Below, in pieces: positions 1 to 64,000 of a stretch of 64,000 nt of DNA. The notes beneath the pieces are model-generated. The model searched no databases. It was not told the origin of the DNA and worked only from the letters and a program-made list of their open reading frames with translations. Positions within the stretch are counted from its first letter, which is position 1; each line of letters begins with the position of its first letter. The position numbers and the translations under genes are program-made. The stretch comes from Bacillota bacterium (lineage in GTDB: Bacteria > Sysuimicrobiota > Sysuimicrobiia > Sysuimicrobiales > Segetimicrobiaceae). The stretch is from assembly GCA_021324295.1 (NCBI GenBank), contig JAJPJJ010000088.1, forward strand, positions 24,902 to 88,901, written 5' to 3'.

Positions 1-754
1 CCGGGCCGATGACAGCCGCCTTCGCGGACGCGTCCGCGTCGGCGTCTCCGGCGACGACCTGCGCCCCCTCGGCCTTCGACCCGGCCTGGGACGGGGCCGC
101 GGCCAGCACGGTTCCAGACTCGGACCCGCCCGACGGAGGCGGCGCGGACGGTCCCGGTGCGCCGGGGCCCGCGGGTGCCGGCGGCGCGAGGCCGGGCGGC
201 ATCGGCGGCAGCGACGGCGCAAGCGCTGGCGGCTGGGCCTTGGCGGCCGGCGGCGCGGCGGGCCCGCCCTCTGGCGCGCGCGCTGGAGGCGTCGGCGCGG
301 GCGGCTGCTGGGCCGCGGGCAGCTGCGGCGCCGCGGGTCGGTGCGCGGCCGCGCCGCCCGCGGGGGGCCGCGCGGGCGCGCGGTGCGCCGGCGGCTGGCG
401 CATCTGGAGCATGATCAGGAGCACGACGACCGCGCCGCCGACCAGCAGCGTGAGGCGCGTCCGGTGGATCCGCCTGCGGCTGGACTGCGTCGGGTCGCGC
501 TTCTGCACCAGCCCGAGGAGCCGCGACAGCAGGCCGGCGCGCTTCGCCTCGCGGCGCATGACCGCGAGCGTCGGGATCTGGGGGGCGTCTCCGCCGACCA
601 CGGCGTCCATCACGCGGCCGGCGAGGTCCGGGTTGCGCTCGGTCAGGCGCCCGAGCATGCCCGTGAACTCCTGGGTGCCCGGGCTCGGCACCTGCTCGGG
701 CTGGATGCCGAGCGCGCGGGCGATCTCCGGGACCAGGTCGCTCCACGCCGCCAT
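1..754 (-). CDS. Hypothetical membrane protein, partial: the N-terminus is in the window at about 754 and the C-terminus lies beyond the window start. It has a cytoplasmic N-domain, one TM helix, and a Pro/Ala-rich tail.
   Basis: Minus frame starting MAAWSDLVPEIARALG... has GC3-rich codons, a TM segment LTLLVGGAVVVLLIML, then a PA-rich low-complexity tail. This ORF is not in the ORF track because no stop occurs within the window. The plus ORF 9..1145 covering the same DNA is R/S-rich junk over most of its length. Confidence 0.4.
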   Translation of the reverse strand, partial: MAAWSDLVPEIARALGIQPEQVPSPGTQEFTGMLGRLTERNPDLAGRVMDAVVGGDAPQIPTLAVMRREAKRAGLLSRLLGLVQKRDPTQSSRRRIHRTRLTLLVGGAVVVLLIMLQMRQPPAHRAPARPPAGGAAAHRPAAPQLPAAQQPPAPTPPARAPEGGPAAPPAAKAQPPALAPSLPPMPPGLAPPAPAGPGAPGPSAPPPSGGSESGTVLAAAPSQAGSKAEGAQVVAGDADADASAKAAVIGP

Positions 755-800
755 CTCGCGCACAGCATACTGGGCAGGCGACTGGCCGGGAGGGGAACCC

Positions 801-1145
801 GTGGTCTGGCGTCTGCTGCTCGTGGCCGAGCTCGGGAACGCGTTCGACTGGGCGACGACGCTCATCGGCGTCGGCGGGCTGCACCTCGTGGAGCTGAACC
901 CGCACGCGGGCCTGCTCATCCGGGCCGTGGGCGCGCTGTGGGGGATCACGCTGTTCAAGGCGGCCGTGGGCTTCGAGCTCGCCGGCATGGCCGCCGCGGC
1001 GGCGTGGCTCGGCGCCCGCCGGGACGGCCGCGCCTGCGCGCTGTGCCTCGTCGCGCTCGCGGCCGCCGGGGCGCTGCTGTGGTGGGTCGCGGCGGCCAAC
1101 GCGCAGACGCTCATCCTGTACTTCCGCTCGACGGCGGCGCGGTGA
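801..1145 (+). CDS. Small hypothetical integral membrane protein, about 114 aa.
   Basis: GTG start at 801 preceded by GGGAGGGG. The hydrophobic C-terminal two thirds have multiple TM helices. Its stop overlaps the next start (ATGA at 1143-1147). It is the only sensible part of ORF 9..1145. Confidence 0.4.
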   Translation: MVWRLLLVAELGNAFDWATTLIGVGGLHLVELNPHAGLLIRAVGALWGITLFKAAVGFELAGMAAAAAWLGARRDGRACALCLVALAAAGALLWWVAAANAQTLILYFRSTAAR

Positions 1146-1780
1146 TGGCGGACGCTTTGTCTGTGCGGGACGGCCTCGCGGAGCTCGCCGCGGACGGCGC
1201 CTGGACGGCCGCGCAGCTCAGGGCGCGGCAGCGCGCGTGGGGGCTCCCGGATCTCGGCGGCTGCGTGCAGCGCCTGCCGGTCCGGCTGCGGCCCACGGCG
1301 TGGGCGCACCGCCGCGTCTTCAGCACGGTCGTGCAGCCGAGCGCAGCCGGGACGGCGCTGCTTCGGGCAGCCGGGGTCCGGCCGCAGGAGATCCGCCCGC
1401 AGGAGCTCGAGCACGCGCTCGGCCTCGCGGAGCTGCGCTTCCGATGCGGGGCGCGGCGCTGTGGGTATCATGCCCAGGACGCGCTCGGGCGCGAGCACCG
1501 GCGCGCGCGGGCCCTCGGCGGTGCGGGGTTCGGCGGGGCGGTCGCGGACGGGCTGATGCGGACGCCTCATGGGGTGATCCTGCTTGAGTACGACCACGGC
1601 CGGTACACGGGCGCGCAGGTGCGGGAGAAGCTGCGCGCCCAGCGCGCACTCGTCCGCTGGGACAGCGCCCGCGTTCTGGGGGCGATCTGGGGCGCGCCGA
1701 CCGAGCGGCGGGCGACGTGGCTGCGCGGGCTCGGCGTCGGCGAGGTCGTCGTGCTGCCGCCGGAGACGTGGCTCGGCTGA
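1145..1780 (+). CDS. Hypothetical protein, 211 aa, with no family I recognise.
   Basis: ATG at 1145 overlaps the upstream stop. It sits in the 341..1780 ORF frame. The segment VILLEYDHGRYTGAQVREKL is the only globular-looking motif. Its stop overlaps the next start (TGATG at 1778-1782). Confidence 0.4.
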   Translation: MADALSVRDGLAELAADGAWTAAQLRARQRAWGLPDLGGCVQRLPVRLRPTAWAHRRVFSTVVQPSAAGTALLRAAGVRPQEIRPQELEHALGLAELRFRCGARRCGYHAQDALGREHRRARALGGAGFGGAVADGLMRTPHGVILLEYDHGRYTGAQVREKLRAQRALVRWDSARVLGAIWGAPTERRATWLRGLGVGEVVVLPPETWLG

Positions 1781-2484
1781 TGAGCGGCCGGACGCGGCGC
1801 GGCGGGCGCGGTCGGTCAGCAGCCGGACGACGCCTGCGCAGCCTGGGCGCCGCGCTCGGAGGAGCGGCCCTCCTGGCCGCCGCGCTGGCGGCCGGCTGGT
1901 CGGCTGTCTCGACACGCACGGCCTCCGCGCGGTTCCCGTTCCCGTGCCTCGGGGTGGAGGGCTTGGCGCAGCACGTCCACCCGTGGCTGAGGATCGAGGT
2001 CGACGGACAGCCGGTGACGATCCCGGCGGCTGTGGGGATCGTGGATCCGGTCTACCGGAACGGCGCGGCGGTCGGAGGCGCGTGCTTCGAGCCGCTGCAC
2101 ACGCACGACGCCTCGGGGATCATCCATTTGGAGTCCCCGTCCCCGACCCAGCTGTACACGCTGGGCGACTTCTTCGCCGTGTGGCAGGCGACGTACGGGA
2201 CGGTCAGGATCGGCGGGCGGGCATTCCCCGTGGACTACACAGGCCGGGAGCTCCTGGGGCATCTGGAAAACGCTTCCAGCGCGATCATCCTGCTGGTCGA
2301 CGGCCGGCCCGACTCACGGGGGCCGCGCCTTCCCCTCAACGGGCTGGACTACTGCTCGGCGGCCGTGGGGAGGGAGCCGCCCTGCTGGCCGACGGCACCG
2401 CAGGATCCGTATCCGCCGTTCCTTGCGCTCCGGTACGGGACCGGGCATACGATCGTGCTTGTCTACGGGAGCACGCGTCAATAG
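1780..2484 (+). CDS. Hypothetical secreted protein, 234 aa, with a twin-Arg-like signal.
   Basis: ATG at 1780 is in the 1717..2484 frame. The N-terminus MSGRTRRGGRGRSAAGRRLRSLGAALGGAALLAAALAAGW resembles a signal or TAT leader. It is translationally coupled to the upstream gene. Confidence 0.5.
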   Translation: MSGRTRRGGRGRSAAGRRLRSLGAALGGAALLAAALAAGWSAVSTRTASARFPFPCLGVEGLAQHVHPWLRIEVDGQPVTIPAAVGIVDPVYRNGAAVGGACFEPLHTHDASGIIHLESPSPTQLYTLGDFFAVWQATYGTVRIGGRAFPVDYTGRELLGHLENASSAIILLVDGRPDSRGPRLPLNGLDYCSAAVGREPPCWPTAPQDPYPPFLALRYGTGHTIVLVYGSTRQ

Positions 2485-2518
2485 GCTGAAGGCGCGTCTC
2501 CGACGCCGGGTCCGCGGC

Positions 2519-3433
2519 CTATCTCGCGGCCGCGAGCAGCGCCCTCGCGGCGTCGCGCGGACTGGCGGCGAGCGGCCACGTCGACGCGGCCCGCGCGACG
2601 GCGTCGGCCGCTCCGCCGGGCGTCGTCACCATGACCGGCGCCGCGGCGCCGTCCGCGAGGCGCCCGCGCGAGAGGACCAACACGGGAGCGACGGTTCCGG
2701 GAGGCGCGCCGAGCGCGCGGGCGACCGCCCGCCGCGCGCGCTCGAGCTGCCGCGCCGGGCTCGGGTGCTGCGCGGTGCCGTGCCGGCTCGTCTGCGTCCA
2801 CACCTCCGGCCCCGGCGCGACCTCGCCGCTCCACCGCTTCGTCTCGAGCGCGAAGGCGCCGGTGGGACCCAGCACGACGTGGTCGACCTCGCAGCGCCCG
2901 TCGTCGTCGGGCAGCCGCAGGTCGTGCAGGACGACGTAGCCGTCCGGCAGCGCGGCGAGCGCGCGCGCCGTCTCGCGCTCCCCCTCGATGCCGGCGGCGA
3001 TCCGCCGCGTGCCCGCGACGGCGCCCGACGCCCGCCATCCAGCGGCCAGCGCGAGCGCCGCGGCGGCCGCGCTCTCCGCCGCGCTCCGCCACGGCGCGGC
3101 CGCGGGGAGCGCGCTGCCGATTGCCACTCCCGAGCCGGCCGCCAGCGCGATCTCCATCCCCGCCGCGATGAGAGCGATGCGCTCGCCGGTCCACCGCCCG
3201 AGCGCGGCGGCGAGCCCCGAGGCGCCGGCGAGGAGCCACAGCGCGCCCGCGAGCCCGCAGGAGAACGCCCACAGGAGCGCGCGCTCGCTGTGGCGCGCCG
3301 CGGGGCCCAGGACGAGCGCCGCGGCGAACATGGCGGCGTCGACCCACCGCCACGGGTTCGTCTCGAGGATCGCGAGCTGTCTGCCCTCGACCTCGCCGGC
3401 CGTGCGCCCCGGGCCGCCGATGATCTGCGCCAC
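2519..3433 (-). CDS. Membrane-anchored NERD (nuclease-related domain) protein, 304 aa.
   Basis: The N-terminus has about 4 TM helices. The C-terminal segment GYVVLHDLRLPDDDGRCEVDHVVLGPTGAFALETKRW matches the NERD signature (D-H-x-hydrophobic...E-x-K). It starts 4 nt after the upstream AAA gene stop. Confidence 0.7.
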   Translation of the reverse strand: MAQIIGGPGRTAGEVEGRQLAILETNPWRWVDAAMFAAALVLGPAARHSERALLWAFSCGLAGALWLLAGASGLAAALGRWTGERIALIAAGMEIALAAGSGVAIGSALPAAAPWRSAAESAAAAALALAAGWRASGAVAGTRRIAAGIEGERETARALAALPDGYVVLHDLRLPDDDGRCEVDHVVLGPTGAFALETKRWSGEVAPGPEVWTQTSRHGTAQHPSPARQLERARRAVARALGAPPGTVAPVLVLSRGRLADGAAAPVMVTTPGGAADAVARAASTWPLAASPRDAARALLAAAR

Positions 3434-3437
3434 CCGC

Positions 3438-5699
3438 CTACGCCTCCTCGGGATCCAGCCGGGCGAGCGCCCGGCGGACGTGCTCGATCGTGACGCGCGG
3501 GGCGTCCTCGCTCAGCGCGATGACGCCGGCGATCCGGCACAGCTCCCGCAGGTCCCGGCCCGAGCGGCCGCCGGTGAGCGCGGCGACCTCCTCCGGCGTG
3601 GTCGTGGTCCTCGCGGGGAAGTGGCGCCGGAGGATCGCCGCCCGCTCTTCTGGCCCCGGCAGCGGGATCGCCACGTGATAGCTGAGCCGGCTGCGGACGG
3701 CCTGGTCGATCGCGTCCAAGTGGTTCGTGGCGCCCACCACGAACACGCCCGCAGCCGCGCCGCCCACGCCCTCGAGCTCCTGCAGGAACTGGTTGATCCG
3801 CTGGGTCGCGTCCTGCCCCGCGCCGGCGGCCGCCGCGCCGGGATCTGGGCGGCGCGAGGGCGCGACGCCGTCGAGCTCGTCGACGAACAGGATGCAGGGG
3901 GCCGCCTCGCGGGCCTGCCGGAACATGTCGCGGACGAGCTGCGTGCCCTCGCCGAGCCACATGGACGTGATGGCCGCGCCGGCGAACGCCAGGACCGGGC
4001 GGCCGGACTCGCCGGCCACGGCGCGGGCGATGAGCGTCTTGCCGGTCCCCGGCGGGCCGTAGAGGACCGCGCCGGCGGGCGGCGCCACCCCGAGCTCGCG
4101 GCCGACCTCGGGGTCGGTGATGAGGCGGACGAGCGTGCGCAGCTCGGCCATGATCCCGGGCGGCAGCACGAGGTCGCTGAAGCGCGCCTGCGCGATGCGG
4201 CTCGGTGCCGCCTGCCGGGTCGCGTGGCCGCCGGGCTCGGGGCGGATGCGGCGCAGGGCCAGCTCGAAGTGCGCGCGCGCGACCGCGGGCGCGCCCTCGG
4301 CCAGCGCCGCGAGGCCCGCCGCGCGGCACAGCTCGCGCAGGTCGCGCCCGCTCGCGCCCTGGGTCATGCGGGCGACCTCCTCCGGCGACGCCTGGGCGCG
4401 GGCCGGGAAGATGCGCCGCAGGATCTCGGCGCGCGCGGGCTCGTCGGGCAGCGGCACGGCCACGTGGTACCCGAGGCGGCTGCGGACCGCGGGGTCGATG
4501 TCGTCGAGCCGGTTGGACGCGCCCACCACGAACACGCCCGCGAGCGGGCCGGAGGCGCCCTCGAGCGCGTGCAGGAACTCGGCCATCCGCGCGCGGGCGT
4601 CCTGCGGCGCTCCCCCGCCCGCCGCGTCCGCGGCGCTGCGCGCCGGCGCCGCGCCGTCCAGCTCGTCGATGAACAGGACGCACGGCGCGGCCCGCCGGGC
4701 CTGCTCGAACACCGCGCGCACGAGCTGCGCGCCCTCGCCGACCCACATCGAGACGAGCTCGGCCCCGCTGAACGCCAGGGCGGCGCGCCCGGTCTCGCCG
4801 GCGATCGCCCGCGCGATCATGGTCTTGCCGGTCCCGGGCGGGCCGTAGAGGATGGCGCCCTGCGGGGGCTCGATCCCGAGCGCGGCGCCCGAGGCGGGAT
4901 CGCGCAGCAGGCGGATGAGCGCCTGGATCTCCAGGCGGGTGCGCTCGGGGAGCACGATGTCCGACAGGCGGAGCGTCGAGATCGCCGCGGACGTCGGCTC
5001 CCGCGTCACCCTCGGCGCGAGCGCGGAGACTTGGCGGCCCGCCGGCGCAGGCGCCGGCGCTGTGCGCATGGCGGCCGCGCCGCGCGCCGGACGCCTCCAC
5101 GAGGAGAGCGCGGCCGCCGAGGCGCCGAGGCACGCCAGCGCGACGGGCACGAAGACGACGAGGAGCACGTCCCCGGTCTGGTAGACGCGGTGCAGCGTGC
5201 CGGTCCTGACCGCGGCCACCCACAGGGCGGCCAGGAGCAGCGCGGCATGCCCGGCCTGCCGCGCCTCCCGGCGGCGCGGCCCCAGCCCGCTGAGCGCCCA
5301 CGACGCGGCGCACCAGCACGCGGCGGCCGCGTAGGGCGCGGCAACCGCAGCCGCGGCGCCGAGGGCCGCTCCGCTGGGGTCGACGGAGATCACCCGCAGG
5401 GCGTTGATCCACTCGACGCACAGCGCGAGCGCGCCGAACAGCACCCAGGCCGGCGCGCGCGAGCTCAGCATGGAGAGCAGTGCCCACGTGGACCCGAGCC
5501 ATGCCGCGAGCACCGAGCCGATCGCCCAGGCGCTTGCCGTGATCCACTCGGCGCGGTAGCCCTCCAGGCGCGCCACCGCGCCGCGGTACGTCAGCAGCAG
5601 GCAGACGACGGCCGAGACCGCGCACACCGCCGCGGTGCCGCGCACCGCCGGCCGGACGGCCGGCGCCTGCCGCATCCGTGTCATCGAGGCGATCCGCAT
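3438..5699 (-). CDS. Membrane-anchored tandem AAA+ ATPase, 753 aa, with two classic-clade AAA modules.
   Basis: The N-terminal roughly 250 aa are hydrophobic with multiple TM helices. Walker A GPPGTGKT occurs twice. Walker B is LFIDELD in the first module and LFVDELD in the second. SRH-like segments occur twice. The two modules are very similar to each other, indicating an internal duplication. Confidence 0.8.
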   Translation of the reverse strand: MRIASMTRMRQAPAVRPAVRGTAAVCAVSAVVCLLLTYRGAVARLEGYRAEWITASAWAIGSVLAAWLGSTWALLSMLSSRAPAWVLFGALALCVEWINALRVISVDPSGAALGAAAAVAAPYAAAACWCAASWALSGLGPRRREARQAGHAALLLAALWVAAVRTGTLHRVYQTGDVLLVVFVPVALACLGASAAALSSWRRPARGAAAMRTAPAPAPAGRQVSALAPRVTREPTSAAISTLRLSDIVLPERTRLEIQALIRLLRDPASGAALGIEPPQGAILYGPPGTGKTMIARAIAGETGRAALAFSGAELVSMWVGEGAQLVRAVFEQARRAAPCVLFIDELDGAAPARSAADAAGGGAPQDARARMAEFLHALEGASGPLAGVFVVGASNRLDDIDPAVRSRLGYHVAVPLPDEPARAEILRRIFPARAQASPEEVARMTQGASGRDLRELCRAAGLAALAEGAPAVARAHFELALRRIRPEPGGHATRQAAPSRIAQARFSDLVLPPGIMAELRTLVRLITDPEVGRELGVAPPAGAVLYGPPGTGKTLIARAVAGESGRPVLAFAGAAITSMWLGEGTQLVRDMFRQAREAAPCILFVDELDGVAPSRRPDPGAAAAGAGQDATQRINQFLQELEGVGGAAAGVFVVGATNHLDAIDQAVRSRLSYHVAIPLPGPEERAAILRRHFPARTTTTPEEVAALTGGRSGRDLRELCRIAGVIALSEDAPRVTIEHVRRALARLDPEEA

Positions 5700-5797
5700 C
5701 GCGGCCTCCGGCAGACAGCGTACGCGGGATGTCGGGAGCCGAAAGGCAAGACGCGTTCCGGCAGCGGCCGCCGCGCCGGCCGGTAGACTGGCCGGCG

Positions 5798-6631
5798 ATG
5801 CGTGCGCGCGCGTGCGTGATGCTGCTTGCGGCCGCCGCCGTCCTGCGGGTGGGCGCGCCCGCGGGCGCGGCGTCGGCGGACGCCCTGCTTAGCGCGGGCG
5901 TGGAGGCCTACCTGCGCGGCGCTCCCGTCCACGCCCTCGCGGACTTCGCGCTGGCCGCGCGCGCGGCGCCCCGCAGCGCCCTCGCGGCGCTGTGGGCCGG
6001 CGTGGCCGCGGTCGCCGCGGGCCGCATGCCGGAGGCGGCCGCGTGGTTCCGCGAGGCGCTTGCGAGGCCCCACAGCGCGGCGGAGGCCGGCGTTGCCGCG
6101 GCGTGGCTCCGCCGCCTGTCCGTCCTCGCCGCGCCGCCGGCGCCCGCCAGGCGGACGTGGCTCGAGATCGCCGCGCTGGCCCGGGCGAGCAATCCGCGGC
6201 TCACCGCGGGGCAGGCCCGGTGGGTGGGGCAGGCGGTCGTGGCCGCCGCCCAACGCGCGGGGATCGACCCGTGGCTGCTGGCCTCGGTGGTGTACGTCGA
6301 GAGCCGGTTCAACCACCAGTCCGTGAGCTGGGCGGGCGCCGTGGGGCTCGGCCAGCTCATGCCGCAGACGGCCGCGGCTGCGGGCGTGGACGCCCGCGAT
6401 CCGTGGGGGAACCTCGTCGGGGCGGCCCGCGTGCTGCGGTGGGACTACGACGAGTTCCGCAGCTGGCCGCTCGCGCTCGCCGCGTACAACGCCGGCGCCG
6501 ACGCGGTGCGGCGGTACGGCGGGATCCCGCCGTACGCGGAGACGCGCTGGTACGTCGCTGCGGTGCTATACGTTTACCGGCAGAGTGTCCAAACCAGCAC
6601 GCCGCCATGGTATAGTGTGTTTGGGCAATGA
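5798..6631 (+). CDS. Lytic transglycosylase (SLT domain) with a signal peptide.
   Basis: Contains ESRFNHQSVSWAGAVGLGQLMP...AAYNAGADAVRRYGGIPPYAETRWYV. ATG at 5798 (MRARACVMLLAAAAVL) gives a signal peptide. The upstream part of ORF 5678.. is unlikely to be translated. Confidence 0.8.
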   Translation: MRARACVMLLAAAAVLRVGAPAGAASADALLSAGVEAYLRGAPVHALADFALAARAAPRSALAALWAGVAAVAAGRMPEAAAWFREALARPHSAAEAGVAAAWLRRLSVLAAPPAPARRTWLEIAALARASNPRLTAGQARWVGQAVVAAAQRAGIDPWLLASVVYVESRFNHQSVSWAGAVGLGQLMPQTAAAAGVDARDPWGNLVGAARVLRWDYDEFRSWPLALAAYNAGADAVRRYGGIPPYAETRWYVAAVLYVYRQSVQTSTPPWYSVFGQ

Positions 6632-6652
6632 GCCGCAACTGGAGGAGATCCT

Positions 6653-6892
6653 GTGGCCACTGCGCGTGAGGAACTGCATCGACTGGCTGACGTCCTTCCT
6701 GCTCAGGCAGTGGAAGAGTTGGCCGAGGTCGGTCGGGTGCTGGAGCGCCAAGCCGGTGCAGGCGAGATCGAGGAGGTCACGGATCCCGAGGAAGCCGAGA
6801 TCGTGCGGCAGGCGCTGGACGACACGGCGAGCGAACGCGATCTCGCGCCAGAGGAAGCCAAGGCCTACCTGGACCAGCGCCGCGGCGCGTAG
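6653..6892 (+). CDS. Putative type II antitoxin, 79 aa, acidic.
   Basis: Small acidic protein immediately upstream of a ParE/RelE-like toxin with a 3-nt gap. The family is not recognised by motif. Confidence 0.5.
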   Translation: MATAREELHRLADVLPAQAVEELAEVGRVLERQAGAGEIEEVTDPEEAEIVRQALDDTASERDLAPEEAKAYLDQRRGA

Positions 6893-6895
6893 CCG

Positions 6896-7222
6896 GTGGC
6901 AAGTGCAGTCCGGTTTGGGCGCGCTGCGCTCGACGATATTGCACGATACGAAGCTTGGCGCGGCCGCCAGAATCCCGGATGGCGCCCGATCGGCTCCGAT
7001 CTGATCGATGCGATTGTCCGGGTCGCCAGCCGGTATCAATCGTTTGAGTCGATCCCGGCGCCACTCCTTTCCGTTCACGGGCAGGCCGCACGGCTGAAGC
7101 GACTTCTCGTTCCTGTCCGCTCAAAGGTATTTCGCGTCTATGTGGGGCCGGGCCGCGAGCCCGGAGCCATCAGTGTCCGAAGGGTGCTCCACCCCTCGCG
7201 TCGGCCGATTGATCGCGGCTGA
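6896..7222 (+). CDS. parE: Type II toxin, ParE/RelE family, 108 aa.
   Basis: GTG start. The C-terminal segment KVFRVYVGPGREPGAISVRRVLHPSRR matches the ParE/RelE fold motif pattern (YRIxY...I.RI.H). Confidence 0.65.
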   Translation: MASAVRFGRAALDDIARYEAWRGRQNPGWRPIGSDLIDAIVRVASRYQSFESIPAPLLSVHGQAARLKRLLVPVRSKVFRVYVGPGREPGAISVRRVLHPSRRPIDRG

Positions 7223-7228
7223 GTCAAC

Positions 7229-7253
7229 GGCCGTCGCCTAAAGGCGACGGCTT
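7229..7253 (+). terminator. Stem-loop GCCGTCGCC-TAAA-GGCGACGGC, 8 nt after the parE stop, followed by only TT.
   Basis: Perfect 9-bp inverted repeat with a 4-nt loop, seen directly in the sequence. There is no long U tail. Confidence 0.4.
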
Positions 7254-7392
7254 GCAGCTACTCGTAGCCGAAGCCACGAGCGCCACATCAGGCTGGTTGA
7301 CAGGCAGCCCACCCGCCCCAGGTCTACCGGGACCGGCACGGTACGCGGCGGCGATGTTGCGGGCGGCAGCGGCAGTCCCCGCGCCTCGCGTC

Positions 7393-8880
7393 TTATGGTC
7401 TTGATCGGCGACCCAAACGATCGCCGTTCGCCCCGCCAGGCGTCGGTCCGGAGTGTGCCCGGCTAGCCGCGCGCCCCGCGGCCTCGATGCGCTGCGTGAC
7501 GGCCCCGTTGATGGAGACCTGCACCGTCATCGGCACGGGCCCGGTGATCGTCTGGGTGACGCGCCGGCCGGGCGGGTGCGTCTCCTGCGAGTCCGTGACG
7601 GTGGCGCCGTCGGGCCCGACCGCGACGACGCGGACGAGCTGGCGCGGGGCGCCGCCCGGCACCGTGATCCGCAGCCGGATCGTCGCGCCGCCGCCCGCGT
7701 ACCGGATGGAGTGCGACAGCCACCGGCTCTTCCACGAGAGCCCGATCGCCCGGAGGTCCTCGCGCAGGGAGGCGACGATCCACGCGGCCCGGAGCCGGCG
7801 GATCGCCCGCCGCTCCAGCTCGCGCATGCGGTCGGGCGTCACCCCGTGCCGCCCGAGCTCACGCGCGGCCTCCTCGCCGCCGTCGAGCCCGTAGCGGCAG
7901 CGGATCACGGCCTGCTCGACCGGGGGCAGGACCCGGCGGACCAGCGCGCGCACGCTCGACGCGAGGTGTTCGCGCGCGGCCGTGCCGACGAACAGCTCCT
8001 CAGGCGACGGCGACTGCGGGTCGGCCTGCGTGTCGGCCACGGAGCGCTCGTCGTCCTCGTCCCCGCCGTGCCCGGCGGGCGCCTGCAGAGACACGGTGTC
8101 CACGGCGCCGCGCAGGGCGTCGTGCACCGCGCGCGGGCTCACGCCGATGGCCGCGGCCACCTCCTCCGGCGTCGGGCCGCGGCCCAGCTCCTGCGCGAGG
8201 CGCGCCTCGGCCCGCCGGATCCTGCGCAGGCGCTCCACGGCGTGCATCGGAATCCGGATGGTCCGTCCCTGCTCGGCGGTGGCGTGCTGCATGCTCTGCT
8301 GGATCCAGTACATCGCGTACGTGCTGAACCGGAACCCGCGCCGCCAGTCGAACTTCTCGACGGCCTTGATGAGCCCGGCGTTCGCCTCCTGGATGAGGTC
8401 GAGCGTCGGCAGGCCGCTCCACCTCGCGGCGCGGAACGCCGCGCTCGCGGCGAGCCGCAGGTTCGACTGGACCATGCGCTCGAACGCCGCCCGGTCGCCC
8501 GCCTCGATGCGCTTGGCGAGCTCGACTTCCTCGGCCGGCGCGAGCAGCGGGTACGCGCTGATCTCGCGCAGGTACAGCCGCAGCGAGTCGTCCGCGGGCG
8601 CATCGCCGTCCGGCGGATGCGCGGCCGGGAGCGCCGCGGCGTGCTCGGGGGAGAGCGTCTTCGCGCCGAGCTCGCCGAGGGCGTCCACGCTCGCCCGGTA
8701 GGCCTCCGGGTCCACCTCGTCGGGGCAGGGCACCGCGGCCAGCACGTCCGCGGTCGTGACCGCCCCGCCGGCCCGAGCGCGCCGGAGCAGCGAGGCGGCC
8801 CGGGACGCGGGGGCCGCGCGGCGCTGCGGCTGCGCGCCCGCGGGCGGCGCGGTCACGCGCTGTCCTCGCTCCATCCCCAT
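7393..8880 (-). CDS. Sigma-70 family RNA polymerase sigma factor (regions 1.2-4) with an extra C-terminal domain of about 130 aa.
   Basis: Region 2 is DLIQEANAGLIKAVEKFDWRRGFRFSTYAMYWIQQSM. Region 3 includes RIPMH. Region 4 is LPPVEQAVIRCRYGLDGG...RMRELERRAIRRLR. A non-sigma tail follows, ...RLRITVPGG...TQTITGPVPMTVQVSINGAVTQ. Confidence 0.75.
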   Translation of the reverse strand: MGMERGQRVTAPPAGAQPQRRAAPASRAASLLRRARAGGAVTTADVLAAVPCPDEVDPEAYRASVDALGELGAKTLSPEHAAALPAAHPPDGDAPADDSLRLYLREISAYPLLAPAEEVELAKRIEAGDRAAFERMVQSNLRLAASAAFRAARWSGLPTLDLIQEANAGLIKAVEKFDWRRGFRFSTYAMYWIQQSMQHATAEQGRTIRIPMHAVERLRRIRRAEARLAQELGRGPTPEEVAAAIGVSPRAVHDALRGAVDTVSLQAPAGHGGDEDDERSVADTQADPQSPSPEELFVGTAAREHLASSVRALVRRVLPPVEQAVIRCRYGLDGGEEAARELGRHGVTPDRMRELERRAIRRLRAAWIVASLREDLRAIGLSWKSRWLSHSIRYAGGGATIRLRITVPGGAPRQLVRVVAVGPDGATVTDSQETHPPGRRVTQTITGPVPMTVQVSINGAVTQRIEAAGRAASRAHSGPTPGGANGDRLGRRSRP

Positions 8881-9887
8881 GGGTCGCTCTCCGGGATATC
8901 GTCGTGCGTGCGCACCTTTGGCGGGCGCGGCGCCGGGCGCTGCTCGGCGGCCGCGGGCACCGGGACGATCTCGTCGGGCGAGGCCGGCGCGCCCGCGAGG
9001 ACGGCGTCGACCGCCTGGGCGGCGTCGCGGTGCACGGCGAGCGTGCGGTCCCGGCGCACCTCCACGGCGCAGCCGATGATCGGCGGCTCGAGCCGCCGCG
9101 GGCGGCCCCCGTCGGAGGACGGCTGTCCGACGAGCCCCGCGAGCTCGGGGTTGTGGACGATGTCGCCGAGCCCCTCGCCGTGCGCGGTGGCGAGCAGGCG
9201 CACGCCGCGGCGGGCGATGGTGCGGGCCGCGTCCGCCTCCCGGCGGGTCGTGATCTCGTCCACGACGACGACCTCCGGGAAGTGGTTGCGGACCGCGATC
9301 AGCATGATGTCGTACTGCGTGGCCGGCGCCGGCGCGCTGGGGCCCGGCACCTGCAGGCGCCTGGCCATCCCGATCGCCGGGTGCGGCACGACCCCGTCGC
9401 CGCCGATCTCGTTGTGGGAGTCGACCACCACGACCGCGGTGCCGAGCGCCTCGCTGAGGATCCGCGTGCAGTCGCGCAGCAGCGTCGTCTTCCCCGAGCC
9501 CGGCCGGCCGATCAGCAGGACCGACTCGCCGGTGTCGAGCAGGACGCGCCGCAGCGGCTCCGCCACGCCGGTGAGGTGGCGGCCGAGGCGGACCGTGACC
9601 CCCACCGGATCGCCGTACCGGTCGCGCACCAGGCTGAGCCGGTGCAGGGTCCCCTCCACGCCGGCGCGGTCGTCGCGCTCGAAGGCACCCACGCTCCCGA
9701 CGACGAACAGGATCTCCTCTTTGACGATCGGCATCGGGTCGAGCACCCGGAACCCGGCCGCGAACCGCGCCACCGGCGGCCGGCCGATGTCGAGCGCGAG
9801 CTCTACGAGGTCAGGCCCGAGAGACCCGACATACCCGGCGACCCTCGGGGGGAGGTGGCGGAGCAGGCGGGAGAGGTCGGGGTCCAT
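8853..9887 (-). CDS. SpoIIIAA / R3H-domain-like P-loop ATPase.
   Basis: Walker A LLIGRPGSGKTTLLRD. Walker B-like VVVVDE...IT at the end of the domain. It overlaps the sigma gene start by about 27 nt. Confidence 0.5.
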   Translation of the reverse strand: MDPDLSRLLRHLPPRVAGYVGSLGPDLVELALDIGRPPVARFAAGFRVLDPMPIVKEEILFVVGSVGAFERDDRAGVEGTLHRLSLVRDRYGDPVGVTVRLGRHLTGVAEPLRRVLLDTGESVLLIGRPGSGKTTLLRDCTRILSEALGTAVVVVDSHNEIGGDGVVPHPAIGMARRLQVPGPSAPAPATQYDIMLIAVRNHFPEVVVVDEITTRREADAARTIARRGVRLLATAHGEGLGDIVHNPELAGLVGQPSSDGGRPRRLEPPIIGCAVEVRRDRTLAVHRDAAQAVDAVLAGAPASPDEIVPVPAAAEQRPAPRPPKVRTHDDIPESDPWGWSEDSA

Positions 9888-9915
9888 ACGCCGCCACCAG
9901 ACAGACCCTTGCCAC

Positions 9916-10521
9916 CTACGGCAGACGTCTGCCGTGGGTGGCAGGGGTCTGTCTGCTGTAGATCCGGTCGTCCAGCTTCTCGAGCACGATGCACCGGACG
10001 AGGCCGCTCTGGATGGTCTGCGGGTGCTTGCCGCGGTGTCTGGCGATCTCCCGCACGCTCCAGCCGGCGAGGTGGAGGCGGTAGTCCTCCCACATCTCCT
10101 CCTCGGTCCGAGGGACGCTGTAGCCGGCCATCCGGGCCACCTGTCGCCCGGAGACCCCGGCCGCCTCGCCGATCTGGTTGAAGAACTGCTCGTGGTCCGC
10201 GGCCGCCGCCCCCGGGTGCGCGGCCTGCCAGGCGCGGTAGGCCGCGCGCAGGGCCGTGTAGCAGTCGCTGTACGCCGCCGCGGCCTCGCGCCGCAGCGAC
10301 GCGACGCGCCGGCGCGCCATCCTCCTCTTCCTCACCGCGAGCCTGTAGAGGTACAGCGCCCTGGCGAACTGGTGCCGCGCCCGCTGGGCGATCCTGCGCG
10401 CCTCGACCGACGCGGCCGTGGACTGGACGGCCGCGCGCACGAGCTCGGCGCACCGCGCCGCGTCCGCCCGGAGGGCGTCCGCGGCGGCCGGTGGATCCGC
10501 GAGCGCGGGCCGCTCCGGCAC
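9916..10521 (-). CDS. Hypothetical HTH protein with a sigma-region-4-like C-terminus.
   Basis: The segment WSVREIARHRGKHPQTIQSGLVRC resembles a helix-turn-helix. No further family call is possible. Confidence 0.4.
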   Translation of the reverse strand: MPERPALADPPAAADALRADAARCAELVRAAVQSTAASVEARRIAQRARHQFARALYLYRLAVRKRRMARRRVASLRREAAAAYSDCYTALRAAYRAWQAAHPGAAAADHEQFFNQIGEAAGVSGRQVARMAGYSVPRTEEEMWEDYRLHLAGWSVREIARHRGKHPQTIQSGLVRCIVLEKLDDRIYSRQTPATHGRRLP

Positions 10522-10524
10522 CGC

Positions 10525-11823
10525 CTACCTCCGCGCCGTCCGGCCGGCCGCGCGGTGGCGCGCGCGCCGCTGGTGGTCGCTGGCCACGGCGTGGTGCGCC
10601 TCGGCCAGCATGTCCTTCAGCCTCGCGAGGTCGCGGCGGGCGAGGTGCGGGTCGCGGTAGATCCGGGCGCGCCAGGCGAACGCGAGGAGGCCGGCCCAGA
10701 GCGTGTCGAGGGGCGACCACAGGAGCTTCGCCTGCTCGACCATGTACTCGGCCGCCTCGTGCTCGGCCCACTCGTTGATCCGCTCGAGGACGCCGGTGAA
10801 CTTCGCGACGTGGTTCGCGAGCAGGGCTTTGAGCTCGCTCAGGTTGCGCCGGACGTCGTACTTGTCGATCTGGGCGGCGAACAGGTTGAGCGCGGTCGCC
10901 GCGTGCGCCGACTCGTCGTCCTCGTCGGAGGCCGCCGGGGCCGGGGCCGGCGCGGCCCGCTGCCCGTCCGCGGCCGGCAGCGCCAGCGGGAGGCCGAGCT
11001 CCACGGCCTGCTTCTGCACCGCGGTGCGCGTGACGCCCTGGTCCGAGGCGATCGCGTTCACCACCGCGGTCGGCACGAAGCCGTGCGCCTTCGCCGCGTC
11101 GCGCAGGCGGCGCTCCGCCTCGGCCTTCTGCTCCGCGGTGCGGTCCTGGAAGACGTTCTTGACGGCGTCGTAGACGATCGCGGCGTGGACGCCGGACTGC
11201 GGGGCCGCCCACTCGGCCCACCCCATCGCGTCGCGGTCGCCCTCGTGCGCCTCGCGGTGCCGCTGCGCGAGGATGCGGAAGGTCGTCGCGCACTCCCCGG
11301 CGGTGAGGCGCTGCCCCTGCGGGGCGTTGAAGTAGACGAACAGCAGCTCGGGCGGCGGGTCCCCGTACATCGGATGGCGCTTGTAGGCGGGCGCGATGAG
11401 CTGGGCCGGCACGTGGGTCATGCCGGCCTCCTGCGCCGCCATCGCGCGCATCGCGCCGTCCACGACCACGTTGCTGGAGCCCCCGTCCGGCCGCGCCAGC
11501 ACCTTGATCGGATCGAGCCCGCAGGCGCGGAAGATCTCGTCCGGCTCCAGATCCGGCGAGGCCTCGCGCGCCGCGGCGATGAGCGACCGCAGCGCGTGGA
11601 TCGTGTCGCTGATCGCCTCCCGGCTGCGGCGCAGCCCCACGGCCAGCCTGAGGCCGCGGAACGTCAGCTCCCGCTCCTCGTCCTCCGGGATGTCCCGGAA
11701 GAGCTTGCGGAGCGACATGTCCATCCGCAGCATCTCGATCGCGAGCGCAAGCCCGTCCTTCACGACGACATACGGCTGGCCGATGCGCCGCTGCGCGAGC
11801 TTCGGGCTGACCTGTGCAGGCAT
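10525..11823 (-). CDS. ParB/Srx-like nuclease-domain protein, about 433 aa.
   Basis: The central segment IKVLARPDGGSSNVVVDGAMRAMAAQEAGMTHVPAQLI resembles the ParB N-terminal domain (hhDGhHRhhAA...G...hP). Start chosen at MPAQVSPKL at 11823. The upstream part of the ORF is R-rich. Confidence 0.5.
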   Translation of the reverse strand: MPAQVSPKLAQRRIGQPYVVVKDGLALAIEMLRMDMSLRKLFRDIPEDEERELTFRGLRLAVGLRRSREAISDTIHALRSLIAAAREASPDLEPDEIFRACGLDPIKVLARPDGGSSNVVVDGAMRAMAAQEAGMTHVPAQLIAPAYKRHPMYGDPPPELLFVYFNAPQGQRLTAGECATTFRILAQRHREAHEGDRDAMGWAEWAAPQSGVHAAIVYDAVKNVFQDRTAEQKAEAERRLRDAAKAHGFVPTAVVNAIASDQGVTRTAVQKQAVELGLPLALPAADGQRAAPAPAPAASDEDDESAHAATALNLFAAQIDKYDVRRNLSELKALLANHVAKFTGVLERINEWAEHEAAEYMVEQAKLLWSPLDTLWAGLLAFAWRARIYRDPHLARRDLARLKDMLAEAHHAVASDHQRRARHRAAGRTARR

Positions 11824-12015
11824 GGCCACGGCTGCCACCACCCCCCTTGATGGATGGAGCGCTTCAGTTCGGCGCTCAGTGTAGGGCGGCGCCCGTGCGG
11901 GCCAAGAGAAACCCGGTTCACGCAGCAGGGCCGTCCGGGACACTGCGCCCCCGCCCGGGAGGCGGGCCGAGCAGGGCCATTGTGCGGGAACGGCCGCCCG
12001 CTGTCTATGACGAGC

Positions 12016-12059
12016 GCATATGCCTAGGCATATGCCTGCGCATATGCCTAGGCATATGC
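12016..12059. repeat. Two tandem copies of a perfect 20-bp palindrome, GCATATGCCTAGGCATATGC, separated by CTGC (24-bp period).
   Basis: Read directly. Each unit is exactly self-complementary. It lies about 190 bp upstream of the ParB-like gene start and just downstream of the Crp-family gene. Its A+T content is high relative to this genome. Confidence 0.85.
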
Positions 12060-12183
12060 GCAGGCATAATTCGGACCCGTGTCCATGGCACAGGATGGGG
12101 GTGTGACGCCGGCGAGGTGGGGCGCTGTCGTGTCTGGCCGGCGCAGGCCGCCGCGGACCGGCTCAGGCGGCCTGCGCCGGCAG

Positions 12184-12951
12184 TCAGGAGATGCCGGGGT
12201 CGCCGGTCGCGACTCTGGCGATGGCCGCCGGGTCCATTAGCAGGATCCGGTGCCCGCTAGCGCTGGCGATCCCGGCCTGGCGCCAGGCCGCGAAGACCCG
12301 GCTCACCGTGGCCTGGTTGAGACAGGCGATCTCCGCGAGATCCTGCTGCGAGGCGTCCAGCACCAGCGGACGGTCCGGGGGGCCTGCCCGCATGGCGTGG
12401 CGGGCGATCTCCATCACCGCCATCGCCAGGCGCTGGTCGGAGCGCCTGGTGAGCAGCTCCGCCATCCGGTCGTACGCCGCGAGCGCCGCCCGGGCGGCGA
12501 CCCGCAGGCCGGCCATGGCGACCGCGGGGTGCCTGCCGGCGAGGTGCGCCCACGTCAGGGCGTCCCACCACAGCGACTCGCACCCGGTGAGCGCCTCGGC
12601 GGAGTACGGGTATTCCGTGCCGTCCAGCACGGCGGCGCCGCCGACCACCACGCCCGCGGACGCGACCCTGAGGGCGATCCGCGTGCCGTCGGGCTCGGTC
12701 CGCACCAGCTTGACCAGGCCGGACGTCACGACGTAGAGGCGCGACGCCGGGGCCCCCTGCCGGAACAGCGCCTGCCCGCGGCCGGCGCGGGAGAGCCGGG
12801 CCGCGGCCGAGACCTCGGCGATGGCGGCCGGAGGCAGCCCGTCAAACAGCGGGAGCGATGCGGCACCCGCTGGACAGGCGCCGCGGGGCGCGCCTGCGCC
12901 GCTGTGAATGTGAATTGGAGGCCGTGCTGATACACCGTCTTGGGTCTGCAT
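12184..12951 (-). CDS. Crp/Fnr family transcriptional regulator.
   Basis: cNMP-binding-like N-domain. C-terminal HTH QQDLAEIACLNQATVSRVFAAWRQAGI. Start at MQTQDG at 12951. The upstream part of the ORF is junk. Confidence 0.7.
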   Translation of the reverse strand: MQTQDGVSARPPIHIHSGAGAPRGACPAGAASLPLFDGLPPAAIAEVSAAARLSRAGRGQALFRQGAPASRLYVVTSGLVKLVRTEPDGTRIALRVASAGVVVGGAAVLDGTEYPYSAEALTGCESLWWDALTWAHLAGRHPAVAMAGLRVAARAALAAYDRMAELLTRRSDQRLAMAVMEIARHAMRAGPPDRPLVLDASQQDLAEIACLNQATVSRVFAAWRQAGIASASGHRILLMDPAAIARVATGDPGIS

Positions 12952-13665
12952 GGCGGCGATCCACCGCAGAGCAGGCCGCGCCGGCCGGCGCCTCCCGCGG
13001 CGCGGCCCGGATGACGTTCCCTCCTTTCGCGTCTGCGTCGCGGCGGGGGCGGAAGCGAGGCCGGACGCGCCCGCGGCGATCGGCCGCCGCACATCGGCTG
13101 GCGCCGGCGGAGCTGCGCGTCCGGGATCAGACCGCCGTCGGAGAGTAGGGATCCGCGCAGAAGCGCATGGGACTGCCGCGGGGAGATCACAAGGCAGGTG
13201 CTTCTTCGGTGCTTCACCGCTGCGCCCCCCGTTCGTCCAGCCGTGCAGCCCGCCGCAGCAAAAAGAAGAGGGCCGCCCCGGCCGTCGAGCAGGGGCAACC
13301 CCTTTCGGCAGCGCAGCCGACCGCGCGACGTCCACGCCCCCCGCGCGGTCCTGTCGCTTTGCGGCCCCGGATTGCTCCGGGTGTGCTCTTATCGAGAGGT
13401 CTCGAGCGTCACTCTGTCAGTTGTGCCAATCACGTTACACGCCCCGCCGGCGGCTGTCAATGCAAGTTGCGTATAAGGTGCGCGGAAGTACCGTTTAGCA
13501 CCGATAGAAGTTGGCCGCACCGGGCACCATATGCGGACGGCGTGACCTGCTTCCACAGGGGAATCCCCGGGCTTCAGTCCGGCGAGGACGTCAACGCGGG
13601 TTGCCCCGGCCCGCTGCGGCCGCTCGCATACACTGACGCCACACCATGGTGCGCGGAGGTCGCCG

Positions 13666-14757
13666 ATGCGGGTCGTGGCGGTCGGTGTCCTGATCGCGGC
13701 CCTTGCCAGCGCGGCGTGGGCCGCGCCGGTTACGTTGAGTGCGCAGGCGCTCCGGGAAAGCCCCGGCGTCGTCGCGATCGACGGGCAGAACGAGACGGCG
13801 GTCCAGTTCTGCGACGACGTGCGGTGGATCACGTTCAAGGCTCCGTGGCTCCACGCGCAGATCAGCCAGTACGACCGGCGGGTGCTCCTGCTGGACGCGG
13901 CCTCGCAGTCCGGCACGGCGGCGCTGTCGGTCTGGCTGGAGGGGCAGGGCGCTCCGCTGCAGCTCCTCGTGCGCGTGTCCCCGACAACCCTCGAGAACCA
14001 CCTGTACTTCGTGTCGTGCGGCGCCGCCCAGGCGGCCGCGCGCGCCGGACAGGAGGCCGGCGCGCGGTCCCCGGCCCCGGCCGCTCCCGCGGCCCCGGCG
14101 GCGGCACGGCCCGCGCAGCCCAGCGCGCATCCGGCGCCCGCCGCGGGCCCGGCGCCGGCCGGCGGCGCTGCGGCGTGGGACGCGTTTGTCCCGACGCTGT
14201 CGGCGCGCCAGTGGCAGCTCCTCCAGGCGCTCATCGCCTCGCCGACCGCGGACGCGTACGCGGCGTTCACCGCGTCGCTGTCTGCTGACCAGGCCGCGGT
14301 CTGGAGCCGGCTCGCCCCGTCCGCGCACCTGACTCCGCCGGCGGCGGAGCGGTCCGCGGCGCCGCAGGGCGGGCCCGCCTCGGGACCCGCGCAGGCCTGG
14401 CAGCCGGCGCCGGCGTGGCTCGTCTTCCAGGCCTCGGTCGTCGCGCCCAAGGGCGGCGGCGGCGCGCTCGTCCCGTACACGGTGACCAACACCGGGACGG
14501 TCGAGGTCGTGCTCGACGCGGTCCGCCTCCAGGTCCTGGACGCGAACGGCGCGCCGGTCCGCGATGTGCGGGTGGCGCGCCGCGACACGAGCGGGTTCGA
14601 CGGGCGGGTGCCGCCGGGCGGCGCGGAGTCCGGCACGATCGCCCTCCCGGCCGGCGTCCAGGGGTCCGTCACGATCCGCTGGCCGGCGGTGGCGATCGCC
14701 GAGAGCGCGGAGGGGATCTCCACGTACGCGCTGAGCCAGGCCGTCGAGGTCCCGTAG
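13666..14757 (+). CDS. Secreted hypothetical protein with an Ala/Pro-rich linker, 363 aa.
   Basis: Signal peptide MRVVAVGVLIAALASAAWAAP. Low-complexity AP-rich middle. Beta-rich C-terminal domain. Confidence 0.55.
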   Translation: MRVVAVGVLIAALASAAWAAPVTLSAQALRESPGVVAIDGQNETAVQFCDDVRWITFKAPWLHAQISQYDRRVLLLDAASQSGTAALSVWLEGQGAPLQLLVRVSPTTLENHLYFVSCGAAQAAARAGQEAGARSPAPAAPAAPAAARPAQPSAHPAPAAGPAPAGGAAAWDAFVPTLSARQWQLLQALIASPTADAYAAFTASLSADQAAVWSRLAPSAHLTPPAAERSAAPQGGPASGPAQAWQPAPAWLVFQASVVAPKGGGGALVPYTVTNTGTVEVVLDAVRLQVLDANGAPVRDVRVARRDTSGFDGRVPPGGAESGTIALPAGVQGSVTIRWPAVAIAESAEGISTYALSQAVEVP

Positions 14758-14765
14758 GCCGGGCG

Positions 14766-15278
14766 GTGGTCGACGTCACGATCGGGATCGACCCGGGAGT
14801 GGGCGGCGCCGTGGCCGCGCTGGACGGGCGCGGCAGGCTCGTCGCGCTCGACGACACCCCGACCATCATGGTGCGCTCCGGCCGGAGGCAGCGGCGCGCG
14901 TACGACGTCGCGGCCATGCGCGCCGCGGTGTCGCGCTGCGCCGCGGGCGGGACCGCGGCGCACGCCGTCATCGAGCACCAGCGGGCCATGCCCAAGCAGG
15001 GTGTCGCGAGCATGTTCAGCACGGGATACGGATACGGGCTGTGGGTGGGGCTGCTCGCCGGGCTCGGCATTCCGCACACGGTGGTCGAGCCGCAGCGGTG
15101 GCAGGCGGCGATGCTCCTGGGCCGCGGCGATCCGAAAGCCCGGGCGCTCCTCGCCGCGTCTCGGCTGTTCCCCTCGATCGTGATCCCGAGGACCCGCCAC
15201 GGCCGCGCCGACGCGCTGCTGCTGGCGGAGTACGGGCGCCGGCTGCTGTCAGGCATCGCGCGGGAGGCGGCGTCGTGA
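14766..15278 (+). CDS. RuvC-like Holliday junction resolvase (phage-type).
   Basis: GTG start at 14766. The segment VDVTIGIDPGVGGAVAALDGRGRLVALDD matches the RuvC N-terminal catalytic motif (IGIDPG). It lies 9 nt after the upstream stop. Confidence 0.55.
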   Translation: MVDVTIGIDPGVGGAVAALDGRGRLVALDDTPTIMVRSGRRQRRAYDVAAMRAAVSRCAAGGTAAHAVIEHQRAMPKQGVASMFSTGYGYGLWVGLLAGLGIPHTVVEPQRWQAAMLLGRGDPKARALLAASRLFPSIVIPRTRHGRADALLLAEYGRRLLSGIAREAAS

Positions 15279-15946
15279 CGCGCGCCGCGGTCGCAGCCGC
15301 GATCGGCGCGGGGCTGCTGGCGCTGTGGGGCGCGCCCTCATCGGCGCAGGCGCCGGCCGGCACGACGAACGCGGTGCTGAGCTACGTCGACGCGGCGGGC
15401 GGCCACGTGAGCGTGGTCCGGCACTGGACGGGTCCGGGCACCGGGCAGGACACGCAGGTGACGCCGTTCACGCCCTACTTCTGGGACGGCTGCCTGCCGT
15501 TCCAGCAGGGCGCGCTCATGCTGCTGCTCACGAGCCCGGCGGGCTACCCAGCGCCGCAGCTCACGAGCTCCGCGGCGTACACGGCCCAGTACCTCGCCAG
15601 GCTGGGGCAGGCGGCGGCGTCGGCGCTCAATCAGGCGGCGGCGTCCCTGCCGCCGTCCCAGGCGCAGGCCGCGGGCAACCTGGAGGCGCTCGCGGCGCGG
15701 CTCGCCACGCCGGGCGACCCGGCCTATGAGATCCTGAAGGCCGCTCCGCTCGTGAACTCCCTCAGCGCGTACGAGGACTACGGGTACGCGGTGTTCATGT
15801 TCGTGCGGTGGAAGTGGATCTACGTCCCGTTCCCCGTGCCGTCGCCGTGCGCGCAGGTCGACATCGTGTCGGTTCCGGAGGGGTACGGGATCCCGTTCGT
15901 CGCGCGGGCGCGGCCGTCCTGGACCGAGGCCCGCTGGCGCCCGTAG
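15275..15946 (+). CDS. Secreted hypothetical protein.
   Basis: GTG at 15275 overlaps the upstream stop (GTGA). Signal peptide VTRAAVAAAIGAGLLALWGAPSSAQA. Confidence 0.5.
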   Translation: MTRAAVAAAIGAGLLALWGAPSSAQAPAGTTNAVLSYVDAAGGHVSVVRHWTGPGTGQDTQVTPFTPYFWDGCLPFQQGALMLLLTSPAGYPAPQLTSSAAYTAQYLARLGQAAASALNQAAASLPPSQAQAAGNLEALAARLATPGDPAYEILKAAPLVNSLSAYEDYGYAVFMFVRWKWIYVPFPVPSPCAQVDIVSVPEGYGIPFVARARPSWTEARWRP

Positions 15947-16485
15947 TGCCGGCGGCGCGCGGGTGGCCCGCGCTGGCGGCCGCCGCGGCCGTGATCGCGG
16001 CGGGCGTGCCCGCGGCGGCCGCCGGCCCCCAGGCGCGGCAGGCCGAGGTGCGGGCCGCGGGAGGCGTGGTCGTGCGGTACCCGGCGCTGTGGCGGGCCGC
16101 GGTTGCCGAGGGCGGCCGCGTCGTCGTGATCGCGGGGCCGCGGGGAGGCAAGACGCGCGCGGCCGCCGCGATCATGGTCGTGCGCGGGGGCGCCGACAGC
16201 GCGGCGCTGCTTGCGAGCGCCGCGCGCGGCCTGGGCGCGCGGGCGCCCCTCAAGCTCCTCGGGGAGCGGCGCCTCGGGCCGGGCCGCGCGGCGCGCTACT
16301 ACGTGCGGGGCGAGGGCGCCGCGTCGGAGTACGTGATGGTCGGCGCCGCGGCGGGCCGCGGCTGGGCGGTGATCATGGTGGCCGTCGATCCGGTGTCGGA
16401 CCCGGCGCTGCGCACGCGGGCCGCGGTGTTTCAGGCCATCCTCATGGACGTGCGGATGCCGGCTGGAGGCGGCGGGGAGGGGTGA
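15946..16485 (+). CDS. Hypothetical exported protein.
   Basis: GTG at 15946 overlaps the upstream TAG. The N-terminus is hydrophobic. It is translationally coupled to the next gene (ATGA at 16483-16487). Confidence 0.45.
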   Translation: MPAARGWPALAAAAAVIAAGVPAAAAGPQARQAEVRAAGGVVVRYPALWRAAVAEGGRVVVIAGPRGGKTRAAAAIMVVRGGADSAALLASAARGLGARAPLKLLGERRLGPGRAARYYVRGEGAASEYVMVGAAAGRGWAVIMVAVDPVSDPALRTRAAVFQAILMDVRMPAGGGGEG

Positions 16486-16724
16486 TGCGGGTGGACGTGC
16501 AGGCCAATGACGCGTGGCGGCGCGGCGTCGAGCGGCGGAGGCGGCTGCTCGGTGTGCGGGACGTGGCGGAGTACCTGGGGCTCAGCAAGGACACGGTGCA
16601 CGAGATGTGCCGGAAGCACCGGATCCCGCACCTCAAGATCGGCGGCCGGATCCGGTTCGAGCCGGAGGAGTTCTACCGGTGGGTGGAGACGCACCGACGC
16701 GGGTATCAGCCGCATCGCGTGTGA
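16485..16724 (+). CDS. xis: Excisionase-family HTH DNA-binding protein.
   Basis: The segment VAEYLGLSKDTVHEMCRKHRIPHLKIGGRIRFEPEEF is the excisionase/MerR-like helix-turn-helix 17 signature. Confidence 0.65.
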   Translation: MRVDVQANDAWRRGVERRRRLLGVRDVAEYLGLSKDTVHEMCRKHRIPHLKIGGRIRFEPEEFYRWVETHRRGYQPHRV

Positions 16725-16789
16725 CGCTGGGATCCGGCGTTGCCGATCTCGTTCGGTACACGCGAGACAGGTGTAAGGGGGAGCACCGT

Positions 16790-17056
16790 ATGACTCAAGT
16801 CGATGAGCTGCGCCATGCCCAGATGGCGGTGGCGGTGTTAGATCCGAATCAGCTCGTTAGCGACGGACTCATGACCGTGCCCGAGGTGGCAGCGTTTCTT
16901 CGGCTCAGCCGAAGCACTGTCTACGCCTTGATGGAGAAGGGCGCGCTGCCGTATGTCCGGATCGGCGCCGCCCGCCGTGTCCCGCGGCGCGCCGTGATTG
17001 ACCTGGCTGCTGCCAACCTTCGGGGGGAGTTCCACGATCGGACCGCAAACTACTGA
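16790..17056 (+). CDS. Second excisionase-family HTH DNA-binding protein.
   Basis: The segment MTVPEVAAFLRLSRSTVYALMEKGALPYVRIGAARRVPRRAV carries the same signature. Confidence 0.6.
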   Translation: MTQVDELRHAQMAVAVLDPNQLVSDGLMTVPEVAAFLRLSRSTVYALMEKGALPYVRIGAARRVPRRAVIDLAAANLRGEFHDRTANY

Positions 17057-17091
17057 GTGCGTCGCGATGACCAGTGTGGAGGTGAACCCCC

Positions 17092-18234
17092 GTGGGCGGC
17101 AGGCGCGGCCGCGGCGAAGGGACGGTGTTCAGACGCGGAGATGGGCTGTGGGTAGGCGCCTTGACCTTTGGGTACGATTCTCGCGGGAAACGCCGCAGAC
17201 AAGTGGTGTACGGGGCCACCAAGGCGGAGGTGCTGGAGCGTCTTGCGCGGCTGCGGGTGAGCGCCCTGGACGGCACAATGGTCCATCCACAGCGCCTCAC
17301 GGTGGCGGGGTATTTGGCGCGGTGGCTGGAAGACACGGTCCGCACCGGGATGCGGGAGAGCACGTATCAGATGTACGAGATAACCGTTCGATGCCACATC
17401 GCGCCGTCCATTGGCGGGGTTCAGCTGCCAAGGGTCGGCGCCATGCACGTTCACGCCATGCTCGCGGAGATGGAACGGAATGGGGCGTCGCCGCGTCAGC
17501 GTCAGATTGCCTTCAAGGTGTTCCGCCGGGCGATGCGCCAGGCGGTGCGCTGGAAGATGATCCCGCACGACCCGTGCGCCGCGGTCACCGCCCCGCGGGT
17601 TCCGCATAGGGAGATGCAGGTGCTGACGCCTGAGCAGGCCAGGCGCTTCCTCGCGGCTGCATGCGAGGACAGATTGTATGGGCTCTATGCCGTCCTGTTG
17701 GGCTGCGGGCTGCGCCTCGGGGAAGCGCTCGGCTTGACATGGCCGGACGTGGATCTGGAGCGAGGCACGATCACGGTGCGGCGGCAGCTGTGTGACGTGA
17801 ACGGCAGGCTCTGGCTGCAGGAGCCGAAGACGGAGCGCTCTCGAAGGACCATAGACCTCCCGGCATTTGTTGCCGATGCACTGCGGGACCACCAACAGCG
17901 AATGAAGACCGAGGGTCACCTCCTCAACGACCGGTTGCTCGTGTTTGTTGACACCGACGGCAAACCTATTCGCCGGACCAATCTCCGGAAACGCTCCTTC
18001 CTCCCGCTGCTTCGCCGGGCGGGGCTGCCGCGCATCAGGCTGCACGACCTGCGTCACACCGCTGCGACGCTGCATCTCTTGCAGGGGACGCACCCGTCTG
18101 TCGTCCAGCACATGCTCGGTCATGCCAGGGTAAGCATCACGCTGGACGTGTACTCGCACGTCCTCCCGACGCTCGGCAAGGAGGCGGCCCAGCGGATCGA
18201 CGCGCTGCTGCGGGCGCCGCGGCCGGGCCGGTGA
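17092..18234 (+). CDS. int: Tyrosine site-specific integrase (phage integrase family).
   Basis: GTG start. C-terminal catalytic region includes RLHDLRHTAATLHL...HMLGHARVSITLDVYSHV with the R..HxxR..Y pattern. Confidence 0.85.
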   Translation: MGGRRGRGEGTVFRRGDGLWVGALTFGYDSRGKRRRQVVYGATKAEVLERLARLRVSALDGTMVHPQRLTVAGYLARWLEDTVRTGMRESTYQMYEITVRCHIAPSIGGVQLPRVGAMHVHAMLAEMERNGASPRQRQIAFKVFRRAMRQAVRWKMIPHDPCAAVTAPRVPHREMQVLTPEQARRFLAAACEDRLYGLYAVLLGCGLRLGEALGLTWPDVDLERGTITVRRQLCDVNGRLWLQEPKTERSRRTIDLPAFVADALRDHQQRMKTEGHLLNDRLLVFVDTDGKPIRRTNLRKRSFLPLLRRAGLPRIRLHDLRHTAATLHLLQGTHPSVVQHMLGHARVSITLDVYSHVLPTLGKEAAQRIDALLRAPRPGR

Positions 18235-18328
18235 GGCTGGACTGTAGCCAAACTGTAGCCAAACGGGCAGATAACGGGCTACGGAAGCGCACGTCTGTGG
18301 ACGCCGAAACGTGGCGGAAGCCCAATAA

Positions 18329-18931
18329 AATCAACGGTTTAGGACGCGGGCGGACGGCGTTGGAATATCGCTGAATCTGTCCGGCGGGCGAGTGATCCTC
18401 GCGGTCGGCGCCGGGTGGCTCGAAGAAGAGTTCGCCCTGCTGGGGCAGCCGTTTCGCGACCGCGGGCGCCGTCTGGTCGAGGCGATCCACGTGCTCCGCG
18501 CGTGCTGGGGCGCCGACCCGATCACCTTCGAGGGCGCGGTCTATCGTCTCGCCCCGTTTGCGATGGATCCGAAGCCGGCGCAGGGGTCGCGGCTCCCTGT
18601 CCTCGGGGGAGGGGAGAGCGACGCGGCCCTCCGCCGCGTCGTAGCGGCGTGCGACGGCTGGCACCCGCTCGGGCTGAGCCCCGAGAGGCTCGGGGAGCGG
18701 CTCGGGCGCCTCAGGGCGATGACGGCGCGCGCAGGGCGCTCGATGTCGGACCTGCTCCTCACGGCCCGCCCCGGCTGGGCGACCCCGCTCACGCATCAGA
18801 CGGCCGCGCGCTACGAGGAGCTCGGCGTTCGCCTGCTGGTGGCCGACGTCAACTACCGCGCGCTGACCCTCCCCGGGGCGCTCGCCGAGATCGAGCGGTT
18901 GGCCGCCGAGCTCCGCCTGCGGGACGGCTAG
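18329..18931 (+). pseudogene. 3-prime fragment of an LLM-class (luciferase-like, F420/FMN-dependent) oxidoreductase gene. The N-terminal half is missing.
   Basis: The in-frame segment ...SLNLSGGRVILAVGAGWLEEEFALLGQPFRDRGRR...DGWHP matches the LLM motif (LSGGRxxLGxGAGW). An in-frame stop occurs at 18326, and upstream of it lies non-coding A/T-richer DNA with direct repeats. The truncation point abuts the integrase 3-prime end. Confidence 0.6.
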
Positions 18932-19082
18932 GAGTGTGTCCGACAAGCGTCTTCCTGGCCGGGGGCCCAGCGCCAAGGCCCGAAACTTGGGCCCTGGCGG
19001 GCCGGCGTCGGCGCCAGGGACCGCGTGTCAGACGGACCCGAGCGCGGCGGGGGCGCCTGCGCCACGCGCCCGGCCCCGGCGG

Positions 19083-20912
19083 TCAGCCGGTCCTGCGTCC
19101 TTCCTGGTGCGCGTACTGCAGCCGGTAGAGCTTCGCGTAGATCCCTCCGCGCGCGAGCAGGGCCGCGTGGGTCCCCTGCTCGGCGATCCGGCCCTTGTGG
19201 AGGACGATGATCCGGTCCGCGTGCTGGACGGTGGAGAGCCGGTGCGCGATGATGATCGCGGTGCGGCCGCGGAGGGCCGTCCGCATCGCCTCCTGGATGA
19301 GCGCCTCCGTCTCGGCATCCACGCTGCTCGTGGCCTCGTCGCGGACGAGCAGGATCTCCGGGTTGAAGGCGAGCGCGCGTGCGAACGCGATGAGCTGCTT
19401 CTGTCCGGCCGACAGCCCGGCGCCGCGCTCCCGCAGCTCGGTGCGATACCGGTCCGGGAGGGTCTCGATGAACCGGTGGATGCCGACGCGCTCGGCCGCC
19501 CGGCGGATCTCCTCGTCGGAGATCGCACGCTCCCCGAGGCGGATGTTGTCCTCGATCGTGCCCGAGAAGAGGAAGACGTCCTGGAGGACCACGCCGATGT
19601 GCCGGCGGAGCTCGCGCTGGCGGAGCCGCCGGATGTCGACCCCGTCCAGGAGGATCTGTCCCCGCTGGGGATCGTAGAACCGGGCCAGCAGGTTGATGAC
19701 CGAGGTCTTGCCGGCGCCGGTGTGCCCGACGAGCGCGACCCGCTCGCCCGGCTCGACCGTGAACCGCACGCCGCGCAGGGCCCACGTCTCGTCGTCCTCG
19801 TACGCGAACCACACGTCCCGGAACTCGATCCGGCCGCGGACGCGGGGCAGGGGCAGGGGGTCGGGCGGATCCTGCACCACGACCGGCTCGTCGAGGACGC
19901 GAAAGATCCGCTCGGATGAGGCCATCGCCGCCTGCAGGATGTTGAACTTGTCCGAGAGGTCCCGGATCGGATCGAAGAACCGCTCCGCGTACTGGATCGC
20001 GGCGACGAGCACGCCGAGGGTGGCGATCCCGCGCACGACCTGCCCGCCCCCGTACCAGAGCAGGACCGCGACGCCGACCGTGCCGAGGAACTGGACCGCG
20101 GGATAGAACTGCGAGAAGTTCCACGTCGCGTCCAGGTTGGCCGCGAGGTAGCTCGTGTTGAGGGCGTCGAAGTCGCGCAGGCTGCGCGCCTCGCGGGTGA
20201 AGAGCTGGGTCACCGTCATGCCGGTGATCTGCTCGTTGAGGTAGGCGTTGATCCGCGCGAGGCGCGTCCGGACGGCGCGGTACGCCTCGCGGGAGCGGAC
20301 GCGGAACCGCTCGGTGACCGCGTAGACGACCGGCACCACGGAGAACGCGGCGAGCGCGAGCCGCCAGTTCATCCACAGCATCACGCCCATGATGCCGACG
20401 AGCGTGAAGATGTCCCCGAAGATCGCGACCACGCCCGAGGTGATCAGCTCGTTCAGGGCATCCACGTCGTTGGTGACGCGCGTGACGATCCGGCCAACCG
20501 GCGTGCGGCTGAAGAAGCCGACCGACAGCCGCTGGAGGTGGTCGACCATCTCCATCCGCAGGTCGGCCATCACGCGTTGCCCCACGAACTGCATCAAGTA
20601 GCTCTGCAGCCAGCGCGCGGCAAAGCCGACGGCCAGGATCACGAGGTAGAGCGCGGCGATCCCGGCGAGGCCGCGCATGAGCGCCCGCGCGTGCCCGGCC
20701 CCCGCGGCCCCGCCGAACGGCGCGATGTACCGGTCGATCGCCACGCGGTAGAGAGACGGGCCGGCCAACTCCGCGAGCGAGGCGACCAGCAGCAGCAGGA
20801 TCGCGAGCGCGACCGCGGCCCGGTACGGGCCGACGTACCGAAGGAGCCGGCGGATCAGCCGCGCGTCGTACGCTTTGCCAAGGATCGCGTCTTCGTCCAG
20901 GTACGCGCTCAT
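19083..20912 (-). CDS. ABC exporter subunit (fused TMD-NBD, MdlB/MsbA-like).
   Basis: Six-TM N-domain. Walker A GHTGAGKTS. Signature LSAGQKQLIAFARAL. Walker B ILLVRDEATS. Confidence 0.85.
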   Translation of the reverse strand: MSAYLDEDAILGKAYDARLIRRLLRYVGPYRAAVALAILLLLVASLAELAGPSLYRVAIDRYIAPFGGAAGAGHARALMRGLAGIAALYLVILAVGFAARWLQSYLMQFVGQRVMADLRMEMVDHLQRLSVGFFSRTPVGRIVTRVTNDVDALNELITSGVVAIFGDIFTLVGIMGVMLWMNWRLALAAFSVVPVVYAVTERFRVRSREAYRAVRTRLARINAYLNEQITGMTVTQLFTREARSLRDFDALNTSYLAANLDATWNFSQFYPAVQFLGTVGVAVLLWYGGGQVVRGIATLGVLVAAIQYAERFFDPIRDLSDKFNILQAAMASSERIFRVLDEPVVVQDPPDPLPLPRVRGRIEFRDVWFAYEDDETWALRGVRFTVEPGERVALVGHTGAGKTSVINLLARFYDPQRGQILLDGVDIRRLRQRELRRHIGVVLQDVFLFSGTIEDNIRLGERAISDEEIRRAAERVGIHRFIETLPDRYRTELRERGAGLSAGQKQLIAFARALAFNPEILLVRDEATSSVDAETEALIQEAMRTALRGRTAIIIAHRLSTVQHADRIIVLHKGRIAEQGTHAALLARGGIYAKLYRLQYAHQEGRRTG

Positions 20913-22747
20913 CGCCGGTCCTGCCCGGTGGGATCCGGCATCGTGGTCCCGCCCGGCTCCTGGTCCGCCCGCCCGCCCTCGGGCTCCGCGTCCCCCTCGG
21001 GCGGCTCCTCGGCCTCCAGCGCCTCCCGCAGCAGTTGCTTCTCGTAGAGGTCGGCGTACAGGCCGCCGCGGGCGAGGAGGTCCTCGTGCGTGCCCTGCTC
21101 GGCGATGCGGCCGCCGTTCAGCACCACGATCCAGTCGGCGTCCCGCACCGTGGAGATCCGGTGGGAGATCAGCAGGCAGGTGCGCGATCTCATGATCCCG
21201 CGCAGCCGCGTGAGGATCTCCTGCTCGGTGTGGGTGTCTACGCTGCTCAACGCATCGTCGAGGATCAGGATCCGCGGATCGCGGATCACGGCGCGGGCGA
21301 GCGCGGTGCGCTGCCGCTGTCCGCCCGAGAGCGTGACGCCCCGTTCGCCGACGAGCGTCCGGTAGCGGAGGGGAAACTCCTCAGCGTCCAGGGAGATCTG
21401 CGAGACCTCGGCGGCTGCGAGCACGCGGCGGCCATCCCCGCGCGCCTCGACGTCTGCGCCGAACGCGATGTTCTCGAAGAGCGTGTCCGAGAAGAGGAAC
21501 GTCTCCTGCGGGACCAGCGCGATCGCCCGCCGGAGCGACGCAAGCTCGATCTGCCGCACGTCGTGCCCATCCACGAGCACCTGCCCCTCCGTCGGATCGT
21601 AGAGGCGGGGGACCAACTGGACCAGCGTGCTCTTGCCGGATCCCGTCGGGCCGACCAGCGCGACGGTGCGGCCGGCGGGGATCGTGAGCGTGATACCGCT
21701 CAGCACGGGCGTGCCGCCCAACGTCAGCGAGACGTTCCGGAACGCGATCTCCCCGCGTACGGACGAGAGCACCACCGGATCGCGGGAATCGCGGATCGCC
21801 GGCCGCGCGGCGAAGATCTCGTCGAGCCGGTCCATCGACGCCCGGCCCTGCTGCCAGAGGTTCGTCACCCAGCCGAGCGCGATCATCGGGAAGCTGAGGC
21901 GCGCGAGGTAGTAGGAGAACTGTACCATCTGCCCGAGCGTGATCCGGCCCCGGATGACCGCGTCGCCGCCCTGCCACAGGAGCACGACGGATGCGATCCC
22001 CAGGATGAACCCGATCGCCGGCCACAGGGCGCCCTGCACGCGCGCCATCCGGAGGTTTGTCGCCACGACGTTCTCGGATTCCTCACGGAAGCGGGCACTC
22101 TGGGCGTCCTCGCGCGCGAACGCCTTGATCACCCGGATCCCGCTGAAGCTCTCCTGGGCGCGGGTCGACAGCGAGCTGAACTGCGCCTGGACCTCATCGA
22201 AGCGCCGGTGGATCTCCCGGCCGAGGACGATGAACAGCAGCGTGACCGCCGGCAGGATGAGCATCGTCCAGAGCGTCAGCGGGACGTCGATCGAAAGCAT
22301 GAACGCCACCGACGCGACGATCATCACGCTGGTGTGCAGCGAGCGCATCAGCCCCACCCCGGCGAACCGCTGCACCGCCCGGATGTCGTTGACGGCCCGG
22401 GCCATGAGATCCCCGGTGCGGACCTCCTGAAAGAACCCGAGGTGCATCCGCTGCAGGTGGCGGAAGTAGTCCCGCCGGAGCTCCGCCTCGATCCGCTGCG
22501 CGGCGCCGAGGATCCGGGTGCGCATCACGTAGCTCGTGGCGGCCTCCAGCAGCCCGAGCGCGACGAGGGCGCCCGCGTACATCGCGAGGAGCATCGGGGC
22601 CACGCCGTGCCGGATCCCGTCGACCGCGGCGCGGAGCACCCAGGGGGAGAGCTGGGCCATCGCGATCGAGGCGATGGCGGCCGCGTACCCGATGAGGTAC
22701 GCGCGGCGATACCTGTGGACGTAGGTCCAGAATCTCCGGCTGTGCAT
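20909..22747 (-). CDS. ABC exporter subunit (fused TMD-NBD), heterodimer partner.
   Basis: Contains GPTGSGKST, LSGGQRQRTALARAV and ILILDDALS. It overlaps the downstream partner gene by 4 nt. Confidence 0.85.
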   Translation of the reverse strand: MHSRRFWTYVHRYRRAYLIGYAAAIASIAMAQLSPWVLRAAVDGIRHGVAPMLLAMYAGALVALGLLEAATSYVMRTRILGAAQRIEAELRRDYFRHLQRMHLGFFQEVRTGDLMARAVNDIRAVQRFAGVGLMRSLHTSVMIVASVAFMLSIDVPLTLWTMLILPAVTLLFIVLGREIHRRFDEVQAQFSSLSTRAQESFSGIRVIKAFAREDAQSARFREESENVVATNLRMARVQGALWPAIGFILGIASVVLLWQGGDAVIRGRITLGQMVQFSYYLARLSFPMIALGWVTNLWQQGRASMDRLDEIFAARPAIRDSRDPVVLSSVRGEIAFRNVSLTLGGTPVLSGITLTIPAGRTVALVGPTGSGKSTLVQLVPRLYDPTEGQVLVDGHDVRQIELASLRRAIALVPQETFLFSDTLFENIAFGADVEARGDGRRVLAAAEVSQISLDAEEFPLRYRTLVGERGVTLSGGQRQRTALARAVIRDPRILILDDALSSVDTHTEQEILTRLRGIMRSRTCLLISHRISTVRDADWIVVLNGGRIAEQGTHEDLLARGGLYADLYEKQLLREALEAEEPPEGDAEPEGGRADQEPGGTTMPDPTGQDRR

Positions 22748-22851
22748 CGCGCGTCAGCGGCGGGGCACAGGCATTATACCGGCCGGCGGGATCGAGGGGA
22801 AGCTCACGCCGGCTGCGAGGGCGGGCGGCGGCCGCGCGGTGCGGGGCGCGG

Positions 22852-23505
22852 CTACCGCTTCCGGGCGACGAGCACCCCGTCCCGGAGTGGCACGATCGTG
22901 CTCACGAACTCCGGATCGGCAAAGACATCGCGCGTGAACTCCCGGACGCCCCTGGTCTCGGCGTCGGTGCAGGAGGGATCGAGCACGCGCCCCCGCCAGA
23001 ACATGTTGTCGGCGAGCATCAGCCCGCCCGGGGCGAGGTGCTGCTTGATCACCGGCAGCGATGCCGGATACGCTTCCTTCTCGATGTCGCTGAAGACGAT
23101 GTCGAACTGCCCGTCGGTCCGCCTCAGCTCCTCGACCGCCTCGCTGACCCGGAACCGGACGAGCTCGGCGAGGCCCATGCGGCGCAGATACTCGCGCGCG
23201 GATCGCGAGAGATCCTCGTCCCAGACGACGTGGAACACTTCCCCGCCACCGTTGTCCCGAACGCCCATCGCGAACCAGGCGGTGGAGTACCCGTATCCCG
23301 AGCCGAGCTCGAACACGCGCCGCGCCCGGCCGAGCCGCGTGAGCAGGTAGAAGAGCTGGCCGACGGCCGGCCCGACGATCGGGAAGCGGGTGCGCTGCGC
23401 GTAAGCTTCCATCTCCTGGAGGACGGGCGGACGCGGGGGGATCAGGCCTTCGAGGTAGGCTGCGAGGGCGGGCTGATGGGCGTCCTGATAGAGGTCCTTG
23501 CTCAC
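22852..23505 (-). CDS. Class I SAM-dependent O-methyltransferase (family 3, caffeoyl-CoA OMT-like).
   Basis: Contains VFELGSGYGYSTAWFA and DIVFSDIEKEAY. GTG start at about 23505 is preceded by AAGGAGG. Upstream ORF residues are R-rich. Confidence 0.7.
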   Translation of the reverse strand: MSKDLYQDAHQPALAAYLEGLIPPRPPVLQEMEAYAQRTRFPIVGPAVGQLFYLLTRLGRARRVFELGSGYGYSTAWFAMGVRDNGGGEVFHVVWDEDLSRSAREYLRRMGLAELVRFRVSEAVEELRRTDGQFDIVFSDIEKEAYPASLPVIKQHLAPGGLMLADNMFWRGRVLDPSCTDAETRGVREFTRDVFADPEFVSTIVPLRDGVLVARKR

Positions 23506-23789
23506 GGTAGCCTCCTTGCCGTGCCGTATCGGAGCCGCGTGGCCGGGTCGGGTGCGCTGCCGGAGGCGGATCGACCCTCCCCGGCGGCCGGTCGACCCAG
23601 GGGCGGCGCGACTACGAGCGCGGACTTCCTCCCCGTCTCGAAGCGGACCTTCCCGGCAGGGCGGAGACGTGGGGCCCCTAACGGCCATCGCCGGACGCCC
23701 GAGGGCGGATTCCACAGGCACCTGCTGCAGGAGAACGCCCGGCGGCGGAGAATTGGTCTGACAATAAGATCAGCAGATTATCTGCTGCA

Positions 23790-24491
23790 ATGGAGGCGGC
23801 CGTGCCGATCACGCCTGTCCGCTCTCCGAAGCTCTATCTGCTCATCGTCGAGCAGCTCAAGCAGCTCATCCAGCGCGGAGAGTACCGTCCCGGCGATCGC
23901 CTGCCGACGGAGCGGGAGCTGGCCCAGCTCTTCCAGGTGAGCCGTGCCCCCGTGCGGGAGGCGCTCGTCGCCCTGGAGTTACTGGACATCGTGGAAGGGA
24001 GGGTCGGCGGGGGGTGGTTCGTCCGCCGCGCCCCGGATGCGTCGCTCGACGTCGCGGCGGTGCAGGGACGGCCGCCCTCGGACATCCTCCACGCGCGTGT
24101 GCTCGTCGAATGCGCGGTGGTCGAGCAGGTCGCGCGCCAGTGTGACGAGGACGACCTCGACGCGCTCCGGCGCGCGGTGGAGGCGTTCGAGGCCGAGGTG
24201 GAGCGGGGCGAGTACCACGGCGACGCGGACCGTCTGTTTCACCTGACGCTCGCCCGGGCCAGCGGCAACACCGTCTTTGCCGACCTGGTGGGCTATCTCT
24301 GGGATCTGCAGAACGGGCAGTTCTTCCAGCGCGTCGAGGGGATGAGCGGGACGGCGCGCCCGCGCATGGAGCGGTACGCGGCGGAGCACCGGGCGATGTT
24401 CGAGGCGGTCGCGACGCGGGACGCCTCGCGCGCGCGCGAGGCGATGCGCCGCCACCTCGAGGGCGTGTACCAGGACCTGCTCGATTCCTAG
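23790..24491 (+). CDS. GntR family (FadR/FCD) transcriptional regulator.
   Basis: N-terminal wHTH LYLLIVEQLKQLIQRGEYRPGDRLPTERELAQLFQVSRAPVREAL. FCD-like C-terminal domain. Confidence 0.8.
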   Translation: MEAAVPITPVRSPKLYLLIVEQLKQLIQRGEYRPGDRLPTERELAQLFQVSRAPVREALVALELLDIVEGRVGGGWFVRRAPDASLDVAAVQGRPPSDILHARVLVECAVVEQVARQCDEDDLDALRRAVEAFEAEVERGEYHGDADRLFHLTLARASGNTVFADLVGYLWDLQNGQFFQRVEGMSGTARPRMERYAAEHRAMFEAVATRDASRAREAMRRHLEGVYQDLLDS

Positions 24492-24552
24492 CGGTCCCAC
24501 GGAGGGCGCCACGGCGGCTGGGGGTGAGGCGACGGAGTCTGTAGCGGATCGC

Positions 24553-25455
24553 GTGCAGGCCTCTCCGCGGCGCGTCCGTGCGCCGTGGCACACGGACGCT
24601 GCGGCGGCATGGGGCATGCTCGCGCCCACCCTGCTCCTCCTGCTGCTCCTCGCCGTCTATCCCCTCCTCTACGCCCTCTATCTCAGCATGACCAGCACGC
24701 AGGTCGGGACGCCCGGCCGCTTCGTGGGCCTCGCCAACTTCGTGCGGCTGCCGCAGACGCAGATCTTTGCCCTCACCCTCTGGAACACGGTCTGGTATAC
24801 GGTCGCCGCGGTGGCCGCCAAGCTCGTGCTCGGGCTCGCCCTGGCCCTCGTCCTCGCGCAGCGCGCCCCGGGCATGCGGTGGATCCGCGGCGCCGTGCTC
24901 GTGCCGTGGGTGGCTCCGATCTCGCTGAGCGTGCTCGCCTGGACGTGGATGTTCGACTTGTCGTTCAGCGTGATCAACTGGGTGCTGATGCACCTGCATC
25001 TCGTCCCCGGCCCGATCGCCTGGCTCGGGGCTCCCCGTCTCGCCCGCTGCGCGGTCGTGCTCGTGAACGTCTGGTCCGGGCTGCCGTTTTTCGGCATCAC
25101 GTTTCTGGCAGGCCTCGTCACGGTGCCGCAGGAGCTGTACGAGGCGGCGACGGTGGACGGGGTGGGCGCGATGGGCCGCTTCTGGGCGATCACGCTCCCG
25201 CTGCTGCGGCCGGTCCTCGCGACGGTGCTCCTCTTCTCGCTCGTGATGACGAGCAGCGACTTTGCCACCGTCTTCGTGCTGACGCACGGCGGCCCGATGA
25301 ACACCACCCAGCTTCTGGCCACGCTCGCGTTCAAGCTGGGGCTCGCGACGGGGGACCTCGGCAACGCCGCCGCGATCTCGCTGTACCTGTTTCCCGCGCT
25401 CGCCTGCATGACCTACGTGCAGGCCCGGCTGATGCGGAGGGCCTGGCAGTGGTGA
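24553..25455 (+). CDS. Carbohydrate ABC transporter permease (MalF-type).
   Basis: Six TM helices. EAA-like loop ...EAATVDGVGAMGRFWAITLP. Confidence 0.8.
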   Translation: MQASPRRVRAPWHTDAAAAWGMLAPTLLLLLLLAVYPLLYALYLSMTSTQVGTPGRFVGLANFVRLPQTQIFALTLWNTVWYTVAAVAAKLVLGLALALVLAQRAPGMRWIRGAVLVPWVAPISLSVLAWTWMFDLSFSVINWVLMHLHLVPGPIAWLGAPRLARCAVVLVNVWSGLPFFGITFLAGLVTVPQELYEAATVDGVGAMGRFWAITLPLLRPVLATVLLFSLVMTSSDFATVFVLTHGGPMNTTQLLATLAFKLGLATGDLGNAAAISLYLFPALACMTYVQARLMRRAWQW

Positions 25456-26285
25456 GCGGACGCCGCGCGGCCCTCACCTACGCGCTGTCGGCGCCGTTCG
25501 TGGTGTTTGCGCTGTTTCCGTTTGCCTGGATGCTCGTCACCTCCATCAAGAAGAACAGCGAGCTGTACGACCTTGCCCAAAACCCGTTCCTCGTGCGCGC
25601 GGGTCCCACGTGGGACCACTACCGGTTCCTCTTCCAGCACACGGCCTTCCCGCTGTGGCTCCGCAACTCCGCGATCGTCGCGATCGCGTCGACGGCGGCC
25701 TCGGTCGTGCTGGCGTCCCTCGCCGCCCACGCGCTCGCCCGGCTGCGGTTCCGCTACGCCGAGGGGGTCTCGACGTTCGTCTTCATCGTGTACCTCATGC
25801 CGACGACCTTGTTGTTTCTCCCGCTGGCCCGGGTCGTCTCCGCGTTGCACCTCTCCAACACCCTGTGGTCGCTGATCGTCACGTATCCGGCGTTCATGGT
25901 GCCATTCATTACGTGGATGCTCGCCGCGTACCTCAGCAGCATCCCCCGCGACCTCGAAGAGAGCGCGCTCGTCGACGGCTGCACGCGGCTCGGCGCGCTC
26001 TGGCGCGTCGTGGTGCCGCTTGCCCGGCCGGGCCTCATCACCGCGACGCTGTTTGCGTTCACGCTGGCGTGGAGCGAGTTCATCTATGCCCTGACGTTCA
26101 TCTCGACCACGAGCGTCAAGACCGTGACCGCCGGCGTTGTGGTCGATCTCATCCGCGGCGACGTCTTCTACTGGGGCTCGCTGATGGGCGGCGCGCTCGT
26201 GGCATCGCTCCCGGTGGTCCTGTTGTTCTCGCTGTTCCTCGACTACTACGTGGCGGGCCTGACGGCCGGCGCCGTCAAGGGGTAG
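25452..26285 (+). CDS. Carbohydrate ABC transporter permease (MalG-type).
   Basis: GTG at 25452 overlaps the upstream stop. Contains EESALVDGCTRLGALWRVVVPLARP. Confidence 0.8.
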   Translation: MSGRRAALTYALSAPFVVFALFPFAWMLVTSIKKNSELYDLAQNPFLVRAGPTWDHYRFLFQHTAFPLWLRNSAIVAIASTAASVVLASLAAHALARLRFRYAEGVSTFVFIVYLMPTTLLFLPLARVVSALHLSNTLWSLIVTYPAFMVPFITWMLAAYLSSIPRDLEESALVDGCTRLGALWRVVVPLARPGLITATLFAFTLAWSEFIYALTFISTTSVKTVTAGVVVDLIRGDVFYWGSLMGGALVASLPVVLLFSLFLDYYVAGLTAGAVKG

Positions 26286-26361
26286 GGGGTGAGAGCGCCA
26301 GCAGACGATCCCGCGTGGCCGACGGATGAGGGCCTCGGCTCCACAGATCGGGCAAGGGGGG

Positions 26362-27636
26362 ATGTCGATGGGGATGACGCGCAGGGCATTCGTCACAGTG
26401 GTAGGGGGCGCCGGGCTCGCGGCGGCCGCCGGTCTGGGACGCCCGCGGCCGGCCGCCGGGGCGGGCGCCACCCTGCGCCTTCTGGCGCACAGCTCGTACA
26501 ACGAGGATAGCGACAAGGCGATCGCCAGGCTCGGGGCGGAGTTCGCCGCCGCGCACAGCGCGACGTTCAGCGCGGACTTCATCGACCAGCCGGAGGTGGC
26601 CGCCAAGCTGACCGCGGAGGAGCAGGCTCAGGCGGGCCACGACATCGTCGACCTGCAGGATAATTTGCCGACGATCCACAAGGGCTTTCTCGTGCCCCTC
26701 GACGACGTCGTCGCGGAGATCACCAGGACGTACGGCGCCTTCTATCCCATCGCCAAGGACTCCGGGTACGTCGACGGCCACTGGCTCTCGATCCCGTGGC
26801 TCGGGAACTGCGAGCTCGGCGTGTACCGGGCGGACTACTTCGCGCAGGTCGGCGAGCGGCCGCCGGCGACCTGGACCGACCTGCTGCGCGCGGCTACGAA
26901 GCTGAAGAAGGCCGGGCATCCGGTCGGGATCGCGGTCAGCCAGTGCGAGGACTCCAACGCCGCGCTCTATCCGCTGCTGTGGTCGTTCGGCGCGTCCGTC
27001 ACGGATGCGCGGGGCCGCCTGACGATCGACTCGCCGGCGACGGGCGCGGCGCTCGACTACGTGCGCAGGCTCGCCGCGGAGATGGATCCGACGGTGTTCT
27101 CCTGGGACGACAGCAGCAACAACAAGCACATGCTCTCGGGCCGGGGCTCCTACACGATCAACGCGCCGAGCATCTACCTGAAGGCGAAACGCGACAAGAT
27201 GCCGTTTGCGGCCTCGGTCAAGCACGCCCAACCCCCGGCCGGGCCCAAGGGCCGCTTCTTCTACGCCGATATCCACGGCTGGGGGGTGTTCAAGTTCAGC
27301 AAGAACATCGACCTGGCCAAGCGGTTCCTGCGGTCGATGTACACGGCGGAGGGCCAGAAGGTCTTCCTGACGCTCGGCCAGGGCTACGACATGCCGGTCC
27401 TCCCGCACTTCGACGTGAACCCGCCGTACGCGGCCGATCCGCAGCTGCGCCCCGAGGTCGGGTTCCTCAAGAACGCCCACCTGGCGGCCTACCCGGCACC
27501 GCCGGACCCGCGTGCGGAGAAGGCGTACCAGACGTACGTGATCCCGAACATGTTCGCGCGCGCCGCGCAGGGCGCGTCGAACAAAGATGCGGTCGCGTTT
27601 GCGGTCAAGGCCCTGAAGGACATCGGCTACGCGTAG
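26362..27636 (+). CDS. ABC transporter extracellular solute-binding protein (family 1) with a TAT-like signal.
   Basis: Contains MSMGMTRRAFVTVVGGAGLAAAAGLG. Typical SBP_bac_1 spacing. Confidence 0.75.
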   Translation: MSMGMTRRAFVTVVGGAGLAAAAGLGRPRPAAGAGATLRLLAHSSYNEDSDKAIARLGAEFAAAHSATFSADFIDQPEVAAKLTAEEQAQAGHDIVDLQDNLPTIHKGFLVPLDDVVAEITRTYGAFYPIAKDSGYVDGHWLSIPWLGNCELGVYRADYFAQVGERPPATWTDLLRAATKLKKAGHPVGIAVSQCEDSNAALYPLLWSFGASVTDARGRLTIDSPATGAALDYVRRLAAEMDPTVFSWDDSSNNKHMLSGRGSYTINAPSIYLKAKRDKMPFAASVKHAQPPAGPKGRFFYADIHGWGVFKFSKNIDLAKRFLRSMYTAEGQKVFLTLGQGYDMPVLPHFDVNPPYAADPQLRPEVGFLKNAHLAAYPAPPDPRAEKAYQTYVIPNMFARAAQGASNKDAVAFAVKALKDIGYA

Positions 27637-27712
27637 GGACAGGGTCATCGTGCGGGCGGCGGGGAGCCACGGCTCCCCGCCGCCCGCGATCCTCGGCTCG
27701 CAGGAGCAGACG

Positions 27713-28831
27713 ATGCGCATCACGAGCATCCGCACCCGCCAGGTCGACATCCCGCTGCCTGAGCCGTTCTATCCGGCCTGGGCCCCCGGACGCGTCGAGA
27801 CCGAGATCCGCGTCGTCTACGTTCGTATCGACACCGACGCGGGCGTCTACGGGATCGCCGGGCACGAGTTTTACGGCGCGGAGGAGCAGTGCGTCGCGCG
27901 GGTCGCCCGGTACCTCGTCGGCGAGGACCCGCTGCGGCTCGAGAAGCACGCCGGCACGCTGCGTTACCTGTGGCCCTACTTCGGCACGGCGGTGTGGTTC
28001 GTCGAGATCGCCCTGTGGGACATCCTCGGCAAGGTCGCCGGCCTCCCCGTCTACAAGCTCCTCGGCAACGTGCGCGACACGATCCCCGCGTACGCGTCGA
28101 CCGGCCAGAACCGCACGCCCGGCGAGCGGGCCGACGACGCGCGGCGGCTGCAGGACGAGGGCTTCCGGGCGATCAAGCTGCGCGTCCACAACGACGCCGT
28201 CGCGGACGACGTCGCGCAGGTCGCAGCCGTCCGCAGGGCGGTGGGGGATGCGATGGCCATCATGGTCGACGCCAACCAGACCGACGTGCACGACGCCCCG
28301 TTCCCGGGCCCGCACTGGACGTACCACCGCGCGCTGGAGACGGTGCGCGCGCTCGCGGAGTATCGGGTGACGTGGCTCGAGGAGCCGCTCCCGCGTCACG
28401 ACTACGAAGGCCTGCGCCGGCTGCGGGCTACGTCCCCGATCCCGATCTCGGGGGGCGAGGTGAACCAGGGCTTCGCGGAGCTGCAGCGCCTCCTCGCCGA
28501 CGGCTGCTACGACATCCTGCAGCCCGACGTGACGCTGTGCGAGGGGTTGCTGCGGACGCGCGCGCTGGCGACGCTGGCCCACGCCGCCTCGGTGCTCGTG
28601 GTACCGCACACGTGGGGCGACCCGCTGGGCATGGTCGCGAACCTGCACCTCGCCGCGGCGATCCCCAACACCTCCTACTTCGAATTCCCGCACGACCCCC
28701 CGGCGTTTCCGAGCGCCGTCTACCAGCAGACGCTCAAGGAGCCGCTCGCCGTCGAAGACGGCATGGTCGCGCTGCCGCAGGGCCCCGGGCTCGGCGTCGA
28801 GCTCCAGGACTGGATCTTCGAGGACGCCTGA
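27713..28831 (+). CDS. Enolase-superfamily enzyme (mandelate racemase/muconate lactonizing family, probable sugar-acid dehydratase).
   Basis: N-terminal capping domain MRITSIRTRQVDIPL... Barrel motifs KLRVHND, EEPLPRHD, and GGE...D. Confidence 0.8.
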   Translation: MRITSIRTRQVDIPLPEPFYPAWAPGRVETEIRVVYVRIDTDAGVYGIAGHEFYGAEEQCVARVARYLVGEDPLRLEKHAGTLRYLWPYFGTAVWFVEIALWDILGKVAGLPVYKLLGNVRDTIPAYASTGQNRTPGERADDARRLQDEGFRAIKLRVHNDAVADDVAQVAAVRRAVGDAMAIMVDANQTDVHDAPFPGPHWTYHRALETVRALAEYRVTWLEEPLPRHDYEGLRRLRATSPIPISGGEVNQGFAELQRLLADGCYDILQPDVTLCEGLLRTRALATLAHAASVLVVPHTWGDPLGMVANLHLAAAIPNTSYFEFPHDPPAFPSAVYQQTLKEPLAVEDGMVALPQGPGLGVELQDWIFEDA

Positions 28832-29166
28832 TCCGGCTGTCGCCCGCGCTGGCCGCTCGAGATGATGCATACGGGCCGGCTCGCGGACCCGGTGGCGGCG
28901 GGCGCCTCGCTCGTGTCGCCCCAGCCGCTGTTTGTCCAGCCGGAAGACGTGGAGGCGGTGCACGGGGGCCGGTATCGCGGTGCTGACGACGCTGGAGCGC
29001 CCCGAGGATGCGGCCGTGCTGCTGGCGTGGGACGTCGATGCGCTGGAGTCCGACGACCCCGCGATGGTCGTGGCGGCGGTCCGCCGCCTGCGGCAGTGCG
29101 CCGGGGGCTCGCGGTGACGCCCGGCGCCGCCCCGCGGCCCCGTGGGGTGGGGTGGAGGAGAGCCGG

Positions 29167-29950
29167 ATGACCGCGGAGAGCCTGCGTGACCTCGCGATCG
29201 CCGCGGCGCGGGGCGGGGGCGCGGTGCTCCGCCGGTACTACGGCGCCCCCGGTCGCGTCGTCACGAAGCCCGACGGCGCAGGCCCCGTCTCCGAGGCGGA
29301 TCTGGCGAGCGAGGCCACGATCGTGGCTGTCCTGCGGTGGAGCCGGATCCCCATCCTCGCCGAGGAGAGCGGCGGCGCCGGCGACGAGTCCCCGCGCCGG
29401 TGGATCGTCGACCCGCTCGACGGCACCAGCAACTTCATCCGGCACCTGCCGTGGTTCTGCGTGGGCATCGCGCTTGCGGCCGGGGACGACGTGGAGCTGG
29501 GGGTGGTGTACGCGCCCCTCACCGACGAGCTGTTCGTGGCCGAACGGGGGCTGGGGGCGACGCTTAACGGCGTCCCCGTCCGCGTCTCGCCCACGGACGC
29601 CCTCCACGATGCCTGCCTCTTCACCGCCTGCGACGCCGCGGTGTGCGGCGCGCCGGCGCGGATCCGGCGCGTGGCACACGTGGCCTCGCGGGCCCGCGAG
29701 CTGCGGAGCCCAAACGCCGCGCTCCTCGACCTCGCGTACGTCGCAGCCGGGCGCGCCGACGGCTTCTGGGAGCAGGGACTCGCGCCGTGGGATATCGCCG
29801 CGGGGAGCCTGCTGGTCCGTGAAGCCGGCGGCGAAACATCCGACTTCAGCGGCGGGCCGCTCCGCTTCGCGCGCCGCGAGATCGTCGCCACCAACGGGAG
29901 GATTCACGACGAGCTTGTGGCGGCGCTATCCGCGGCGCCCCTAGGCCTGT
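29167..29950 (+). CDS. suhB: Inositol monophosphatase family protein (SuhB/ImpA-like). The 3-prime end is uncertain.
   Basis: Contains WIVDPLDGTSNFIRHLPWFCVGIAL. As given, the frame stays open to 30279 with an R-rich tail. Removing one C from the CCCC run at about 29943 gives ...LSAAP-TAG. Confidence 0.65.
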
Positions 29951-30830
29951 GCCCGCGCGCGGGGCAGCAGCCGCCGCAGGTGTGGCAGGGAGGTCCGGAT
30001 GCAGGCGTCAAGCACGGCCGCAGCGGACGCGCCGGCGCTCGACGGGATCACCTCCAGGACGGCGGCGCCCGCATAGCCGACGTCCCGCAGCGCTCCGGCG
30101 ACCCGGGCACGTTCAGGTGCCCCCTGCCGAGGCCCAGGCGGTTGGTATCGGCGGCGTGTCGATGCCACAGGCGGGACCCGGCGGCGCCGGTCGCATCGCC
30201 GATGGCGCGCTCTTCGGTGTTGGCGTGGAAGAGGTCGAGCGTCATGCCGACGGCGGGTGCCCCGACGTCCTCGAGATAGGCGAGCGCCGAGGACACGGTG
30301 GTCACGAGGTAGGCCTCGTATCGGTTCAGCGGCTCGATGGCGATGCGGATGCCCAGGCGCTCGGCCTCCCGCGCCGCCGTGCGCATCCCTTCGACCGACG
30401 GGCGCCATCCCATCTCCCGCGTGGCGATCGGCGAGCGCCGGGTCTCGCCCGACGGCAGCATCTGCACGAGCGGCGCCCCGACCGCCGCGGCAAACCGCAG
30501 GCACTCTTGGACAGTCCCCGCCGCACGGTCGTGTCCGCGCTGGCGAAGCGCCACGTAGTAGTACCGGATGTGCAGGTCGTGCGCGTGGCTCCGGTGCGGG
30601 TTCGCTACATCGTGCCATGGCTGGAGCCGGCCCAGGCGTGCCTGCGGGTCGGACGCCTCGGGCGGCGTCCAGCGTCCGAAGTCGTCGACGATCCCGCACC
30701 GCTCCTCGAGCCACGCCGTCACAAGCGCCACGGCGTCGGTCTGAGAGCGCGCGAGCGCCTCGTGGACGTAGAACGAAACGTTGGGATAGTCGGGCGGCTC
30801 GAACGTGGACGTGGCGGGCAGCTCAAACGC
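29941..30830 (-). CDS. Sugar phosphate isomerase/epimerase (xylose-isomerase-like TIM barrel, IolE/ribulose-phosphate epimerase-like). Apparent frameshift near 30100 and an uncertain start.
   Basis: The 30048..30992 frame contains IRIAIEPLNRYEAYL...LDLFHANTEE...RLWHRHAADTNRLGLGRGHLN. The C-terminus continues in the 29941..30714 frame as ALRDVGYAGAAVLEV..., matching the paralog at 61910. The N-terminal 55 residues of the ORF overlap grdA and are junk. Confidence 0.5.
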
Positions 30831-31290
30831 CGCTGCCCGCCCGCGTCTGCCGCAGCGCCTCCATGATCCCGGGTTTATCGAGCACGAACTCCAGCGGCCC
30901 GATCTCCTCCTCGTACACCTCGGCGGCGATCGCCGCCTTGACCTCGTCTTCGAGGATATGGTACACGGGGAGTCCCAACGGGACTCCGGCAAGTGGTCCG
31001 GCGTAGCTGGGGTCCCCCTGCGTCAGCGTCAGCGCGACCATTCGGGTGCTGCCGGCCGTGGGCGTCCCGAGCACCACCACCATGCGGTCCCGCTGGCCCG
31101 ACTCGACCAGCCGTTGGATGGCCCCCTGCTCCTCCAGATCCATTGCCCCCGCGGACGTTCAGACGAAGCACTGCGTCGTGCTGTAGACGACCTGGCCCCC
31201 GGCGCTCACGGCGCACCGTTCGAGCGCCGGTGCCGGGATCCCATCCCGCTCCCCAAGGGCCAGGACGAGCCTACCCTTGAGCTCCACCAT
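30823..31290 (-). CDS. grdA: Glycine-reductase-complex selenoprotein A (GrdA) with an in-frame UGA (Sec) at 31159-31161.
   Basis: ATG at 31290 after GGAGGA. Translation reads [55 protein letters not shown]...VVVLGTPTAGSTRMVALTLTQGDPSYAGPLAGVPLGLPVYHILE. The CxxU motif and C-terminal block are the GrdA signature. The ORF track shows only the post-UGA part, 30823..31143. Confidence 0.8.
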
Positions 31291-32791
31291 CCGGTCCTCC
31301 TCTCTCCGCGGTGCGGAGGGTATTCCGCTCCATGAGCATGCTGATGCCGTCCCCCATCGCCGTCATGCGCCCGAGGAAGAGGCTGCCCTTGGCGACGAGC
31401 TGCACGCGGCGCAGGGCGCCGTCTGTCAGGCCAGCCACGGCGTGCGGGAGATACGGGATCGCCGAGGCGATATGCCCCTGCGTGGGCGAGTAGCCGGGCA
31501 TCCCGTGCGCCTCCGCAAACGCGGGCATCTCGCTCCGGGCGATCTCGCCGGCCTGCGCGGCCAGCGCGGCGATCACCTGATAGTTGGCCGCCGGGACGTT
31601 GCCGGAGCCTGCGGGTTCCGTGATATCGGGGTTGTGCAGCTCGACCGCGTAGCGGTCGATGTCCGACAGCCGGAGGCCGAGCGCCCGGAGGGGCTCGACC
31701 GTCAACACCCTCGCCATCTGGTGCGGCGCGGTCCCGTCGCCGACCCGGTGGACGGCTGCGGCGTCCAGCCGTAGGATCGGGCTGTGGCCGTCGTCGCGCC
31801 CCACGTCGATGGCGACGCCCGCGAGCACGTCTTCCAGCACGGGGTAGCCCGCCGCCAGGTGCCCGCGGAACTTCATGCCCAGCTTGGCGAGCGAGCCGCC
31901 CGCGACGACCACGACGCGCCGGTACCGACCGCTCGCGACCAGCGCGCCGGCCATCAGCAGCCCGTGCAGCGGCGCGGCACAAAAGGCCTTGACGTCGGCG
32001 CCGCCGGCCGTCCGCACGCCCGCGAGCTCTCCGATGGCCTTGGCGAGGTTGCCCCCGCCGCGCTGGTACCGGTCGCCGACCGCCTCCTCGCCGCATCCCA
32101 GCAGGTACTCCACCGGGTCGGGGTCGTCCACCTCGTCGAGTAGCCGGCGCAGCGCGAGCGCCCCGGTTGCCTTCGCGGCGAGGTTCTCCAGCAGCACCGT
32201 CGCGCTCAAGGCCTCGTCCTGCTCGTGGCCCGCCGCGACGGCCCCGACGGGTCGTTCGTCCTCGTGGAAGAGCGGCTCGCCGCGATCCTCCAAGGTCCGC
32301 GCGATCTGCTGCGCGCTGGCCGCCGGTATCGGGCCGGCGCCCGTCGCATCCGCGAGGCGCGCGGCGAAGTCCTCGGTGAAGCGCACGAGGTTGGCGGCAT
32401 CAGCCCGCGCGAGCCACGCGTAGAACGTCATCTGATCGACGATGGCCCCGCCGGGTCCCCGGGGGCGGGCCCCCGCGATCGGGTGGCGGTGCCAGGGCCG
32501 TGCGATCTCGCGGAGCGCCTCGGGGGCGAGGCTGCCGATCATCACCTGATGCGGAGGGTACGCCACGGCCAGCGCGAACGACCGCAGGCGGCTGCGCAGC
32601 TCGGCGCGCAGGGCGGCTCCGCCCGCCGGCAGCTCGCGCCGGGGCTTCGAGCCGGCGGCGACCAGGCCTGGGACATGCGCAAGGATGAACCGGACGCCGC
32701 GGATCACGACGCGGGCCGGCCCGCGGCCGGCGGCCGGGCCTGTGCCGGTCACCGTGTACGTCTCCGCCGGCGGGAACGGGTCAGTAGTCAT
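31271..32791 (-). CDS. GrdC-like protein (glycine reductase complex component C beta-subunit family, thiolase/FabH-like fold).
   Basis: 506 aa. The Cys-containing block FCAAPLHGLLMAGALVASGRYRRVVVVAGGSLAKLG and its position immediately upstream of grdA support the call. The match is by remembered family features only. Confidence 0.6.
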   Translation of the reverse strand: MTTDPFPPAETYTVTGTGPAAGRGPARVVIRGVRFILAHVPGLVAAGSKPRRELPAGGAALRAELRSRLRSFALAVAYPPHQVMIGSLAPEALREIARPWHRHPIAGARPRGPGGAIVDQMTFYAWLARADAANLVRFTEDFAARLADATGAGPIPAASAQQIARTLEDRGEPLFHEDERPVGAVAAGHEQDEALSATVLLENLAAKATGALALRRLLDEVDDPDPVEYLLGCGEEAVGDRYQRGGGNLAKAIGELAGVRTAGGADVKAFCAAPLHGLLMAGALVASGRYRRVVVVAGGSLAKLGMKFRGHLAAGYPVLEDVLAGVAIDVGRDDGHSPILRLDAAAVHRVGDGTAPHQMARVLTVEPLRALGLRLSDIDRYAVELHNPDITEPAGSGNVPAANYQVIAALAAQAGEIARSEMPAFAEAHGMPGYSPTQGHIASAIPYLPHAVAGLTDGALRRVQLVAKGSLFLGRMTAMGDGISMLMERNTLRTAERGGPDGGAQG

Positions 32792-34118
32792 CGTAACTCT
32801 GACAGCCCAGCCCGTAGTTGTCGAAGTGTCCGAAGATCGGCGAGTACGCCCCGGACAGGGCCTCCAGGTCCAGCGGGCCCTCCGCGGGCGTCCTGATGTC
32901 CGGCCGCTCCTGATCGAGCACCACTTCGTGGCCTCCGACGACGCGTGCCATGCGCGGCAGCGCGTCGGCCGGAGCCAGCGTCCCCGTGCTCACGATCGCG
33001 TCCGCCTCCGGAACGCTGAACAGGAGCGGGGGTTCCTCCGTCCCGGTCTCGGCCAGCGCGGGCGTCATGCGCACGACCTTGATGTCGGACTCGATCGTGA
33101 GGAAGACCGTCTTGATCCCCGCTCGCTCCAGCCCCTGGATCGTCAGCATCACCTCGATGAGGTCGTTGCCGCCGTGGTTCCACGTCACCAGCGCGCCCTG
33201 CGCAGCAAGCATCTCGGCGAGCTTCACCGTCTGGTAGGCGCTCCGCTGCTTGTCATGCAACGATCCCCACCGTGTTCGGGCGACGATCGAACCGACCCAC
33301 GCGAGGTCCGCGCCGTGACGCGCGTAGAGCGCCGGGAGCACCGGGTTGTTCACGTGGAGCCACGTGCACTTGCCGGGATAGGTCACCACCGCGTCGCCCG
33401 TGATCGCGCCGTCCAGGATCTCGTTGGGGTGGAGCAGGATCGGCAGCGCGTGCGGGGTGTACCCGTAGATCCCCGTGCCGATCCCGGGCACCATCGAGGC
33501 GTTGAGCGTGTGGACGTGGACGACCCGCGGCAGCGGCCGCTCGACCGGGGCCAGGCCGAAGCGCTGCTCGGCCGGCGCCGCCTGCCCCCGCAGCGGCGCG
33601 GCCAGGTCATCGGCCACCCGGTGCCCGGCGCCGCGCAGGGCGTCGTTCCACTCGGTCAGCTCCAGGCGGGGCTCGGTCGTCAGGGTGAGCACGAGGTACC
33701 GGAGCGTGCTGTACACGGTGACCGCGCCGGGCCCGGACATGTCGATGACGCTGTCGGTGGCGGCGCTCACGGCGCGGCGCACATGAGGCAGCGCCTCGGA
33801 CGCGATGAGGACGCCGAAGCCGCCGTAGCGGAAGGTCACGCCGTCCCCCACCGTCTCCGGCGGATGGCCGCAGACGCCGGGGTACGCGTGCCCCCGGCCG
33901 GCGACCTTGACCCGCGGCTCGATGATGTCGCGCACGTGGACGATCCGGGCGCGCTCGCCGGGCTCGACGAGGTCGACCGCGACCTCACGGATCCGCGGGT
34001 CTTCGAGCACCCGCGCGCGCACCCGCGCCGGGTCGATCACCAGGCGCCCGCCGGTCCATCCCGGCGGCGTGCCGAACGCGACGGCCTCGACCGGAAACGT
34101 GCCGAGCAGCAGCTCCAT
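32781..34118 (-). CDS. GrdE-like proprotein (substrate-binding protein B alpha/beta precursor family).
   Basis: 445 aa, from ATG at 34118 (MELLLGTFPV...). It is homologous to the N-terminal half of the adjacent GrdB-like protein. Contains GFGVLIASEALPH and YPGKCTWLHVNNP, a candidate Cys self-cleavage/pyruvoyl site. The 1160-aa ORF 32781..36263 is a false fusion. Confidence 0.65.
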   Translation of the reverse strand: MELLLGTFPVEAVAFGTPPGWTGGRLVIDPARVRARVLEDPRIREVAVDLVEPGERARIVHVRDIIEPRVKVAGRGHAYPGVCGHPPETVGDGVTFRYGGFGVLIASEALPHVRRAVSAATDSVIDMSGPGAVTVYSTLRYLVLTLTTEPRLELTEWNDALRGAGHRVADDLAAPLRGQAAPAEQRFGLAPVERPLPRVVHVHTLNASMVPGIGTGIYGYTPHALPILLHPNEILDGAITGDAVVTYPGKCTWLHVNNPVLPALYARHGADLAWVGSIVARTRWGSLHDKQRSAYQTVKLAEMLAAQGALVTWNHGGNDLIEVMLTIQGLERAGIKTVFLTIESDIKVVRMTPALAETGTEEPPLLFSVPEADAIVSTGTLAPADALPRMARVVGGHEVVLDQERPDIRTPAEGPLDLEALSGAYSPIFGHFDNYGLGCQSYDDY

Positions 34119-34126
34119 CGCCGCGC

Positions 34127-35428
34127 CTACGCTCCGTCGAACAGCGTGGGGCCCTGCACGTCGGCCGCGAGCGCGCGCAGGGCCCGCTCCACGATCCGGC
34201 GCCGGAGGGCCCGGTCCGCGGCCGGCGAGAGCGAGGGGTCCCCACAGACGTGCTCGATCTTGACGCCCGGCACCACGCGGTTGGCGCCGGCCTGCATCGC
34301 CAGCGGCGGCAGCGCGCTGATCACCGTCACCGGAACGCCCAGCCGCTCGATCTCTTTGCTCATCGTTGCGCCGCAACGATTGCAGGACCCTCAGGTCGCG
34401 ACCAACAGCGCACCGTGGGCGCCCGCCGCCTGCAGCGCCTGTGCGATCTCGGCGCCGTTGCGCTTGCAGTCCGCGAGGCGCTGATCGTTCCCGGTCGTCG
34501 TGCAGTAGAAATCCAGCAGGCGCGCGAACGCGCCCTCGCGCTCCAGCTCCCGGAGGGCGTCGAGGGGCAGCACGACGTTCGGATTGGCGCACGCCGGCTG
34601 GTTGTAGAAGCCGCCGTGCACGCATTCGAACTCCTCGGGGGAGAGCGCCGCGCGTCCGCCGAGATCGTAGCGGCACCACCGGGTCTCGCTGCACCGCTTG
34701 AGGTGGTCGGGGTTGCCTCTGGGGACGATCGCCCCTGTGGTGACGACGCCGATCGTCGCCCGCCGGAGGTCCCGGACCCCAGGAGCGGGCGGCACGGACT
34801 CGTACGCGTCGACCGGCAGTTCGGTCCGGTAGGGCCGGCCGCTCAGCTTGGCGACGAGCATCGCCACGGCTCGCTCGGCTCCGGGGCGCTCGCGCATCCC
34901 CGGCCGCCGGACGCCGCGGGGGAGGTACCCCTCGCGCTCGGCCGGACCGATCGTCGCCCCGGAGGCGAGCCTGCGTCCGAGTGCGACGATGATCGGGAGC
35001 GCCCGCGCCATGTCCGCCGCCGAGTCCCCGGTGGGAACGATATACGCCTTCCTGAACATGACGACCCCCGGGTTCTCGGGGTGCATGCCTGTGACCGCGG
35101 GCACGCCCGTCTCCGCCGCCACACGGCAGACCTCGGCGCACGCGCTGCCGTACCGGCCGGCGGCGAACGCCGGCCCGGCGACGACCAGGTCGGGACCCAC
35201 GCGCCGGAGCCACGCGCGGACGGCGGCGGCGGCGTCCTCGAGGTGCTCGTTGAAGAAGTTGTCGCCGCAGACGAGCGTCGACGTCACGGCGCCAAGGTCG
35301 CCGAGGAGCGCCTGGAGCAGGCGACCGGGGCCGACCGGGCCGTCGCGCACCGAGGGAGGGACGTGTGCCCGCTCTTCCCCTCCGATCCCGGCGAAGAACT
35401 GGTTCAGGTAGTGACCCACGCGCAGCAT
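34127..35428 (-). CDS. GrdB-family selenoprotein B (glycine/sarcosine/betaine/proline reductase family) with an in-frame UGA (Sec) at 34391-34393.
   Basis: ORFs 34391..35428 and 34127..34363 are one gene read through UGA. The sequence reads ...GALLVAT-U-GSCNRCGATMSKEIERLGVPV.... Total length is about 424 aa with Sec near residue 346, as in GrdB. A hairpin ATCGTTGCG-C-CGCAACGAT lies 11 nt after the UGA (SECIS-like). N-terminal motifs are HYLNQFFAGIGGEE and VCGDNFFNE. Confidence 0.8.
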
Positions 35429-35431
35429 CCG

Positions 35432-36415
35432 TCAGGCCTCCGGGACCGGGACGGGCTGGCCCCCTCGGGCGATGCTCGTGTAGGCCGCGTCGAGCACGGC
35501 GATGCTGTGGAACGCATCGCGCGCGGTGACCGGCGGCGGGGCGTCGCCGAGGCACGCATCGATGAACGCCCGGTCCTCCTCGATGTACCCCCACAGGTCG
35601 AGCAGCCCCGCAGACGGGAGCCGCTGCCATTCGGCATGCGGCTGCTCGCGGGTCGCGTGCCGCACGCGGTCGAGGTCCTCCGAGACAAGGAGGGCATGGT
35701 CGCCGTAGAGCTCGACGCGCTCCTGCGGCGCGGCCCACGACGCGTGGCCGCAGGTGGTGAAGGCGACCAGCCGGTCCCCCCGGCAGCGCATCAGCATCAC
35801 GATGTCGTCGTAGTCGGGATAGCAGCTCGTCCGGCCGAGCGCCGCGACGGCCTCGATCGGGCCCACGAGCCACGCGATCATGTCCACGAGGTGGACGGCG
35901 GTATCGTACATGAAGCCGCCGGAGATCGCGGCGTTCGCGTACCAGCTCGGGGTCAGCATGTCCCCGTCGTTCATCTTCACGTTGGCGGAGAACGGGACGA
36001 AGCCGCGCTCGAGCTCCTGCCGGAGATACCGGTACGCGGGGGCCCAGCGCCGGTTGAACCCCATCTGGTAGACGCGCTCGCTCGCCGCCACGCGTTCCAC
36101 GATCCGCCGGGCGTCCCGGAGCGACGTCGCCATCGGCTTCTCCGAGAAGACGTGGAGGCCGCGGTCGAGCGCTTCGAGGACGACGGACGCGTGGTAGACG
36201 TTGGGTAGGGTGACGAAGACAGCCTCGATGCCGAGGCCCGCGAGCTCGGCCAGATCCCGGCACGGGCGCGCGCCCATGCTCGCGGCCGCCTCGCGGGCGA
36301 CCGTCTCGACCGCGTCCGCGACCCCCACGATGCTGGCGCGCGGGTCGGCCGCCAGGGCCTCCAGGTGGCGCCGGCCCATCGTCCCCGCGCCGATCACTCC
36401 GACCTTCACCGCCAT
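35432..36415 (-). CDS. Gfo/Idh/MocA family NAD(P)-dependent oxidoreductase (inositol 2-dehydrogenase-like).
   Basis: Start MAVKVGVIGAGTMGRRHLEAL... Rossmann fold. EKP motif (FSEKPMATS). Confidence 0.75.
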   Translation of the reverse strand: MAVKVGVIGAGTMGRRHLEALAADPRASIVGVADAVETVAREAAASMGARPCRDLAELAGLGIEAVFVTLPNVYHASVVLEALDRGLHVFSEKPMATSLRDARRIVERVAASERVYQMGFNRRWAPAYRYLRQELERGFVPFSANVKMNDGDMLTPSWYANAAISGGFMYDTAVHLVDMIAWLVGPIEAVAALGRTSCYPDYDDIVMLMRCRGDRLVAFTTCGHASWAAPQERVELYGDHALLVSEDLDRVRHATREQPHAEWQRLPSAGLLDLWGYIEEDRAFIDACLGDAPPPVTARDAFHSIAVLDAAYTSIARGGQPVPVPEA

Positions 36416-37569
36416 GGATCGATCACCACCTTCATCGAGTCGGGCGCGATCGAGCGCTCGACGGCCGCCCGCACCTCGTCCAGGCCATACCGGTGGGACA
36501 CGAACTCCCGCAGCGCCGGGTACTGGCGCATGTACCGCAGCATCTGCCGCATGCTCGGCCCGTAGCTCGCCGGCTCCTCGCCGCCCACGCCGAGGATGCG
36601 GACGCTCTTGGAGCAGAGGTGACGATGCGGGTTGATCGCGACATCGCCCAGGTCCGAGAAGTTGCCGGCTTCGACGAGCAGGCCCCCCGGGCGCAGCAGG
36701 TCGAGCGCCTCCGGGACCACCTGGGGCACGCCCGCGCACTCCACCACGGCGTCCGCCCCTCGCCCGTGGGTCAGGTCGCGAACGAACGCGAGACGGTCCG
36801 CCGCCGTCGTCTGCGTTGCGTTGAGCGCATGGTCGACGCCCAGGCGCCTGGCCATCGCGAGCCGGTACTCGGAGAGGTCGACGGCGACGATCGTCCCGGC
36901 GCCGAGCATACGCGCCTTCATGGCAAAGCACATCCCGAGCGGGCCGACGCCGAGAACCACGAGGGTGTCGTCCCACAGGAACGGCTCGCTGGGCACCGCC
37001 GACATCTGCTTGGCGCGGTCGAGGCCCACGGTGACGGCCATGACCTCCGTCAGGACCGCGAGATCCGGCGGCAGCTCATCGGGGACGCGCACCAGGAAAC
37101 TCCCCGGCACCACATAGAGGTACTCCGCCCAGCCGCCGAACAGATGCGGCGGGCGGGCGGCGCTCATGTTGTTGCCGTAGTCCACCATGCGTTCACAGAG
37201 ATAGTAGGGGAAGTCGTGCGTGCAGTAGTAGCACCGCCCGCAGACCACGTTGGCTCCAACCACCACCCGGTCGCCGATCTGGAGCGGCGTCCCCTCGAAG
37301 TCCACGTAGCGACCGTCGCCGCCGATCGCCGCCACCGTCCCCACGTTCTCGTGGCCCTGGATGATCGGAAACGGAATCGTGCGCGGGGAGCCGGTGCCGC
37401 CGTACTGCGTCGTGTAGCCGAGGTACGTGTGCTTGTCGGTCCCGCAGATCCCCGAGAGCTCTATCTTGACGAGGACGCTGCCCGGCCCGGGATCCGGCAT
37501 GGGATACTCGCGGACCTCGTACCGGCCCGGGGCCACCAGCGTCGCGGCGCGTACCGTGCGTCGCCCCAT
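36406..37569 (-). CDS. Zn-dependent alcohol dehydrogenase (MDR superfamily, sorbitol/threonine-DH-like).
   Basis: Contains GICGTDKH, GHENVG and CGRCYYC (structural-Zn Cys cluster). Rossmann motif GVGPLG. Confidence 0.75.
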   Translation of the reverse strand: MGRRTVRAATLVAPGRYEVREYPMPDPGPGSVLVKIELSGICGTDKHTYLGYTTQYGGTGSPRTIPFPIIQGHENVGTVAAIGGDGRYVDFEGTPLQIGDRVVVGANVVCGRCYYCTHDFPYYLCERMVDYGNNMSAARPPHLFGGWAEYLYVVPGSFLVRVPDELPPDLAVLTEVMAVTVGLDRAKQMSAVPSEPFLWDDTLVVLGVGPLGMCFAMKARMLGAGTIVAVDLSEYRLAMARRLGVDHALNATQTTAADRLAFVRDLTHGRGADAVVECAGVPQVVPEALDLLRPGGLLVEAGNFSDLGDVAINPHRHLCSKSVRILGVGGEEPASYGPSMRQMLRYMRQYPALREFVSHRYGLDEVRAAVERSIAPDSMKVVIDPWR

Positions 37570-37631
37570 TCCGGTCGGCTGCCCTCCTGCCGTGCCCCTA
37601 CGGCTGCTGGTGCTCCCCCCGGCGGCCTGCG

Positions 37632-38759
37632 TCACGGCGCGGGGACAGCGACACGGCGGCCCTCCTCCGCCGCGGCCAGCAGCGCGTCGCACACGCGGGC
37701 ACTCGCGAGCCCGTCGGCGAACGTGGCGCCCACCATCTCGCCGCCGGCGCCGGCGGTGCGTCGGACGAACTCCTCCCATTGGTGGACGAAGGTGTGCTCC
37801 CACCCCAGGATGTGGCCCGGGGGCCACCACCGTCCGCCGAAGGGGTGGTCCCGCTCGGTGACCAGCACATCGGCCAGCCCCCGCGCGCGGCCGTCCCCGT
37901 GGTAGACCTGCAGCTCGTTGAGCCGCTCGAGGTTGAACGCCACGGTGCCGCGCTCGCCGTTCAGCTCGAACGAGAGGAAGTTCTTCCGGCCGGGGCACAT
38001 GCCGCTGGCGTCGAGGGTGCCGAGGGCCCCGCCTTCGAACTCGAGCGTGGCCACCACCGCGTCCTCCACCGTGACCGGCCGGTGCCCTCCCGGCGCGGGT
38101 CGCGTCCGGGTATACGTACGGACGGCCGCGGTCACGGCGGTGATCGGGCCGACGAGGAAGTGCGCCAGGTCGATCACGTGCGAGGCGAGATCCCCGACGA
38201 CCCCGCTCCCCGCGAGCCCCCGCTCGTGGCGCCACCCGTGCGGCGCGTCGGGGTCGAGCAGCGAATCGTCACTGTACCGGGCGCGGAAATGGTACACCCG
38301 GCCGAGCGCTCCGTCGAGAACGAGGCGACGGGCGAGGAGCACCGCCGGCACGAAGCGGTAGTTGAACCCCGTCATCGCCGCCTCGCGCGCCTCCTCGGCG
38401 GCGCGCACCATCGGCGCCGCCTCCGCCGCGGTCCGGGCGAGCGGCTTCTCGCAGAGGACCGCTCTGCCGGCGCGCAGCGCCGCGATGCTGGGCTCCGCGT
38501 GGATGTCGTTCGATCCGGCGTTGATCACGACCTCGACCTCGGAGTCGTCGAGGAGAGCCCGCCAGTCCGCGGTCCAGCGCTCCGCCCCCAGCCGCCGGGC
38601 GGCCGCTTCGGCCCGGGCCGCGTCGCGGCCGGCGATCGCGACCAGCCGGCCCACCGCGGGCGCCTCGGGGAAGGCCTCCGCGTGGCGCCGCAGGGCGGTC
38701 GCGTGGGCGCGCGCGATGCCCCCGGAGCCCAGCACGGCGACGCCGACGACCCGCGGCAC
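37632..38759 (-). CDS. Gfo/Idh/MocA family oxidoreductase (second copy).
   Basis: GTG start after AGGAGGA. Contains VAVLGSGGIARAH and CEKPLART. Confidence 0.7.
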   Translation of the reverse strand: MPRVVGVAVLGSGGIARAHATALRRHAEAFPEAPAVGRLVAIAGRDAARAEAAARRLGAERWTADWRALLDDSEVEVVINAGSNDIHAEPSIAALRAGRAVLCEKPLARTAAEAAPMVRAAEEAREAAMTGFNYRFVPAVLLARRLVLDGALGRVYHFRARYSDDSLLDPDAPHGWRHERGLAGSGVVGDLASHVIDLAHFLVGPITAVTAAVRTYTRTRPAPGGHRPVTVEDAVVATLEFEGGALGTLDASGMCPGRKNFLSFELNGERGTVAFNLERLNELQVYHGDGRARGLADVLVTERDHPFGGRWWPPGHILGWEHTFVHQWEEFVRRTAGAGGEMVGATFADGLASARVCDALLAAAEEGRRVAVPAP

Positions 38760-38767
38760 GGATCCTC

Positions 38768-40045
38768 CTACAGGAGCGCGGATGCGACCTTGCGCGTCGC
38801 GCGGACGATGTCGAACTCGTCCCGCTCGCTGAAGAGCGGGTGGAGGTCGATGTGGAGCGCGCGGCGCAGGAGGTCGTCCGTCCGCGGGAACATGCCCTTC
38901 TCGAGGCGTGCGCACCCCCTGTAGTACGGGCACTCCCACGCGCAGTGGCGTTCCGCAAACATCCGGCGCTCGATGATCTGATCGAAGTGGTGGTACACGT
39001 GCTGTCCGCTGTCCCACGCCACCGTGGCGCGGATCCCCTCGGCGGTAAGCGCTGCGCTGAAGGCGCGCGCCAGGTCCGGGGTCGGCAGGAAGAACATCAG
39101 CGTGGCGCCCGTGTCCCCGTCCGGGTCGGGCACGCGGCGGATCGTGACGCCCGGGAGCCCGCGCATCCCGTCGAGGATGGCGGTCTTGTGCGCCCGCATC
39201 CGCTCGATGATCCAGTCCATGCGGCCGAGTTGTACCAGCCCGATCGCGCCGGTGATCTCGCTCATCCGGAAGTTGATCCCGATCATCAGCTGGTTGCCGA
39301 CGGGGATCGTCTCGTCCAGCTCTTCCATGCGCACCGATCCCTGATCATGGTAACGGACGGCGCGCTCCCAGAGCGCCGGGTCGTCCGTGACCACCATGCC
39401 GCCCTCGCCCGTCGTGATGACCTTGTGGTACTGCAGGCTGTAGGCGCCGATGGCGCCGAGGGTCCCCAGGCGCCGCCCGCGGTAGCGCCCGCCGACGGCT
39501 TGGGCCGCGTCCTCGACGACGTGCAGACGGTGCCGTGCCGCCACCTCCAGGATCGGGGCCATATCGGCGCCCGCCCCGCGCATGTGCACCGGGAGGATCG
39601 CCCTCGTGCACGGCGTGATCGCGGCCTCGAGCGTCGCGGGGTCCATCGTGAGGCTGTCGTCGATGTCGACGAAGACGGGCACGGCGCCCAGGTGCACCAC
39701 GGCGTTGACCGTCGCGACCCAGGTGTACGTCGGGACGATCACCTCGTCGCCCGGCCCGACCCCGAGCGCCGCGAGCGCGGTCAGCAGCGCCGCCGTGCCG
39801 GACGTGACGCCGACGGCGTGGCGGGCGCCCATGGCCGCGGCGAACGCGCGCTCGAACTGGCTCACCTTGTGCAGCGGCCTGGGGCCGTAGTGCCGGAACA
39901 AGCTCCGGCTCTCCAGGACCTCCATGACCGCGGCCTTCTCCGCGTCGCCGATCAGCAGGCCGCCGGGATAGCCGGGGAGGAGCGGTTCGCTGCGGACCGG
40001 CGTGCCGCCGTGGATGGCCAGTCGTTCCCCCGTGCCCTGTGTCAT
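38768..40045 (-). CDS. DegT/DnrJ/EryC1/StrS-family PLP-dependent aminotransferase (scyllo-inosose/sugar aminotransferase-like).
   Basis: Start MTQGTGERLAIHGG after GGAGG. The probable PLP-lysine region includes SLQYHKVITTGEGG. The upstream part of ORF 38768..41158 is junk. Confidence 0.8.
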   Translation of the reverse strand: MTQGTGERLAIHGGTPVRSEPLLPGYPGGLLIGDAEKAAVMEVLESRSLFRHYGPRPLHKVSQFERAFAAAMGARHAVGVTSGTAALLTALAALGVGPGDEVIVPTYTWVATVNAVVHLGAVPVFVDIDDSLTMDPATLEAAITPCTRAILPVHMRGAGADMAPILEVAARHRLHVVEDAAQAVGGRYRGRRLGTLGAIGAYSLQYHKVITTGEGGMVVTDDPALWERAVRYHDQGSVRMEELDETIPVGNQLMIGINFRMSEITGAIGLVQLGRMDWIIERMRAHKTAILDGMRGLPGVTIRRVPDPDGDTGATLMFFLPTPDLARAFSAALTAEGIRATVAWDSGQHVYHHFDQIIERRMFAERHCAWECPYYRGCARLEKGMFPRTDDLLRRALHIDLHPLFSERDEFDIVRATRKVASALL

Positions 40046-41073
40046 CGCCGACCTCCGGTCGTGCCTCGTACGACGAGCTCGTTCGGCAGGACCACGATGG
40101 TGGGATTCACATCGGTCCCACGGATGAGGTCGAGGAGCATCCGGGCGGCCCGCCGGCCCATCTCCTCCTTGGCGATCCGGACGGTGGTCAGCGGAGGGTT
40201 GGTCACCGACGCCAAGTCGATGTCGTCCATCCCGACGACGGAGAGGTCTGCGGGGATCGCCAGCCCGCGCTCCCGGGCCGCCGTGATCACGCCGAGCGCG
40301 AGCAGGTCGGTGACGGCGAAGATAGCGGTCGGTGGATCGGCGAGCGACAGCAGCACGCCCGCCGCCTCGCGCGCGCGCTCCGCGTCGATCGGGATGAGCC
40401 TCTCGAGCCCCGGGTCCGGGCCGAGCCCCGCCTCCGCCAGCGCGCGCCGGTACCCGTCGTGCGTCTCCCGCCCGAACGGGTAGTCCACGGCCGCACCCAC
40501 GAAGCCGATACGGGTGTGCCCCAGCTCGGCGAGGTAGCGGGTCGCGCTGTAGGCGCCCCCCGCGTTGTCGTTGACGACCGCGGGCACCGGCCGGCCCGAG
40601 AGGTGGTTGTCCAGGAGCACGACCGGCGTCCCGGCCGCGATCGTGTCCTCCACCCACCGGGTGTCGACGACGCCGGCGACGAGCACGCCATCGATCTCGC
40701 GGGCGCTCGCCATCTCGACGAACTGTGGCAGCTGCGACGCCGAGCGGAGCGGCGGCGTGATCAGCATCCGGTAGCCCGCCTCCTCGAAGACGCCGCCGAC
40801 CCCGGTCAGGACCGCGCGGTAGAAGAGGTCCGAGAAGATGCCGGTCATGTTGGTGCCCGGCACGATGGCGACCGAGTCCGAGCGCCCCAGGATGAGGCGC
40901 CGGGCGGCGGCGTGCGGCGTGTAGCGCAGCCGCCGCGCCGCTTCCATCACGCGCCTGCGCGTCTCGTCGCTGACCCTCGCCCGGCCGTTCAGCGCCTGGG
41001 AGGCCGTCGGCACCGACACGCCGGCGAGGCGCGCCACGTCTCGGAGGCTCGTCGTCTTCGATCTCATGGGCAC
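40042..41073 (-). CDS. LacI family transcriptional regulator.
   Basis: N-terminal HTH TSLRDVARLAGVSVPTASQALNG. Periplasmic-binding-like core. Its stop abuts the aminotransferase start, so it is the first gene of the operon. Confidence 0.85.
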   Translation of the reverse strand: MPMRSKTTSLRDVARLAGVSVPTASQALNGRARVSDETRRRVMEAARRLRYTPHAAARRLILGRSDSVAIVPGTNMTGIFSDLFYRAVLTGVGGVFEEAGYRMLITPPLRSASQLPQFVEMASAREIDGVLVAGVVDTRWVEDTIAAGTPVVLLDNHLSGRPVPAVVNDNAGGAYSATRYLAELGHTRIGFVGAAVDYPFGRETHDGYRRALAEAGLGPDPGLERLIPIDAERAREAAGVLLSLADPPTAIFAVTDLLALGVITAARERGLAIPADLSVVGMDDIDLASVTNPPLTTVRIAKEEMGRRAARMLLDLIRGTDVNPTIVVLPNELVVRGTTGGRR

Positions 41074-41115
41074 CGGTGTGCTGTGTCGCCTCCATTGTGA
41101 CGCGGGACGGCGGGG

Positions 41116-41134
41116 TTGTCAAATCGATTTGACA
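41116..41134. promoter_or_regulatory. Palindromic operator TTGTCAAA-TCGA-TTTGACA (cre/LacI-type with central CG), in the divergent promoter between lacI and the FAD-oxidoreductase gene.
   Basis: Perfect 18-bp palindrome TGTCAAATCGATTTGACA. The same half-sites recur at 44321 and 61789. Confidence 0.6.
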
Positions 41135-41346
41135 CCCAGCGCCGTCCGCTGATAGCATGGGCGTGTGCGCTGCCGCCGCCGCGTGCGCTCCGCGACCGGG
41201 GCGCCGCGTGGGCGCCCGTCCGGCCCGATGCGCCTGCCTCCCCGTGCCCGGCGCGGCCCCATGCGATCCCCATCCGACGGAGCCGGGGATGCCGCGGTGG
41301 CGCGCGGCTCGTGCGCTGCCATCCCAGGACGCGGAGGTGCCTCACA

Positions 41347-42786
41347 GTGGCGGGCGTGATCGAGGCGGGGCGCGTGGCTGAACCTGCGCGCGAGGTACCC
41401 GTGGCGCATGTCACGGACGTGCTCGTGGTGGGAGGTGGCATCGCGGGCGTGATGGCCGCGATCGCCTCGGGCCGCAGCGGGGCGCCGACGCTGCTGGTCG
41501 AGCGCTTCGGATCCCTCGGCGGCACGGGAACCTCCGCCATGATGAACCTCTTCTACGTCCCCTACGCGGCGTCCCGGGGGCTCGTCCGGGAGCTGCTCGA
41601 TCGCCTCATCGCCCGGGGCGGGGCGATTCCGGGCGAGTTTGTGGTCTACGATCCCGAGCTGTACAAGATCACGGCGCTCGAGATGCTGGCCGAGGCGCAG
41701 GTGAAGATCCTGCTCCACACGCTGGTCAGCGACGTCGTCATGGAGGGCAAGATCCTCCGCGGCATCGTGGTCGAGAACAAGTCCGGCCGCCAGGCGATCC
41801 TGAGCCGCGTGACGGTCGACGCCACCGGCGACGCCGACGTGGCCGCGCGTGCCGGTGCCCCGTACGTCAAGGGCCGGGAGGAGGACGGCAAGATGCGCCC
41901 CATGACGTTGATCTTTCGCATGGGGGGCGTCGATGTGCGCCGGCTGGTCGAGCACGTGCGGACGCACCTCGACGACTTCTCGCCCGATCCGCTCCAGTGC
42001 ATGCTGGACCTCGAGCATCATATGGTCCGCATCTTCGGCTTCTTCAAGCTGGTGGAGGAGGCCAAGGCCCGGGGCGAGTTGTGGCCGGACTGCTACTACT
42101 TCCGCGTCGAGTCCGTGATGCCGGAGCGTGGTGTGCTCACCGTGAACGCGACACGCGTCTATGGCGTCGATGGGACGAGCGCGGAGGATCTGTCCCGCGC
42201 CGAGATCGAGACGCGGCACCAGATGATCCAGCTCGCCGCGTTCGCCCGCAAGTACATTCCGGGGTTCGAGCGCTCGTTCATTCTCGACTCCGCGAGCACG
42301 ATCGGCGTCCGAGAGACACGCCGGGTCCGCGGCGAATATGTGATGACCGAGGACGATATCCTGGCTGGGCGCCACTACGACGACGTGGTGGGAGTCGACG
42401 CCAACCAGCAGAACCCCCGCCAGCAGGGCGGTCACCCGCCGGACGGCAAGGAAGGTGGACCGCAGGACGCCGAGGCGCGGCGGCTCGTTGCCCGCATGTT
42501 CGTCTACGAGATCCCGTACCGCTGCCTGGTCCCCGCGGAGGTCGACGGCCTCCTCGTGGCCGGTCGCTGCCTGTCCGTGGATCACCACGCCGACGTCTAC
42601 ACCCGCAACCAGGGCACGGCGATGGCCTCCGGGGTCGCGGCCGGGGTGGCGGCGGCACTGGCAGCGAGGGCCGGGGTCCCACCGCGGCAGGTCGATGTGC
42701 GGGCCGTCCAGGCCAGGCTCCGGGACCTCGGGGCCGATCTCGATCTGCTGCGCCGCCTCGGGCCGTCGCCGGAGCGCCTGGCATGA
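41347..42786 (+). CDS. FAD-dependent oxidoreductase (FAD_oxidored, PF12831-like). The start is uncertain between 41347 and 41401.
   Basis: N-terminal dinucleotide fold DVLVVGGGIAGVMAAIA...LVER. Contains DATGDADVA and GVRETRRVRGEY. Confidence 0.7.
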   Translation: MAGVIEAGRVAEPAREVPVAHVTDVLVVGGGIAGVMAAIASGRSGAPTLLVERFGSLGGTGTSAMMNLFYVPYAASRGLVRELLDRLIARGGAIPGEFVVYDPELYKITALEMLAEAQVKILLHTLVSDVVMEGKILRGIVVENKSGRQAILSRVTVDATGDADVAARAGAPYVKGREEDGKMRPMTLIFRMGGVDVRRLVEHVRTHLDDFSPDPLQCMLDLEHHMVRIFGFFKLVEEAKARGELWPDCYYFRVESVMPERGVLTVNATRVYGVDGTSAEDLSRAEIETRHQMIQLAAFARKYIPGFERSFILDSASTIGVRETRRVRGEYVMTEDDILAGRHYDDVVGVDANQQNPRQQGGHPPDGKEGGPQDAEARRLVARMFVYEIPYRCLVPAEVDGLLVAGRCLSVDHHADVYTRNQGTAMASGVAAGVAAALAARAGVPPRQVDVRAVQARLRDLGADLDLLRRLGPSPERLA

Positions 42787-42849
42787 GTCAAACCGGCGCG
42801 GACGGCGCCCGACCTCGTGAGCGGCCGACGCGACCGTCGGGAGGCCGGC

Positions 42850-44256
42850 ATGCGCACCCGCGCTGAGGCCGACGTGGTCGTCTGCGGGGGCGGCACGGCG
42901 GGGGCGGTCGCGGCGATCGCCTCGGCGCGCACGGGAGCCCGCACGCTCCTGGTCGATCAGTATGGCCGGGTCGGCGGGATGGCGTCCGCCGGGATGTCCT
43001 TCCTGGGCGTGAGCGACGCGGGCGGCCGACGGGCGCTTGGGGGGATCGGCGCGGAGCTGTTCGAGCGGCTCGAGGCGATCGGGGCAGCGTTCGCGGATCG
43101 CCCCGACCGGCAGGTCGGCTCGGTGACGGTGGCCGACCCGCTCGCCCTGCAGCACGTGCTGCTCACGATGCTGGTGGAGGCCGGGGTCCAGTTCCTGCTG
43201 CACGCATTCTGCGCCGACGTGCTGATGGAGGGGCGACGAGTGCGCGGGATCGTCGTTGCCGACAAGGCGGGCATCGAGCTCGTGCGCGCCCGGGCGATCG
43301 TGGACGCCACAGGGGACGGCGACATCGCGGCGCGGGCTGGCGCGCGATTCGTGCTCGGCCGCGACCGCGACGGCGTCATGCAACCGGCCACCCGCATCTT
43401 CCGTATGGCCGGCGTCGACGTCGAGGCGATGTTCGCCTACCTGCGCGAGCACCCGGAGGAGATGGACGTGCCGGAGCGCTGGGACGGGTCCGGCTACACC
43501 GCCGAGGACCTGCGACATACGTCCGTCGTGATGGACGCGTTCCCGGGGCTCGTGGCGCAGGCCCGCGCCACCGGCGAGCTGACGGTGCCCCGCGATCGGA
43601 TCGGCATCGAGACCGGCCCGGTGCCCGGGGTCGTGACGATCAATGCCACGCGGGTTCATGGGGTCGACGGAACCGATCCGGAGGCGGTGAGCCGCGCCGA
43701 GATCGAGACGCAGCGACAGATGTTCGAAGTGTCCCAGTTCCTGCGCCGCCGCGTCCCGGGGTTCGAGCGCGCGTGGCTGCTCGATGCCGCCTATCAGATC
43801 GGCATCCGGGAGACGCGCCACATCCTCGGGGAGTATGTGCTGACGCTCGACGACGTGCTCGCCGGCCGCGACTTTCCGGACACGGTCGCCCGTGGGGCCT
43901 ACCCGGTGGATCTGCACGACGTCCACGCCGGGGCAGAGGTGCTGGGGCGCGCGGTGGGGGGCGGCGGGGTCACACTCCGGCGGATCGAGCGAGCGTATGG
44001 GATCCCGTTCCGGTGTCTTGTGCCCGCGGACGTCGACGGGGTCGCCGTCGCGGGCCGCGCCATCTCCGCCACCCACGAGGCCGCAGGCTCGGTGCGCGGT
44101 CAGGCGGTGTGCATGGCGACCGGACACGCCGCCGGCACGATCGCCGCGTTGAGCGCCAAGCGGGACATCGTCCCCCGCTCGCTCAGCGTGGCCTCGATCC
44201 AGCAGGTGCTCGCCGCGCAGAGGGCGATCCTCTTCGCGGGATCGGTCCCGCCGTAG
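42850..44256 (+). CDS. FAD-dependent oxidoreductase, paralog 2.
   Basis: Contains DVVVCGGGTAGAVAAIA, DATGDGDIA and GIRETRHILGEY. Confidence 0.7.
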   Translation: MRTRAEADVVVCGGGTAGAVAAIASARTGARTLLVDQYGRVGGMASAGMSFLGVSDAGGRRALGGIGAELFERLEAIGAAFADRPDRQVGSVTVADPLALQHVLLTMLVEAGVQFLLHAFCADVLMEGRRVRGIVVADKAGIELVRARAIVDATGDGDIAARAGARFVLGRDRDGVMQPATRIFRMAGVDVEAMFAYLREHPEEMDVPERWDGSGYTAEDLRHTSVVMDAFPGLVAQARATGELTVPRDRIGIETGPVPGVVTINATRVHGVDGTDPEAVSRAEIETQRQMFEVSQFLRRRVPGFERAWLLDAAYQIGIRETRHILGEYVLTLDDVLAGRDFPDTVARGAYPVDLHDVHAGAEVLGRAVGGGGVTLRRIERAYGIPFRCLVPADVDGVAVAGRAISATHEAAGSVRGQAVCMATGHAAGTIAALSAKRDIVPRSLSVASIQQVLAAQRAILFAGSVPP

Positions 44257-44320
44257 GGCGGCGCGCGGGTCGTGGGGCGCCGTGCTCGCCGGTGGCCTTT
44301 CGACGCCCGGCGCCTGAACC

Positions 44321-44344
44321 GGTTGTCAAAACGGTTTGACAACC
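44321..44344. promoter_or_regulatory. Operator copy 2, GGTTGTCAAA-ACGG-TTTGACAACC, upstream of the SBP gene at 44705.
   Basis: Same inverted half-sites TTGTCAAA/TTTGACAA with a 4-bp spacer. Confidence 0.55.
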
Positions 44345-44704
44345 GAGGCCTGCCGTACTATAATGCACCTACCCCACGGGAGCGCGTTATCGCTCTCTGA
44401 GCCGGGACGGCGGAGCCAGCCCGTTGGCACCTCCGGGACGCGACAACCCATGGCGATGTGCGCAGGCCGGAGGGGCACGGCCCGCCCCGGCGCGGCATCG
44501 TGCCCGCCTGTCTCTCGTTCGCCGCATCCGCCACGCCCGGCGATCGCCCCCTTCCGTCCGGTCCCTGCGTTGAGCACACCGGACCCGCGGACATGAGACA
44601 GCACGGCGGCGGGACTCGCGACCCGACCCCCAGCCGCCGCCTGCGCATTGGCCCTGATCGTGTGACGCCCCGAGACAGCAGCACCGGAGACAAGGAGGGA
44701 TAGC

Positions 44705-46105
44705 ATGTTGCAGCCTCGCAGCGACAGGCACCGGGCGGCGGCCGGCGTCGTGACGGCGCTCCTGCTCCTGCTCGTTGGACTGAGCCCGCTCAGCCAGTCC
44801 TCGCACGCCCAAGGCATGACGACGCTCACGTTTCTCGGGCCAGACTTCGACGAGTGGGTCGCGTTTGTGAAGGTGGCCAACCAGATCGGCAAGCCCATGG
44901 GGATCCAGGTCAAACCCGACTACCTGCCGTGGGACGATGTGTTCCAGAAGGCCCTGATCGATTCCAAGTCCGGGGTCCGGACCTGGGACTACGTGTACGT
45001 GTACAATACATGGGTGCCCGGGCTGTCCGCGGCCAAAGCCATCCTGCCGATCAACGACTTCATGACGAGCCCCGCGGCCACAAGCGCGGTCCAGCCCAAC
45101 GACTTCATCACCCTGACGACCGCGGGGCTGGAGCTCAACGGCAAGCTGTGGGCGATGCCGATGCTGGCGGCGCCGTACATGATGGCGTACCGTACGGACC
45201 TGTTCGCCAACCCGATCGAGAAGAAGGCGTTCCAGGCCAAGTACGGCTACCCGCTCGCCCTCCCCCAGACGTACAAGCAGCTCATGGACGTCGCCCAGTT
45301 CTTCACCCGCAAGGCCGGGGAGAAGTTGATGGGCAAGACGCTCGACCAGGACTTCTACGGGGTCGTCCTGGCGAACAAGAGCGGCGGGTTCCTGTTCCAC
45401 CGGTACGAGCACATCCTGGTGGCGTACGGCGCGAACCTGATCTACGATCCCAAGACGATGCAACCCACGGTGAACTCGCCGCAGGGCATCGCCGCCGCCA
45501 AGTACTACGTCGCGCTCCACAAGTACATGGAGCCCGGCAGCGAGTCGCTCACCGGCGGCGGCGCGGAGCGCATCATGGCTTCCGGCCGGGGCGCCATCGC
45601 CATGGACGCCCTCGACAACATGCTGTCGGTGCTGCCGGTGGCGAAGCTTTCCAAAGTCGTCGGCAAGATCAACTACGCCCTGCTGCCCACGCAGCTCGCG
45701 AGCCGTCCCCACGCCAACGTGGGCGACGCGAACGGCCTGGCGATCTACGCGCTCACCCAGCACCGGGACGCGGCCTTCAAGCTGGCGACTGCGGTCCTGA
45801 ACACGCAGGGCACGAAGCAGGTGATGAAGGAGTACCCGGCGCTCGTGCCCATGCGCGCGTCCGTGATCCACGATCCGGAAGTGCGGACCAACTACGCGCC
45901 CGTGTTCAACGCGATGAGCACGTTCCTCAACGGCAAGCCGTACACGGTCTTCATCCCGCCGCTCAAGGAGTGGGTGCAGGCCCAGGACATCTACGAGCAG
46001 GCGATGTCGGCCGCGATGTCGGGCCAGCAGTCCGTGGAGGACGCGCTCAACGGAGCGCAGGCCAAGGTGGTCGCTCTCTTCAAGCGGCAGGGCTACATCA
46101 AGTAA
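44705..46105 (+). CDS. ABC transporter extracellular solute-binding protein (family 1).
   Basis: Signal peptide followed by the SBP_bac_1 architecture. It heads a three-gene importer operon. Confidence 0.8.
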   Translation: MLQPRSDRHRAAAGVVTALLLLLVGLSPLSQSSHAQGMTTLTFLGPDFDEWVAFVKVANQIGKPMGIQVKPDYLPWDDVFQKALIDSKSGVRTWDYVYVYNTWVPGLSAAKAILPINDFMTSPAATSAVQPNDFITLTTAGLELNGKLWAMPMLAAPYMMAYRTDLFANPIEKKAFQAKYGYPLALPQTYKQLMDVAQFFTRKAGEKLMGKTLDQDFYGVVLANKSGGFLFHRYEHILVAYGANLIYDPKTMQPTVNSPQGIAAAKYYVALHKYMEPGSESLTGGGAERIMASGRGAIAMDALDNMLSVLPVAKLSKVVGKINYALLPTQLASRPHANVGDANGLAIYALTQHRDAAFKLATAVLNTQGTKQVMKEYPALVPMRASVIHDPEVRTNYAPVFNAMSTFLNGKPYTVFIPPLKEWVQAQDIYEQAMSAAMSGQQSVEDALNGAQAKVVALFKRQGYIK

Positions 46106-46176
46106 TGTCGTAGTGCGGCGCGGGAGCCGCCGCCCGCGGGCGGCGGCTCCCCGACGAGGCTCTTCCGGAGCGCGCG

Positions 46177-47076
46177 ATGGGAATGAAATGGGCGGCCCTC
46201 GGCAGCGGCCGCTTCTACTTCTGGATCATGGCGATGCCCGCGGTCCTCTACGTGGCCGCGTGGCGGCTGGCGCCGGCGGTCTACACGCTGTGGCTGGGCC
46301 TGCATCAGTACAACATCGTGTACGACGCCGCGCCGCGCTGGAACCATCTCGCCAACTTCCTCCAGATCCTGCGCGACGGGGCGCTCCGCCAGTCGCTCGG
46401 GCTGTCCGCGCAGTTTGCCGTCATTGCCATGACAGCCGAGGTTCTGATCGGGCTCGCCGCGGCGCTGTTTCTCGACACCGACCCGCCGGGACGGAATCTG
46501 CTGCTCGGCGTGTTCCTGATGCCGATGATCATGGCGCCCGTCGTCGTCGGCACGGCCTGGGGGACGCTCTTCGACCGGACCGTCGGCTACATCCCGTACG
46601 TGCTGCGCCTGCTGCACGGGCCGCAGCTGCAGTGGATGGCGACGCCCGGCACGGCGATGTTCGCGCTACTGGTTGCGGATGCGTGGGAGTGGGCCCCGCT
46701 CGTGACGCTGCTGTTGTTCGCCTCGCTGCAGGCCATCCCGCGCGAGCATTTCGAGGCGGCGCGCGTGGACGGCGCGTCGGGCTGGCAGCTGTTCCGGCGG
46801 ATCATCCTGCCGCAGATCACCGGGATGGTGCTCGTGGCCGCCGGCCTCCGGCTGATGGACGCGTTCCTCGAGCTGGACAAGGTCTTCGTGATGACCGGCG
46901 GAGGGCCGGGCTCGTCGACCCAGTTCGTGAGCATGTTCATCTACAAGCAGGCGTTCCAGTTCTACGAGCTCGGGTACGCGTCGGCGGTGATCACGGTGCT
47001 GCTGGCGGTCCTGGCCGTCGCGTACTGGTTCTACCTGCGCAGCTACTACCGCACCCTCGAGGCGGCCAACCTGTAA
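46177..47076 (+). CDS. Carbohydrate ABC transporter permease (MalF-type).
   Basis: Six TM helices. Contains EAARVDGASGWQLFRRIILP. Confidence 0.8.
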   Translation: MGMKWAALGSGRFYFWIMAMPAVLYVAAWRLAPAVYTLWLGLHQYNIVYDAAPRWNHLANFLQILRDGALRQSLGLSAQFAVIAMTAEVLIGLAAALFLDTDPPGRNLLLGVFLMPMIMAPVVVGTAWGTLFDRTVGYIPYVLRLLHGPQLQWMATPGTAMFALLVADAWEWAPLVTLLLFASLQAIPREHFEAARVDGASGWQLFRRIILPQITGMVLVAAGLRLMDAFLELDKVFVMTGGGPGSSTQFVSMFIYKQAFQFYELGYASAVITVLLAVLAVAYWFYLRSYYRTLEAANL

Positions 47077-47984
47077 TGGACGTCCGTTCGCTGGTCTCGG
47101 GAGAGACCGAGGGGGACGCCGGCGCGCGGGCCCTGCGCGCGAGCACCGGCGCCCGCCGCCGCTCGGCGCTCGCCGTCCGCCGCGCCCGGTGGCACCTGGC
47201 CGGCATTGTCGCGCTGCTTGCCTGGACGCTGCCGCCGTTTCTCTACCTCGTCATGCTGTCGATCAAGCCGGAGCGGATCCTGATCGACCGGTCGGCGCTG
47301 TTCTTCGTGCCGACGTTCGAGCGGTACCGCGACTTCGTCGCCAGCGGGCTGGCGGCGCCGATCTGGACCAGCCTCGTGACGTCCACGCTCGGGGGGCTCG
47401 GCACCGTCGTGCTGGCCGGCCTCGCCGCGATGACGTTCCGCTTTCTCGACTTCAAGGCGAAGACGGTCCTGTTTCTGCTGATTCTCCTGCCCCGGATGTT
47501 CCCGCCGGTGACGACCCTGATCCCGATCCAGCTGACGCTCAAGGCGCTGGGGCTCATCGACACCAAGACGGCGCTCGTCATCCTGTTCATCGGATTTGAG
47601 ATTCCGCTGGCGACGTGGATTCTGCACACCTTCTTCGCCGACGTGCCCCGCGAGCTCGCCGAGAGCGCGGCGCTCGACGGCGCCTCGCTGCCCGCGATCG
47701 TCACGAAGATCCTGCTGCCCCTCGCCGGCCCGGGACTGCTGGCCGCCTTCATCCTGAGCTTCATCTTCAACTGGAACGAGTTTCTCTTTCCGCTCATCGT
47801 CACGAGCTTCAACGCCCGCACCGGCTCGGTGGCCATCATGAGCTTCACCGCCGGCTACAAGAAACTGCAGTGGGGCGCGCTCGCCACGCTCGGGGTCATC
47901 ATGACGATTCCGGTAGTGCTGTTCGTGCTGGCGTTCCGGCAGTCGCTGGTCCGGGGCTTCACCGCCGGCGCGCTGAAAGGCTGA
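47076..47984 (+). CDS. Carbohydrate ABC transporter permease (MalG-type).
   Basis: ATG overlaps the upstream TAA (TAATG). Contains ESAALDGASLPAIVTKILLP. Confidence 0.8.
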   Translation: MDVRSLVSGETEGDAGARALRASTGARRRSALAVRRARWHLAGIVALLAWTLPPFLYLVMLSIKPERILIDRSALFFVPTFERYRDFVASGLAAPIWTSLVTSTLGGLGTVVLAGLAAMTFRFLDFKAKTVLFLLILLPRMFPPVTTLIPIQLTLKALGLIDTKTALVILFIGFEIPLATWILHTFFADVPRELAESAALDGASLPAIVTKILLPLAGPGLLAAFILSFIFNWNEFLFPLIVTSFNARTGSVAIMSFTAGYKKLQWGALATLGVIMTIPVVLFVLAFRQSLVRGFTAGALKG

Positions 47985-48008
47985 TACGTCGACAAACCGG
48001 AGGGACAC

Positions 48009-49580
48009 ATGACTGGAACACCGGAACGGAACGGCGGCCTGACCCGCCGCCGGCTTTTCCGGCTCGCCGCGGGCGCCGCGGCGGCCGGCGCTGCGCTGCC
48101 GGCCGCGGGACCGTTCGGCGAATGGGCGCTCGCCGCGGCGGCGAAGCGCGGCGGCACGCTCACGGTCGGCGTCAACACGGACCTGGTCTCGCTGGACCCC
48201 AACGACATCGTCTTCGCGAACGTGCCGATGTTCTTCCAGGTGTACAACTATCTCGTCAAGTACAGCACCACGCTGCAGCCGCGGCCCGACCTCGCGGAGT
48301 TCTGGGATCTGGCCAAGGACGGCATGAGCGTCGTGTTCCGGCTGCAGGACGGCGTCCGGACGCATTCCGGCGGAACCTTCGGCGCGGACGCACTGATCGC
48401 GAACTTCCACCGGACCAAGGCCAAGGCGACCGGCGGCGGCCTCTACAGTCGCCTCGGCGACTGGGAGGCGGCCGAGCGGGTGGACGCGCGGACCGTGCGG
48501 TTCCGGTTCTCCCATCCCCACCCCGACTACCTGGCGCAGATCGCCCGGTGGGGGATGGTCGATCCGGCGGCCTTCGCGACTGTCAAGCAGAAAGGCGGCG
48601 GGACCGGACCGTTCCGCGTCCAGGAGTGGGTGCCGGGCGACCGCGTGACGTTCGTCCGGTTCGACGGCTACTGGCAGAAGGGGCTGCCGCTGCTCGACCG
48701 CGTGGTCTGCCGCGTCTTCTCCGATCCGCAGGCGCTCGAGAACGCGTTCCAGGCCGGCACGATCGACATCGCGCACACGATCGTCAACAAGGACGTGGCG
48801 CGCCTCCGGCAGGCCGGCTTCCACGTCGAGCCGGCGCCCGTGCCGAACGAGTACTACGTCCTCACGCTCAACACCCGGCGGCCCCCGCTCGACAACATCA
48901 AGGTCCGCCAGGCGATCCAGCTGCTCGTCGACCGCGCCACGGTGTCGCGGACGGTGCTCGGCGGCGTCGCCCGGCCCATCGCGCAGATGGTGACGCCCGC
49001 CTCGCCGGGATACGATCCGCAGATTGAGACCGAGTACGCGTACAACCCCGCGAAGGCGAAGCAGCTGCTCGCCTCGGCCGGCGCCGGGCGCGGCGGACGC
49101 CTGAACTTTCTCACGTCCACGAGCACGCCGGAGCTCCCGCAGATCGCCCAGATCATCCAGGCCGACCTGCAGAAGGCGGGCCTCGACGTCGGCATCACGA
49201 TCCACGAGCCGGCCCAGTACTTCCCGGCGTACTTTGCGGGCAACTTCGACCTGAACCTCTCGTTCCTCACGCTGGCGACGATCGATCCCACGGATTTCAC
49301 GATCAGCTCGGCGTTCAGGACCGACGGAACGAACCCGTCGTGGCTCCAGACGGGGCCGCCGCCCGGGTACATCCAGGGGCTGCAGAACCTCAACGCCACG
49401 TTCAACATGCGGGAACGCTGGACGCGCCTGCGCAGCGTGATCCGGTACATCCTCGAACAGGCGTGGGCCGTGCCGGTCGCGCTGCACCTCCCGACGTACG
49501 GCCTCGGCAAGGCCGTCGAGGGGTTCGAGGTCGACCCGCAGATGCTGCTCCAACTGAGGGGGACCTGGTTGAATCGCTGA
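48009..49580 (+). CDS. ABC transporter substrate-binding protein, family 5 (Dpp/Opp-like), with a TAT signal.
   Basis: Leader RRRLFRLAAGAAAAGAALPAAG. SBP_bac_5-like length and motifs. Confidence 0.8.
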   Translation: MTGTPERNGGLTRRRLFRLAAGAAAAGAALPAAGPFGEWALAAAAKRGGTLTVGVNTDLVSLDPNDIVFANVPMFFQVYNYLVKYSTTLQPRPDLAEFWDLAKDGMSVVFRLQDGVRTHSGGTFGADALIANFHRTKAKATGGGLYSRLGDWEAAERVDARTVRFRFSHPHPDYLAQIARWGMVDPAAFATVKQKGGGTGPFRVQEWVPGDRVTFVRFDGYWQKGLPLLDRVVCRVFSDPQALENAFQAGTIDIAHTIVNKDVARLRQAGFHVEPAPVPNEYYVLTLNTRRPPLDNIKVRQAIQLLVDRATVSRTVLGGVARPIAQMVTPASPGYDPQIETEYAYNPAKAKQLLASAGAGRGGRLNFLTSTSTPELPQIAQIIQADLQKAGLDVGITIHEPAQYFPAYFAGNFDLNLSFLTLATIDPTDFTISSAFRTDGTNPSWLQTGPPPGYIQGLQNLNATFNMRERWTRLRSVIRYILEQAWAVPVALHLPTYGLGKAVEGFEVDPQMLLQLRGTWLNR

Positions 49581-49603
49581 CCCGCCGGAGGCGGTCCAGA
49601 CCG

Positions 49604-50395
49604 ATGGAACTCAGATACGAACTGATGCGGCCCCAGGAGATCGTCGCGGCGCGGACGCGCACGCCGATCGCGTACGTGCCGATCGGGCCGATGGAATGGC
49701 ACGGCCCCCACATGGCCGTCGGCATGGACATGCTGCACGCCCACACCATGGCGCTCGAGGCGGCGCGCAAGGCCGGCGGCGTCGTCCTGCCGCCCCTGCC
49801 CCTCGGCACGGAAACCTACACCGACGCCGAGCGCCTGCGCCACCGCGGGTTCGAGGGCAGCGAGCGGATCTACGGCATGGACTACCCGGGCTTCGCGCTG
49901 CCGAGCCTGTACATCGAGGAAAGCGCGTTCGCGATCATCGTGCGGGAGATCGTCCGCGGCCTGAAGCGTCAGGCCTTCAGGGTCATCGCGCTCGTGAACG
50001 GCCACGGCGCGCTCAACCACCGCAACACGCTCATGCGGGTCGCGACCGAGACGACCGAGCCGGGACGCGTGACCGTGCTGCTCGCGGGCTACCTCTACGA
50101 TGGACGGTACCGCGAGCACGCCGCGATCGGCGAGACGTCGTACCTGCTCGCTTATCATCCCGAGGCCGTCGACCTCTCGGCGCTGCCCCCGCTGCCGAAG
50201 CCGCTCGGGTACCGGGACTTCGGGGTCCTCGACCGCCAGACCGTCGTCGGGGAACCGACGCCGGATTTCACCGTCGCCCCGGAGCACGACCCGCGGCGGG
50301 CCACCCCGGAACGCGGCCGGGACGACGTGGCGTACGAGTCGGACCGGATCGCCCGGAGGGTCGCCGAGGCGCTTGCCGCGCTCCAGCCGGCGTGA
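49604..50395 (+). CDS. Creatininase-family amidohydrolase.
   Basis: Contains IGPMEWHGPHMAVGMD and LVNGHG, characteristic of the creatinine amidohydrolase family. Confidence 0.75.
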   Translation: MELRYELMRPQEIVAARTRTPIAYVPIGPMEWHGPHMAVGMDMLHAHTMALEAARKAGGVVLPPLPLGTETYTDAERLRHRGFEGSERIYGMDYPGFALPSLYIEESAFAIIVREIVRGLKRQAFRVIALVNGHGALNHRNTLMRVATETTEPGRVTVLLAGYLYDGRYREHAAIGETSYLLAYHPEAVDLSALPPLPKPLGYRDFGVLDRQTVVGEPTPDFTVAPEHDPRRATPERGRDDVAYESDRIARRVAEALAALQPA

Positions 50396-50401
50396 GCGAC
50401 G

Positions 50402-51361
50402 ATGGCCGGCGGCGGGCTCGGACGTTACCTGGCGCGGCGCGGCGTCGAGGCCGCCCTCACCCTGTTCCTGGCGTCCGTGCTGGTCTTCGCCATGGTGGCC
50501 GCGCTGCCGGGCGACCCGGCACAGGTGATCCTCGGAGACCGCGGTACGCCGGACCAGCTGCACGCCCTGCGCGCGTATCTCGGCCTCGATCAGCCGCTCC
50601 CGGTTCAATACGGACGGTGGATCGCGCGCACGCTGCGCGGAGACCTGGGGCATTCGCTCATCAACGGCGCGCCGGTGTCCGAGACCGTCGGACGCGCGCT
50701 GCCGCTCACGCTGCAGCTCTCGTTGTGGGCCTTCGCCGTGGTCGTCCTGATCGCGTTCCCCGCCGGCGTCTTCGCCGCCACGCGGGCGAGGTCGCGGCTC
50801 GCCGCGGCCCTGCGCTGGTATCACGGCTGGGCGCTGGCCGTCCCGGTCTTCTGGCTCGGCGTGCTGCTGTCGTGGTATTTCGGCGTCGTGCTGCGGTGGC
50901 TGCCGCCCTCGGGATTCGTCTCGCTCGGCGAGAGCCCGGCCGGATGGGCCCGCAGCCTCGTCCTGCCCGGCATCACGCTCGGCCTCGGCGTGGGCTCCGT
51001 CATGGCGCGCTTCGTCGAAGGCTCCCTCGCGGACGTGCTCTCGAACGACTTCGTGCGCACCGCCCGCGCGAAGGGACTTCCGAACCGCGCGGTCGTGTGG
51101 CGGCATGCGCTCGGCAACGCGCTCATTCCCATCGTCACGGTGCTGGGCATTCAGGCCGGGTTCTTCATCGGGGGCGCCGTGATCACCGAGGCGGTCTTCG
51201 CCATTCCGGGCCTCGGGAGCATGCTGTGGCGCTCGATCCTGACGCGCGACTACCTCGTGACGCAGTCCGTGATCCTGATCGGCATCGCGGCGTTCGTCGT
51301 GATCAACCTCTGTACCGACGCCCTGTACGGCCTGCTCGATCCCAGGATCAGATATCAATGA
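50402..51361 (+). CDS. ABC transporter permease (DppB/OppB-type).
   Basis: BPD_transp_1 core with the typical N-terminal RYLARR...TLFL segment. Confidence 0.8.
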   Translation: MAGGGLGRYLARRGVEAALTLFLASVLVFAMVAALPGDPAQVILGDRGTPDQLHALRAYLGLDQPLPVQYGRWIARTLRGDLGHSLINGAPVSETVGRALPLTLQLSLWAFAVVVLIAFPAGVFAATRARSRLAAALRWYHGWALAVPVFWLGVLLSWYFGVVLRWLPPSGFVSLGESPAGWARSLVLPGITLGLGVGSVMARFVEGSLADVLSNDFVRTARAKGLPNRAVVWRHALGNALIPIVTVLGIQAGFFIGGAVITEAVFAIPGLGSMLWRSILTRDYLVTQSVILIGIAAFVVINLCTDALYGLLDPRIRYQ

Positions 51362-51383
51362 GGCGCGCCGGAGAGCCCGCGGG

Positions 51384-52259
51384 GTGGTGATGGCCCTCTC
51401 GTCGAGGACGCTTGCGTCCCATGCCGCGCCCCGCCGCGAGCGGCGCCGCAGCGGGCGGACAGCCGCGGCCGACCCCGGCATCGCCTTCCTTGTCGTGGTG
51501 GCGGCCGCCGCCGTCGCGGCGCCGCTGCTGACACGCTACGGGCCCACGGACATGAGCAAGAACGCCGTGCTGGCATTCCCCTCGTGGAGCCACCTGATGG
51601 GAACGGACCAGTTCGGGCGCGACATCCTCAGCCGCCTGCTGTACGGGGCCCGGACGGCGCTGGCGGTCGGCGTGGGGGCGACGGCGATCGCCGCGGTGTG
51701 CGGCGTGCCGCTCGGCCTCTGGACCGGATTCAAGGGCGGGACGGTGGACGCGATCGCGATGCGGGGGGTGGACACCCTCATGGCCATCCCGGCGGTGCTG
51801 CTCGCGATGGCGCTCGTGGCGGTGGCCGGTCCGGGGTCGCTGAACGTCGCCGTGGCGGTGGCGGTCGTCGGTCTGCCGCAGTTCGCGCGGATCGCCCGCG
51901 CCGGCGTGCTGGCCCACCGGCGGATGGAGTACGTGGAGGCGTCGGTCGCGGCGGGGGCGCACGACGTGCGCATCGTCTTTCGCACGATCCTGCCGAACGT
52001 GCTGTCCCCGGTGCTGATCCAGATCCCCATCGGCGTCTCCCGCGCCATCCTGCTCGAGGCCAGCCTGAGCTTCCTGGGGCTGGGCACGCAGCCCCCGCAG
52101 CCGTCGTGGGGCCTGATGATCAGCGAGAGTCGCGAGTACATGTACGCGGCGCCGTGGTACGGGATCTTTCCGGGCGCCGCGATCGCGCTGACCGTGCTCG
52201 CGCTAAACCACGTCGCCGACCGGGTAAGGAGCCAATGGCGGACCGACCCGGCGCGGTAG
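51384..52259 (+). CDS. ABC transporter permease (DppC/OppC-type).
   Basis: Contains NAVLAFPSWSHLMGTDQFGRDILSRLLYGART, the DppC N-terminal signature. Confidence 0.8.
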   Translation: MVMALSSRTLASHAAPRRERRRSGRTAAADPGIAFLVVVAAAAVAAPLLTRYGPTDMSKNAVLAFPSWSHLMGTDQFGRDILSRLLYGARTALAVGVGATAIAAVCGVPLGLWTGFKGGTVDAIAMRGVDTLMAIPAVLLAMALVAVAGPGSLNVAVAVAVVGLPQFARIARAGVLAHRRMEYVEASVAAGAHDVRIVFRTILPNVLSPVLIQIPIGVSRAILLEASLSFLGLGTQPPQPSWGLMISESREYMYAAPWYGIFPGAAIALTVLALNHVADRVRSQWRTDPAR

Positions 52260-52302
52260 CGCGGCCCCCGGCCGGGGTGCCGGAGACGCGAGGTGATGCC
52301 GA

Positions 52303-53697
52303 ATGAGGTTTTTCGGGCACGCCGACGTGATCGTCGTCGGCGGCGGGACGGCCGGAATCGTGGCGGCGATCGCGAGCGCCCGAACCGGGACGCCGACGCT
52401 GCTCGTGGAGCAGTCGAGCGGCCTCGGGGGAACGAGCACGCGCGGCCTCATGAACTGCTTCGTCACCTTCCACGACGCCGGAGGCCGGCAGGCCGTGCGC
52501 GGCATTGCGCAGGAGATCGTGGACCGGCTGGTGCAGGCGAAGGGCTCGGCGGGACACACCGCGGATACCATGGGCGAGTGTGTGACCCGCGTCCTGTTCG
52601 ACCCATTCGTGCTCGGGAACGTGCTGTTTGAAATGGCGGGCGAGGCGGGCGTCGAGCTCCTGCTCCACACCGCCGTGGCCGACGTGCTGATGGAGGCCGA
52701 CCGTCTCACCGGGCTGGTCCTGTACAACAAGGGCGGGTTGCAGGTCGCGACGTGCCGCGTGTGCATCGATGCCAGCGGCGACGGCGACGTGGCGGCGGCG
52801 GCCGGAGCGCCCTTCGAGCAGGCGGCGCGGGGAGAACTGCAGCCCATCACGCTGATGTACCGGCTCGGCGGCGTCGACATCGACCGGTGGGCGGACTTCG
52901 TCCGCGAACGACCGCGGGCGTTCGAGATGACGCGCGTGCCGGAGGATCCCCGCGCGGAGGGGCTCGGGATCATGAGCCTGACGTATTATCAGCCGTTCCG
53001 GGATGCGGTGCGGGCCGGCGAGTTGCCCCGCGGGATATCCGGCGAGCAGGTGTGGCTGCTGTGCGGACGCGAGGAGGCGCGCCAGGGCGTGGTGACCGTC
53101 AACGGGACGCGGGTGGAAGGCCTGGACGGCACGAATCCACGGGAACTGACCCGCGCGGAGGCCGAGGCGCGGCGCCAGGCCGCGGGGCTCACGGCGTGGC
53201 TGCGGCGCCACGTCCCCGGGTTCGAGCAATGCTATATCTATCAGACCGCGCAGCAGCTCGGCGTCCGGGAGACGCGGCGCATCCTTGGAGACTACGTCCT
53301 GACCGAAGACGACGTCTTGACGGCGCGCGCGTTCGATGACGCGATCGCCAAGGGGGCCACCCCGATCGACATCCACGGCGGCGCCGACGCCGGGGGCGAG
53401 AACTACTGGATCAAAACCGCGGATTCGGGCATTTTGGCGTACGATATCCCCTACCGCTGCCTCGTGCCGCGGAAGGTCGAACACCTGCTCGTCGCGGGGC
53501 GGTGCATCTCGACGACCCACAGGGCGCACGGCGCGACCAGGATGCAGCCGGTATGCATGGCCACGGGCCAGGCGGCGGGCACCGCGGCGGCGCTCGCGGC
53601 CGCGCGCGCGGTGGCGCCGCGCGACCTCGACGTGCAGCTGTTGCAGAAGACGCTGATCCAGGCCGGCCAGGTGATTCGCGAGGAGCAGATGGCATGA
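52303..53697 (+). CDS. FAD-dependent oxidoreductase, paralog 3.
   Basis: Contains DVIVVGGGTAGIVAAIA, DASGDGDVA and GVRETRRILGDY. Confidence 0.75.
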   Translation: MRFFGHADVIVVGGGTAGIVAAIASARTGTPTLLVEQSSGLGGTSTRGLMNCFVTFHDAGGRQAVRGIAQEIVDRLVQAKGSAGHTADTMGECVTRVLFDPFVLGNVLFEMAGEAGVELLLHTAVADVLMEADRLTGLVLYNKGGLQVATCRVCIDASGDGDVAAAAGAPFEQAARGELQPITLMYRLGGVDIDRWADFVRERPRAFEMTRVPEDPRAEGLGIMSLTYYQPFRDAVRAGELPRGISGEQVWLLCGREEARQGVVTVNGTRVEGLDGTNPRELTRAEAEARRQAAGLTAWLRRHVPGFEQCYIYQTAQQLGVRETRRILGDYVLTEDDVLTARAFDDAIAKGATPIDIHGGADAGGENYWIKTADSGILAYDIPYRCLVPRKVEHLLVAGRCISTTHRAHGATRMQPVCMATGQAAGTAAALAAARAVAPRDLDVQLLQKTLIQAGQVIREEQMA

Positions 53698-53720
53698 CCG
53701 ACCGGCGGCGGAAGAGGTAG

Positions 53721-55060
53721 GTGCGAATGGACGCGCAAAGGCTGCGGGTGGCGCACTACATCAACCAGTTCTTTGCGGGGATCGGCAGCGAGGAGCGCGC
53801 GGATACGCCGCCCGCCGTCAAGGACGGTCCGGTCGGTCCCGGGCGGGCGATGCAGGCGGCCCTCGGCCCGCACGGCGCCGTGGTCTCCACCATGGTGTGC
53901 GGCGACAGCTATTTCAACGAACAGATCGACTCGCCGCCGAAGCGGTGCGCGCGTGGCTCGGCGCGCAGCGGCCCGACGTGGTGATCGCCGGGCCGGCGTT
54001 CGCCGCGGGCCGGTACGGGCGCGCGTGCGTCGAAGTGTGCCGCATCGCGGCGGACCTCGGGATCCCGGTCGTGACCGGCATGCATCCCGAGAACCCGGGC
54101 CTGCTGATGTACCGGGCGGCGTACGTCGTGCCGACGGCCGGCAACGCCGCCGGCATGAGTGCGGCGCTCGGCGCGATCGTCCCGCTCGCCCGAAAGCTCG
54201 GCGCGCGGCTCCCCGTCGGCCCCGCGGAAGAAGATGGCTATCTGCCGCGCGGCATCCGGCGGCCCGGGACGCGGGCGCGGCCCGGGGCCCGGCGGGCCGT
54301 CGACATGCTCGTCGCCAAGCTCGGCGGACGGCCGTTTCGAACCGAGCTGCCGGTCGAGGGCTACGAGGCCGTCGCGCCCGCGCCACCGGTCGCGGACCTG
54401 CTGCACGCGACGATCGCGGTGGTGACGACCGGCGCGATCGTGCCGAAGGGCAATCCGGACCACCTCAAGCGGTGCAGCGAGACGCGGTGGCGGCGCTACG
54501 AGCTCGCGGGCCGCCGGCGCCTCACGCCGGACGAGTTCGAGTGCGTCCACGGCGGCTTCTACAACGTCCCGGCGTCGGAGAACCCCAACGTTGTGCTGCC
54601 GCTCGACGCGCTGCGCGAGCTCGAGGACCGCGGCGCCTTCGCGCGGCTGGCCGACTTCTACTGCACCACCACCGGCAACGATCAGCGGTTCGCGGACTGC
54701 GTGCGCAACGGCAAGGAGATCGCCGAGCTGCTCTGGCAGGAGCGCATCGACGGCGTGCTGCTGGTCGCCCCCTGAGGGTCGTGCAATCGTTGCGGCGCAA
54801 CGATCAGCAAAGAGATCGAGCGGCGGCGGATCCCGGTCGCCGTGATCAGCGCGCTGCCGCCGCTCGCGATGCAGGCCGGCGCGAACCGCGTCGTCCAGGG
54901 CGTCAAGATCGAGCACGTCTGCGGCGATCCCGCGCTGCCGGCCGAGGAGGACGGCGCGGTGCGCCGGCGGCTGGTGGAGCGCGGGCTGCGGGCGCTTGCG
55001 ACCGCGGTGGAGCGTCCCACGCTGTTCGAAGACGACGGCGCGGTGGTGACGGCGCGATGA
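53721..55060 (+). pseudogene. Second GrdB-family selenoprotein gene. It has an in-frame UGA at 54773-54775 plus SECIS, and an apparent -1 frameshift near 53931.
   Basis: Frame A (53721..) reads ...VCGDSYFNEQID. Frame B (53897..) continues AAEAVRAWLGAQRPDVVIAG... Both are colinear with the intact minus copy. After LLVAP-UGA, the sequence GSCNRCGATISKEIE... is followed by the identical hairpin ATCGTTGCGGCGCAACGAT at 54786-54804. Confidence 0.6.
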
Positions 55061-56363
55061 CGGCCTCGATGAATCTGACCGTGGGAACGTTCCCCGTCCG
55101 CGAGGTGGCCTTCGGCGCCCCGGCGGGATGGAAGGACGGGCGGCTCGTCGTCGACGCGGACCGCGTGGCGGCGCTCGTACGGGAAGACCGCCGGATCCGC
55201 CGCGTCGCCGTGGACCTGGTCCGGCCGGGCGAGGCGGCGCGGATCGTGCAGGCGCGCGACGTGATCGAACCGCGCGTCAAGGTCGACGGCCCCGGACACA
55301 CCTACCCGGGCATCTGCGGCCACGCCCCGGACACCGTCGGCGACGGCGTGACACACCGCTACGCCGGCTTCGGCGTGCTGATCGCGTCCGAGGCGCTGCC
55401 GCACATCCGGCGCACCGTCAGCGCGGCCACGGACAGCCTCATCGACATGTCGGGGCCGGGCGCCGTGACCGTGTACAGCACGCTGCGGTACGTCGTGCTG
55501 ACGATCGAGACCTGCCGGATCTCGACCTGACGTCGTGGAACGACGCGCTGCGCGGGGCCGGCCACCGCGTCGCGGCCGACCTCGCGGAGCTCGTGCGCGG
55601 GCAGACGCCGCCGGACCGGCGTGCGTACCGGCTGGCGCCGCCCGCCGCCGGGCGTCCGCGGGTCGTGCACGTGCACACGCTCAACGCCTCGATGGTCCCG
55701 GGGATCGGGACCGGCATCTACGGGTATACGCAGCACGCCCTGCCGGTGCTGCTGCACCCGAACGAGATCCTCGGGCGACGCCGTCGTCACGTACCCCGGC
55801 AAGTGCACGTGGCTGCACGTGAACAACCCGGTGCTCGACGCGCTGTACGAACGCGACGGGACGGACGTCGTCTGGCTCGGCTCGATCATCTCGCGCACGC
55901 GGTGGGCGGGCTCGACGAGAAGCGGCTGAGCGCGTACCAGACCGCCAAACTGGCCGCGATGCTCGGCGCCGACGGCGCGCTCGTCACCTGGAACCACGGC
56001 GGCAACGACCTCCTCGAGGTGATGATGACGATTCAAAGCCTCGAGCGCGCGGGCATCAAGACGACGTTCCTCACCATCGAATCGGACATCAAGGTGGTCC
56101 GGATGACGCCCGCGCTCGCGGAGACGAGTACCACGGAGCCGTCGCTGCTGTTCAGCGTGCCGGAGGCCGACGCGATCGTCAGCACGGGCACCCTCGCGCC
56201 GGCCGATCCGCTGCCGGCGATGCCGCGGGTCATCGGCGGCCGCGAGGTCGTCTTCAACCAGGAGCGCCCGGACGTGCGCACGCCGGCGGCCGGTCCGCTG
56301 GACCTCGAGGCGGTGTCCGGCGCGTACTCACCGATCTTCGACACTTCGACAACTACGGCTTGA
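55057..56363 (+). pseudogene. Second GrdE-like gene, with at least three frame changes relative to the minus copy.
   Basis: Segments MTASMNLTVGTFPV...LTIET, then DLDLTSWNDALRGAGH..., then GDAVVTYPGKCTWLHVNNPV (ORF 55621..55929), then RLSAYQTAKLAAMLGADGALVTWNHGGNDL... lie in different frames. The first shift falls at a CC/CCC run near 55515. Confidence 0.55.
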
Positions 56364-56378
56364 GGTGTCAGAGCTACC

Positions 56379-57835
56379 TTGACTACTGAGCGCGCGAGAT
56401 CAGTCCCGAGCGGCATCCGGCCCGTCATCCGCGCGGCGCGGTTCGCGATCGCCCACGCGCCGGGCCTGATTCCGTCCGGCTCCAAGCCGCGGCGGGAGCT
56501 CGCAGCACGCGGCGCGGCCGAGCGCGAGGCGCTGCTCACGCACCTGCGGTCCTTCGAGGACGCCGTGCGGTATCCGCCGCACCAGGTGATGCTCGGAACG
56601 CTCCCGCCCGAGGCGCTGCGCGGGATTCCACGGCCCTGGCACGACCGGCCGGTGGACGGGGCGCGCGCGGAGGGGCCCGGCGGTCGCATGCTCGACGAGA
56701 TGGAGTTCTATGCCTGGCTGGCGCGGGCGGATACGGCGAGCCTGCTCTACGTCACCCCGGAGTTCGCGCGGACGCTCGACACTTCGGCGCGCCCGAGCGT
56801 CTCCAGACGATGGCCGCCGCCGACCTGGCCCGCGCCGTCGAACGCGGCGCGGAGCCGCTGCGCCGCGCGCCGAACGAGACGGTCGGCGCCGTCGTCCCCG
56901 CGCACGAGCAGGACGAGTCCCTCGCGGCGCCCGTGCTGCTGGAGAACCTCGCCGCCAAGGTCACAGGCGGCCTCGCCCTGCGGACGCTCCTCGAGGCCGT
57001 TCCCGCCGCCGATGCGCCAATCGACTACCTGATCGGATGCGGCGAGGAGGCCGTGGGCGACCGGTATCAGCGCGGCGGCGGCAACCTCGCGAAAGCCATG
57101 GGAGAACTCGCCGGCGTCCGAACCGCCGGGGCGTCGGATGTCAAGTCGTTCTGCGCGAGCCCGCTGCACGCGCTCCTGGTGGCCGGGGCCTTGATCGCCG
57201 GCGGTGTGTACCGGCGCGTGGTCGTGGTCGCGGGCGGGTCGCTCGCGAAGCTGGGCATGAAGTACCGCGGGCACCTGGCCGCCGGCTATCCGGTGCTGGA
57301 AGACGTTATTGTCGGCGCCGCGATCGACGTCGTGCCGGACGACGGACGCAGTCCCGTCCTCCGCCTCGACGCCGCCGCGGTGCACCGGGTCGGCGACGGC
57401 GCGGCCCCCCACCAGATGGCCCAGGTGCTGTCCGCGGCGCCGCTGCGGGCCGCCGGCCTGCGGCTGTCCGACGTGGACCGGTACGCCGTCGAACTGCATA
57501 ACCCGGACATCACCGAGCCCGCGGGATCCGGCGACGTGCCGTACCGCAACTACCAGATGATCGCCGCGCTGGCCGCGCACGCCGGGGAGATCGAGCGTTC
57601 GGCGATGGACCGCTTCGTCGAGGCGCACGGGATGCCGGGGTTCTCGCCGACGCAGGGGCACATCGCGTCGGCCGTGGCGTATTTGCCGCACGCCATCGCC
57701 GGCCTCACGGAAGGCCGGCTGCAACGGGTGCAGCTCGTGGCCAAGGGCACATGGCGGACGGCGCCAGCCTGCTGCTCGAACGAAACGGGGTGCCGCCGGC
57801 CGGAGGGAGGCCCGCATGATCGATCTGCACGATAA
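56379..57835 (+). pseudogene. Second GrdC-like gene, with a frameshift near 56800 and a disrupted 3-prime end.
   Basis: 56379 frame (...FYAWLARADTASLLYVTPEFARTLD) then 56810 frame (...VPAHEQDESLAAPVLLENLAAK...FCASPLHALLVAGALIAGGVYRRVVVVAGGSLAKLG...) match the minus copy. The C-terminus diverges into the IS remnant. Confidence 0.5.
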
Positions 57836-58308
57836 GCTCGTCCTCGCGCTCGGCGAGCGCGACGGCATTCCGGCAGCAACGCCGCCGCCAGCCACCGGTG
57901 CTTCTGGTTGCTGGTGCGCCACCGATCCACTTTCCCCGTCCGCATCTCGACCCCGCTGAACACCGACTCCAGCATGTTCGTCGTCGCCAGCGTCTGCCGG
58001 AGGGTCGGCCCCACCCCGAGCCGGTGCACGGTGAGCGCCTCCTCCGGCCCCTCGTCCAAACTGCGCAGTGCGGACTCGTTGAGCCGCCGGAGGTCCGCCC
58101 GGAGCTCCTCGAATGCGGCTTTCGCCTCCGCGTAGGTCGGCTGCGCGTACGCCCGCGCGAGCTTGCCGCGCCACACCGCCTGCTGGCTCTTGGGGAGGTA
58201 CGCGATGACGTTTTCGCGCTTGTGGTACTGACACCGCTGAACGGGGGTCTCCGGGCCGAAGACTTCCTCCACGCCGGCCTGCAGCCCCTCGCTCCCATCG
58301 ATGATCAC
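57835..58308 (-). mobile_element. IS256-family transposase remnant (C-terminal half only).
   Basis: The segment MIIDGSEGLQAGVEEVFGPETPVQRCQYHKRENVIAYLP...TTNMLESVFSGVEMRT matches the IS256/mutator DDE region. The N-terminal half is absent. The 3-prime extent is approximate. Confidence 0.55.
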
Positions 58309-58320
58309 CAGTAGCCCCGA

Positions 58321-59196
58321 GGTATCGTCAAGTGGTGTGGAAACGGGAAAGGCGGTCGGTTACCCTCTTGGTGAGCAAAACCAGAGACCGGGTTGAGGGC
58401 CCGGAAGGAGGGGAACCGCCGCCATGCACCAGCACACCACAGTCGCGCCCGCGTCGTCAAGCATCGTCTGGGACAATTTGGACACTTGGGTCGCCGTGGC
58501 CGGATGCAGCGATGGTCGCAAGGTCGTGGTCGCCGTGACGCCCGGGGCGCGGGAGTCAGTGGAGAGCTGGGCCGCGCTGCTCCGGGACCTGCGGGCGCGC
58601 GGGATGCCGTGTCCCCGGCTGGTGATCGGCGATGGGCACCTGGGGATCTGGGGCGCGCTGCGCCAGGTGTACCCCGAGGCGGCCGAGCAGCGCTGCTGGA
58701 ACCACCGGCTGCTCAACCTCCTGGACAAACTGCCCCGGACGCAGCACGCCGCGGCGAAGCCGCTGCTGACCGCGATCGCGTACGCGCCCACCCGCGCGGA
58801 GGCTGAGCAACGACGCGCGGCATTCGAGACGTGGTGCCGCCGGCACGGCTATGACCACGCCGCCGTGGCCGTGAGCCGGGATTGGGAGCGGTTCGTGACC
58901 TTCTATCGGTTCCCGCGGGAGCACTGGCGGCACCTGCGGACGTCGAACATCGTGGAGTCGCCGCTGGCGGCGCTGCGCCTGCGCACCGATGCGGCCAAGC
59001 GATTCAAGCGCGTCGCCAACGCCACCGCCGTGATCTGGAAGATGCTCATGGTCGCCGAGACCCGGTTCCGTCGGCTCAACGCCCCGGAGCTCGCGAAGCG
59101 CGTCTACCTGGGCATCGAGTACCAAGACGGAGTCGAGGTCACCACCAAGCAGGGGGCCGTCGCGTGAGGCCCGTTTCCACACCACTTGACGATACC
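58321..59196 (+). mobile_element. Internally deleted IS256-family element bounded by perfect 27-bp inverted repeats.
   Basis: Left IR GGTATCGTCAAGTGGTGTGGAAACGGG (58321-58347). Right IR is its exact reverse complement (59170-59196). The interior encodes only the C-terminal two thirds of a transposase (58424..59167). Confidence 0.7.
58424..59167 (+). CDS. Truncated IS256-family transposase ORF inside the element.
   Basis: The segment ...VVVAVTPGARESVESWAALLRDLRARGMPCPRLVIGDGHLGIWGALRQVYPEAAEQRCWNHRLLNL...RTSNIVES is colinear with the IS256 DDE core. It lacks the N-terminal DNA-binding third. Confidence 0.6.
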   Translation: MHQHTTVAPASSSIVWDNLDTWVAVAGCSDGRKVVVAVTPGARESVESWAALLRDLRARGMPCPRLVIGDGHLGIWGALRQVYPEAAEQRCWNHRLLNLLDKLPRTQHAAAKPLLTAIAYAPTRAEAEQRRAAFETWCRRHGYDHAAVAVSRDWERFVTFYRFPREHWRHLRTSNIVESPLAALRLRTDAAKRFKRVANATAVIWKMLMVAETRFRRLNAPELAKRVYLGIEYQDGVEVTTKQGAVA

Positions 59197-59469
59197 TCAC
59201 CCGGACGACGCAGGCTTCAAGCGCACGCCGCCGCTCTCCACAGCATCGTCCACCCGCGCGGGCCGATCTATCGAACTAGGATTCCGCCTGTGATTGCAGT
59301 CAGGCTGCGACAGGTGTTTCGTCCCCAATTTGTCACTCCCTCTGTTTTCTTCACAATATTCACAGCAGATTCATATCGCTTGTCTATGATCGCTTTGCAA
59401 CAAGGTCTTGAGGGGCATCGCGCGACCGATCAGAGAGCCGTTCGAACCGGGACAACAGAGAGGAGCGTA

Positions 59470-60408
59470 GTGTGCGCAGCCGGCGTATCAGCCGCAACGC
59501 CAGCAGCCGGACCCGCGGCAGTTCCCGCCGGCCTACCAGCCGCAGCCGCGTCAGCCACAGCTGGGATGAGCCCGCTGGGCGGACCCCGCCGGAACGCGCG
59601 CCGGAGGCGATGGGGACACGTCGTCGGGACCGCGCTCCTGCTCGCGTGGACGCTCCCGCCGTTCCTCTACCTCGTGATGCTGTCGCTCAAGCCCGAGCGG
59701 ATCCTGATCGACAGGTCCCAGGTCCTCTTCTGGCCCACCCTGGAACGGTACCGGGATTTCATCGCGAGCGGGCTGGGGCTGCCGATCTGGAACAGCCTGG
59801 TCACGTCGACGCTCGGGTCGATGGGGACGCTGGTCCTCGGCGGCCTCGCCGCCCTGACGTTCAGCTTTCTCGAGTTCAGGGGCAAGGCCCTCTTGTTCCT
59901 CGTGATCCTGCTCCCGAGGATGTTCCCACCTGTCACGACGCTGATCCCGATCCAGTTGATGCTGAAGGGGCTGGGCCTCATCGACACCAGGCTGGCCCTT
60001 ATCATCTTGTTCACGGGGTTCGAGATCCCGCTGGCGATCTGGGTTTTGCGGACGTTCCTCGACGAGATCCCGCGCGAGCTGGCGGAGAGCGCGGCGCTCG
60101 ACGGTGCGTCCTTCCCGGCGATCATCGCCAAGGTGATCCTGCCGTTGTCGGGACCGGGGCTGCTGGCCGCGTTCATCCTGAGCTTCATCTTCAACTGGAA
60201 CGAGTTCCTGTTTCCCCTCATCGTGACGAGCTTCAACGCGCGGACCGGCGCCGTGGCCATTATGAGCTTCACCGCCGGGTACAAGAAGCTGCAGTGGGGG
60301 GCCCTCGCGACCCTCGGCGTGGTGATGACGATCCCCGTGATCCTCTTCGTGCTGGCGTTCCGCGGGTCGCTGGTTCGAGGCTTTACAGCCGGCGCCCTGA
60401 AAGGGTGA
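59470..60408 (+). CDS. Orphan carbohydrate ABC permease (MalG-type), a close paralog of the 47076..47984 gene.
   Basis: GTG start after GAGAGGAG. From TLPPFLYLVMLS onward it is near-identical to the 47076 permease. No SBP or partner permease is adjacent. Confidence 0.7.
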   Translation: MCAAGVSAATPAAGPAAVPAGLPAAAASATAGMSPLGGPRRNARRRRWGHVVGTALLLAWTLPPFLYLVMLSLKPERILIDRSQVLFWPTLERYRDFIASGLGLPIWNSLVTSTLGSMGTLVLGGLAALTFSFLEFRGKALLFLVILLPRMFPPVTTLIPIQLMLKGLGLIDTRLALIILFTGFEIPLAIWVLRTFLDEIPRELAESAALDGASFPAIIAKVILPLSGPGLLAAFILSFIFNWNEFLFPLIVTSFNARTGAVAIMSFTAGYKKLQWGALATLGVVMTIPVILFVLAFRGSLVRGFTAGALKG

Positions 60409-60462
60409 GGGCGGGGGAAGCCCCCGCCCCACGCCGGCCACGCCCGGGCGCCTGGCCCGGCC

Positions 60463-61632
60463 TCAGATCTTCACCATGACTTTGCCGTCCTGCCGTTGGC
60501 TCGCGCGGACCACGGCGTCCGGCGCCGCGCTGAGGGGGAAGCGGCTCGTGATGATCGGCCGCAGGTCGACCCGCCCCGAGGCCATGAGCCGCGTGACGTG
60601 CTGGAACGTCCCGTACCCCGAGTGCCCCTGCGCCCCGAAGACCTGCCCAGCCCGTGTCTGGAAGTGCTCCAGGTACAACGGCGCCCGCTCCGCCGCGCGT
60701 CCGATGATCACGACCTTGCCCCCGATCGCCAGCGCCTGCTCCATCTCCGGCACCGTGACCGCCGGCGCGCCGGCCGCCTCCACCTGCATGTCGGCGCCCG
60801 CGCCCCCGCTCGCCTGGAGGATCACCTCGTGCGGGCTGCCCCCGGCCCGCTGGAGCGCCACAGGGTCGTGCACCTCGTCCGCGCCCACCTGCCGCGCGAG
60901 CGCCTGCCGCACCGGGCTCACCTCGAACGCGATCACCCGGCTCGCGCCTGCCGCCCGCGCCAGCGCGATCGCCGCGAACCCGATCGGCCCGGTGCCGTAC
61001 ACCGCCACGATGCCGCCCGGCGGGAACCCGCCGGCCCGTACGAACATCCCATTGTAGGCGACGCTGGTGGGTTCGCACAGCGCCCCGGCCTCGCACGCCG
61101 CTTCCGCGCTCCCATAGCGCTCGGCCAGCGCGCCGATCGGCCAGCAGTACTTGGCCCCCACCACGAGCTGTTCGGCCATCGCGCCGTTGATCGTGAACCC
61201 CAGCTCCTCGAGATTCTCACACTGGTTGGGCCAGCCGTTGCGGCACGGCAGGCAGTGGCCGCACCAGATCATCTCCTCCATCGTGACCAGATCGCCGGGC
61301 CGCAGGTCTCGGACGTCGCGGCCGACCTCGATGACCTCGCCACTGGTCTCGTGGCCGATGATCACGGGGAACCGGGTCAGCCCCGGGTAGCGGATATAGC
61401 CTGCCGCGTCGGTCTCGTAGAAGTGCACATCGCTGCCGCAGACGCCGCAGGCCCTCGGCCGCACCCTCACGTCCTGGGGCCCGAGCGGCGGCTCCGGCAC
61501 CTCGACGAGCCCGAGGTGGGGATGGCGCCAGACGCTGGAGCCGGTCACCGCCTTGCGGGTGCGCTGCTCGAACTCGGAGACCCGGTACTCCGGGCGGGGT
61601 GCCCACTCCGCGGTGAACTGCAGTCCCTTCAT
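60463..61632 (-). CDS. Zn-dependent alcohol dehydrogenase (MDR, sorbitol-DH/inosose-dehydrogenase-like).
   Basis: Start MKGLQF. Contains GVCGSDVH, GHETSGEV and CGHCLPC. Rossmann motif GTGPIG. Confidence 0.8.
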   Translation of the reverse strand: MKGLQFTAEWAPRPEYRVSEFEQRTRKAVTGSSVWRHPHLGLVEVPEPPLGPQDVRVRPRACGVCGSDVHFYETDAAGYIRYPGLTRFPVIIGHETSGEVIEVGRDVRDLRPGDLVTMEEMIWCGHCLPCRNGWPNQCENLEELGFTINGAMAEQLVVGAKYCWPIGALAERYGSAEAACEAGALCEPTSVAYNGMFVRAGGFPPGGIVAVYGTGPIGFAAIALARAAGASRVIAFEVSPVRQALARQVGADEVHDPVALQRAGGSPHEVILQASGGAGADMQVEAAGAPAVTVPEMEQALAIGGKVVIIGRAAERAPLYLEHFQTRAGQVFGAQGHSGYGTFQHVTRLMASGRVDLRPIITSRFPLSAAPDAVVRASQRQDGKVMVKI

Positions 61633-61788
61633 CTTTACACCTCTGTCCGTGCCGTGTGCGGGCGCATCCTCGTGGCGCGATCGCGGTCGTCCGCGGGTCG
61701 CCGGCGACGGCCGCAGACCGCGCTTCCTCTCGTGCCGCGGATCGGCCGCCACGGCAGGCGTACTTCATTCTGCGCCATCCCGCCGCTG

Positions 61789-61810
61789 TTTGTCAAATCG
61801 GTTTGACAAA
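61789..61810. promoter_or_regulatory. Operator copy 3, TTTGTCAAA-TCGG-TTTGACAAA, in the divergent region between the ADH gene and the TIM-barrel gene.
   Basis: Same half-sites as 41116 and 44321. Confidence 0.55.
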
Positions 61811-61909
61811 CGCCGGCGGCCGGCCATAAGATGGGTGGTGATCCGCGCGCCCCGCGTGCGTCTCCCGCACGAGCGGGACGCGTCGTGCCCTCGTGCCGGA
61901 GGGGATGCG

Positions 61910-62686
61910 ATGTACCTAGGCTGCAGCTCCGAGTCGTACAGCGACCTTCTGGACGCCGGCCGGCTGACGCTGCCCGAGTGGCTTCGGGTGTGTGCCGAGG
62001 ATCTGGGTGTCGGCGCGGTCGAGCTGGAGGACAAGCACATCGGCGAACCCACCCCGGGCCGCCTGGACGAGCTGCGCGACGCCGCGGCGCGGTACGGCCT
62101 CGAGATCGTCAACGTCGCGCTGATGAACAACTTTGGGTTAGCCGACGACGCGCGGCGTCGCGCCGAGGAAGCGCGGACGGTCGAGTGGATCGAGGCATCG
62201 CGCCGGCTCGGCTCACGGTTCCTGCGGACCTTCGCCGGATGGCCGGAAGGGGACCGCGCGGCCCGGTGGCCCGCCATGCTGGGCGCGCTGCGCGCCGTCT
62301 GCGGCCGGGCGGAGACCGCGGGCGTGCGGCTCGTGATGGAGAACCACAACCACGGCGGCTTCGTGCAGACCGCCGCCGACGTCGAGGCGATCTTCCGGGA
62401 CGTCGGCAGTCCCGCGTTGGGGCTGCTGCTCGACACCGGGAACTACCTCGATGGGGCGCCGTCGATCGCCCGGACCGCCGGGCTCGCCTGGCACGTGCAC
62501 GCCAAGTTCACGCGTGTCGGCGCCGACGGCCGCGATGCCGGCGTCGACCAGGACGCCGCGATCCGGGCCCTGCGCGACGTAGGCTACGCGGGCTGCATCT
62601 CGGTGGAATATGAAGGAGAGGAGTCCGGCCGCACCGCGGTGCCCCGGATCGTCTCCTACCTGCGCCGGGCGATCGAGCACGCGTAG
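61910..62686 (+). CDS. Sugar phosphate isomerase/epimerase (xylose-isomerase-like TIM barrel).
   Basis: Start MYLGCSS. Contains RLVMENHNHGG, LLLDTGNY and ALRDVGYAGCISVEYEGEE. Confidence 0.8.
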   Translation: MYLGCSSESYSDLLDAGRLTLPEWLRVCAEDLGVGAVELEDKHIGEPTPGRLDELRDAAARYGLEIVNVALMNNFGLADDARRRAEEARTVEWIEASRRLGSRFLRTFAGWPEGDRAARWPAMLGALRAVCGRAETAGVRLVMENHNHGGFVQTAADVEAIFRDVGSPALGLLLDTGNYLDGAPSIARTAGLAWHVHAKFTRVGADGRDAGVDQDAAIRALRDVGYAGCISVEYEGEESGRTAVPRIVSYLRRAIEHA

Positions 62687-62810
62687 GCGGACGCCCCGGC
62701 CGCGCGGGCACGAACCGGCACCGCGACGTGGGAAGACGGCTTTGTAGGCGAAGCGCCCTGGCCCGGCCGGTGGGGCCCGGGCCTGTAAGACGGGTCGCAA
62801 GGAGGCTCCG

Positions 62811-63785
62811 ATGATCCCAGCGATGCGCGCGCTCGCAGCCGTCCTCGTCGCGGCGGCCGCGGCGCCCGTGTCCGCGGCCGCGCCGGGCCCGATCGCGCTG
62901 CACGAGTATCCTGTCCCGGCGGGGTCGCATCCGCACGACGTGGCGCCGACCGGCGACGGCGCGGTCTGGTACACGGCGCAGGCGGCCGGGGAGCTGGGGC
63001 GCCTCGACCCGGCGACGGGGCACGTCCGGCGCATCGCGCTGGGACGGGGGGCTGCGCCGCACGGCGTGATCGCCGGGCCCGACGGCGCGCTGTGGGTGAC
63101 CGACGGCGGGCTCAACGCCATCGTGCGGGTCGACCCGAGGAGCGGTCAGGTGCGGCGGTTCCCGCTGCCCTCGGCGCGCGGAGGCGCGAGCCTGAACACC
63201 GCGGCCTTCGACCGTCGCGGCGTGCTCTGGTTCACCGGGCAGAGCGGTATCTACGGGCGGCTGGATCCCGCGACAGCGCGGCTGCGCGTGTTCGATGCGC
63301 CTCGCGGCCCCGGCCCGTACGGGATCACGGCGACGCCGCAGGGCGCGGTGTACTACGCGTCCCTCGCGGGTAGCTACCTGGGCCGCATCGACCCCGCGAC
63401 CGGCGCAGTCACCGTGCTCGACCCGCCGACGCCACGACAGGGTGCGCGGCGGGCCTGGTCCGATTCGCGCGGGAGGATCTGGGTGAGCGAATGGAGCGTG
63501 GGGCGGCTCGCGATGTACGACCCGCAGGCGGGACAGTGGCACGAGTGGCGCCTGCCGGGTGCGGATCCCATGCCCTACGCCGTCTTCGTCGACGACCGGG
63601 ACACGGTGTGGCTGAGCGACTGGGGTGCCAACGCCCTCGTGCGGTTTGACCCCGCCGGGGCGACCTTCACCCAAATCCCCCTCCCGCACGCAGACGCCGC
63701 GGTCCGGCAGCTCGCCGGACGACCGGGCGAGGTGTGGGGCGCGGAGTCCGGCCTGGACCGGCTGGTGGTCGTCCGGACCCGCTAG
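62811..63785 (+). CDS. Vgb-family (streptogramin-lyase-like) beta-propeller protein with a signal peptide.
   Basis: Signal MIPAMRALAAVLVAAAAAPVSAAAP. Repeated YxxxxxxxxIxRxDPxTGxV blades (GRLDPATG, VRVDPRSG, GRLDPATA, GRIDPATG). Confidence 0.7.
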   Translation: MIPAMRALAAVLVAAAAAPVSAAAPGPIALHEYPVPAGSHPHDVAPTGDGAVWYTAQAAGELGRLDPATGHVRRIALGRGAAPHGVIAGPDGALWVTDGGLNAIVRVDPRSGQVRRFPLPSARGGASLNTAAFDRRGVLWFTGQSGIYGRLDPATARLRVFDAPRGPGPYGITATPQGAVYYASLAGSYLGRIDPATGAVTVLDPPTPRQGARRAWSDSRGRIWVSEWSVGRLAMYDPQAGQWHEWRLPGADPMPYAVFVDDRDTVWLSDWGANALVRFDPAGATFTQIPLPHADAAVRQLAGRPGEVWGAESGLDRLVVVRTR

Positions 63786-64000
63786 TCGCGGTCGCCCTCC
63801 GGCGCGCCGCCCCTCCCGCCGCGCCGCTCCTCCGGGGCCGGCGCTGCGGGAGGGGACGGCTCCCTTCGAACGGAATGTCCATGATGCCGATACCCGTGCC
63901 CCTGGTGGCCCGCGCGTTCGGGTGTGCGCGCCGCCGGGTGTGAGTTCTCCGTGGGGGAGGTGGGACCGCCTCGCGCGACGGCCCCGGCGCGGCCGGCTCC

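Follow-up and report, generated by a model that had tools for sequence, protein, structure and literature searches.

Type II AAA+ ATPases such as Cdc48, p97 and VAT carry tandem classic AAA modules with lids, Walker A and Walker B motifs, sensor 1, arginine fingers and an aromatic pore loop, together with an N-domain of the CDC48_N/double-psi barrel type. Other motors of the classic clade, including FtsH, Msp1/ATAD1 and Bcs1, are tethered to the membrane by N-terminal transmembrane (TM) helices. In McrBC-type pairs and in IetAS, a motor and an effector are encoded as a two-gene unit.

The NERD domain (PF08378) is listed within the PD-(D/E)xK superfamily (PMC3424549), and NERD proteins include plasmid proteins of pXO1, the N-termini of PglW and MAD6, and SmdA. 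The last of these, from Staphylococcus aureus, is a TM plus NERD protein that functions in cell division and lacks several conserved NERD residues (PMC9040797); the combination of TM helices with a NERD domain is thus already known. In conjugation, the relaxase needs to be unfolded before it is transported, and the responsible unfoldase has not been identified (PMC6362355).

In this study, we examine two adjacent genes in a 64,000-nucleotide stretch of DNA, referred to throughout as the window, that encode a membrane-anchored tandem AAA+ protein (TM-AAA2, or AAA2) and a membrane NERD protein. Our literature searches turned up neither an AAA plus NERD pair nor a Cdc48-like ATPase in a type IV secretion system (T4SS) cluster. 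The reading that we favor, with a probability of roughly 40%, is that the pair combines a membrane unfoldase with a nuclease in a conjugation-linked role and has long resided, as an accessory module, in a rare family of integrative conjugative elements from soil metagenomes. An initial annotation of this DNA had proposed an undescribed defense-type module. The pair is indeed undescribed, but a defense role is no longer the favored reading.

Results

The tandem AAA+ protein

The TM-AAA2 gene (positions 3438..5699, minus strand) encodes 753 amino acids comprising a six-TM anchor, a linker and two classic AAA modules. Hydropathy places six N-terminal TM helices at residues ~12-201, in keeping with the approximate count first given, and the AlphaFold model, which is of low confidence for the anchor (pLDDT 62), agrees. 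The modules, D1 (residues ~246-497) and D2 (residues ~505-753), match the Pfam AAA family in two stretches (PF00004, E=7.4e-71) and AAA_lid_3 twice. Each module has Walker A (GPPGTGKT), Walker B (DELD) and the second region of homology in intact form, and 12 homologues conserve all three; the sensor-1 asparagine and arginine fingers are likewise intact in D1 and D2. The D1 pore loop, MWVGE, is conserved and aromatic, which points to a protein as the likely substrate. The initial annotation had called the modules classic AAA and near-identical; the former holds, whereas the latter overstates a likeness of 62% identity over 246 amino acids, which is nonetheless unusually high for D1 and D2 and sets the protein apart from Cdc48, p97 and VAT.

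By Pfam and alignment, TM-AAA2 has the two modules, the motifs and the lids of a classic type II AAA protein, and its best matches among solved structures are the p97/VCP/VAT/Cdc48 unfoldases (E about 1e-83 to 1e-76). We conclude that, judged by sequence, it is a Cdc48/p97-type double-ring AAA+ protein with motifs intact, in which a six-TM anchor stands in place of the usual N-domain. Neither CDC48_N (PF02359) nor CDC48_2 (PF02933) was matched in Pfam by TM-AAA2 or its close homologues, and the NCBIfam CDC48 model gave 291 bits, short of its cut-off of 803. The second region of homology also departs from the type, reading DPAVRSRL where Cdc48, p97 and VAT usually have ALLRPGRFD. TM-AAA2 shares membrane tethering of a classic AAA motor with FtsH, Msp1 and Bcs1, but has two AAA modules, six TM helices and no Pfam match to the M41 protease domain (PF01434); its score of about 325 bits against FtsH_fam leaves the equivalog cut-off of 600 unreached (NCBIfam). 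Pfam likewise gave no match to an FtsK/HerA-type NTPase domain (T4SS-DNA_transf or TrwB_AAD_bind).

The membrane NERD protein

The second gene (2519..3433, minus strand) encodes 304 amino acids, with about four TM helices followed by a NERD domain, as the initial annotation had it. The domain spans residues 148-255 (PF08378, E=2.7e-23, 83 bits against a gathering score of 22.1), and the orthologue in the related element L098 matches the same family at E=3.2e-18. Ahead of the TM helices, the N-terminus carries a conserved cytosolic motif, MAxxIGxxGxTA. The PD-(D/E)xK signature common to NERD proteins is present, and its residues E152, D184 (within EVDH) and E197-x-K199 are the same in all seven orthologues compared. 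We conclude that this is a polytopic membrane protein whose predicted PD-(D/E)xK active site is intact. The AlphaFold model is of low confidence (pLDDT 53). A Foldseek search of the PDB gave no match at E<0.1, the top matches being PD-(D/E)xK nucleases of which none was significant, and querying the PDB with a profile of the NERD alignment likewise gave no match. Comparison by hhalign did not relate the TM region of the NERD protein to that of TM-AAA2, nor NERD to the family of the neighboring relaxase-like protein. The protein differs from known NERD proteins in having no kinase or helicase fusion, in its roughly four TM helices and family-specific N-terminal motif, and in being encoded within a T4SS cluster beside AAA+ and relaxase-like genes.

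Linkage and rarity of the pair

Both open reading frames lie on the minus strand where the initial annotation had placed them, separated by 4 nt: TM-AAA2 terminates in a TAG stop at 3438, and NERD begins with a GTG at 3433, preceded by GGAGG. Third-position GC is 0.96-0.97 in both, the same as in neighboring genes. The 4-nt gap of the source contig (L001) is 2 nt in L005, L088 and L090, while in L006 and L089 the NERD gene is on the opposite strand and shares 13 nt with the relaxase-like gene. By this arrangement, NERD is coupled in translation to one of two genes, AAA2 or the MOBC-like relaxase gene. Across three arrangements in the related elements it is at most two genes away from the AAA gene, and the pairing read from the window alone is thereby borne out.

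The pair family is very rare, with about two clusters among 1.84 billion representatives, and is absent from IMG/VR. A metagenome scan with the family-specific second-region motif of AAA2 returned only three close loci. A contig profile scan with the full AAA2 alignment, which keyed on generic Walker A patterns, gave among the matches listed only Cdc48/FtsH relatives of at most 40% identity. The source of the window proteins is the Centralia coal-fire soil metagenomes.

The surrounding conjugative element

Judged by gene content, the pair sits in the DNA-transfer (T4SS) region of a rare integrative conjugative element, outside any defense island. The gene order on the source contig is SpoIIIAA-like ATPase, sigma factor, SLT, TM-AAA2, NERD, Replic_Relax-like, TrbI-like, three small genes and VirB4. 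On one side of the pair, divergent from TM-AAA2, is a VirB1-like TPR plus SLT lytic transglycosylase (5798..6631, plus strand), beyond which lie an element-encoded sigma-70 family factor with regions 1.2, 2 and 3 (7393..8880, minus strand) and a SpoIIIAA-like P-loop ATPase (8853..9887, minus strand) that is found in all related elements and in T4SS plasmids of Thermaceae. Two HTH_17 excisionase-like genes (16482-16724 and 16796-17056, plus strand) precede a tyrosine integrase (17092-18234, plus strand; Phage_integrase, 4e-25), which is followed at 18392 by a 5'-truncated luciferase-like gene that likely marks the element end. Neither att repeats nor the opposite end of the element came into view. 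A tRNA-Thr called by ARAGORN (95 nt, 12303-12397) lies inside a Crp-like open reading frame and is probably false. An oriT inverted-repeat search and a promoter/terminator scan were uninformative in this DNA of 78% GC.

On the other side, a 234-amino-acid gene with no assigned function (1780..2484, plus strand) separates NERD from the relaxase-like gene; it is variable cargo that none of the other elements has. The relaxase-like gene itself (1145..1780, plus strand) encodes a 211-amino-acid protein resembling Replic_Relax (PF13814), a family that corresponds to the MOBC relaxases (PMC5357655). Replic_Relax is the top Pfam match in 5/6 of its orthologues (201-229 amino acids), over about the same profile region, with each match below the gathering score (E 1.8e-4 to 0.05). 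The orthologues align with an Oceanithermus 'replication-relaxation family protein' that passes the Pfam threshold, and H90, E96, R98, H118, D135, E148, D150 and K162 are invariant in the alignment. Upstream of the relaxase-like gene is a conserved small gene of 114 amino acids with a weak DUF5658 match (801..1145, plus strand), and then the 5' part of a TrbI/VirB10-like gene (482 amino acids; 1..754, minus strand), cut by the window start. The remaining T4SS operon precedes window position 1 (L001 14946-22262) and holds three small genes, a 906-amino-acid VirB4 (L001 17481-20201; P-loop_TraG, 3e-14, with TraC_F_IV also matching) and more.

Downstream of VirB4, related elements encode a TrbL-like (VirB6-like) gene and a VirD4 of 1081-1143 amino acids with the domains T4SS-DNA_transf, TrwB_AAD_bind and TraG-D_C. 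This VirD4 is present in L092, L093, L096 and L134, and the stretch of L001 covered ends before its expected position. TM-AAA2 as a replacement for VirD4 is rejected on the strength of this separate gene in related elements. Like VirB4, VirB11 and VirD4, AAA2 would be a membrane-associated, hexameric P-loop motor at the cytoplasmic face encoded in the same cluster, but it belongs to a different ATPase clade; given VirB4 here and a separate VirD4 in related elements, it would be an extra motor.

Defense models and a possible barrier function

The initial annotation had read the neighborhood as a typical defense island. The neighbors instead form a type IV secretion/conjugation cluster, and none matches any PADLOC model. 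The lytic transglycosylase and integrase are real, but as parts of the conjugative element rather than members of a defense island; the reported ParE/RelE pair (6653-6892 and 6896-7222) found no support in Pfam, NCBIfam or PADLOC and is toxin-antitoxin-like in look only. The expectation that no named defense system would match the pair held, since the PADLOC and NCBIfam matches are generic or below cut-off. PADLOC gave only generic IetA/TRIP13 AAA matches and a weak match to the PglW N-terminus. TM-AAA2 scored 200 bits against NCBIfam IteA (cut-off 510), and its neighbor is the NERD gene, with no IetS protease alongside. The NERD protein scored about 44 bits against MAD6 (cut-off 460) and 20.6 bits against PglW (cut-off 990), over the NERD part only in both cases, and Pfam found in it no kinase domain, unlike the PglW/MAD6 fusion. 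No PADLOC or NCBIfam defense model reached threshold for either protein.

These results bear on the main rival explanation, which we consider possible but somewhat unlikely: that the module is an element-borne barrier to incoming DNA, acting in anti-phage defense or entry exclusion. In this case, NERD would degrade DNA crossing the inner membrane, TM-AAA2 would sense the invader or activate, reset or remove the nuclease, and the module would be hotspot cargo between two conserved element blocks. An AAA+ motor joined to a PD-(D/E)xK nuclease is a common defense design with McrBC-type logic, NERD domains occur in PglW and MAD6, weakly matched here, and a membrane location suits attack on entering DNA. 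The likeness to McrBC and IetAS is one of two-gene logic: McrB is of the GTPase clade and the TM-AAA2 modules are of the classic clade, IetS has no counterpart here, and both window proteins are membrane-anchored. Against a barrier stand the lack of any defense model at threshold and of any PADLOC match among the neighbors, the absence of the family from IMG/VR, the 13-nt overlap of NERD with the relaxase-like gene in two elements, and AAA modules that belong to the classic protein-threading clade, not to a DNA-translocating one.

Conservation in related elements

The NERD gene is kept in the T4SS cluster of seven related soil-metagenome elements, and the AAA gene is within two genes of it in 6/6 elements where the AAA gene is on the contig. 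The cluster with both genes occurs in five further distinct elements (L005/L090, L088, L006/L092/L099, L089 and L098); L093 has NERD, with the AAA2 region off the contig. The module is kept in 7/9 related elements. Of the remaining two, L097 retains a 254-amino-acid TM-domain remnant with no AAA modules and no NERD, and in L134 unrelated genes fill the slot of the module. SLT, the relaxase-like gene, the TrbI-like gene and VirB4 persist in both, so that the module is accessory and not part of the T4SS core. In distantly related T4SS plasmids of Thermaceae, the pair is missing from the cluster.

Identity to the window copy is 63-69% for the AAA2 modules, 52-66% for VirB4, 67-80% for SLT and 58-65% for the SpoIIIAA-like gene, and this similarity between module and backbone fits long co-inheritance. 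NERD (36-44%) and the TM anchor (37-41%) have diverged more quickly than the core T4SS genes. Between AAA2 and the relaxase-like gene, the slot holds variable cargo (HipA_2 with a weak DUF3037 gene; the 234-amino-acid gene; genes of 118 and 128 amino acids), so that it behaves partly like a hotspot. A barrier function would draw on the two clusters that lack the module, on the HipA-like and other variable genes in the slot and on the fast divergence of NERD and the anchor. Hotspots between tra genes of SXT-type elements are known carriers of defense systems. Retention in seven of nine elements with backbone-like divergence, and no exchange for unrelated systems of the kind typical of hotspots, argues the other way.

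The anchor remnant of L097 also touches on a quite unlikely explanation, in which the pair is a T4SS assembly or quality-control factor: TM-AAA2 would act as Msp1, Bcs1 and FtsH-like AAA proteins do, extracting or inserting membrane subunits (pilin, for example), and NERD would be a membrane adaptor or scaffold rather than a nuclease. Other membrane-anchored classic AAA proteins do act on membrane proteins, an element has kept the TM anchor alone, and SmdA, likewise TM plus NERD, functions in cell division (PMC9040797). Seven NERD orthologues nevertheless keep the catalytic E, D and E-x-K residues without exception, unlike SmdA with its missing conserved residues, and the coupling of NERD to the relaxase-like gene would be left unexplained.

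A single-module relative is found on the Oceanithermus profundus plasmid pOCEPR01, which is classed as conjugative (MPF_T/MOBC) and carries the T4SS that, among named ones, is most closely related to that of this element. Its 530-amino-acid 'ATP-binding protein' (NC_014753, 69574-71166), unique in PLSDB, has a TM anchor, a linker and a classic AAA module as TM-AAA2 does, and shares the family motifs LVLPDETLR..DP and IDPAFRSRLG..P; it differs in its single AAA module and lack of a NERD partner, and its neighbors are ssb and parAB, with the T4SS genes ~10 kb away. This neighborhood of leading-region-type genes (SSB, a weak ArdC-N-like gene, ParA/ParB) would suit a recipient-side establishment or anti-defense function expressed early after transfer, which we judge very unlikely for the window pair: the plasmid arrangement is a single case, and the window element family has the pair between SLT and the relaxase-like gene rather than by ssb.

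Discussion

The combination of a predicted double-ring unfoldase with a putative membrane nuclease, kept beside a relaxase-like gene within a T4SS cluster, leads us to prefer the conjugation-linked reading. In this model, AAA2 would form a hexamer next to the T4SS, on the cytoplasmic side of the membrane, and would unfold or remodel a membrane-proximal protein; candidates are a T4SS subunit, the relaxase-like protein and NERD itself. At the same site NERD, as a membrane-tethered nuclease, would cut or hold DNA. Together the two would assist donor-side DNA processing and its hand-over to the T4SS, improving transfer without being indispensable to it. What counts against this reading is that L097, L134 and the Thermaceae clusters do without the module, that its slot resembles a hotspot, and that NERD and the anchor diverge quickly. 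A more specific form of this model is unlikely to be right: that AAA2 is a dedicated, T4SS-docked substrate unfoldase, supplying an activity so far unassigned in conjugation research, and threads into the channel a PD-(D/E)xK-type MOBC-like relaxase, the NERD nuclease or both, with membrane-tethered NERD as a second DNA-processing nuclease of the relaxosome.

The immediate reach of these findings is limited to a very rare family seen in metagenomes only, and the single-module relative on the plasmid of cultured O. profundus DSM 14977 offers a possible experimental entry point. If the pair blocks incoming DNA, it would constitute a new membrane-based nuclease defense in the backbone of a conjugative element. 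On either reading, a membrane-anchored NERD protein would gain a defined function connected with DNA. On the favored one, a membrane-anchored, Cdc48-type unfoldase encoded in a T4SS cluster and tied to a membrane nuclease and a restriction-enzyme-like relaxase gene is a concrete candidate for the relaxase-unfolding activity that conjugation needs.

Results

Architecture of the AAA+ and NERD proteins

The initial annotation described two minus-strand genes 4 nt apart, and both open reading frames are present: that for TM-AAA2 (AAA2; 753 aa) at 3438-5699 and that for the NERD protein (304 aa) at 2519-3433, with GGAGG preceding the GTG start of the latter. The GC content of the region is 73-80%, and third-position GC in the pair (0.96-0.97) is the same as in neighboring genes. 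Both N-termini are conserved across homologues, which supports the start codons.

The predicted domains were also borne out, and the catalytic motifs of both proteins are intact. AAA2 carries six hydrophobic helices (residues 12-201), followed by two PF00004 AAA modules with their lids (Pfam, E=7.4e-71). Across 12 homologues (45-82% identity), GPPGTGKT, DE(L/I)D, and the sensor-1 Asn are retained in each module, together with a second region of homology of unusual sequence, DPAVRSRL; the pore loop of the first module (D1) is conserved as S-M/K-W-V-G-E and that of the second (D2) is variable. The modules, D1 (residues 240-497) and D2 (502-753), had been called near-identical; they are unusually alike, but 62% protein identity (~73% for DNA) falls short of that term. 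For a type II AAA+ protein this identity is high, and it suggests that AAA2 arose when a single-module ancestor was duplicated in tandem comparatively recently, which fits the single-module relative described below. The NERD protein has about four helices and then a NERD domain (Pfam, E=2.7e-23). Residues E152, D184, and E197-x-K199 of its catalytic motif are invariant, and an N-terminal motif, MAxxIGxxGxTA, is conserved, in seven orthologues.

The pair lies inside a conjugation cluster

The metagenome contig that carries the pair is 179 kb long and derives from coal-fire-affected soil in Centralia, PA; the window runs in reverse along part of this contig, beginning just downstream of the pair. 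The gene order is ParB-like (432 aa), HTH, SpoIIIAA-like ATPase (8853-9887, minus strand), sigma-70 family factor (495 aa; 7393-8880, minus strand), two small ORFs, TPR-SLT (a VirB1-like lytic transglycosylase), AAA2, NERD, genes of 234, 211, and 114 aa, a divergent 482-aa TrbI-like gene, three small genes, and a 906-aa VirB4 that matches P-loop_TraG (3e-14) and TraC_F_IV, then more genes. Past VirB4, related elements carry a TrbL-like gene and a VirD4 coupling protein of 1081-1143 aa. AAA2 and NERD are thus located within a conjugation cluster rather than the defence island first proposed, and no neighbor matches PADLOC or NCBIfam defence models. The supposed ParE/RelE toxin-antitoxin pair consists of two small plus-strand ORFs (6653-7222) in a lower-GC patch (~67%), which encode 79 and 108 aa with 3 nt between them; it does look toxin-antitoxin-like but lacks profile support in Pfam, NCBIfam, and PADLOC, and the source gene caller lists the first ORF only.

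Another lower-GC patch (~65%) contains a tyrosine integrase gene and, ahead of it, two excisionase-like genes of the HTH_17 type (16482-18234). Within the interval 16482-18931 they are followed by a 5'-truncated luciferase-like monooxygenase gene (only profile positions 101-225 of 314 matched), probably the disrupted integration target. The region therefore appears to be an integrated conjugative element with one end near 18.3 kb.

The gene for the element-encoded sigma factor shares 28 nt with the end of the SpoIIIAA-like gene, and a related element (L097) has a sigma factor at the equivalent position. Also within the element, a c-di-GMP-I riboswitch matches Rfam RF01051 at 13304-13397 on the minus strand (56.9 bits, E=1.8e-8). 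A gene for a Crp/FNR-type regulator (12184-12951; cNMP_binding and HTH_Crp_2) is located ~350 nt downstream of it, which suggests second-messenger control of the element. A 95-nt tRNA-Thr(GGT) called by ARAGORN within the Crp-like ORF (12303-12397, minus strand) is over-long and probably a false positive. The 432-aa protein (10525-11823, minus strand) has no Pfam match, and a ParB/Srx-like motif is visible by eye (DGAMRAMAAQEAG).

For five of six proteins, the 211-aa protein and its orthologues, the top Pfam match is Replic_Relax (PF13814), each below the gathering score (E 1.8e-4 to 0.05), and the profile region that aligns is nearly constant among them. PF13814 represents MOBC relaxases (PMC5357655) and, like NERD, belongs to the PD-(D/E)xK superfamily (PMC3424549). 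These relaxase-like proteins align with an above-threshold 'replication-relaxation family protein' of Oceanithermus profundus plasmid pOCEPR01, typed MPF_T/MOBC by MOB-suite, as well as with a Thermus p61 protein, and all share eight invariant residues. The nearest named VirB4 relatives (~25-32% identity) are on Thermaceae and Deinococcus plasmids, which share relaxase-like, SLT, and SpoIIIAA-like genes with the element.

The module is rare, linked, and accessory

The AAA2 family is very rare. When 1.84 billion cluster representatives were scanned in full with HMMER, only P0005 and a fragment, P0189, covered the TM-anchor part of the profile; a metagenome scan with the family-specific motif gave three close loci, and an IMG/VR search returned no member. 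A single-module TM-AAA relative of 530 aa, the sole instance in PLSDB, is encoded on pOCEPR01 (locus L094 of NC_014753.1, 9575-11167, minus strand). It combines a single AAA module, bearing the unusual family-specific motifs, with four or five TM helices, and has the appearance of a one-module version of the family. Its gene is about 10 kb away from the T4SS genes of the plasmid and adjoins ssb, parAB, and an ArdC-N-like gene; a gene annotated with a ParB/Srx N-terminal domain is next to it.

Nine related elements were readable after dereplication. NERD directly follows AAA2 at four loci (L001, which is the window element; L005/L090; and L088; gaps of 4, 2, 2, and 2 nt), lies on the opposite strand with a 13-nt overlap with the relaxase-like gene in L006 and L089, and sits downstream of SLT, divergent from AAA2, in L098; in L093 it is present and the AAA2 region falls beyond the contig. 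L096 is a remnant with only VirB4 and VirD4. Despite three rearrangements, NERD is no more than one or two genes away from AAA2, and this speaks for a functional tie between them. The relaxase-like gene is linked to both. The module is accessory, since L097 and L134 lack it but keep the other genes of the cluster. Unrelated genes occupy the slot in L134. L097 keeps a 254-aa TM-anchor remnant (6065-6829, plus strand; 35% identity to AAA2 residues 143-260) without AAA modules or NERD; it stops where D1 would start, 24 nt before the relaxase-like gene, and may be either a clean deletion or an anchor with a role of its own.

The main rival to a role in DNA transfer is that the pair forms a barrier to incoming DNA, as defence or exclusion, a reading we consider somewhat less probable. 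The stretch from AAA2 to the relaxase-like gene is hotspot-like and holds variable cargo: in L005 (6278-7922) and L090 (8381-10058), genes for a HipA_2 kinase and a 301-aa protein (weak DUF3037) that separate NERD from the relaxase-like gene, and small unknown genes elsewhere. The former two, which resemble toxin-antitoxin or defence cargo, show that foreign genes can enter the slot. The module has also been lost twice, NERD evolves faster (36-44% identity to the window copy, with 37-41% for the TM anchor), and NERD domains have precedent in defence. Against a barrier, conservation is otherwise backbone-like (AAA modules 63-69%, SLT 67-80%, SpoIIIAA-like 58-65%, VirB4 52-66%, relaxase-like 50-63%), NERD can overlap the relaxase-like gene, and defence neighbors are absent.

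Discussion

The closest solved proteins to AAA2 are p97/VCP, VAT, and Cdc48, and its AAA part is predicted to work as in Cdc48/p97, although it lacks the CDC48 N-domain and so is not a member. Nor is it an FtsH, as it lacks the protease, or an IetA, by both score and partner, and it differs from coupling proteins in ATPase clade. The NERD protein is a genuine PF08378 member, yet neither PglW nor MAD6. As first noted, no match to a named defence system was found, and a literature search gave no account of an AAA and NERD pair or of a Cdc48-type ATPase within a T4SS cluster. By sequence, the two genes constitute an undescribed accessory module, a predicted motor and nuclease, of the T4SS region of a conjugative element.

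Protein threading is characteristic of classic-clade AAA motors whose pore loops are aromatic, and the membrane-anchored FtsH, Msp1, and Bcs1 act on membrane or membrane-proximal substrates; because of this behavior we favor AAA2 as an unfoldase. In our tentative reading, to which we assign a probability of about 0.4, AAA2 would be a membrane unfoldase acting at the T4SS, and NERD its membrane-tethered nuclease partner in donor-side DNA processing. It is less likely that the pair assists in assembling the T4SS or in its quality control, NERD then serving as a scaffold; SmdA provides a precedent, but lacks the conserved NERD residues that the pair's NERD retains (PMC9040797). Recipient-side establishment is likewise a lesser candidate. 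The module is unusual and bears on the question of how relaxases are unfolded before transport in conjugation (PMC6362355), yet is rare and metagenome-only; for the TM-AAA family, Oceanithermus profundus is a cultured organism in which it could be studied.

Follow-up and report, generated by a model that had tools for sequence, protein, structure and literature searches.

A tandem array of palindromes upstream of a ParB-like gene cluster in a Bacillota genome is well supported, by comparison of sequences, as a protein-binding cis-regulatory operator that would serve the regulatory operon of an integrative conjugative element (ICE). The array lies in the window analyzed here, the whole stretch of 64,000 nucleotides, and our best explanation, to which we assign a probability of roughly 0.4, is that the Crp-like regulator encoded next to it binds it and activates both a weak promoter, P1, and the master operon of the ICE. 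The array, its promoters, and the element genes around it are listed by position.

7393 to 8880, minus strand: sigma-70-family sigma factor, 495 aa, with regions 1.2, 2, 3, and 4 (Pfam)
8853 to 9887, minus strand: SpoIIIAA-like P-loop ATPase, 344 aa (PF19568, E value 7e-17)
9916 to 10521, minus strand: second gene of the operon, 201 aa, with a C-terminal HTH_38-like helix-turn-helix (Pfam)
10525 to 11823, minus strand: first gene of the operon, 432 aa, predicted ParB/KorB fold (AlphaFold2 model and Foldseek)
11878 to 11913, minus strand: P2, promoter-like, GGTTTCTC-TTGGCC-N16-TACACT (conserved motif, 82 nt upstream of the start codon)
11979 to 12007, minus strand: P1, TAGACA-17-CACAAT (promoter scan and conservation of the hexamers in the close relative L010)
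12014 to 12071, no strand: whole array with its GC flanks and a degenerate fifth unit (repeat search; distal half-unit kept in L010)
12016 to 12059, no strand: two perfect 20-bp palindromes GCATATGCCTAGGCATATGC, that is, four GCATATGC units (shuffles and 64-kb count)
12137 to 12181, minus strand: perfect 16-nt inverted repeat directly after the stop codon of the Crp-family gene, partly kept in L010
12184 to 12951, minus strand: Crp/Fnr-family regulator, 255 aa, with cNMP-binding and HTH_Crp_2 domains (Pfam)
13303 to 13396, minus strand: riboswitch-like aptamer of the c-di-GMP-I (GEMM-I) clan, UAU variant, in the leader of the Crp-family gene
13432 to 13460, minus strand: promoter-like TTGACA-17-TAACGT upstream of the riboswitch-like leader, kept in L010 as TTGACA ... 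TAATGT
16485 to 16724 and 16790 to 17056: two HTH_17 excisionase-like genes (gene calls)
17092 to 18234, plus strand: tyrosine integrase at the element end (gene calls)

The original prediction described two perfect 20-bp palindromes with a 24-bp period, in a tract unusually AT-rich for this genome and about 190 bp upstream of a minus-strand gene cluster, and the sequence bears this out on each point. The 20-mer GCATATGCCTAGGCATATGC is exactly self-complementary and occupies 12016-12035 and 12040-12059, with a two-mismatch copy in register midway between the perfect ones, and the pattern was matched in none of 100 dinucleotide-preserving shuffles of the window. GC content drops to 52% for 12014-12071 and to 56% for the 100-bp window around it, which is the lowest, against 72% for the whole window, and the array lies between genes, at a distance of 193 bp from the downstream ATG at 11823. 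The repeating unit is the 8-bp palindrome GCATATGC, four copies of which start at 12016, 12028, 12040, and 12052 in a strict 12-bp period, separated by the spacers CTAG, CTGC, and CTAG; beyond the fourth come GCAG and, at 12064-12071, a degenerate fifth unit that reads GCATAATT (AATTATGC on the minus strand). GCATATGC has no other copy in the 64 kb, where 0.42 would be expected. The overlapping units give rise to a perfect 38-bp palindrome at 12031-12068, and perfect 22-nt arms lie at 12014-12035 and 12040-12061, 4 nt apart. An alternative parse yields four perfect overlapping 14-mers, TATGC-N4-GCATA, at 12019, 12031, 12043, and 12055, with the centers CTAG, CTGC, CTAG, and GCAG, respectively.

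Neither in the window nor in a further 9.2 kb of the element did searches for GCATATGC with up to one mismatch and for TATGC-N4-GCATA give a second cluster; the motif is a single cluster in the ∼27.6 kb of element examined. Membership in an interspersed repeat family, which the original prediction had raised as an outcome that would count against it, is ruled out in the 73 kb examined, with no further copy in the window or in the additional 9.2 kb. Origin in known mobile DNA was likewise considered, and megablast gave no meaningful plasmid or phage match. A literature search for GCATATGC as an operator returned nothing but primers and NdeI sites.

The array sits within an ICE, an assignment made from public gene calls on the identical source contig and from Pfam. 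Host genes start near 18.3 kb, beyond the integrase, and further element genes in the window code for a lytic transglycosylase, a double AAA+ ATPase, and a NERD protein, and four genes without assigned function lie on the plus strand; a VirB4-like ATPase and a TraG/VirD4-type coupling protein are encoded just outside the window start. The minus-strand order is the Crp-family gene, the array, the 432-aa ParB-fold gene, and the genes for the HTH_38 protein, the SpoIIIAA-like ATPase, and the sigma factor, and Pfam confirms the predicted cluster content for the last three of these. An ARAGORN call of a 95-nt tRNA-Thr inside the Crp-family gene, a candidate tRNA or attachment site, was treated as a false positive.

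P1 is the sole sigma-70-like match of a promoter scan over 11750-13750 (shuffle mean, 0.1), and its -35 hexamer starts 8 bp from the array end. With transcription inferred to start at about 11972, the centers of the two 20-mers would fall at about -53.5 and -77.5, and those of the four TATGC-N4-GCATA sites at -53.5, -65.5, -77.5, and -89.5. P2 lies closer to the gene, and its pattern, TTGGSB-N15-17-TAYMCY, recurs in 7 of the 10 related loci compared, some with protein identity as low as 25%, with the consensus form GGTTTCnC-TTGGGT-N16/17-TAYACT. The motif is unique in the visible element, and P2 was accordingly rejected as a general promoter of the element's sigma factor; its distance from the array varies from 89 to 320 bp among related loci. 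The inverted repeat behind the Crp-family gene may be a terminator or a stabilizer, though it has no U tract.

Only one close relative (L010) was present in the databases, with a ParB-like protein 85% identical and a Crp-like protein 82% identical to those of the window. Substitutions and three indels (11, 14, and 14 bp) have made its intergenic region diverge, yet the P1 hexamers and the 24-bp core GCGCATATGCCTAGGCATATGCGC are conserved there. The block GCGCATATGCCTAGGCATATGCGC-(C/T)CGTCAT-(A/C)GACAG is nearly unchanged between the two loci, as is CACAAT exactly 17 bp further on; P1 in L010 reads TCGACA-17-CACAAT, its spacer diverged in sequence and kept at 17 bp in length. L010 has two perfect GCATATGC units and degenerate outer units in the same 12-bp register, as well as two TATGC-N4-GCATA sites (centers CTGC and CTAG), so that the window has one extra 24-bp unit, a simple tandem duplication. 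The distal half-unit is present in L010 as AACTATGC, and at the distal end the inward-facing half-site alone is retained in both loci.

More distant members of the family were compared through the loci of eight distant homologues of the ParB-like protein (L147, L148, L151, L152, L154, L155, L156, and L157). The recurring operon core is the ParB-like gene followed by a homologue of the second gene, and the SpoIIIAA-like ATPase and the sigma factor are found in the three distant loci whose contig is long enough. The upstream neighbor is a LuxR-type regulator, intact in L147, L148, L155, and L157 and a remnant in L151, and in three of these five loci tandem repeats lie between regulator and operon: a 20-mer, TTCCCACC(G/C)CAAAACGTGGG, twice with a 23-bp period in L147; a 21-mer, CCTCGTAAAAATGTCGAGCCC, four times at 20 to 25 bp in L148; and a 16-bp palindrome, CTACTGGTACCAGTAG, four times at 21 to 24 bp in L151. 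L152, L154, and L156, which have no upstream regulator, show no significant array. When each region was shuffled 200 times, its best 16-mer tandem match was reached 0 to 3 times for the window, L010, L147, L148, and L151, 5 times for L156, and often for the remaining loci. Significant arrays are thus present in five of seven loci with an upstream regulator and in none of three without one (n = 10 loci; one-sided Fisher P of ∼0.08, an association that weakens if the borderline L156 is counted as an array). The recognition helices of the LuxR-type regulators differ from locus to locus. Since analogous arrays occur in distant relatives, the architecture, namely, tandem AT-centered palindromic units about two helical turns apart upstream of the operon, is a family trait, and the sequence is element specific.

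It is because the core is conserved in a diverged relative, a conserved promoter adjoins it, and distant relatives have analogous arrays that we read the array as an operator, and among the readings of the original prediction (a parS/KorB-type array, a dimeric-repressor operator, or a target of the adjacent Crp/Fnr regulator) it is the general one of a protein-binding operator that gains good support from the same three observations. Its anatomy and conservation, the gene content around it, and the analogous arrays of relatives are observed; binding by a protein, the identity of that protein (the Crp-like regulator is mildly favored), and activation as the effect are inferred. A coding function was rejected; a stop-free frame (reading ...LRICLGICAGICLGICA...) crosses the array, but no start codon is available to it above 11943, and the L010 indels are not multiples of three. 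Rfam matches on the array (mir-297, mir-466, and RsmW) are far below their gathering scores and merely reflect the palindrome.

The Crp-family gene is co-directional with the operon and ends 113 bp from the array. Its leader scores 56.1 bits against the aptamer model (E value, 1e-11; 58.7 bits in L010), below the gathering score of 65.9, and a terminator-like hairpin with a T run lies downstream of the aptamer at 13271-13283. In the mechanism that we favor, Crp/Fnr-family dimers would bind the TATGC-N4-GCATA sites, probably as two dimers 24 bp apart on the CTAG-centered 20-mers, since adjacent sites overlap, and the bound dimers would turn on the weak P1. Two elements would gate the regulator itself, its nucleotide-binding domain and the riboswitch-like leader of c-di-GMP type, giving a putative cascade from a small-molecule signal through the Crp-like regulator, the array and P1, and the sigma factor/ParB-like master operon to the conjugation genes.

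Several observations mildly favor the Crp-like regulator as the binder. Its gene is directly upstream of the array and co-directional, and its helix-turn-helix (recognition-helix region NQATVSR) is identical in the window and L010, which have the operator in common, as that of the HTH_38 protein is not (4 of 11 helix positions differ). The array sequence differs where the upstream neighbor is instead a LuxR-type response regulator, and the five-of-seven versus none-of-three distribution points the same way. The geometry resembles that of FNR, with 5-bp arms around 4 bp and arms that are perfect despite differing centers, and the lone inward half-site at the distal end, in the window and L010, would fit such a site. 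The ParB-like proteins of the window and L147 have near-identical recognition helices and yet unrelated arrays, which also speaks mildly for another binder. The array is like a Crp/Fnr site in its twofold 5-bp half-sites with a variable 4-bp center upstream of a weak sigma-70-like promoter and in adjoining a Crp-family gene.

The consensus is TGTGA-N6-TCACA for CRP boxes and TTGAT-N4-ATCAA for FNR boxes, and the reference recognition motifs are RETVGR, that of CRP, and ETISR. By direct reading the array matches neither box, in agreement with the original prediction as regards TGTGA-N6-TCACA; its half-site is not known to match any Crp or FNR consensus, and it differs from such sites also in having four sites that overlap at 12-bp steps. 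The recognition helix here lacks the Glu and Arg found in the motifs of CRP and FNR, and with QATVSR in place of the RETVGR of CRP, nothing known predicts the site of this regulator. The closest Crp homologue outside the element (P0004, 34% identity) was set aside as uninformative on the array site because its helix is of the canonical E--SR type. Four further points count against a Crp-like binder. Canonical activating centers are at -41.5 or at -61.5 plus whole helical turns, and the centers at about -53.5 and -77.5, which depend on an inferred start, would be non-canonical, belonging to neither class I nor class II. A period of ∼24 bp across different families of upstream regulator fits a common binder better. 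The exact identity of the 20-mer with a vapBC operator (see below) is left unexplained, and a gene for a BisD/KorB-like protein, whose characterized relatives load at palindromes near their own genes, lies just downstream and by analogy may encode the binder. A Crp/Fnr target was the option ranked last by the original prediction; geometry, the identical helix-turn-helix, and the regulator-linked arrays now mildly favor it.

A strong rival reading, somewhat less probable, makes the array a loading or operator site of bisS/OB type, read by the ParB-fold protein whose gene lies just downstream. Dimers of this protein would recognize the 20-bp palindromes and then either repress or activate P1 directly, in the manner of KorB at operators adjoining a -35 hexamer, or clamp the DNA and slide to P2 and into the element. 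By sequence alone the 432-aa protein has no match in Pfam, PHROGs, or PDB, and an exhaustive HMMER search yielded 17 distant homologues (22 to 44% identity). In a Foldseek search of the PDB, an AlphaFold2 model built from the homologue alignment (pLDDT, 82) is matched best by ParB, KorB, and Noc (E values of 7e-5 to 1e-3; probability, 1.0), so that the earlier label of ParB-like appears correct at the level of the modeled fold, whereas sequence profiles alone do not detect ParB. Its profile matches KorA-type HTH domains (E value, 6e-4), with a KorA/HTH_23-like HTH at about residues 250 to 276, and the model comprises a ParB-like N-terminal domain, the HTH, a disordered linker (284 to 323), and an all-alpha C-terminal domain (helices 324 to 431), a layout like that of BisD. 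GxxR is retained as G123-A-M-R126, with DGAxR in most of 18 homologues. However, where solved ParB proteins read VAGERRxRAA...ENLQRE, the GERRxR box is GAMRAM and the ENxxR box is N-xx-HG-x-R, alterations that make nucleotide (CTP) binding uncertain and that weigh against a loading site. No plasmid homologue of the protein was found by tblastn.

The array adjoins this protein's own gene and is unique in the ∼27.6 kb of element, and arrays with a period of ∼24 bp recur whatever the family of the upstream regulator, all of which would suit the ParB-fold protein; the variation of 89 to 320 bp between array and P2 would be tolerable for a protein that slides. Against it, the window and L147 have unrelated arrays although their recognition helices (TRTAVQKQA and TRTAIQKQA, respectively) are almost identical, an argument weakened by the fact that the sequence specificity of KorB is set outside its HTH. 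The four central base pairs vary among the sites here, whereas the palindromes of parS, OB, and bisS are contiguous; where an upstream regulator is missing, no significant array precedes the gene; and neither ParA nor a second copy of the site is seen in the part of the element examined.

Two characterized systems show what such a protein may do. BisD of the Pseudomonas element ICEclc works as a ParB-like CTP clamp and switches on the transfer-competence promoters of the ICE (PMC12409273); it binds two 23-bp palindromes on its own ICE and acts at a distance. Both systems are on an ICE and have a long perfect palindrome in two copies near the gene, and the protein here shares the domain layout of BisD in its predicted structure. 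They differ in that bisS is a contiguous 23-bp palindrome, GAGCTATCCCCnGGGGATAGCTC, with copies inside genes 2 kb apart, whereas the copies here are in tandem before a promoter; BisD has 550 aa and is encoded with BisC, whereas the protein here has 432 aa and is encoded with a sigma factor and an ATPase; and sequence searches (Pfam, PHROGs, and PDB) detect no similarity of the protein here to known ParB families. Binding to bisS and clamp sliding are properties of BisD, from which binding of the array by the protein here is predicted by analogy. KorB of RK2, also of ParB fold, loads at palindromic OB operators and slides to reach distal promoters (PMC11790492). KorB is among the best fold matches, the protein here has a KorA-like HTH, and both belong to conjugative elements. 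In contrast, OB is a 13-bp palindrome, TTTAGCGGCTAAA; no KorA or IncC (ParA) partner was found in the part of the element examined; and the GERRxR box is not kept in the protein here. OB sites are dispersed at many RK2 promoters, whereas the motif here is confined to one cluster in ∼27.6 kb. The original prediction had likened the array to a parS or KorB-operator array, and of this a KorB- or BisD-type site remains a serious rival, with a ParB/KorB fold encoded nearby, whereas a partition centromere is unsupported: no ParA-encoding gene is present in ∼27.6 kb (nor a ParA/CbiA-type gene among gene calls over ∼29 kb of the source contig), the element is integrated, and the site is unlike parS and OB, with no resemblance between 12014-12071 and the 16-bp parS consensus, TGTTNCACGTGAAACA, on direct reading.

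The original prediction proposed checking whether the motif recurs at other loci, and the outcome was one that it had not foreseen. The exact 20-mer was searched for in 186,000 species-representative genomes, JGI metagenomes, and IMG/VR, and was found at 3 species-representative, 10 metagenome, and 1 IMG/VR loci. In 10 of the 13 nonviral loci (8 distinct) it lies 10 to 30 bp upstream of vapB, with a PIN-domain vapC next; the VapB proteins read HVRLFKNGRNQA(V/L)RIPREFELPG (Pfam MazE_antitoxin; E value, 5e-5), and the hosts, from several phyla, include Rhodoferax and an Acidobacteriaceae bacterium. From this placement the 20-mer is evidently the operator of this vapBC family. We therefore considered, as an unlikely reading, that the array is a pair of operators for a VapB-type (AbrB/MazE-fold) antitoxin, in which VapB-VapC from the element or the host would bind the GCATATGC units and the ICE master operon would respond to the antitoxin level. 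The 20-bp sequence is identical and precedes vapB in 10 loci, and an 8-bp palindrome in a strict 12-bp register suits one small dimer per unit. However, no vapB was found near the array, with no VapB-like open reading frame in the window, L004, or L010-L012 (tblastn and a family HMM on six-frame translations) and no VapB-like gene among gene calls on 29 kb of the source contig. There are two tandem copies here, lying upstream of the -35 hexamer, and one in the vapBC loci; the flanks are GC in the array and TA in the vapBC loci; and the array is ∼190 bp from the gene, whereas the vapBC copy overlaps the core promoter. The outermost units of the array are half-sites, which a 14-bp site fits better than an 8-bp unit does, and with about 10^6 possible 20-bp palindromes the possibility that the match to an operator family arose by chance is not negligible. 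The identity is either coincidence or a real link to an antitoxin acting in trans, and we regard the latter as improbable. That the ICE master operon is wired to a toxin-antitoxin system through an exact VapB(AbrB-type)-VapC operator is similarly doubtful, although if true, the level of a labile antitoxin from the host or the rest of the element would time synthesis of the sigma factor and the ParB-like protein, and stress-induced loss of the antitoxin would trigger transfer.

It is very improbable that the array acts as RNA, that is, as a hairpin in read-through from the Crp-family gene that terminates transcription or stabilizes the 3' end. The minus-strand RNA does fold into a 22-bp stem (-47.7 kcal/mol; z = -7), and the array is 113 nt downstream of the Crp-family stop codon, but no U tract follows the hairpin (the next bases are CUCGUCAUAG), a terminator scan is silent on it, and a separate hairpin is already present at the stop codon. 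L010 keeps the sequence but has a stem of just 10 bp, and the arrays of distant relatives are tandem copies of weak 4- to 7-bp stems; it is the exact sequence that is conserved rather than pairing, which points to recognition by a protein. An iteron-type replication origin was rejected, given that Pfam and gene calls show no Rep-like gene near the array, the lowest 100-bp GC content is 56%, and the repeats are palindromic. Arrays of the form GCATATGC-N4-GCATATGC also occur on more than 120 IMG/VR contigs, inside a DUF1376-like gene in 12 of 16 high-GC contigs; these were discarded as a clue, since the DUF1376-like proteins have no homologue in the window and the neighboring proteins are unrelated to those of the window, so that the phage arrays do not identify the binder.

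By itself, the array is an ordinary transcription factor operator array. What it marks is the control point of a rare and poorly known family of conjugative elements, represented by two close variants and about 17 distant ones among billions of proteins. The master operon of these elements couples a BisD/KorB-like protein of ParB fold with a sigma factor and a SpoIIIAA-like ATPase and appears to take its input from interchangeable sensors, namely, a Crp-like regulator gated by a riboswitch here and two-component response regulators in relatives. The identity of the binder would tell a ParB-type clamp, as in ICEclc and RK2, from a classical activator and would also account for the match to a toxin-antitoxin operator.

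The left third of the window (1-18300) and a further 9.2 kb found in L144 (1-9200) are part of an integrative conjugative element, of which these sequences cover one end only, that of the host junction. The element codes for an integrase, two excisionase-like proteins, a lytic transglycosylase, a double AAA+ ATPase, and a NERD nuclease-like protein, as well as a VirB4-like ATPase and a TraG/VirD4 coupling protein, and it meets host DNA at ~18.25-18.39 kb, adjoining a luciferase-like monooxygenase gene. A small protein (14766-15278, plus strand) is conserved in the element family, with a counterpart in L152 at 3785-4282; its only Pfam match is a faint one to DUF460, and its N-terminal VxIGIDPGVxGAVAxxD looks like a RuvC/RNase-H-type resolvase motif.

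Four predicted regulatory features accompany the ParB-like and Crp-family genes:

11878-11913, minus strand: promoter-like motif GGTTTCnC-TTGGGT-N16/17-TAYACT, upstream of the ParB-like gene
13271-13283: terminator-like hairpin and T run, after the aptamer in the Crp-family gene leader
13303-13396, minus strand (1727-1820 in the close relative L010): c-di-GMP-I-clan riboswitch-like aptamer, which fits the UAU variant model best
13460-13432: promoter-like site TTGACA-17-TAACGT, ahead of the aptamer

The motif upstream of the ParB-like gene occurs once in the visible element and is kept at seven of ten loci (the window, L010, and the distant-homologue loci L147, L148, L151, L152, and L155), despite protein identities of only 25-44%. 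It could be the main promoter of the operon, or a conserved factor may act there. The leader of the Crp-family gene is itself highly conserved, and the aptamer within it has standard pairs throughout; its bit scores are 56.1 for the window and 58.7 for L010 (E ~1e-11), neither of which reaches the gathering score (65.9). A 95-nt tRNA-Thr(GGU) called by ARAGORN within the Crp-family coding sequence (12303-12397, minus strand) is probably a false positive.

Array-like repeats are also present in viral contigs. Fourteen high-GC IMG/VR loci (61-67% GC; L015, L026, L036, L040, L070, L072, L077, L078, L088, L099, L101, L106, L112, and L114) carry two to five GCATATGC units with a 12-bp period within a DUF1376-like gene, where they translate as CERICERIC-type repeats and adjoin a conserved GAATAAGACATGGACATGGAAGCATCG stretch and a purine run coding for proline. 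This placement is reminiscent of the lambda origin, which lies inside gene O; the proteins of these loci are unrelated to those of the window. A further 49 low-GC IMG/VR loci (e.g., L021, L023, and L053), from a family of phage contigs with ~35% GC, share the conserved motif CACAnATnT(4-6 nt)GCATATGC-N4-GCATATGC-TGAcGGATAAAC. In L013, a viral contig of 39% GC, the exact 20-mer occurs four times with a 54-bp period (7311-7492), inside an open reading frame coding for 18-residue repeats (EHMPRHMLDQPKHESVLT).

The palindrome GCATATGCCTAGGCATATGC, usually with TA flanks, also lies just upstream of vapB in a family of vapB(AbrB-type)-vapC loci (L001, L003, L135-L138, and L140-L143). This family is widespread, and the palindrome is kept in this position across phyla.

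Follow-up and report, generated by a model that had tools for sequence, protein, structure and literature searches.

A distinct clade of Grd-type selenoproteins in a putative LacI regulon with sugar-type enzymes in Sysuimicrobiota-like bacteria

The 64-kb stretch of DNA analysed here (the window) carries an operon in which enzymes of sugar-type families are joined to a divergent glycine-reductase-like (Grd) selenoprotein set behind a LacI-family repressor. The explanation that we favour, and to which we would give about an even chance, is that this operon belongs to a working LacI-repressed regulon for a cyclitol- or sugar-acid-type compound and includes a Grd substrate class that has not been characterised.

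Organization of the operon

The minus strand encodes, in order, LacI, DegT, Gfo/Idh/MocA, Zn-ADH, Gfo/Idh/MocA, GrdB-like, GrdE-like, GrdC and GrdA. This order had been proposed in a sequence-only reading and is borne out by GC3 frame analysis, translation and Pfam, which agrees with the family of every gene; frame analysis and translation also indicate that all nine genes are intact. The LacI-family repressor (40042-41067; LacI HTH and Peripla_BP_3 domains) reaches no NCBIfam equivalog cut-off, and the stop of its gene overlaps (ATGA) the start of the gene for a DegT/DnrJ/EryC1-family PLP aminotransferase (38768-40045; PF01041, 314 bits), whose best solved relative is KdnA (5k8b, 8-amino-Kdo transaminase; 249 bits). 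Three dehydrogenases follow. Gfo1 (37632-38759; GFO_IDH_MocA) has levoglucosan dehydrogenase as its best NCBIfam match, at 286 bits and below the cut-off of 650. The Zn-dependent alcohol dehydrogenase (36406-37569; ADH_N/ADH_zinc_N), which is distantly paralogous to IolM and Tdh, scores 140 bits on the IolM model against a cut-off of 450, and the IolG-like Gfo2 (35432-36415; GFO_IDH_MocA) scores 159 bits on the IolG model against 355, such that the sugar enzymes inside the operon all fall far under any equivalog cut-off.

The Grd-like portion comprises a GrdB-like selenoprotein of 433 aa (34127-35428; PF07355 GRDB, 408 bits), a GrdE-like subunit of 445 aa (32781-34118; PF09338 Gly_reductase, 253 bits), the thiolase/FabH-like protein C beta subunit GrdC (31271-32791; NF040746, 525 bits, cut-off 450) and selenoprotein A, GrdA, of 155 aa (30823-31290; NF040748, 175 bits, cut-off 130; GRDA Pfam model, 174 bits). 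DUF5940 (180 bits) is a further Pfam match among the operon proteins, and each family previously named for this operon (GRDB, Gly_reductase, GRDA, DegT and GFO_IDH_MocA) was matched by its profile. The genes are tightly packed, with junctions that are gaps or overlaps of 3-20 nt, save that 62 nt separate Gfo1 from Zn-ADH; the range given earlier was 3-10 nt.

The TIM-barrel isomerase/epimerase gene that had been placed at the end of the operon is a degraded, xylose-isomerase-like remnant (29941-~30800, minus strand; Pfam and homologue comparison). Its match to homologues is limited to the central ~135 residues; toward the 5' end it has diverged, and toward the 3' end a frameshift puts it in another frame. 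No gene is called at this position in the source assemblies, and the gene is missing from the related locus L034, where the same operon occurs. A convergent inositol-monophosphatase-family gene (29152-30279, plus strand; PF00459, residues 9-259 of 375) overlaps the remnant, its ORF extending ~110 codons beyond the domain and into it.

Selenocysteine sites and catalytic residues

Selenocysteine is encoded by an in-frame TGA at 34391-34393 in the GrdB-like gene (VAT-U-GSC-NRC-G), which is kept in all relatives, and by another at 31159-31161 in grdA (CFV-U, a CxxU motif). A SECIS-like hairpin, ATCGTTGC-GGC-GCAACGAT (34362-34380, minus strand), starts 11 nt past the grdB UGA, and its core, CGTTGC...GCAACG, is also kept in Firmicute grdB, grdF and grdH. 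Purifying selection acts on the GrdB-like protein (Sec-xx-Cys-xx-Cys), on GrdA (Cys-xx-Sec) and on GrdC (active-site Cys), all three of which are intact, and conservation of the GrdC residue, Cys271, indicates that GrdC is catalytically intact.

A GrdB/E pair distinct from known Grd systems

By profile score and sequence identity, the GrdB/E pair is a distinct clade found in Sysuimicrobiota/CSP1-3-like MAGs. The GrdB-like protein scores 466 bits on the TIGR01918 subfamily model, above its cut-off of 65, and falls below the equivalog cut-offs for GrdB (429 vs 602 bits), GrdF (473 vs 800) and GrdH (412 vs 775). Its GrdE-like partner likewise falls below those for GrdG (166 vs 780 bits) and FarE (55 vs 675); on the GrdG model GrdE itself scores 668 and GrdI 345. 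The pair failed every model for glycine, sarcosine, betaine, fluoroacetate and proline reductase, and the published GrdB and GrdF motifs, which positive controls pass, are not found in the GrdB-like protein. This protein is 40-44% identical to GrdB, GrdF and GrdH, which are 47-60% identical among themselves, and the clade forms a single 50%-identity cluster whose nearest neighbour is 44% identical. GrdA and GrdC, unlike the GrdB/E of the clade, reach the equivalog cut-offs of the canonical complex. None of the known substrate types fits the clade, so that its substrate is probably a carbohydrate-linked acid outside these types.

The canonical pyruvoyl-forming Cys of Grd proproteins is required for activating primary and secondary amines. 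In our alignments the GrdE-like protein has TGDA at the position of SGN-C in GrdE and GrdG, and since the canonical Asn-Cys self-cleavage site is missing it is probably not a pyruvoyl proprotein, contrary to the label it had been given. It resembles in this respect betaine GrdI and fluoroacetate FarE, neither of which has the cleavage Cys or is a proprotein (PMC10838667). Eight residues downstream of the canonical site, however, the clade has a Cys of its own, Cys251, which 115 of 118 members share and which is Ser in 2. Self-cleavage could take place there instead, in which case the argument against a pyruvoyl group would be wrong.

With canonical queries for Trx, TrxB, GrdD and GrdX, tblastn found no match in the window, and the WCxPC motif is absent from all six of its frames, in agreement with the sequence-only reading. 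GrdD is also absent from all related loci, and the set in the window is thus not the complete one it had been taken for. Other parts of the genome could hold genes for GrdD, Trx and the Sec machinery. In more distant members of the clade the cluster includes a thioredoxin gene, so that the window organism probably relies on a housekeeping Trx; for the same reason the absence of Trx genes from the window says little about the substrate.

A recurring operator and the genes around it

The cre-like operator noted earlier is an 18-bp perfect palindrome, TGTCAAATCGATTTGACA (O1, 41117-41134), for which no chance match is expected. Two sigma70-like promoters diverge here, and the palindrome overlaps the -35 box of each; one of them (TTGACA-17-CACAAT, 41094-41122, minus strand) is that of the lacI-degT...grdA operon. 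Our sequence scan found no further promoter-like site between 29.9 and 41.1 kb, that is, none internal to the operon. Diverging from lacI and sharing O1 are two genes for PF12831 FAD-dependent oxidoreductases (41347-42786 and 42817-44256, plus strand; Pfam), for which no characterised relative was found; their orthologues adjoin the grd clade in L011, L013, L015 and L032, and in L011 and L032 the stretch separating lacI from the FAD-oxidoreductase gene contains O1 letter for letter. The second operator, O2 (44324-44341, two mismatches), overlaps a perfect TTGACA-17-TATAAT promoter (44336-44364, plus strand) upstream of a transporter operon (44705-53697, plus strand; Pfam) that encodes SBP_bac_1 with two permeases, SBP_bac_5, a creatininase-family hydrolase, two further permeases and a third PF12831 flavoprotein. 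This transporter block runs straight into grdBECA in relatives (L012, L020). O3 (61791-61808, one mismatch) is situated between iolM (60463-61632, minus strand), whose product is a full-length match to the scyllo-inosose 3-dehydrogenase model (NF041097, 538 bits, cut-off 450), and an intact TIM-barrel gene (61835-62686). The three copies, against none expected by chance, each overlap a -35 box, and on sequence grounds they define a LacI regulon of the grd operon, the ABC-transporter operon and the iolM region. Since one of these three promoter regions adjoins a true IolM, the cyclitol connection is real.

A second grdB-grdE-grdC-grdA' cluster (53721-57875, plus strand), which had escaped the earlier reading, is decayed. 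Its orthologue in L020 is an intact cluster (89% nt identity). The window copy occupies the usual position of the clade, but differs from the L020 cluster by at least nine frameshifting indels and is truncated by an IS element; its grdB frameshift is identical in four independent assemblies. Together with the degraded TIM gene, this decaying copy means that parts of the locus are dispensable. An enolase-superfamily (MR_MLE) enzyme of the acid-sugar dehydratase or epimerase type (27650-28831, plus strand; Pfam) belongs in the window to a separate GntR-headed operon. It is the most consistent enzyme neighbour of the grd clade, adjoining grdA or grdE in L011, L012, L020, L021, L034 and the P0113 locus.

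Conservation across relatives

The host is an uncultured high-GC soil bacterium, and its relatives are Ca. Sysuimicrobiota/CSP1-3-type MAGs. The DegT-Gfo-ADH-Gfo-GrdBECA order, including the placement of DegT and Gfo/Idh/MocA genes beside GrdB/E, occurs again in L034, where GrdE is 89% identical and dN/dS is 0.16-0.26 in all eight common genes, indicating purifying selection; identical protein sequences are also present on contigs of several independent samples. Across ~25 related loci, sugar-type ABC transporters, MR_MLE, Zn-ADH, Gfo, PF12831 and LacI recur beside the clade. Orthologues of Zn-ADH with 79-83% identity are found close to grd in L011, L012, L020, L024, L026 and L027, directly 3' of grdA in L024, and Gfo2 orthologues adjoin grd in L012, L020 and L022. 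The sugar-type neighbours differ between genomes: the flavoproteins and DegT are not universal, and DegT and Gfo1 occur only in the sub-lineage nearest the window. The order in L034, the synteny of the ~25 loci and the single operator at three promoter regions together support a tie between grd-like and sugar-type genes beyond chance, and with it the splice of the two that the sequence-only reading had recognised. Its view that no such pathway was known is in line with full-text literature searches, which found no paper on this arrangement.

Discussion

Every chemical step of our scheme is drawn by analogy. An imported sugar-like or opine-like acid would reach the GrdB/GrdE pair of the clade either as it is or once the flavoproteins, the Gfo and Zn-ADH enzymes and DegT have oxidised or transaminated it. 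The GrdB selenolate would attack the carbon alpha to a carboxylate and expel a leaving group whose departure does not depend on a pyruvoyl supplied by the enzyme, such as the substrate's own quaternary or iminium nitrogen or another good leaving group. The resulting carboxyalkyl-selenoether would be handed to GrdA, from which GrdC would make an acyl-thioester as GrdA is oxidised to Se-S, and a housekeeping thioredoxin would re-reduce GrdA. Since the locus has no GrdD, which is the PlsX-like phosphotransacylase subunit, the acyl group would probably exit as the free acid or a CoA ester, not as an acyl phosphate. The dehydrogenases, the aminotransferase and the enolase-superfamily enzyme could prepare the substrate, for instance by fixing the configuration of the alpha carbon, a role we liken to that of PrdF in proline reductase, or they could feed the sugar or cyclitol part that is set free into a route of the IolG/IolM type. 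The retention of GrdA and of a catalytically intact GrdC argues for a carboxylate substrate.

The selenoenzyme might instead be an ordinary Stickland-type reductase, acting on betaine or another N-methylated glycine, that is merely co-transcribed with cyclitol or sugar dehydrogenases and disposes of the NADH from sugar oxidation under anoxia, with no carbohydrate-derived molecule entering it. The canonical scores of GrdA and GrdC, the lack of the cleavage Cys, as in betaine GrdI, the three NAD(P)-type dehydrogenases in the operon and the thioredoxin gene in the clusters of more distant members, as in canonical systems, are all consistent with such an electron sink. We nevertheless consider it unlikely, as the GrdB-like protein misses the GrdH, GrdF and GrdB models and is further from these proteins than they are from one another, the ~25 loci contain no BCCT, OpuA or sodium:glycine-type transporter, and sugar-type and Opp-type ABC systems sit directly upstream of grdB. 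Nor, with GrdD absent, is it evident that such a sink would gain acetyl phosphate.

In a more specific form of the regulon model, improbable in its particulars, the substrate would be an Amadori- or opine-type compound that joins a sugar or cyclitol by an N-linkage to a glycine-like carboxymethyl unit. Oxidation by a flavoprotein or Gfo enzyme would yield a sugar-N iminium, this substrate-borne carbonyl would stand in for the pyruvoyl group, and Grd would take off a two-carbon acid, leaving the freed amino sugar or inosamine to DegT and the IolG/IolM-like enzymes. Such a conjugate would accommodate together the sugar-type and Opp/opine-type binding proteins, the creatininase-family amidohydrolase, the three PF12831 flavoproteins, DegT, the IolG/IolM-like dehydrogenases and a pyruvoyl-less B protein. 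Its sole basis, however, is chemical reasoning; no natural substrate of this kind was found, the PF12831 proteins have no characterised relative, and neither they nor DegT are constant neighbours of the clade.

Improbable, too, is the earlier proposal of an aminocyclitol or amino sugar, made by DegT and the dehydrogenases, whose C-N bond the Grd-like enzyme then cleaves. In its favour, grd shares its transcription unit with DegT and two Gfo/Idh/MocA genes in the window and L034, scyllo-inosose-type aminotransferases are among the solved relatives of DegT, and a true IolM lies within the same LacI regulon. Yet the canonical Cys that would activate a primary amine is missing, GrdA/GrdC chemistry requires a carboxyl beside the reacting carbon, which aminocyclitols do not have, most clade loci have no DegT, and KdnA, its closest solved relative, uses a free sugar acid aldehyde and not an inosose. 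Finally, the frameshifted, IS-truncated second grd copy and the degraded TIM gene might suggest that the operon no longer has a function, being the remains of a decaying or chimeric locus, or that it is an artefact of assembly. This is very improbable given nine intact genes, low dN/dS, the same proteins in independent samples and conserved Sec codons and SECIS hairpin.

The reading that we favour remains a LacI-repressed regulon for a cyclitol- or sugar-acid-type compound. If it is true, these uncultured bacteria would apply Grd-type reductive C-X cleavage to a new class of substrate, one that is linked to cyclitol or sugar-acid catabolism.

Results

Organization of the LacI-controlled operon

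The window has a G+C content of about 72% and yields plain ORF lists full of spurious reading frames; genes were resolved with third-position GC profiles and frame-wise translation. This analysis revealed a minus-strand array of lacI (40042-41067), degT (38768-40045), the Gfo/Idh/MocA oxidoreductase gene gfo1 (37632-38759), a Zn-ADH gene (36406-37569), a second Gfo/Idh/MocA gene, gfo2 (35432-36415), a grdB-like gene (34127-35428), a grdE-like gene (32781-34118), grdC (31271-32791) and grdA (30823-31290). The families of all nine operon genes were confirmed by Pfam, and the gene order and families proposed by an earlier sequence-only reading were largely right. Operon junctions are overlaps or short gaps, except that gfo1 and the Zn-ADH gene are 62 nt apart. 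The same degT-operon arrangement is repeated in L034, a related locus whose GrdE is 89% identical, and dN/dS is 0.16-0.26 for all eight genes shared by the two. Sequence and comparative evidence establish that this LacI-controlled operon is functional.

The TIM-barrel gene previously counted as a tenth member is a remnant (29941-30800, minus strand), diverged in its 5' portion and frameshifted in its 3' portion. Similarity to homologues is confined to ~135 residues in the middle (64% to related locus L026); the N-terminal third resembles none of them, and the C-terminus (..GALRDVGYAGAAVLEV..) lies in another frame, one that ends at 29941. Independent assemblies have no gene called at this position, and the last gene of the orthologous L034 operon is grdA. 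The convergent inositol-monophosphatase ORF (29152-30279, plus strand) continues without a stop beyond its domain and overlaps the remnant in antisense for ~110 codons.

Selenocysteine codons and SECIS elements

In-frame TGA codons occur in the grdB-like gene at 34391-34393 (minus strand; motif VAT-U-GSC-NRC-G) and in grdA at 31159-31161 (minus strand; motif C-F-V-U), and both are kept in all ~25 related loci. A SECIS-like hairpin with a perfect 8 bp stem, ATCGTTGC-GGC-GCAACGAT (34362-34380, minus strand), starts 11 nt after the grdB TGA, and its core is common to Firmicute grdB, grdF and grdH. Because the 63-nt grdB segment folds no better than shuffled sequence in its GC-rich context (z = -0.5), support for this hairpin rests on conservation. 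For grdA, folding of the single sequence and of the alignment both failed to yield a convincing SECIS hairpin or consensus fold, and an Rfam scan of the operon returned neither selenium-related nor regulatory RNA.

Two further RNA predictions fall elsewhere in the window. A c-di-GMP-I riboswitch aptamer (RF01051, 13304-13397, minus strand; 56.9 bits, gathering score 35) is unrelated to the operon, and an ARAGORN "tRNA-Thr (GGT)" at 12303-12397 (minus strand), which at 95 nt is unusually long and lies inside a predicted 181-aa ORF (12184-12729), may be either spurious or an atypical tRNA.

A diverged GrdB-GrdE pair

The GrdB-like protein scores 408 bits against PF07355 and 466 bits against TIGR01918, above the subfamily cut-off of 65, and carries the features of the Grd/Prd selenoprotein B superfamily: a GRDB domain, U-xx-C-xx-C with an in-frame UGA, and a downstream SECIS hairpin. 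Profile searches (Pfam, TIGR01918) thus place the Sec protein and its partner within the Grd family, as had been proposed. Scores against the substrate-specific models lie below their cut-offs: 429 bits against 602 for the GrdB model TIGR01917, 473 against 800 for the GrdF model NF040794 (the best-scoring NCBIfam model), 412 against 775 for the GrdH model NF040795, and 80 against 300 for the PrdB model TIGR04483, which aligns to the C-terminal part only. The GrdE-like protein reaches 166 bits against a cut-off of 780 with the GrdG model NF040793, for which GrdE and GrdI score 668 and 345 bits, and 54.7 against 675 with the FarE model NF053623. Neither of the published substrate motifs of GrdB and GrdF (PMC9751293) is present in the window's GrdB-like protein; the positive controls, GrdB of Acetoanaerobium noterae and GrdF of Peptoclostridium acidaminophilum, match the GrdB and GrdF motif, respectively. 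Identity to GrdB, GrdF and GrdH is 40-44%, while those three share 47-60% with one another. The whole clade, comprising this pair (hereafter GrdB* and GrdE*) and its Sysuimicrobiota/CSP1-3-like relatives, falls into a single 50%-identity cluster of a library with 1.84 billion representatives, the next neighbour being 44% identical, and sequence searches of solved structures with both proteins gave no match. By these measures, the B-type pair fits no known substrate class.

We aligned GrdE* with GrdE of A. noterae, GrdG of P. acidaminophilum and GrdI of Enterococcus gilvus. The cleavage-site position reads TGDA in GrdE*, SGN|C in GrdE and GrdG, and SGSF in GrdI. TGDA thus replaces the Asn-Cys self-cleavage site, and GrdE*, which had been taken for a proprotein, is probably not a pyruvoyl proprotein. 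The same cysteines are missing from GrdI and FarE, neither of which is a proprotein (PMC10838667). Eight residues after the canonical cleavage-Cys position lies Cys251 (PGK-C-TW; window about 33366-33368, minus strand), which 115 of the 118 members of the clade share (two have Ser and one has Ile), a pattern compatible with an alternative self-processing nucleophile. Among full-length 50%-identity GrdE-like representatives related to the query, the cleavage Cys is kept in only 8 of 132 and missing from the other 124, and most of these PF09338 representatives (P0111, P0123-P0269) have Tyr or Phe at the cleavage position. Judged from these residues, most GrdE-like proteins in public data are probably not pyruvoyl proproteins; since most sampled clusters lack the cleavage Cys, the substrate range of the family is largely unexplored.

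GrdA, GrdC and absent companions

GrdA, with CFVU as its C-xx-U motif, scores 175 bits against NF040748 (cut-off 130), and GrdC scores 525 bits against NF040746 (cut-off 450), with its FabH-type active-site Cys271 invariant relative to canonical GrdC. The set, described in the sequence-only reading as complete, lacks GrdD: tblastn with two canonical GrdD queries found no match in the window or in ~25 related loci, and GrdD does not occur in the Pfam lists of further loci. Searches for trxA, trxB and grdX gave no match in the window, and GrdD, TrxB and GrdX occur in none of the related loci examined. Thioredoxin is part of the cluster in some lineages, as distant clade members encode Trx inside GrdA-Trx-GrdC sets of another arrangement (L023, 17442-19783; L025, 6309-8368; and the locus of cluster representative P0113), with GrdA and GrdC 47-52% identical to those of the window and GrdB/E of the same type. 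The PF12831 FAD-dependent oxidoreductases were considered as a TrxB substitute and rejected: they share no redox CxxC motif, only their FAD-binding motif matches any solved structure, and not every locus of the clade has them as neighbours.

Together, the sequence and comparative data establish a distinct Grd clade without GrdD and without the canonical pyruvoyl site. The nearest outgroup representative, P0124, also has the B-E-C-A order without GrdD; P0123 and P0124 lie on short contigs with only the grd genes and a GGACT-like or RidA gene, a context that reveals little about the substrate. In L042 (JGI 3300038551, 1160-6150), a nearest-outgroup locus at 44% identity, grdB-grdE-grdC-grdA without grdD is followed by RidA (imine/enamine deaminase), which suggests a wider group of GrdD-less modules.

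The LacI regulon and its cyclitol component

The LacI protein combines HTH_LacI with a periplasmic-binding-fold domain, and palindromic operators centred on CG lie at promoters. Operator O1, an 18-bp perfect palindrome TGTCAAATCGATTTGACA (41117-41134), is located between lacI and a divergent PF12831 gene pair, and the exact sequence also stands beside lacI in related loci L011 and L032. One near-copy, O2 (44324-44341), lies ahead of a transporter operon whose binding proteins include SBP_bac_1 (44705-46105) and SBP_bac_5 (48009-49580), and overlaps a perfect TTGACA-17-TATAAT promoter, and another, O3 (61791-61808), lies between iolM and an intact TIM-barrel gene, itself followed by a lactonase-like (SGL/Vgb_lyase) gene. 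These three operator matches in the window compare with 0 expected in shuffles. Only three sigma70-like promoter matches occur in 29-45 kb, the -35 box of each inside these palindromes, and none lies inside the operon. We infer from this architecture that the operator elements repress transcription.

The Zn-ADH gene adjoining O3 (60463-61632, minus strand) encodes a full-length equivalog of IolM, scyllo-inosose 3-dehydrogenase (538 bits against a cut-off of 450), which indicates that the LacI regulon is real and has a cyclitol component. Equivalog level is not reached for IolG (159 bits against 355), IolN (34 against 245) or IolO (77 or 31 against 300).

Distribution, synteny and a second, decayed cluster

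GrdE* has 822 homologues at E <= 1e-10, and the best 120 90%-identity clusters of this search are all close relatives, all from metagenomes or MAGs. Copies occur in 21 GTDB species, including Ca. Fervidifonticultor (phylum Ca. Sysuimicrobiota = CSP1-3), "Bacillati bacterium ANGP1" and MAGs labelled Methylomirabilota/Rokubacteria; the habitats of the clade are soil and hot springs (Sysuimicrobiota/CSP1-3-like MAGs). Two papers on the phylum Ca. Sysuimicrobiota make no mention of grd genes or selenium.

Synteny was traced by tblastn of window proteins onto related loci. The usual layout (L012, L020) runs from two PF12831 genes through SBP_bac_1, two permeases, SBP_bac_5, a creatininase-family hydrolase, two permeases and PF12831 to grdB-E-C-A, the enolase-superfamily gene MR_MLE, Zn-ADH and Gfo2. 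L032 has the same genes close together in a different order, and the P0113 locus (69% identity) reads grdC-trx-grdA-grdB-grdE-2-hydroxyacid dehydrogenase-MR_MLE, beside a sugar ABC system. Comparison of these loci establishes a conserved association of the clade with carbohydrate-type transporters and sugar, cyclitol and sugar-acid enzymes.

In the window, the usual position is taken by a second grd cluster that the sequence-only reading overlooked, and the intact copy belongs to the degT operon. This grdB-grdE-grdC-grdA' cluster (53721-57875, plus strand) is a decayed orthologue of the intact L020 cluster, with 89% nucleotide identity to it and at least nine frameshifting indels, and ends within grdA, upstream of an IS256/Mutator-family transposase fragment (58526-59167). 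The same grdB frameshift recurs in four independent assemblies, which rules out assembly error as its cause and shows the decay to be real. Of its two grd copies the organism has therefore retained the one in the degT operon; the one in the position usual for the clade has been lost. Also in the window, a phage-type integrase gene (17203-18234, plus strand) precedes a luciferase-like monooxygenase gene (18392-18931, plus strand) that is truncated and covers profile positions 101-225 only, which suggests that an integration event left a scar upstream of the sugar island.

Discussion

The system presented here is a deeply diverged, selenium-dependent branch of the Grd family that forms part of a LacI sugar/inositol regulon. 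Known members of the family act on glycine, sarcosine, betaine, proline and, by a recent proposal, fluoroacetate, and nearly all of these enzymes are from strict anaerobes. The glycine and sarcosine reductase pairs, GrdB/GrdE and GrdF/GrdG, share Pfam families, Sec positions and the grdB SECIS hairpin core with the window, whereas the window's B pair fails both of their substrate motifs and both cut-offs. Four genes of the canonical operon grdX-trxB-trxA-grdE-grdA-grdB-grdC-grdD (locus L031) are missing from the window operon.

D-proline reductase PrdA/PrdB likewise performs Sec-dependent reductive cleavage at an alpha-carbon, and its proline racemase PrdF, an alpha-carbon enzyme, is possibly analogous to the enolase-superfamily neighbour of the clade; however, PrdA is a pyruvoyl proprotein, and the Prd system uses neither GrdA nor GrdC. 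The Thermotoga-type inositol pathway IolG-IolM-IolN-IolO provides a different point of reference. The window regulon holds a true IolM equivalog, and the locus encodes IolG-like, IolM-like, IolN-family (creatininase) and IolO-like proteins, all but one IolM far below cut-offs; to our knowledge, no selenoprotein belongs to that pathway. A precedent for non-amine C-X cleavage by a Grd-type B complex is FarB/FarE of Cloacibacillus porcorum (PMC10838667). FarE, as is probable for GrdE*, is not a proprotein, but FarB lacks the CxxC that GrdB* keeps, and FarBE feeds the canonical GrdA/C/D system of its cell.

Tentatively, and with doubts that outweigh our confidence, we propose that a GrdD-less B*E*-C-A module has been recruited to the catabolism of carbohydrates or cyclitols in a soil phylum of wide distribution. 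There it would act on sugar-derived acids or sugar-glycine-type conjugates and reductively cleave off a substituent at the position alpha to their carboxylate, with a carbonyl or iminium of the substrate replacing the pyruvoyl group and an acyl-thioester, not acetyl phosphate, as product. For the enzyme in general, the likely steps can be derived from the Andreesen model of the Grd mechanism. The GrdB* selenolate would attack the carbon alpha to the carboxylate, displacing a group whose departure does not depend on an enzyme pyruvoyl; the carboxyalkyl group would then be transferred to GrdA, and GrdC would form the acyl-thioester. An acyl phosphate product would be unlikely, because the PlsX-like GrdD is missing. 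The conserved enolase-superfamily neighbour MR_MLE, whose reactions take place at the alpha-carbon of carboxylates, may provide the stereoisomer required or carry out dehydration of the sugar-acid product; its closest solved relatives are of the galactonate dehydratase and galactarolactone cycloisomerase types. The closest solved relative of DegT is KdnA, which acts on a free sugar acid.

Three readings can be considered as sub-models of this proposal or rivals to it. Alpha-substituted sugar acids are one. A sugar-glycine-type conjugate is another, and here the substrate's own iminium would stand in place of the pyruvoyl group. A plain betaine-like electron sink is the third. Betaine reductase (GrdH/GrdI with GrdA and GrdC/GrdD; P. 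acidaminophilum), compared through the E. gilvus pCR1A cluster, shares with the window a Sec B subunit with U-xx-C-xx-C, GrdA (CxxU), GrdC and a partner subunit that has no Asn-Cys cleavage site and so, in the window's case probably, no pyruvoyl. Unlike betaine reductase, the window locus has no GrdD, TrxB, Trx or BCCT transporter and places its genes in B-E-C-A order inside a LacI sugar-type operon, and its pair is only 38-40% (GrdH) and 33% (GrdI) identical. The general idea of the sequence-only reading, that Grd chemistry acts here on something carbohydrate-linked in an undescribed pathway, draws support from synteny, regulation and literature searches; its specific proposal of aminocyclitol C-N cleavage does not.

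If the recruitment proposal is true, the module would constitute a reductive branch of "Stickland-like" type that lies outside amino-acid fermentation. Automatic annotation is corrected as well: at JGI and NCBI these genes are named "glycine" or "sarcosine reductase", which a reader could mistake for a sign of the reductive glycine pathway, a route under discussion for the phylum Sysuimicrobiota. Should the substrate be carbohydrate-derived, Grd chemistry would reach beyond amino-acid fermentation, and a selenium requirement would be revealed in a dominant, uncultured soil lineage.
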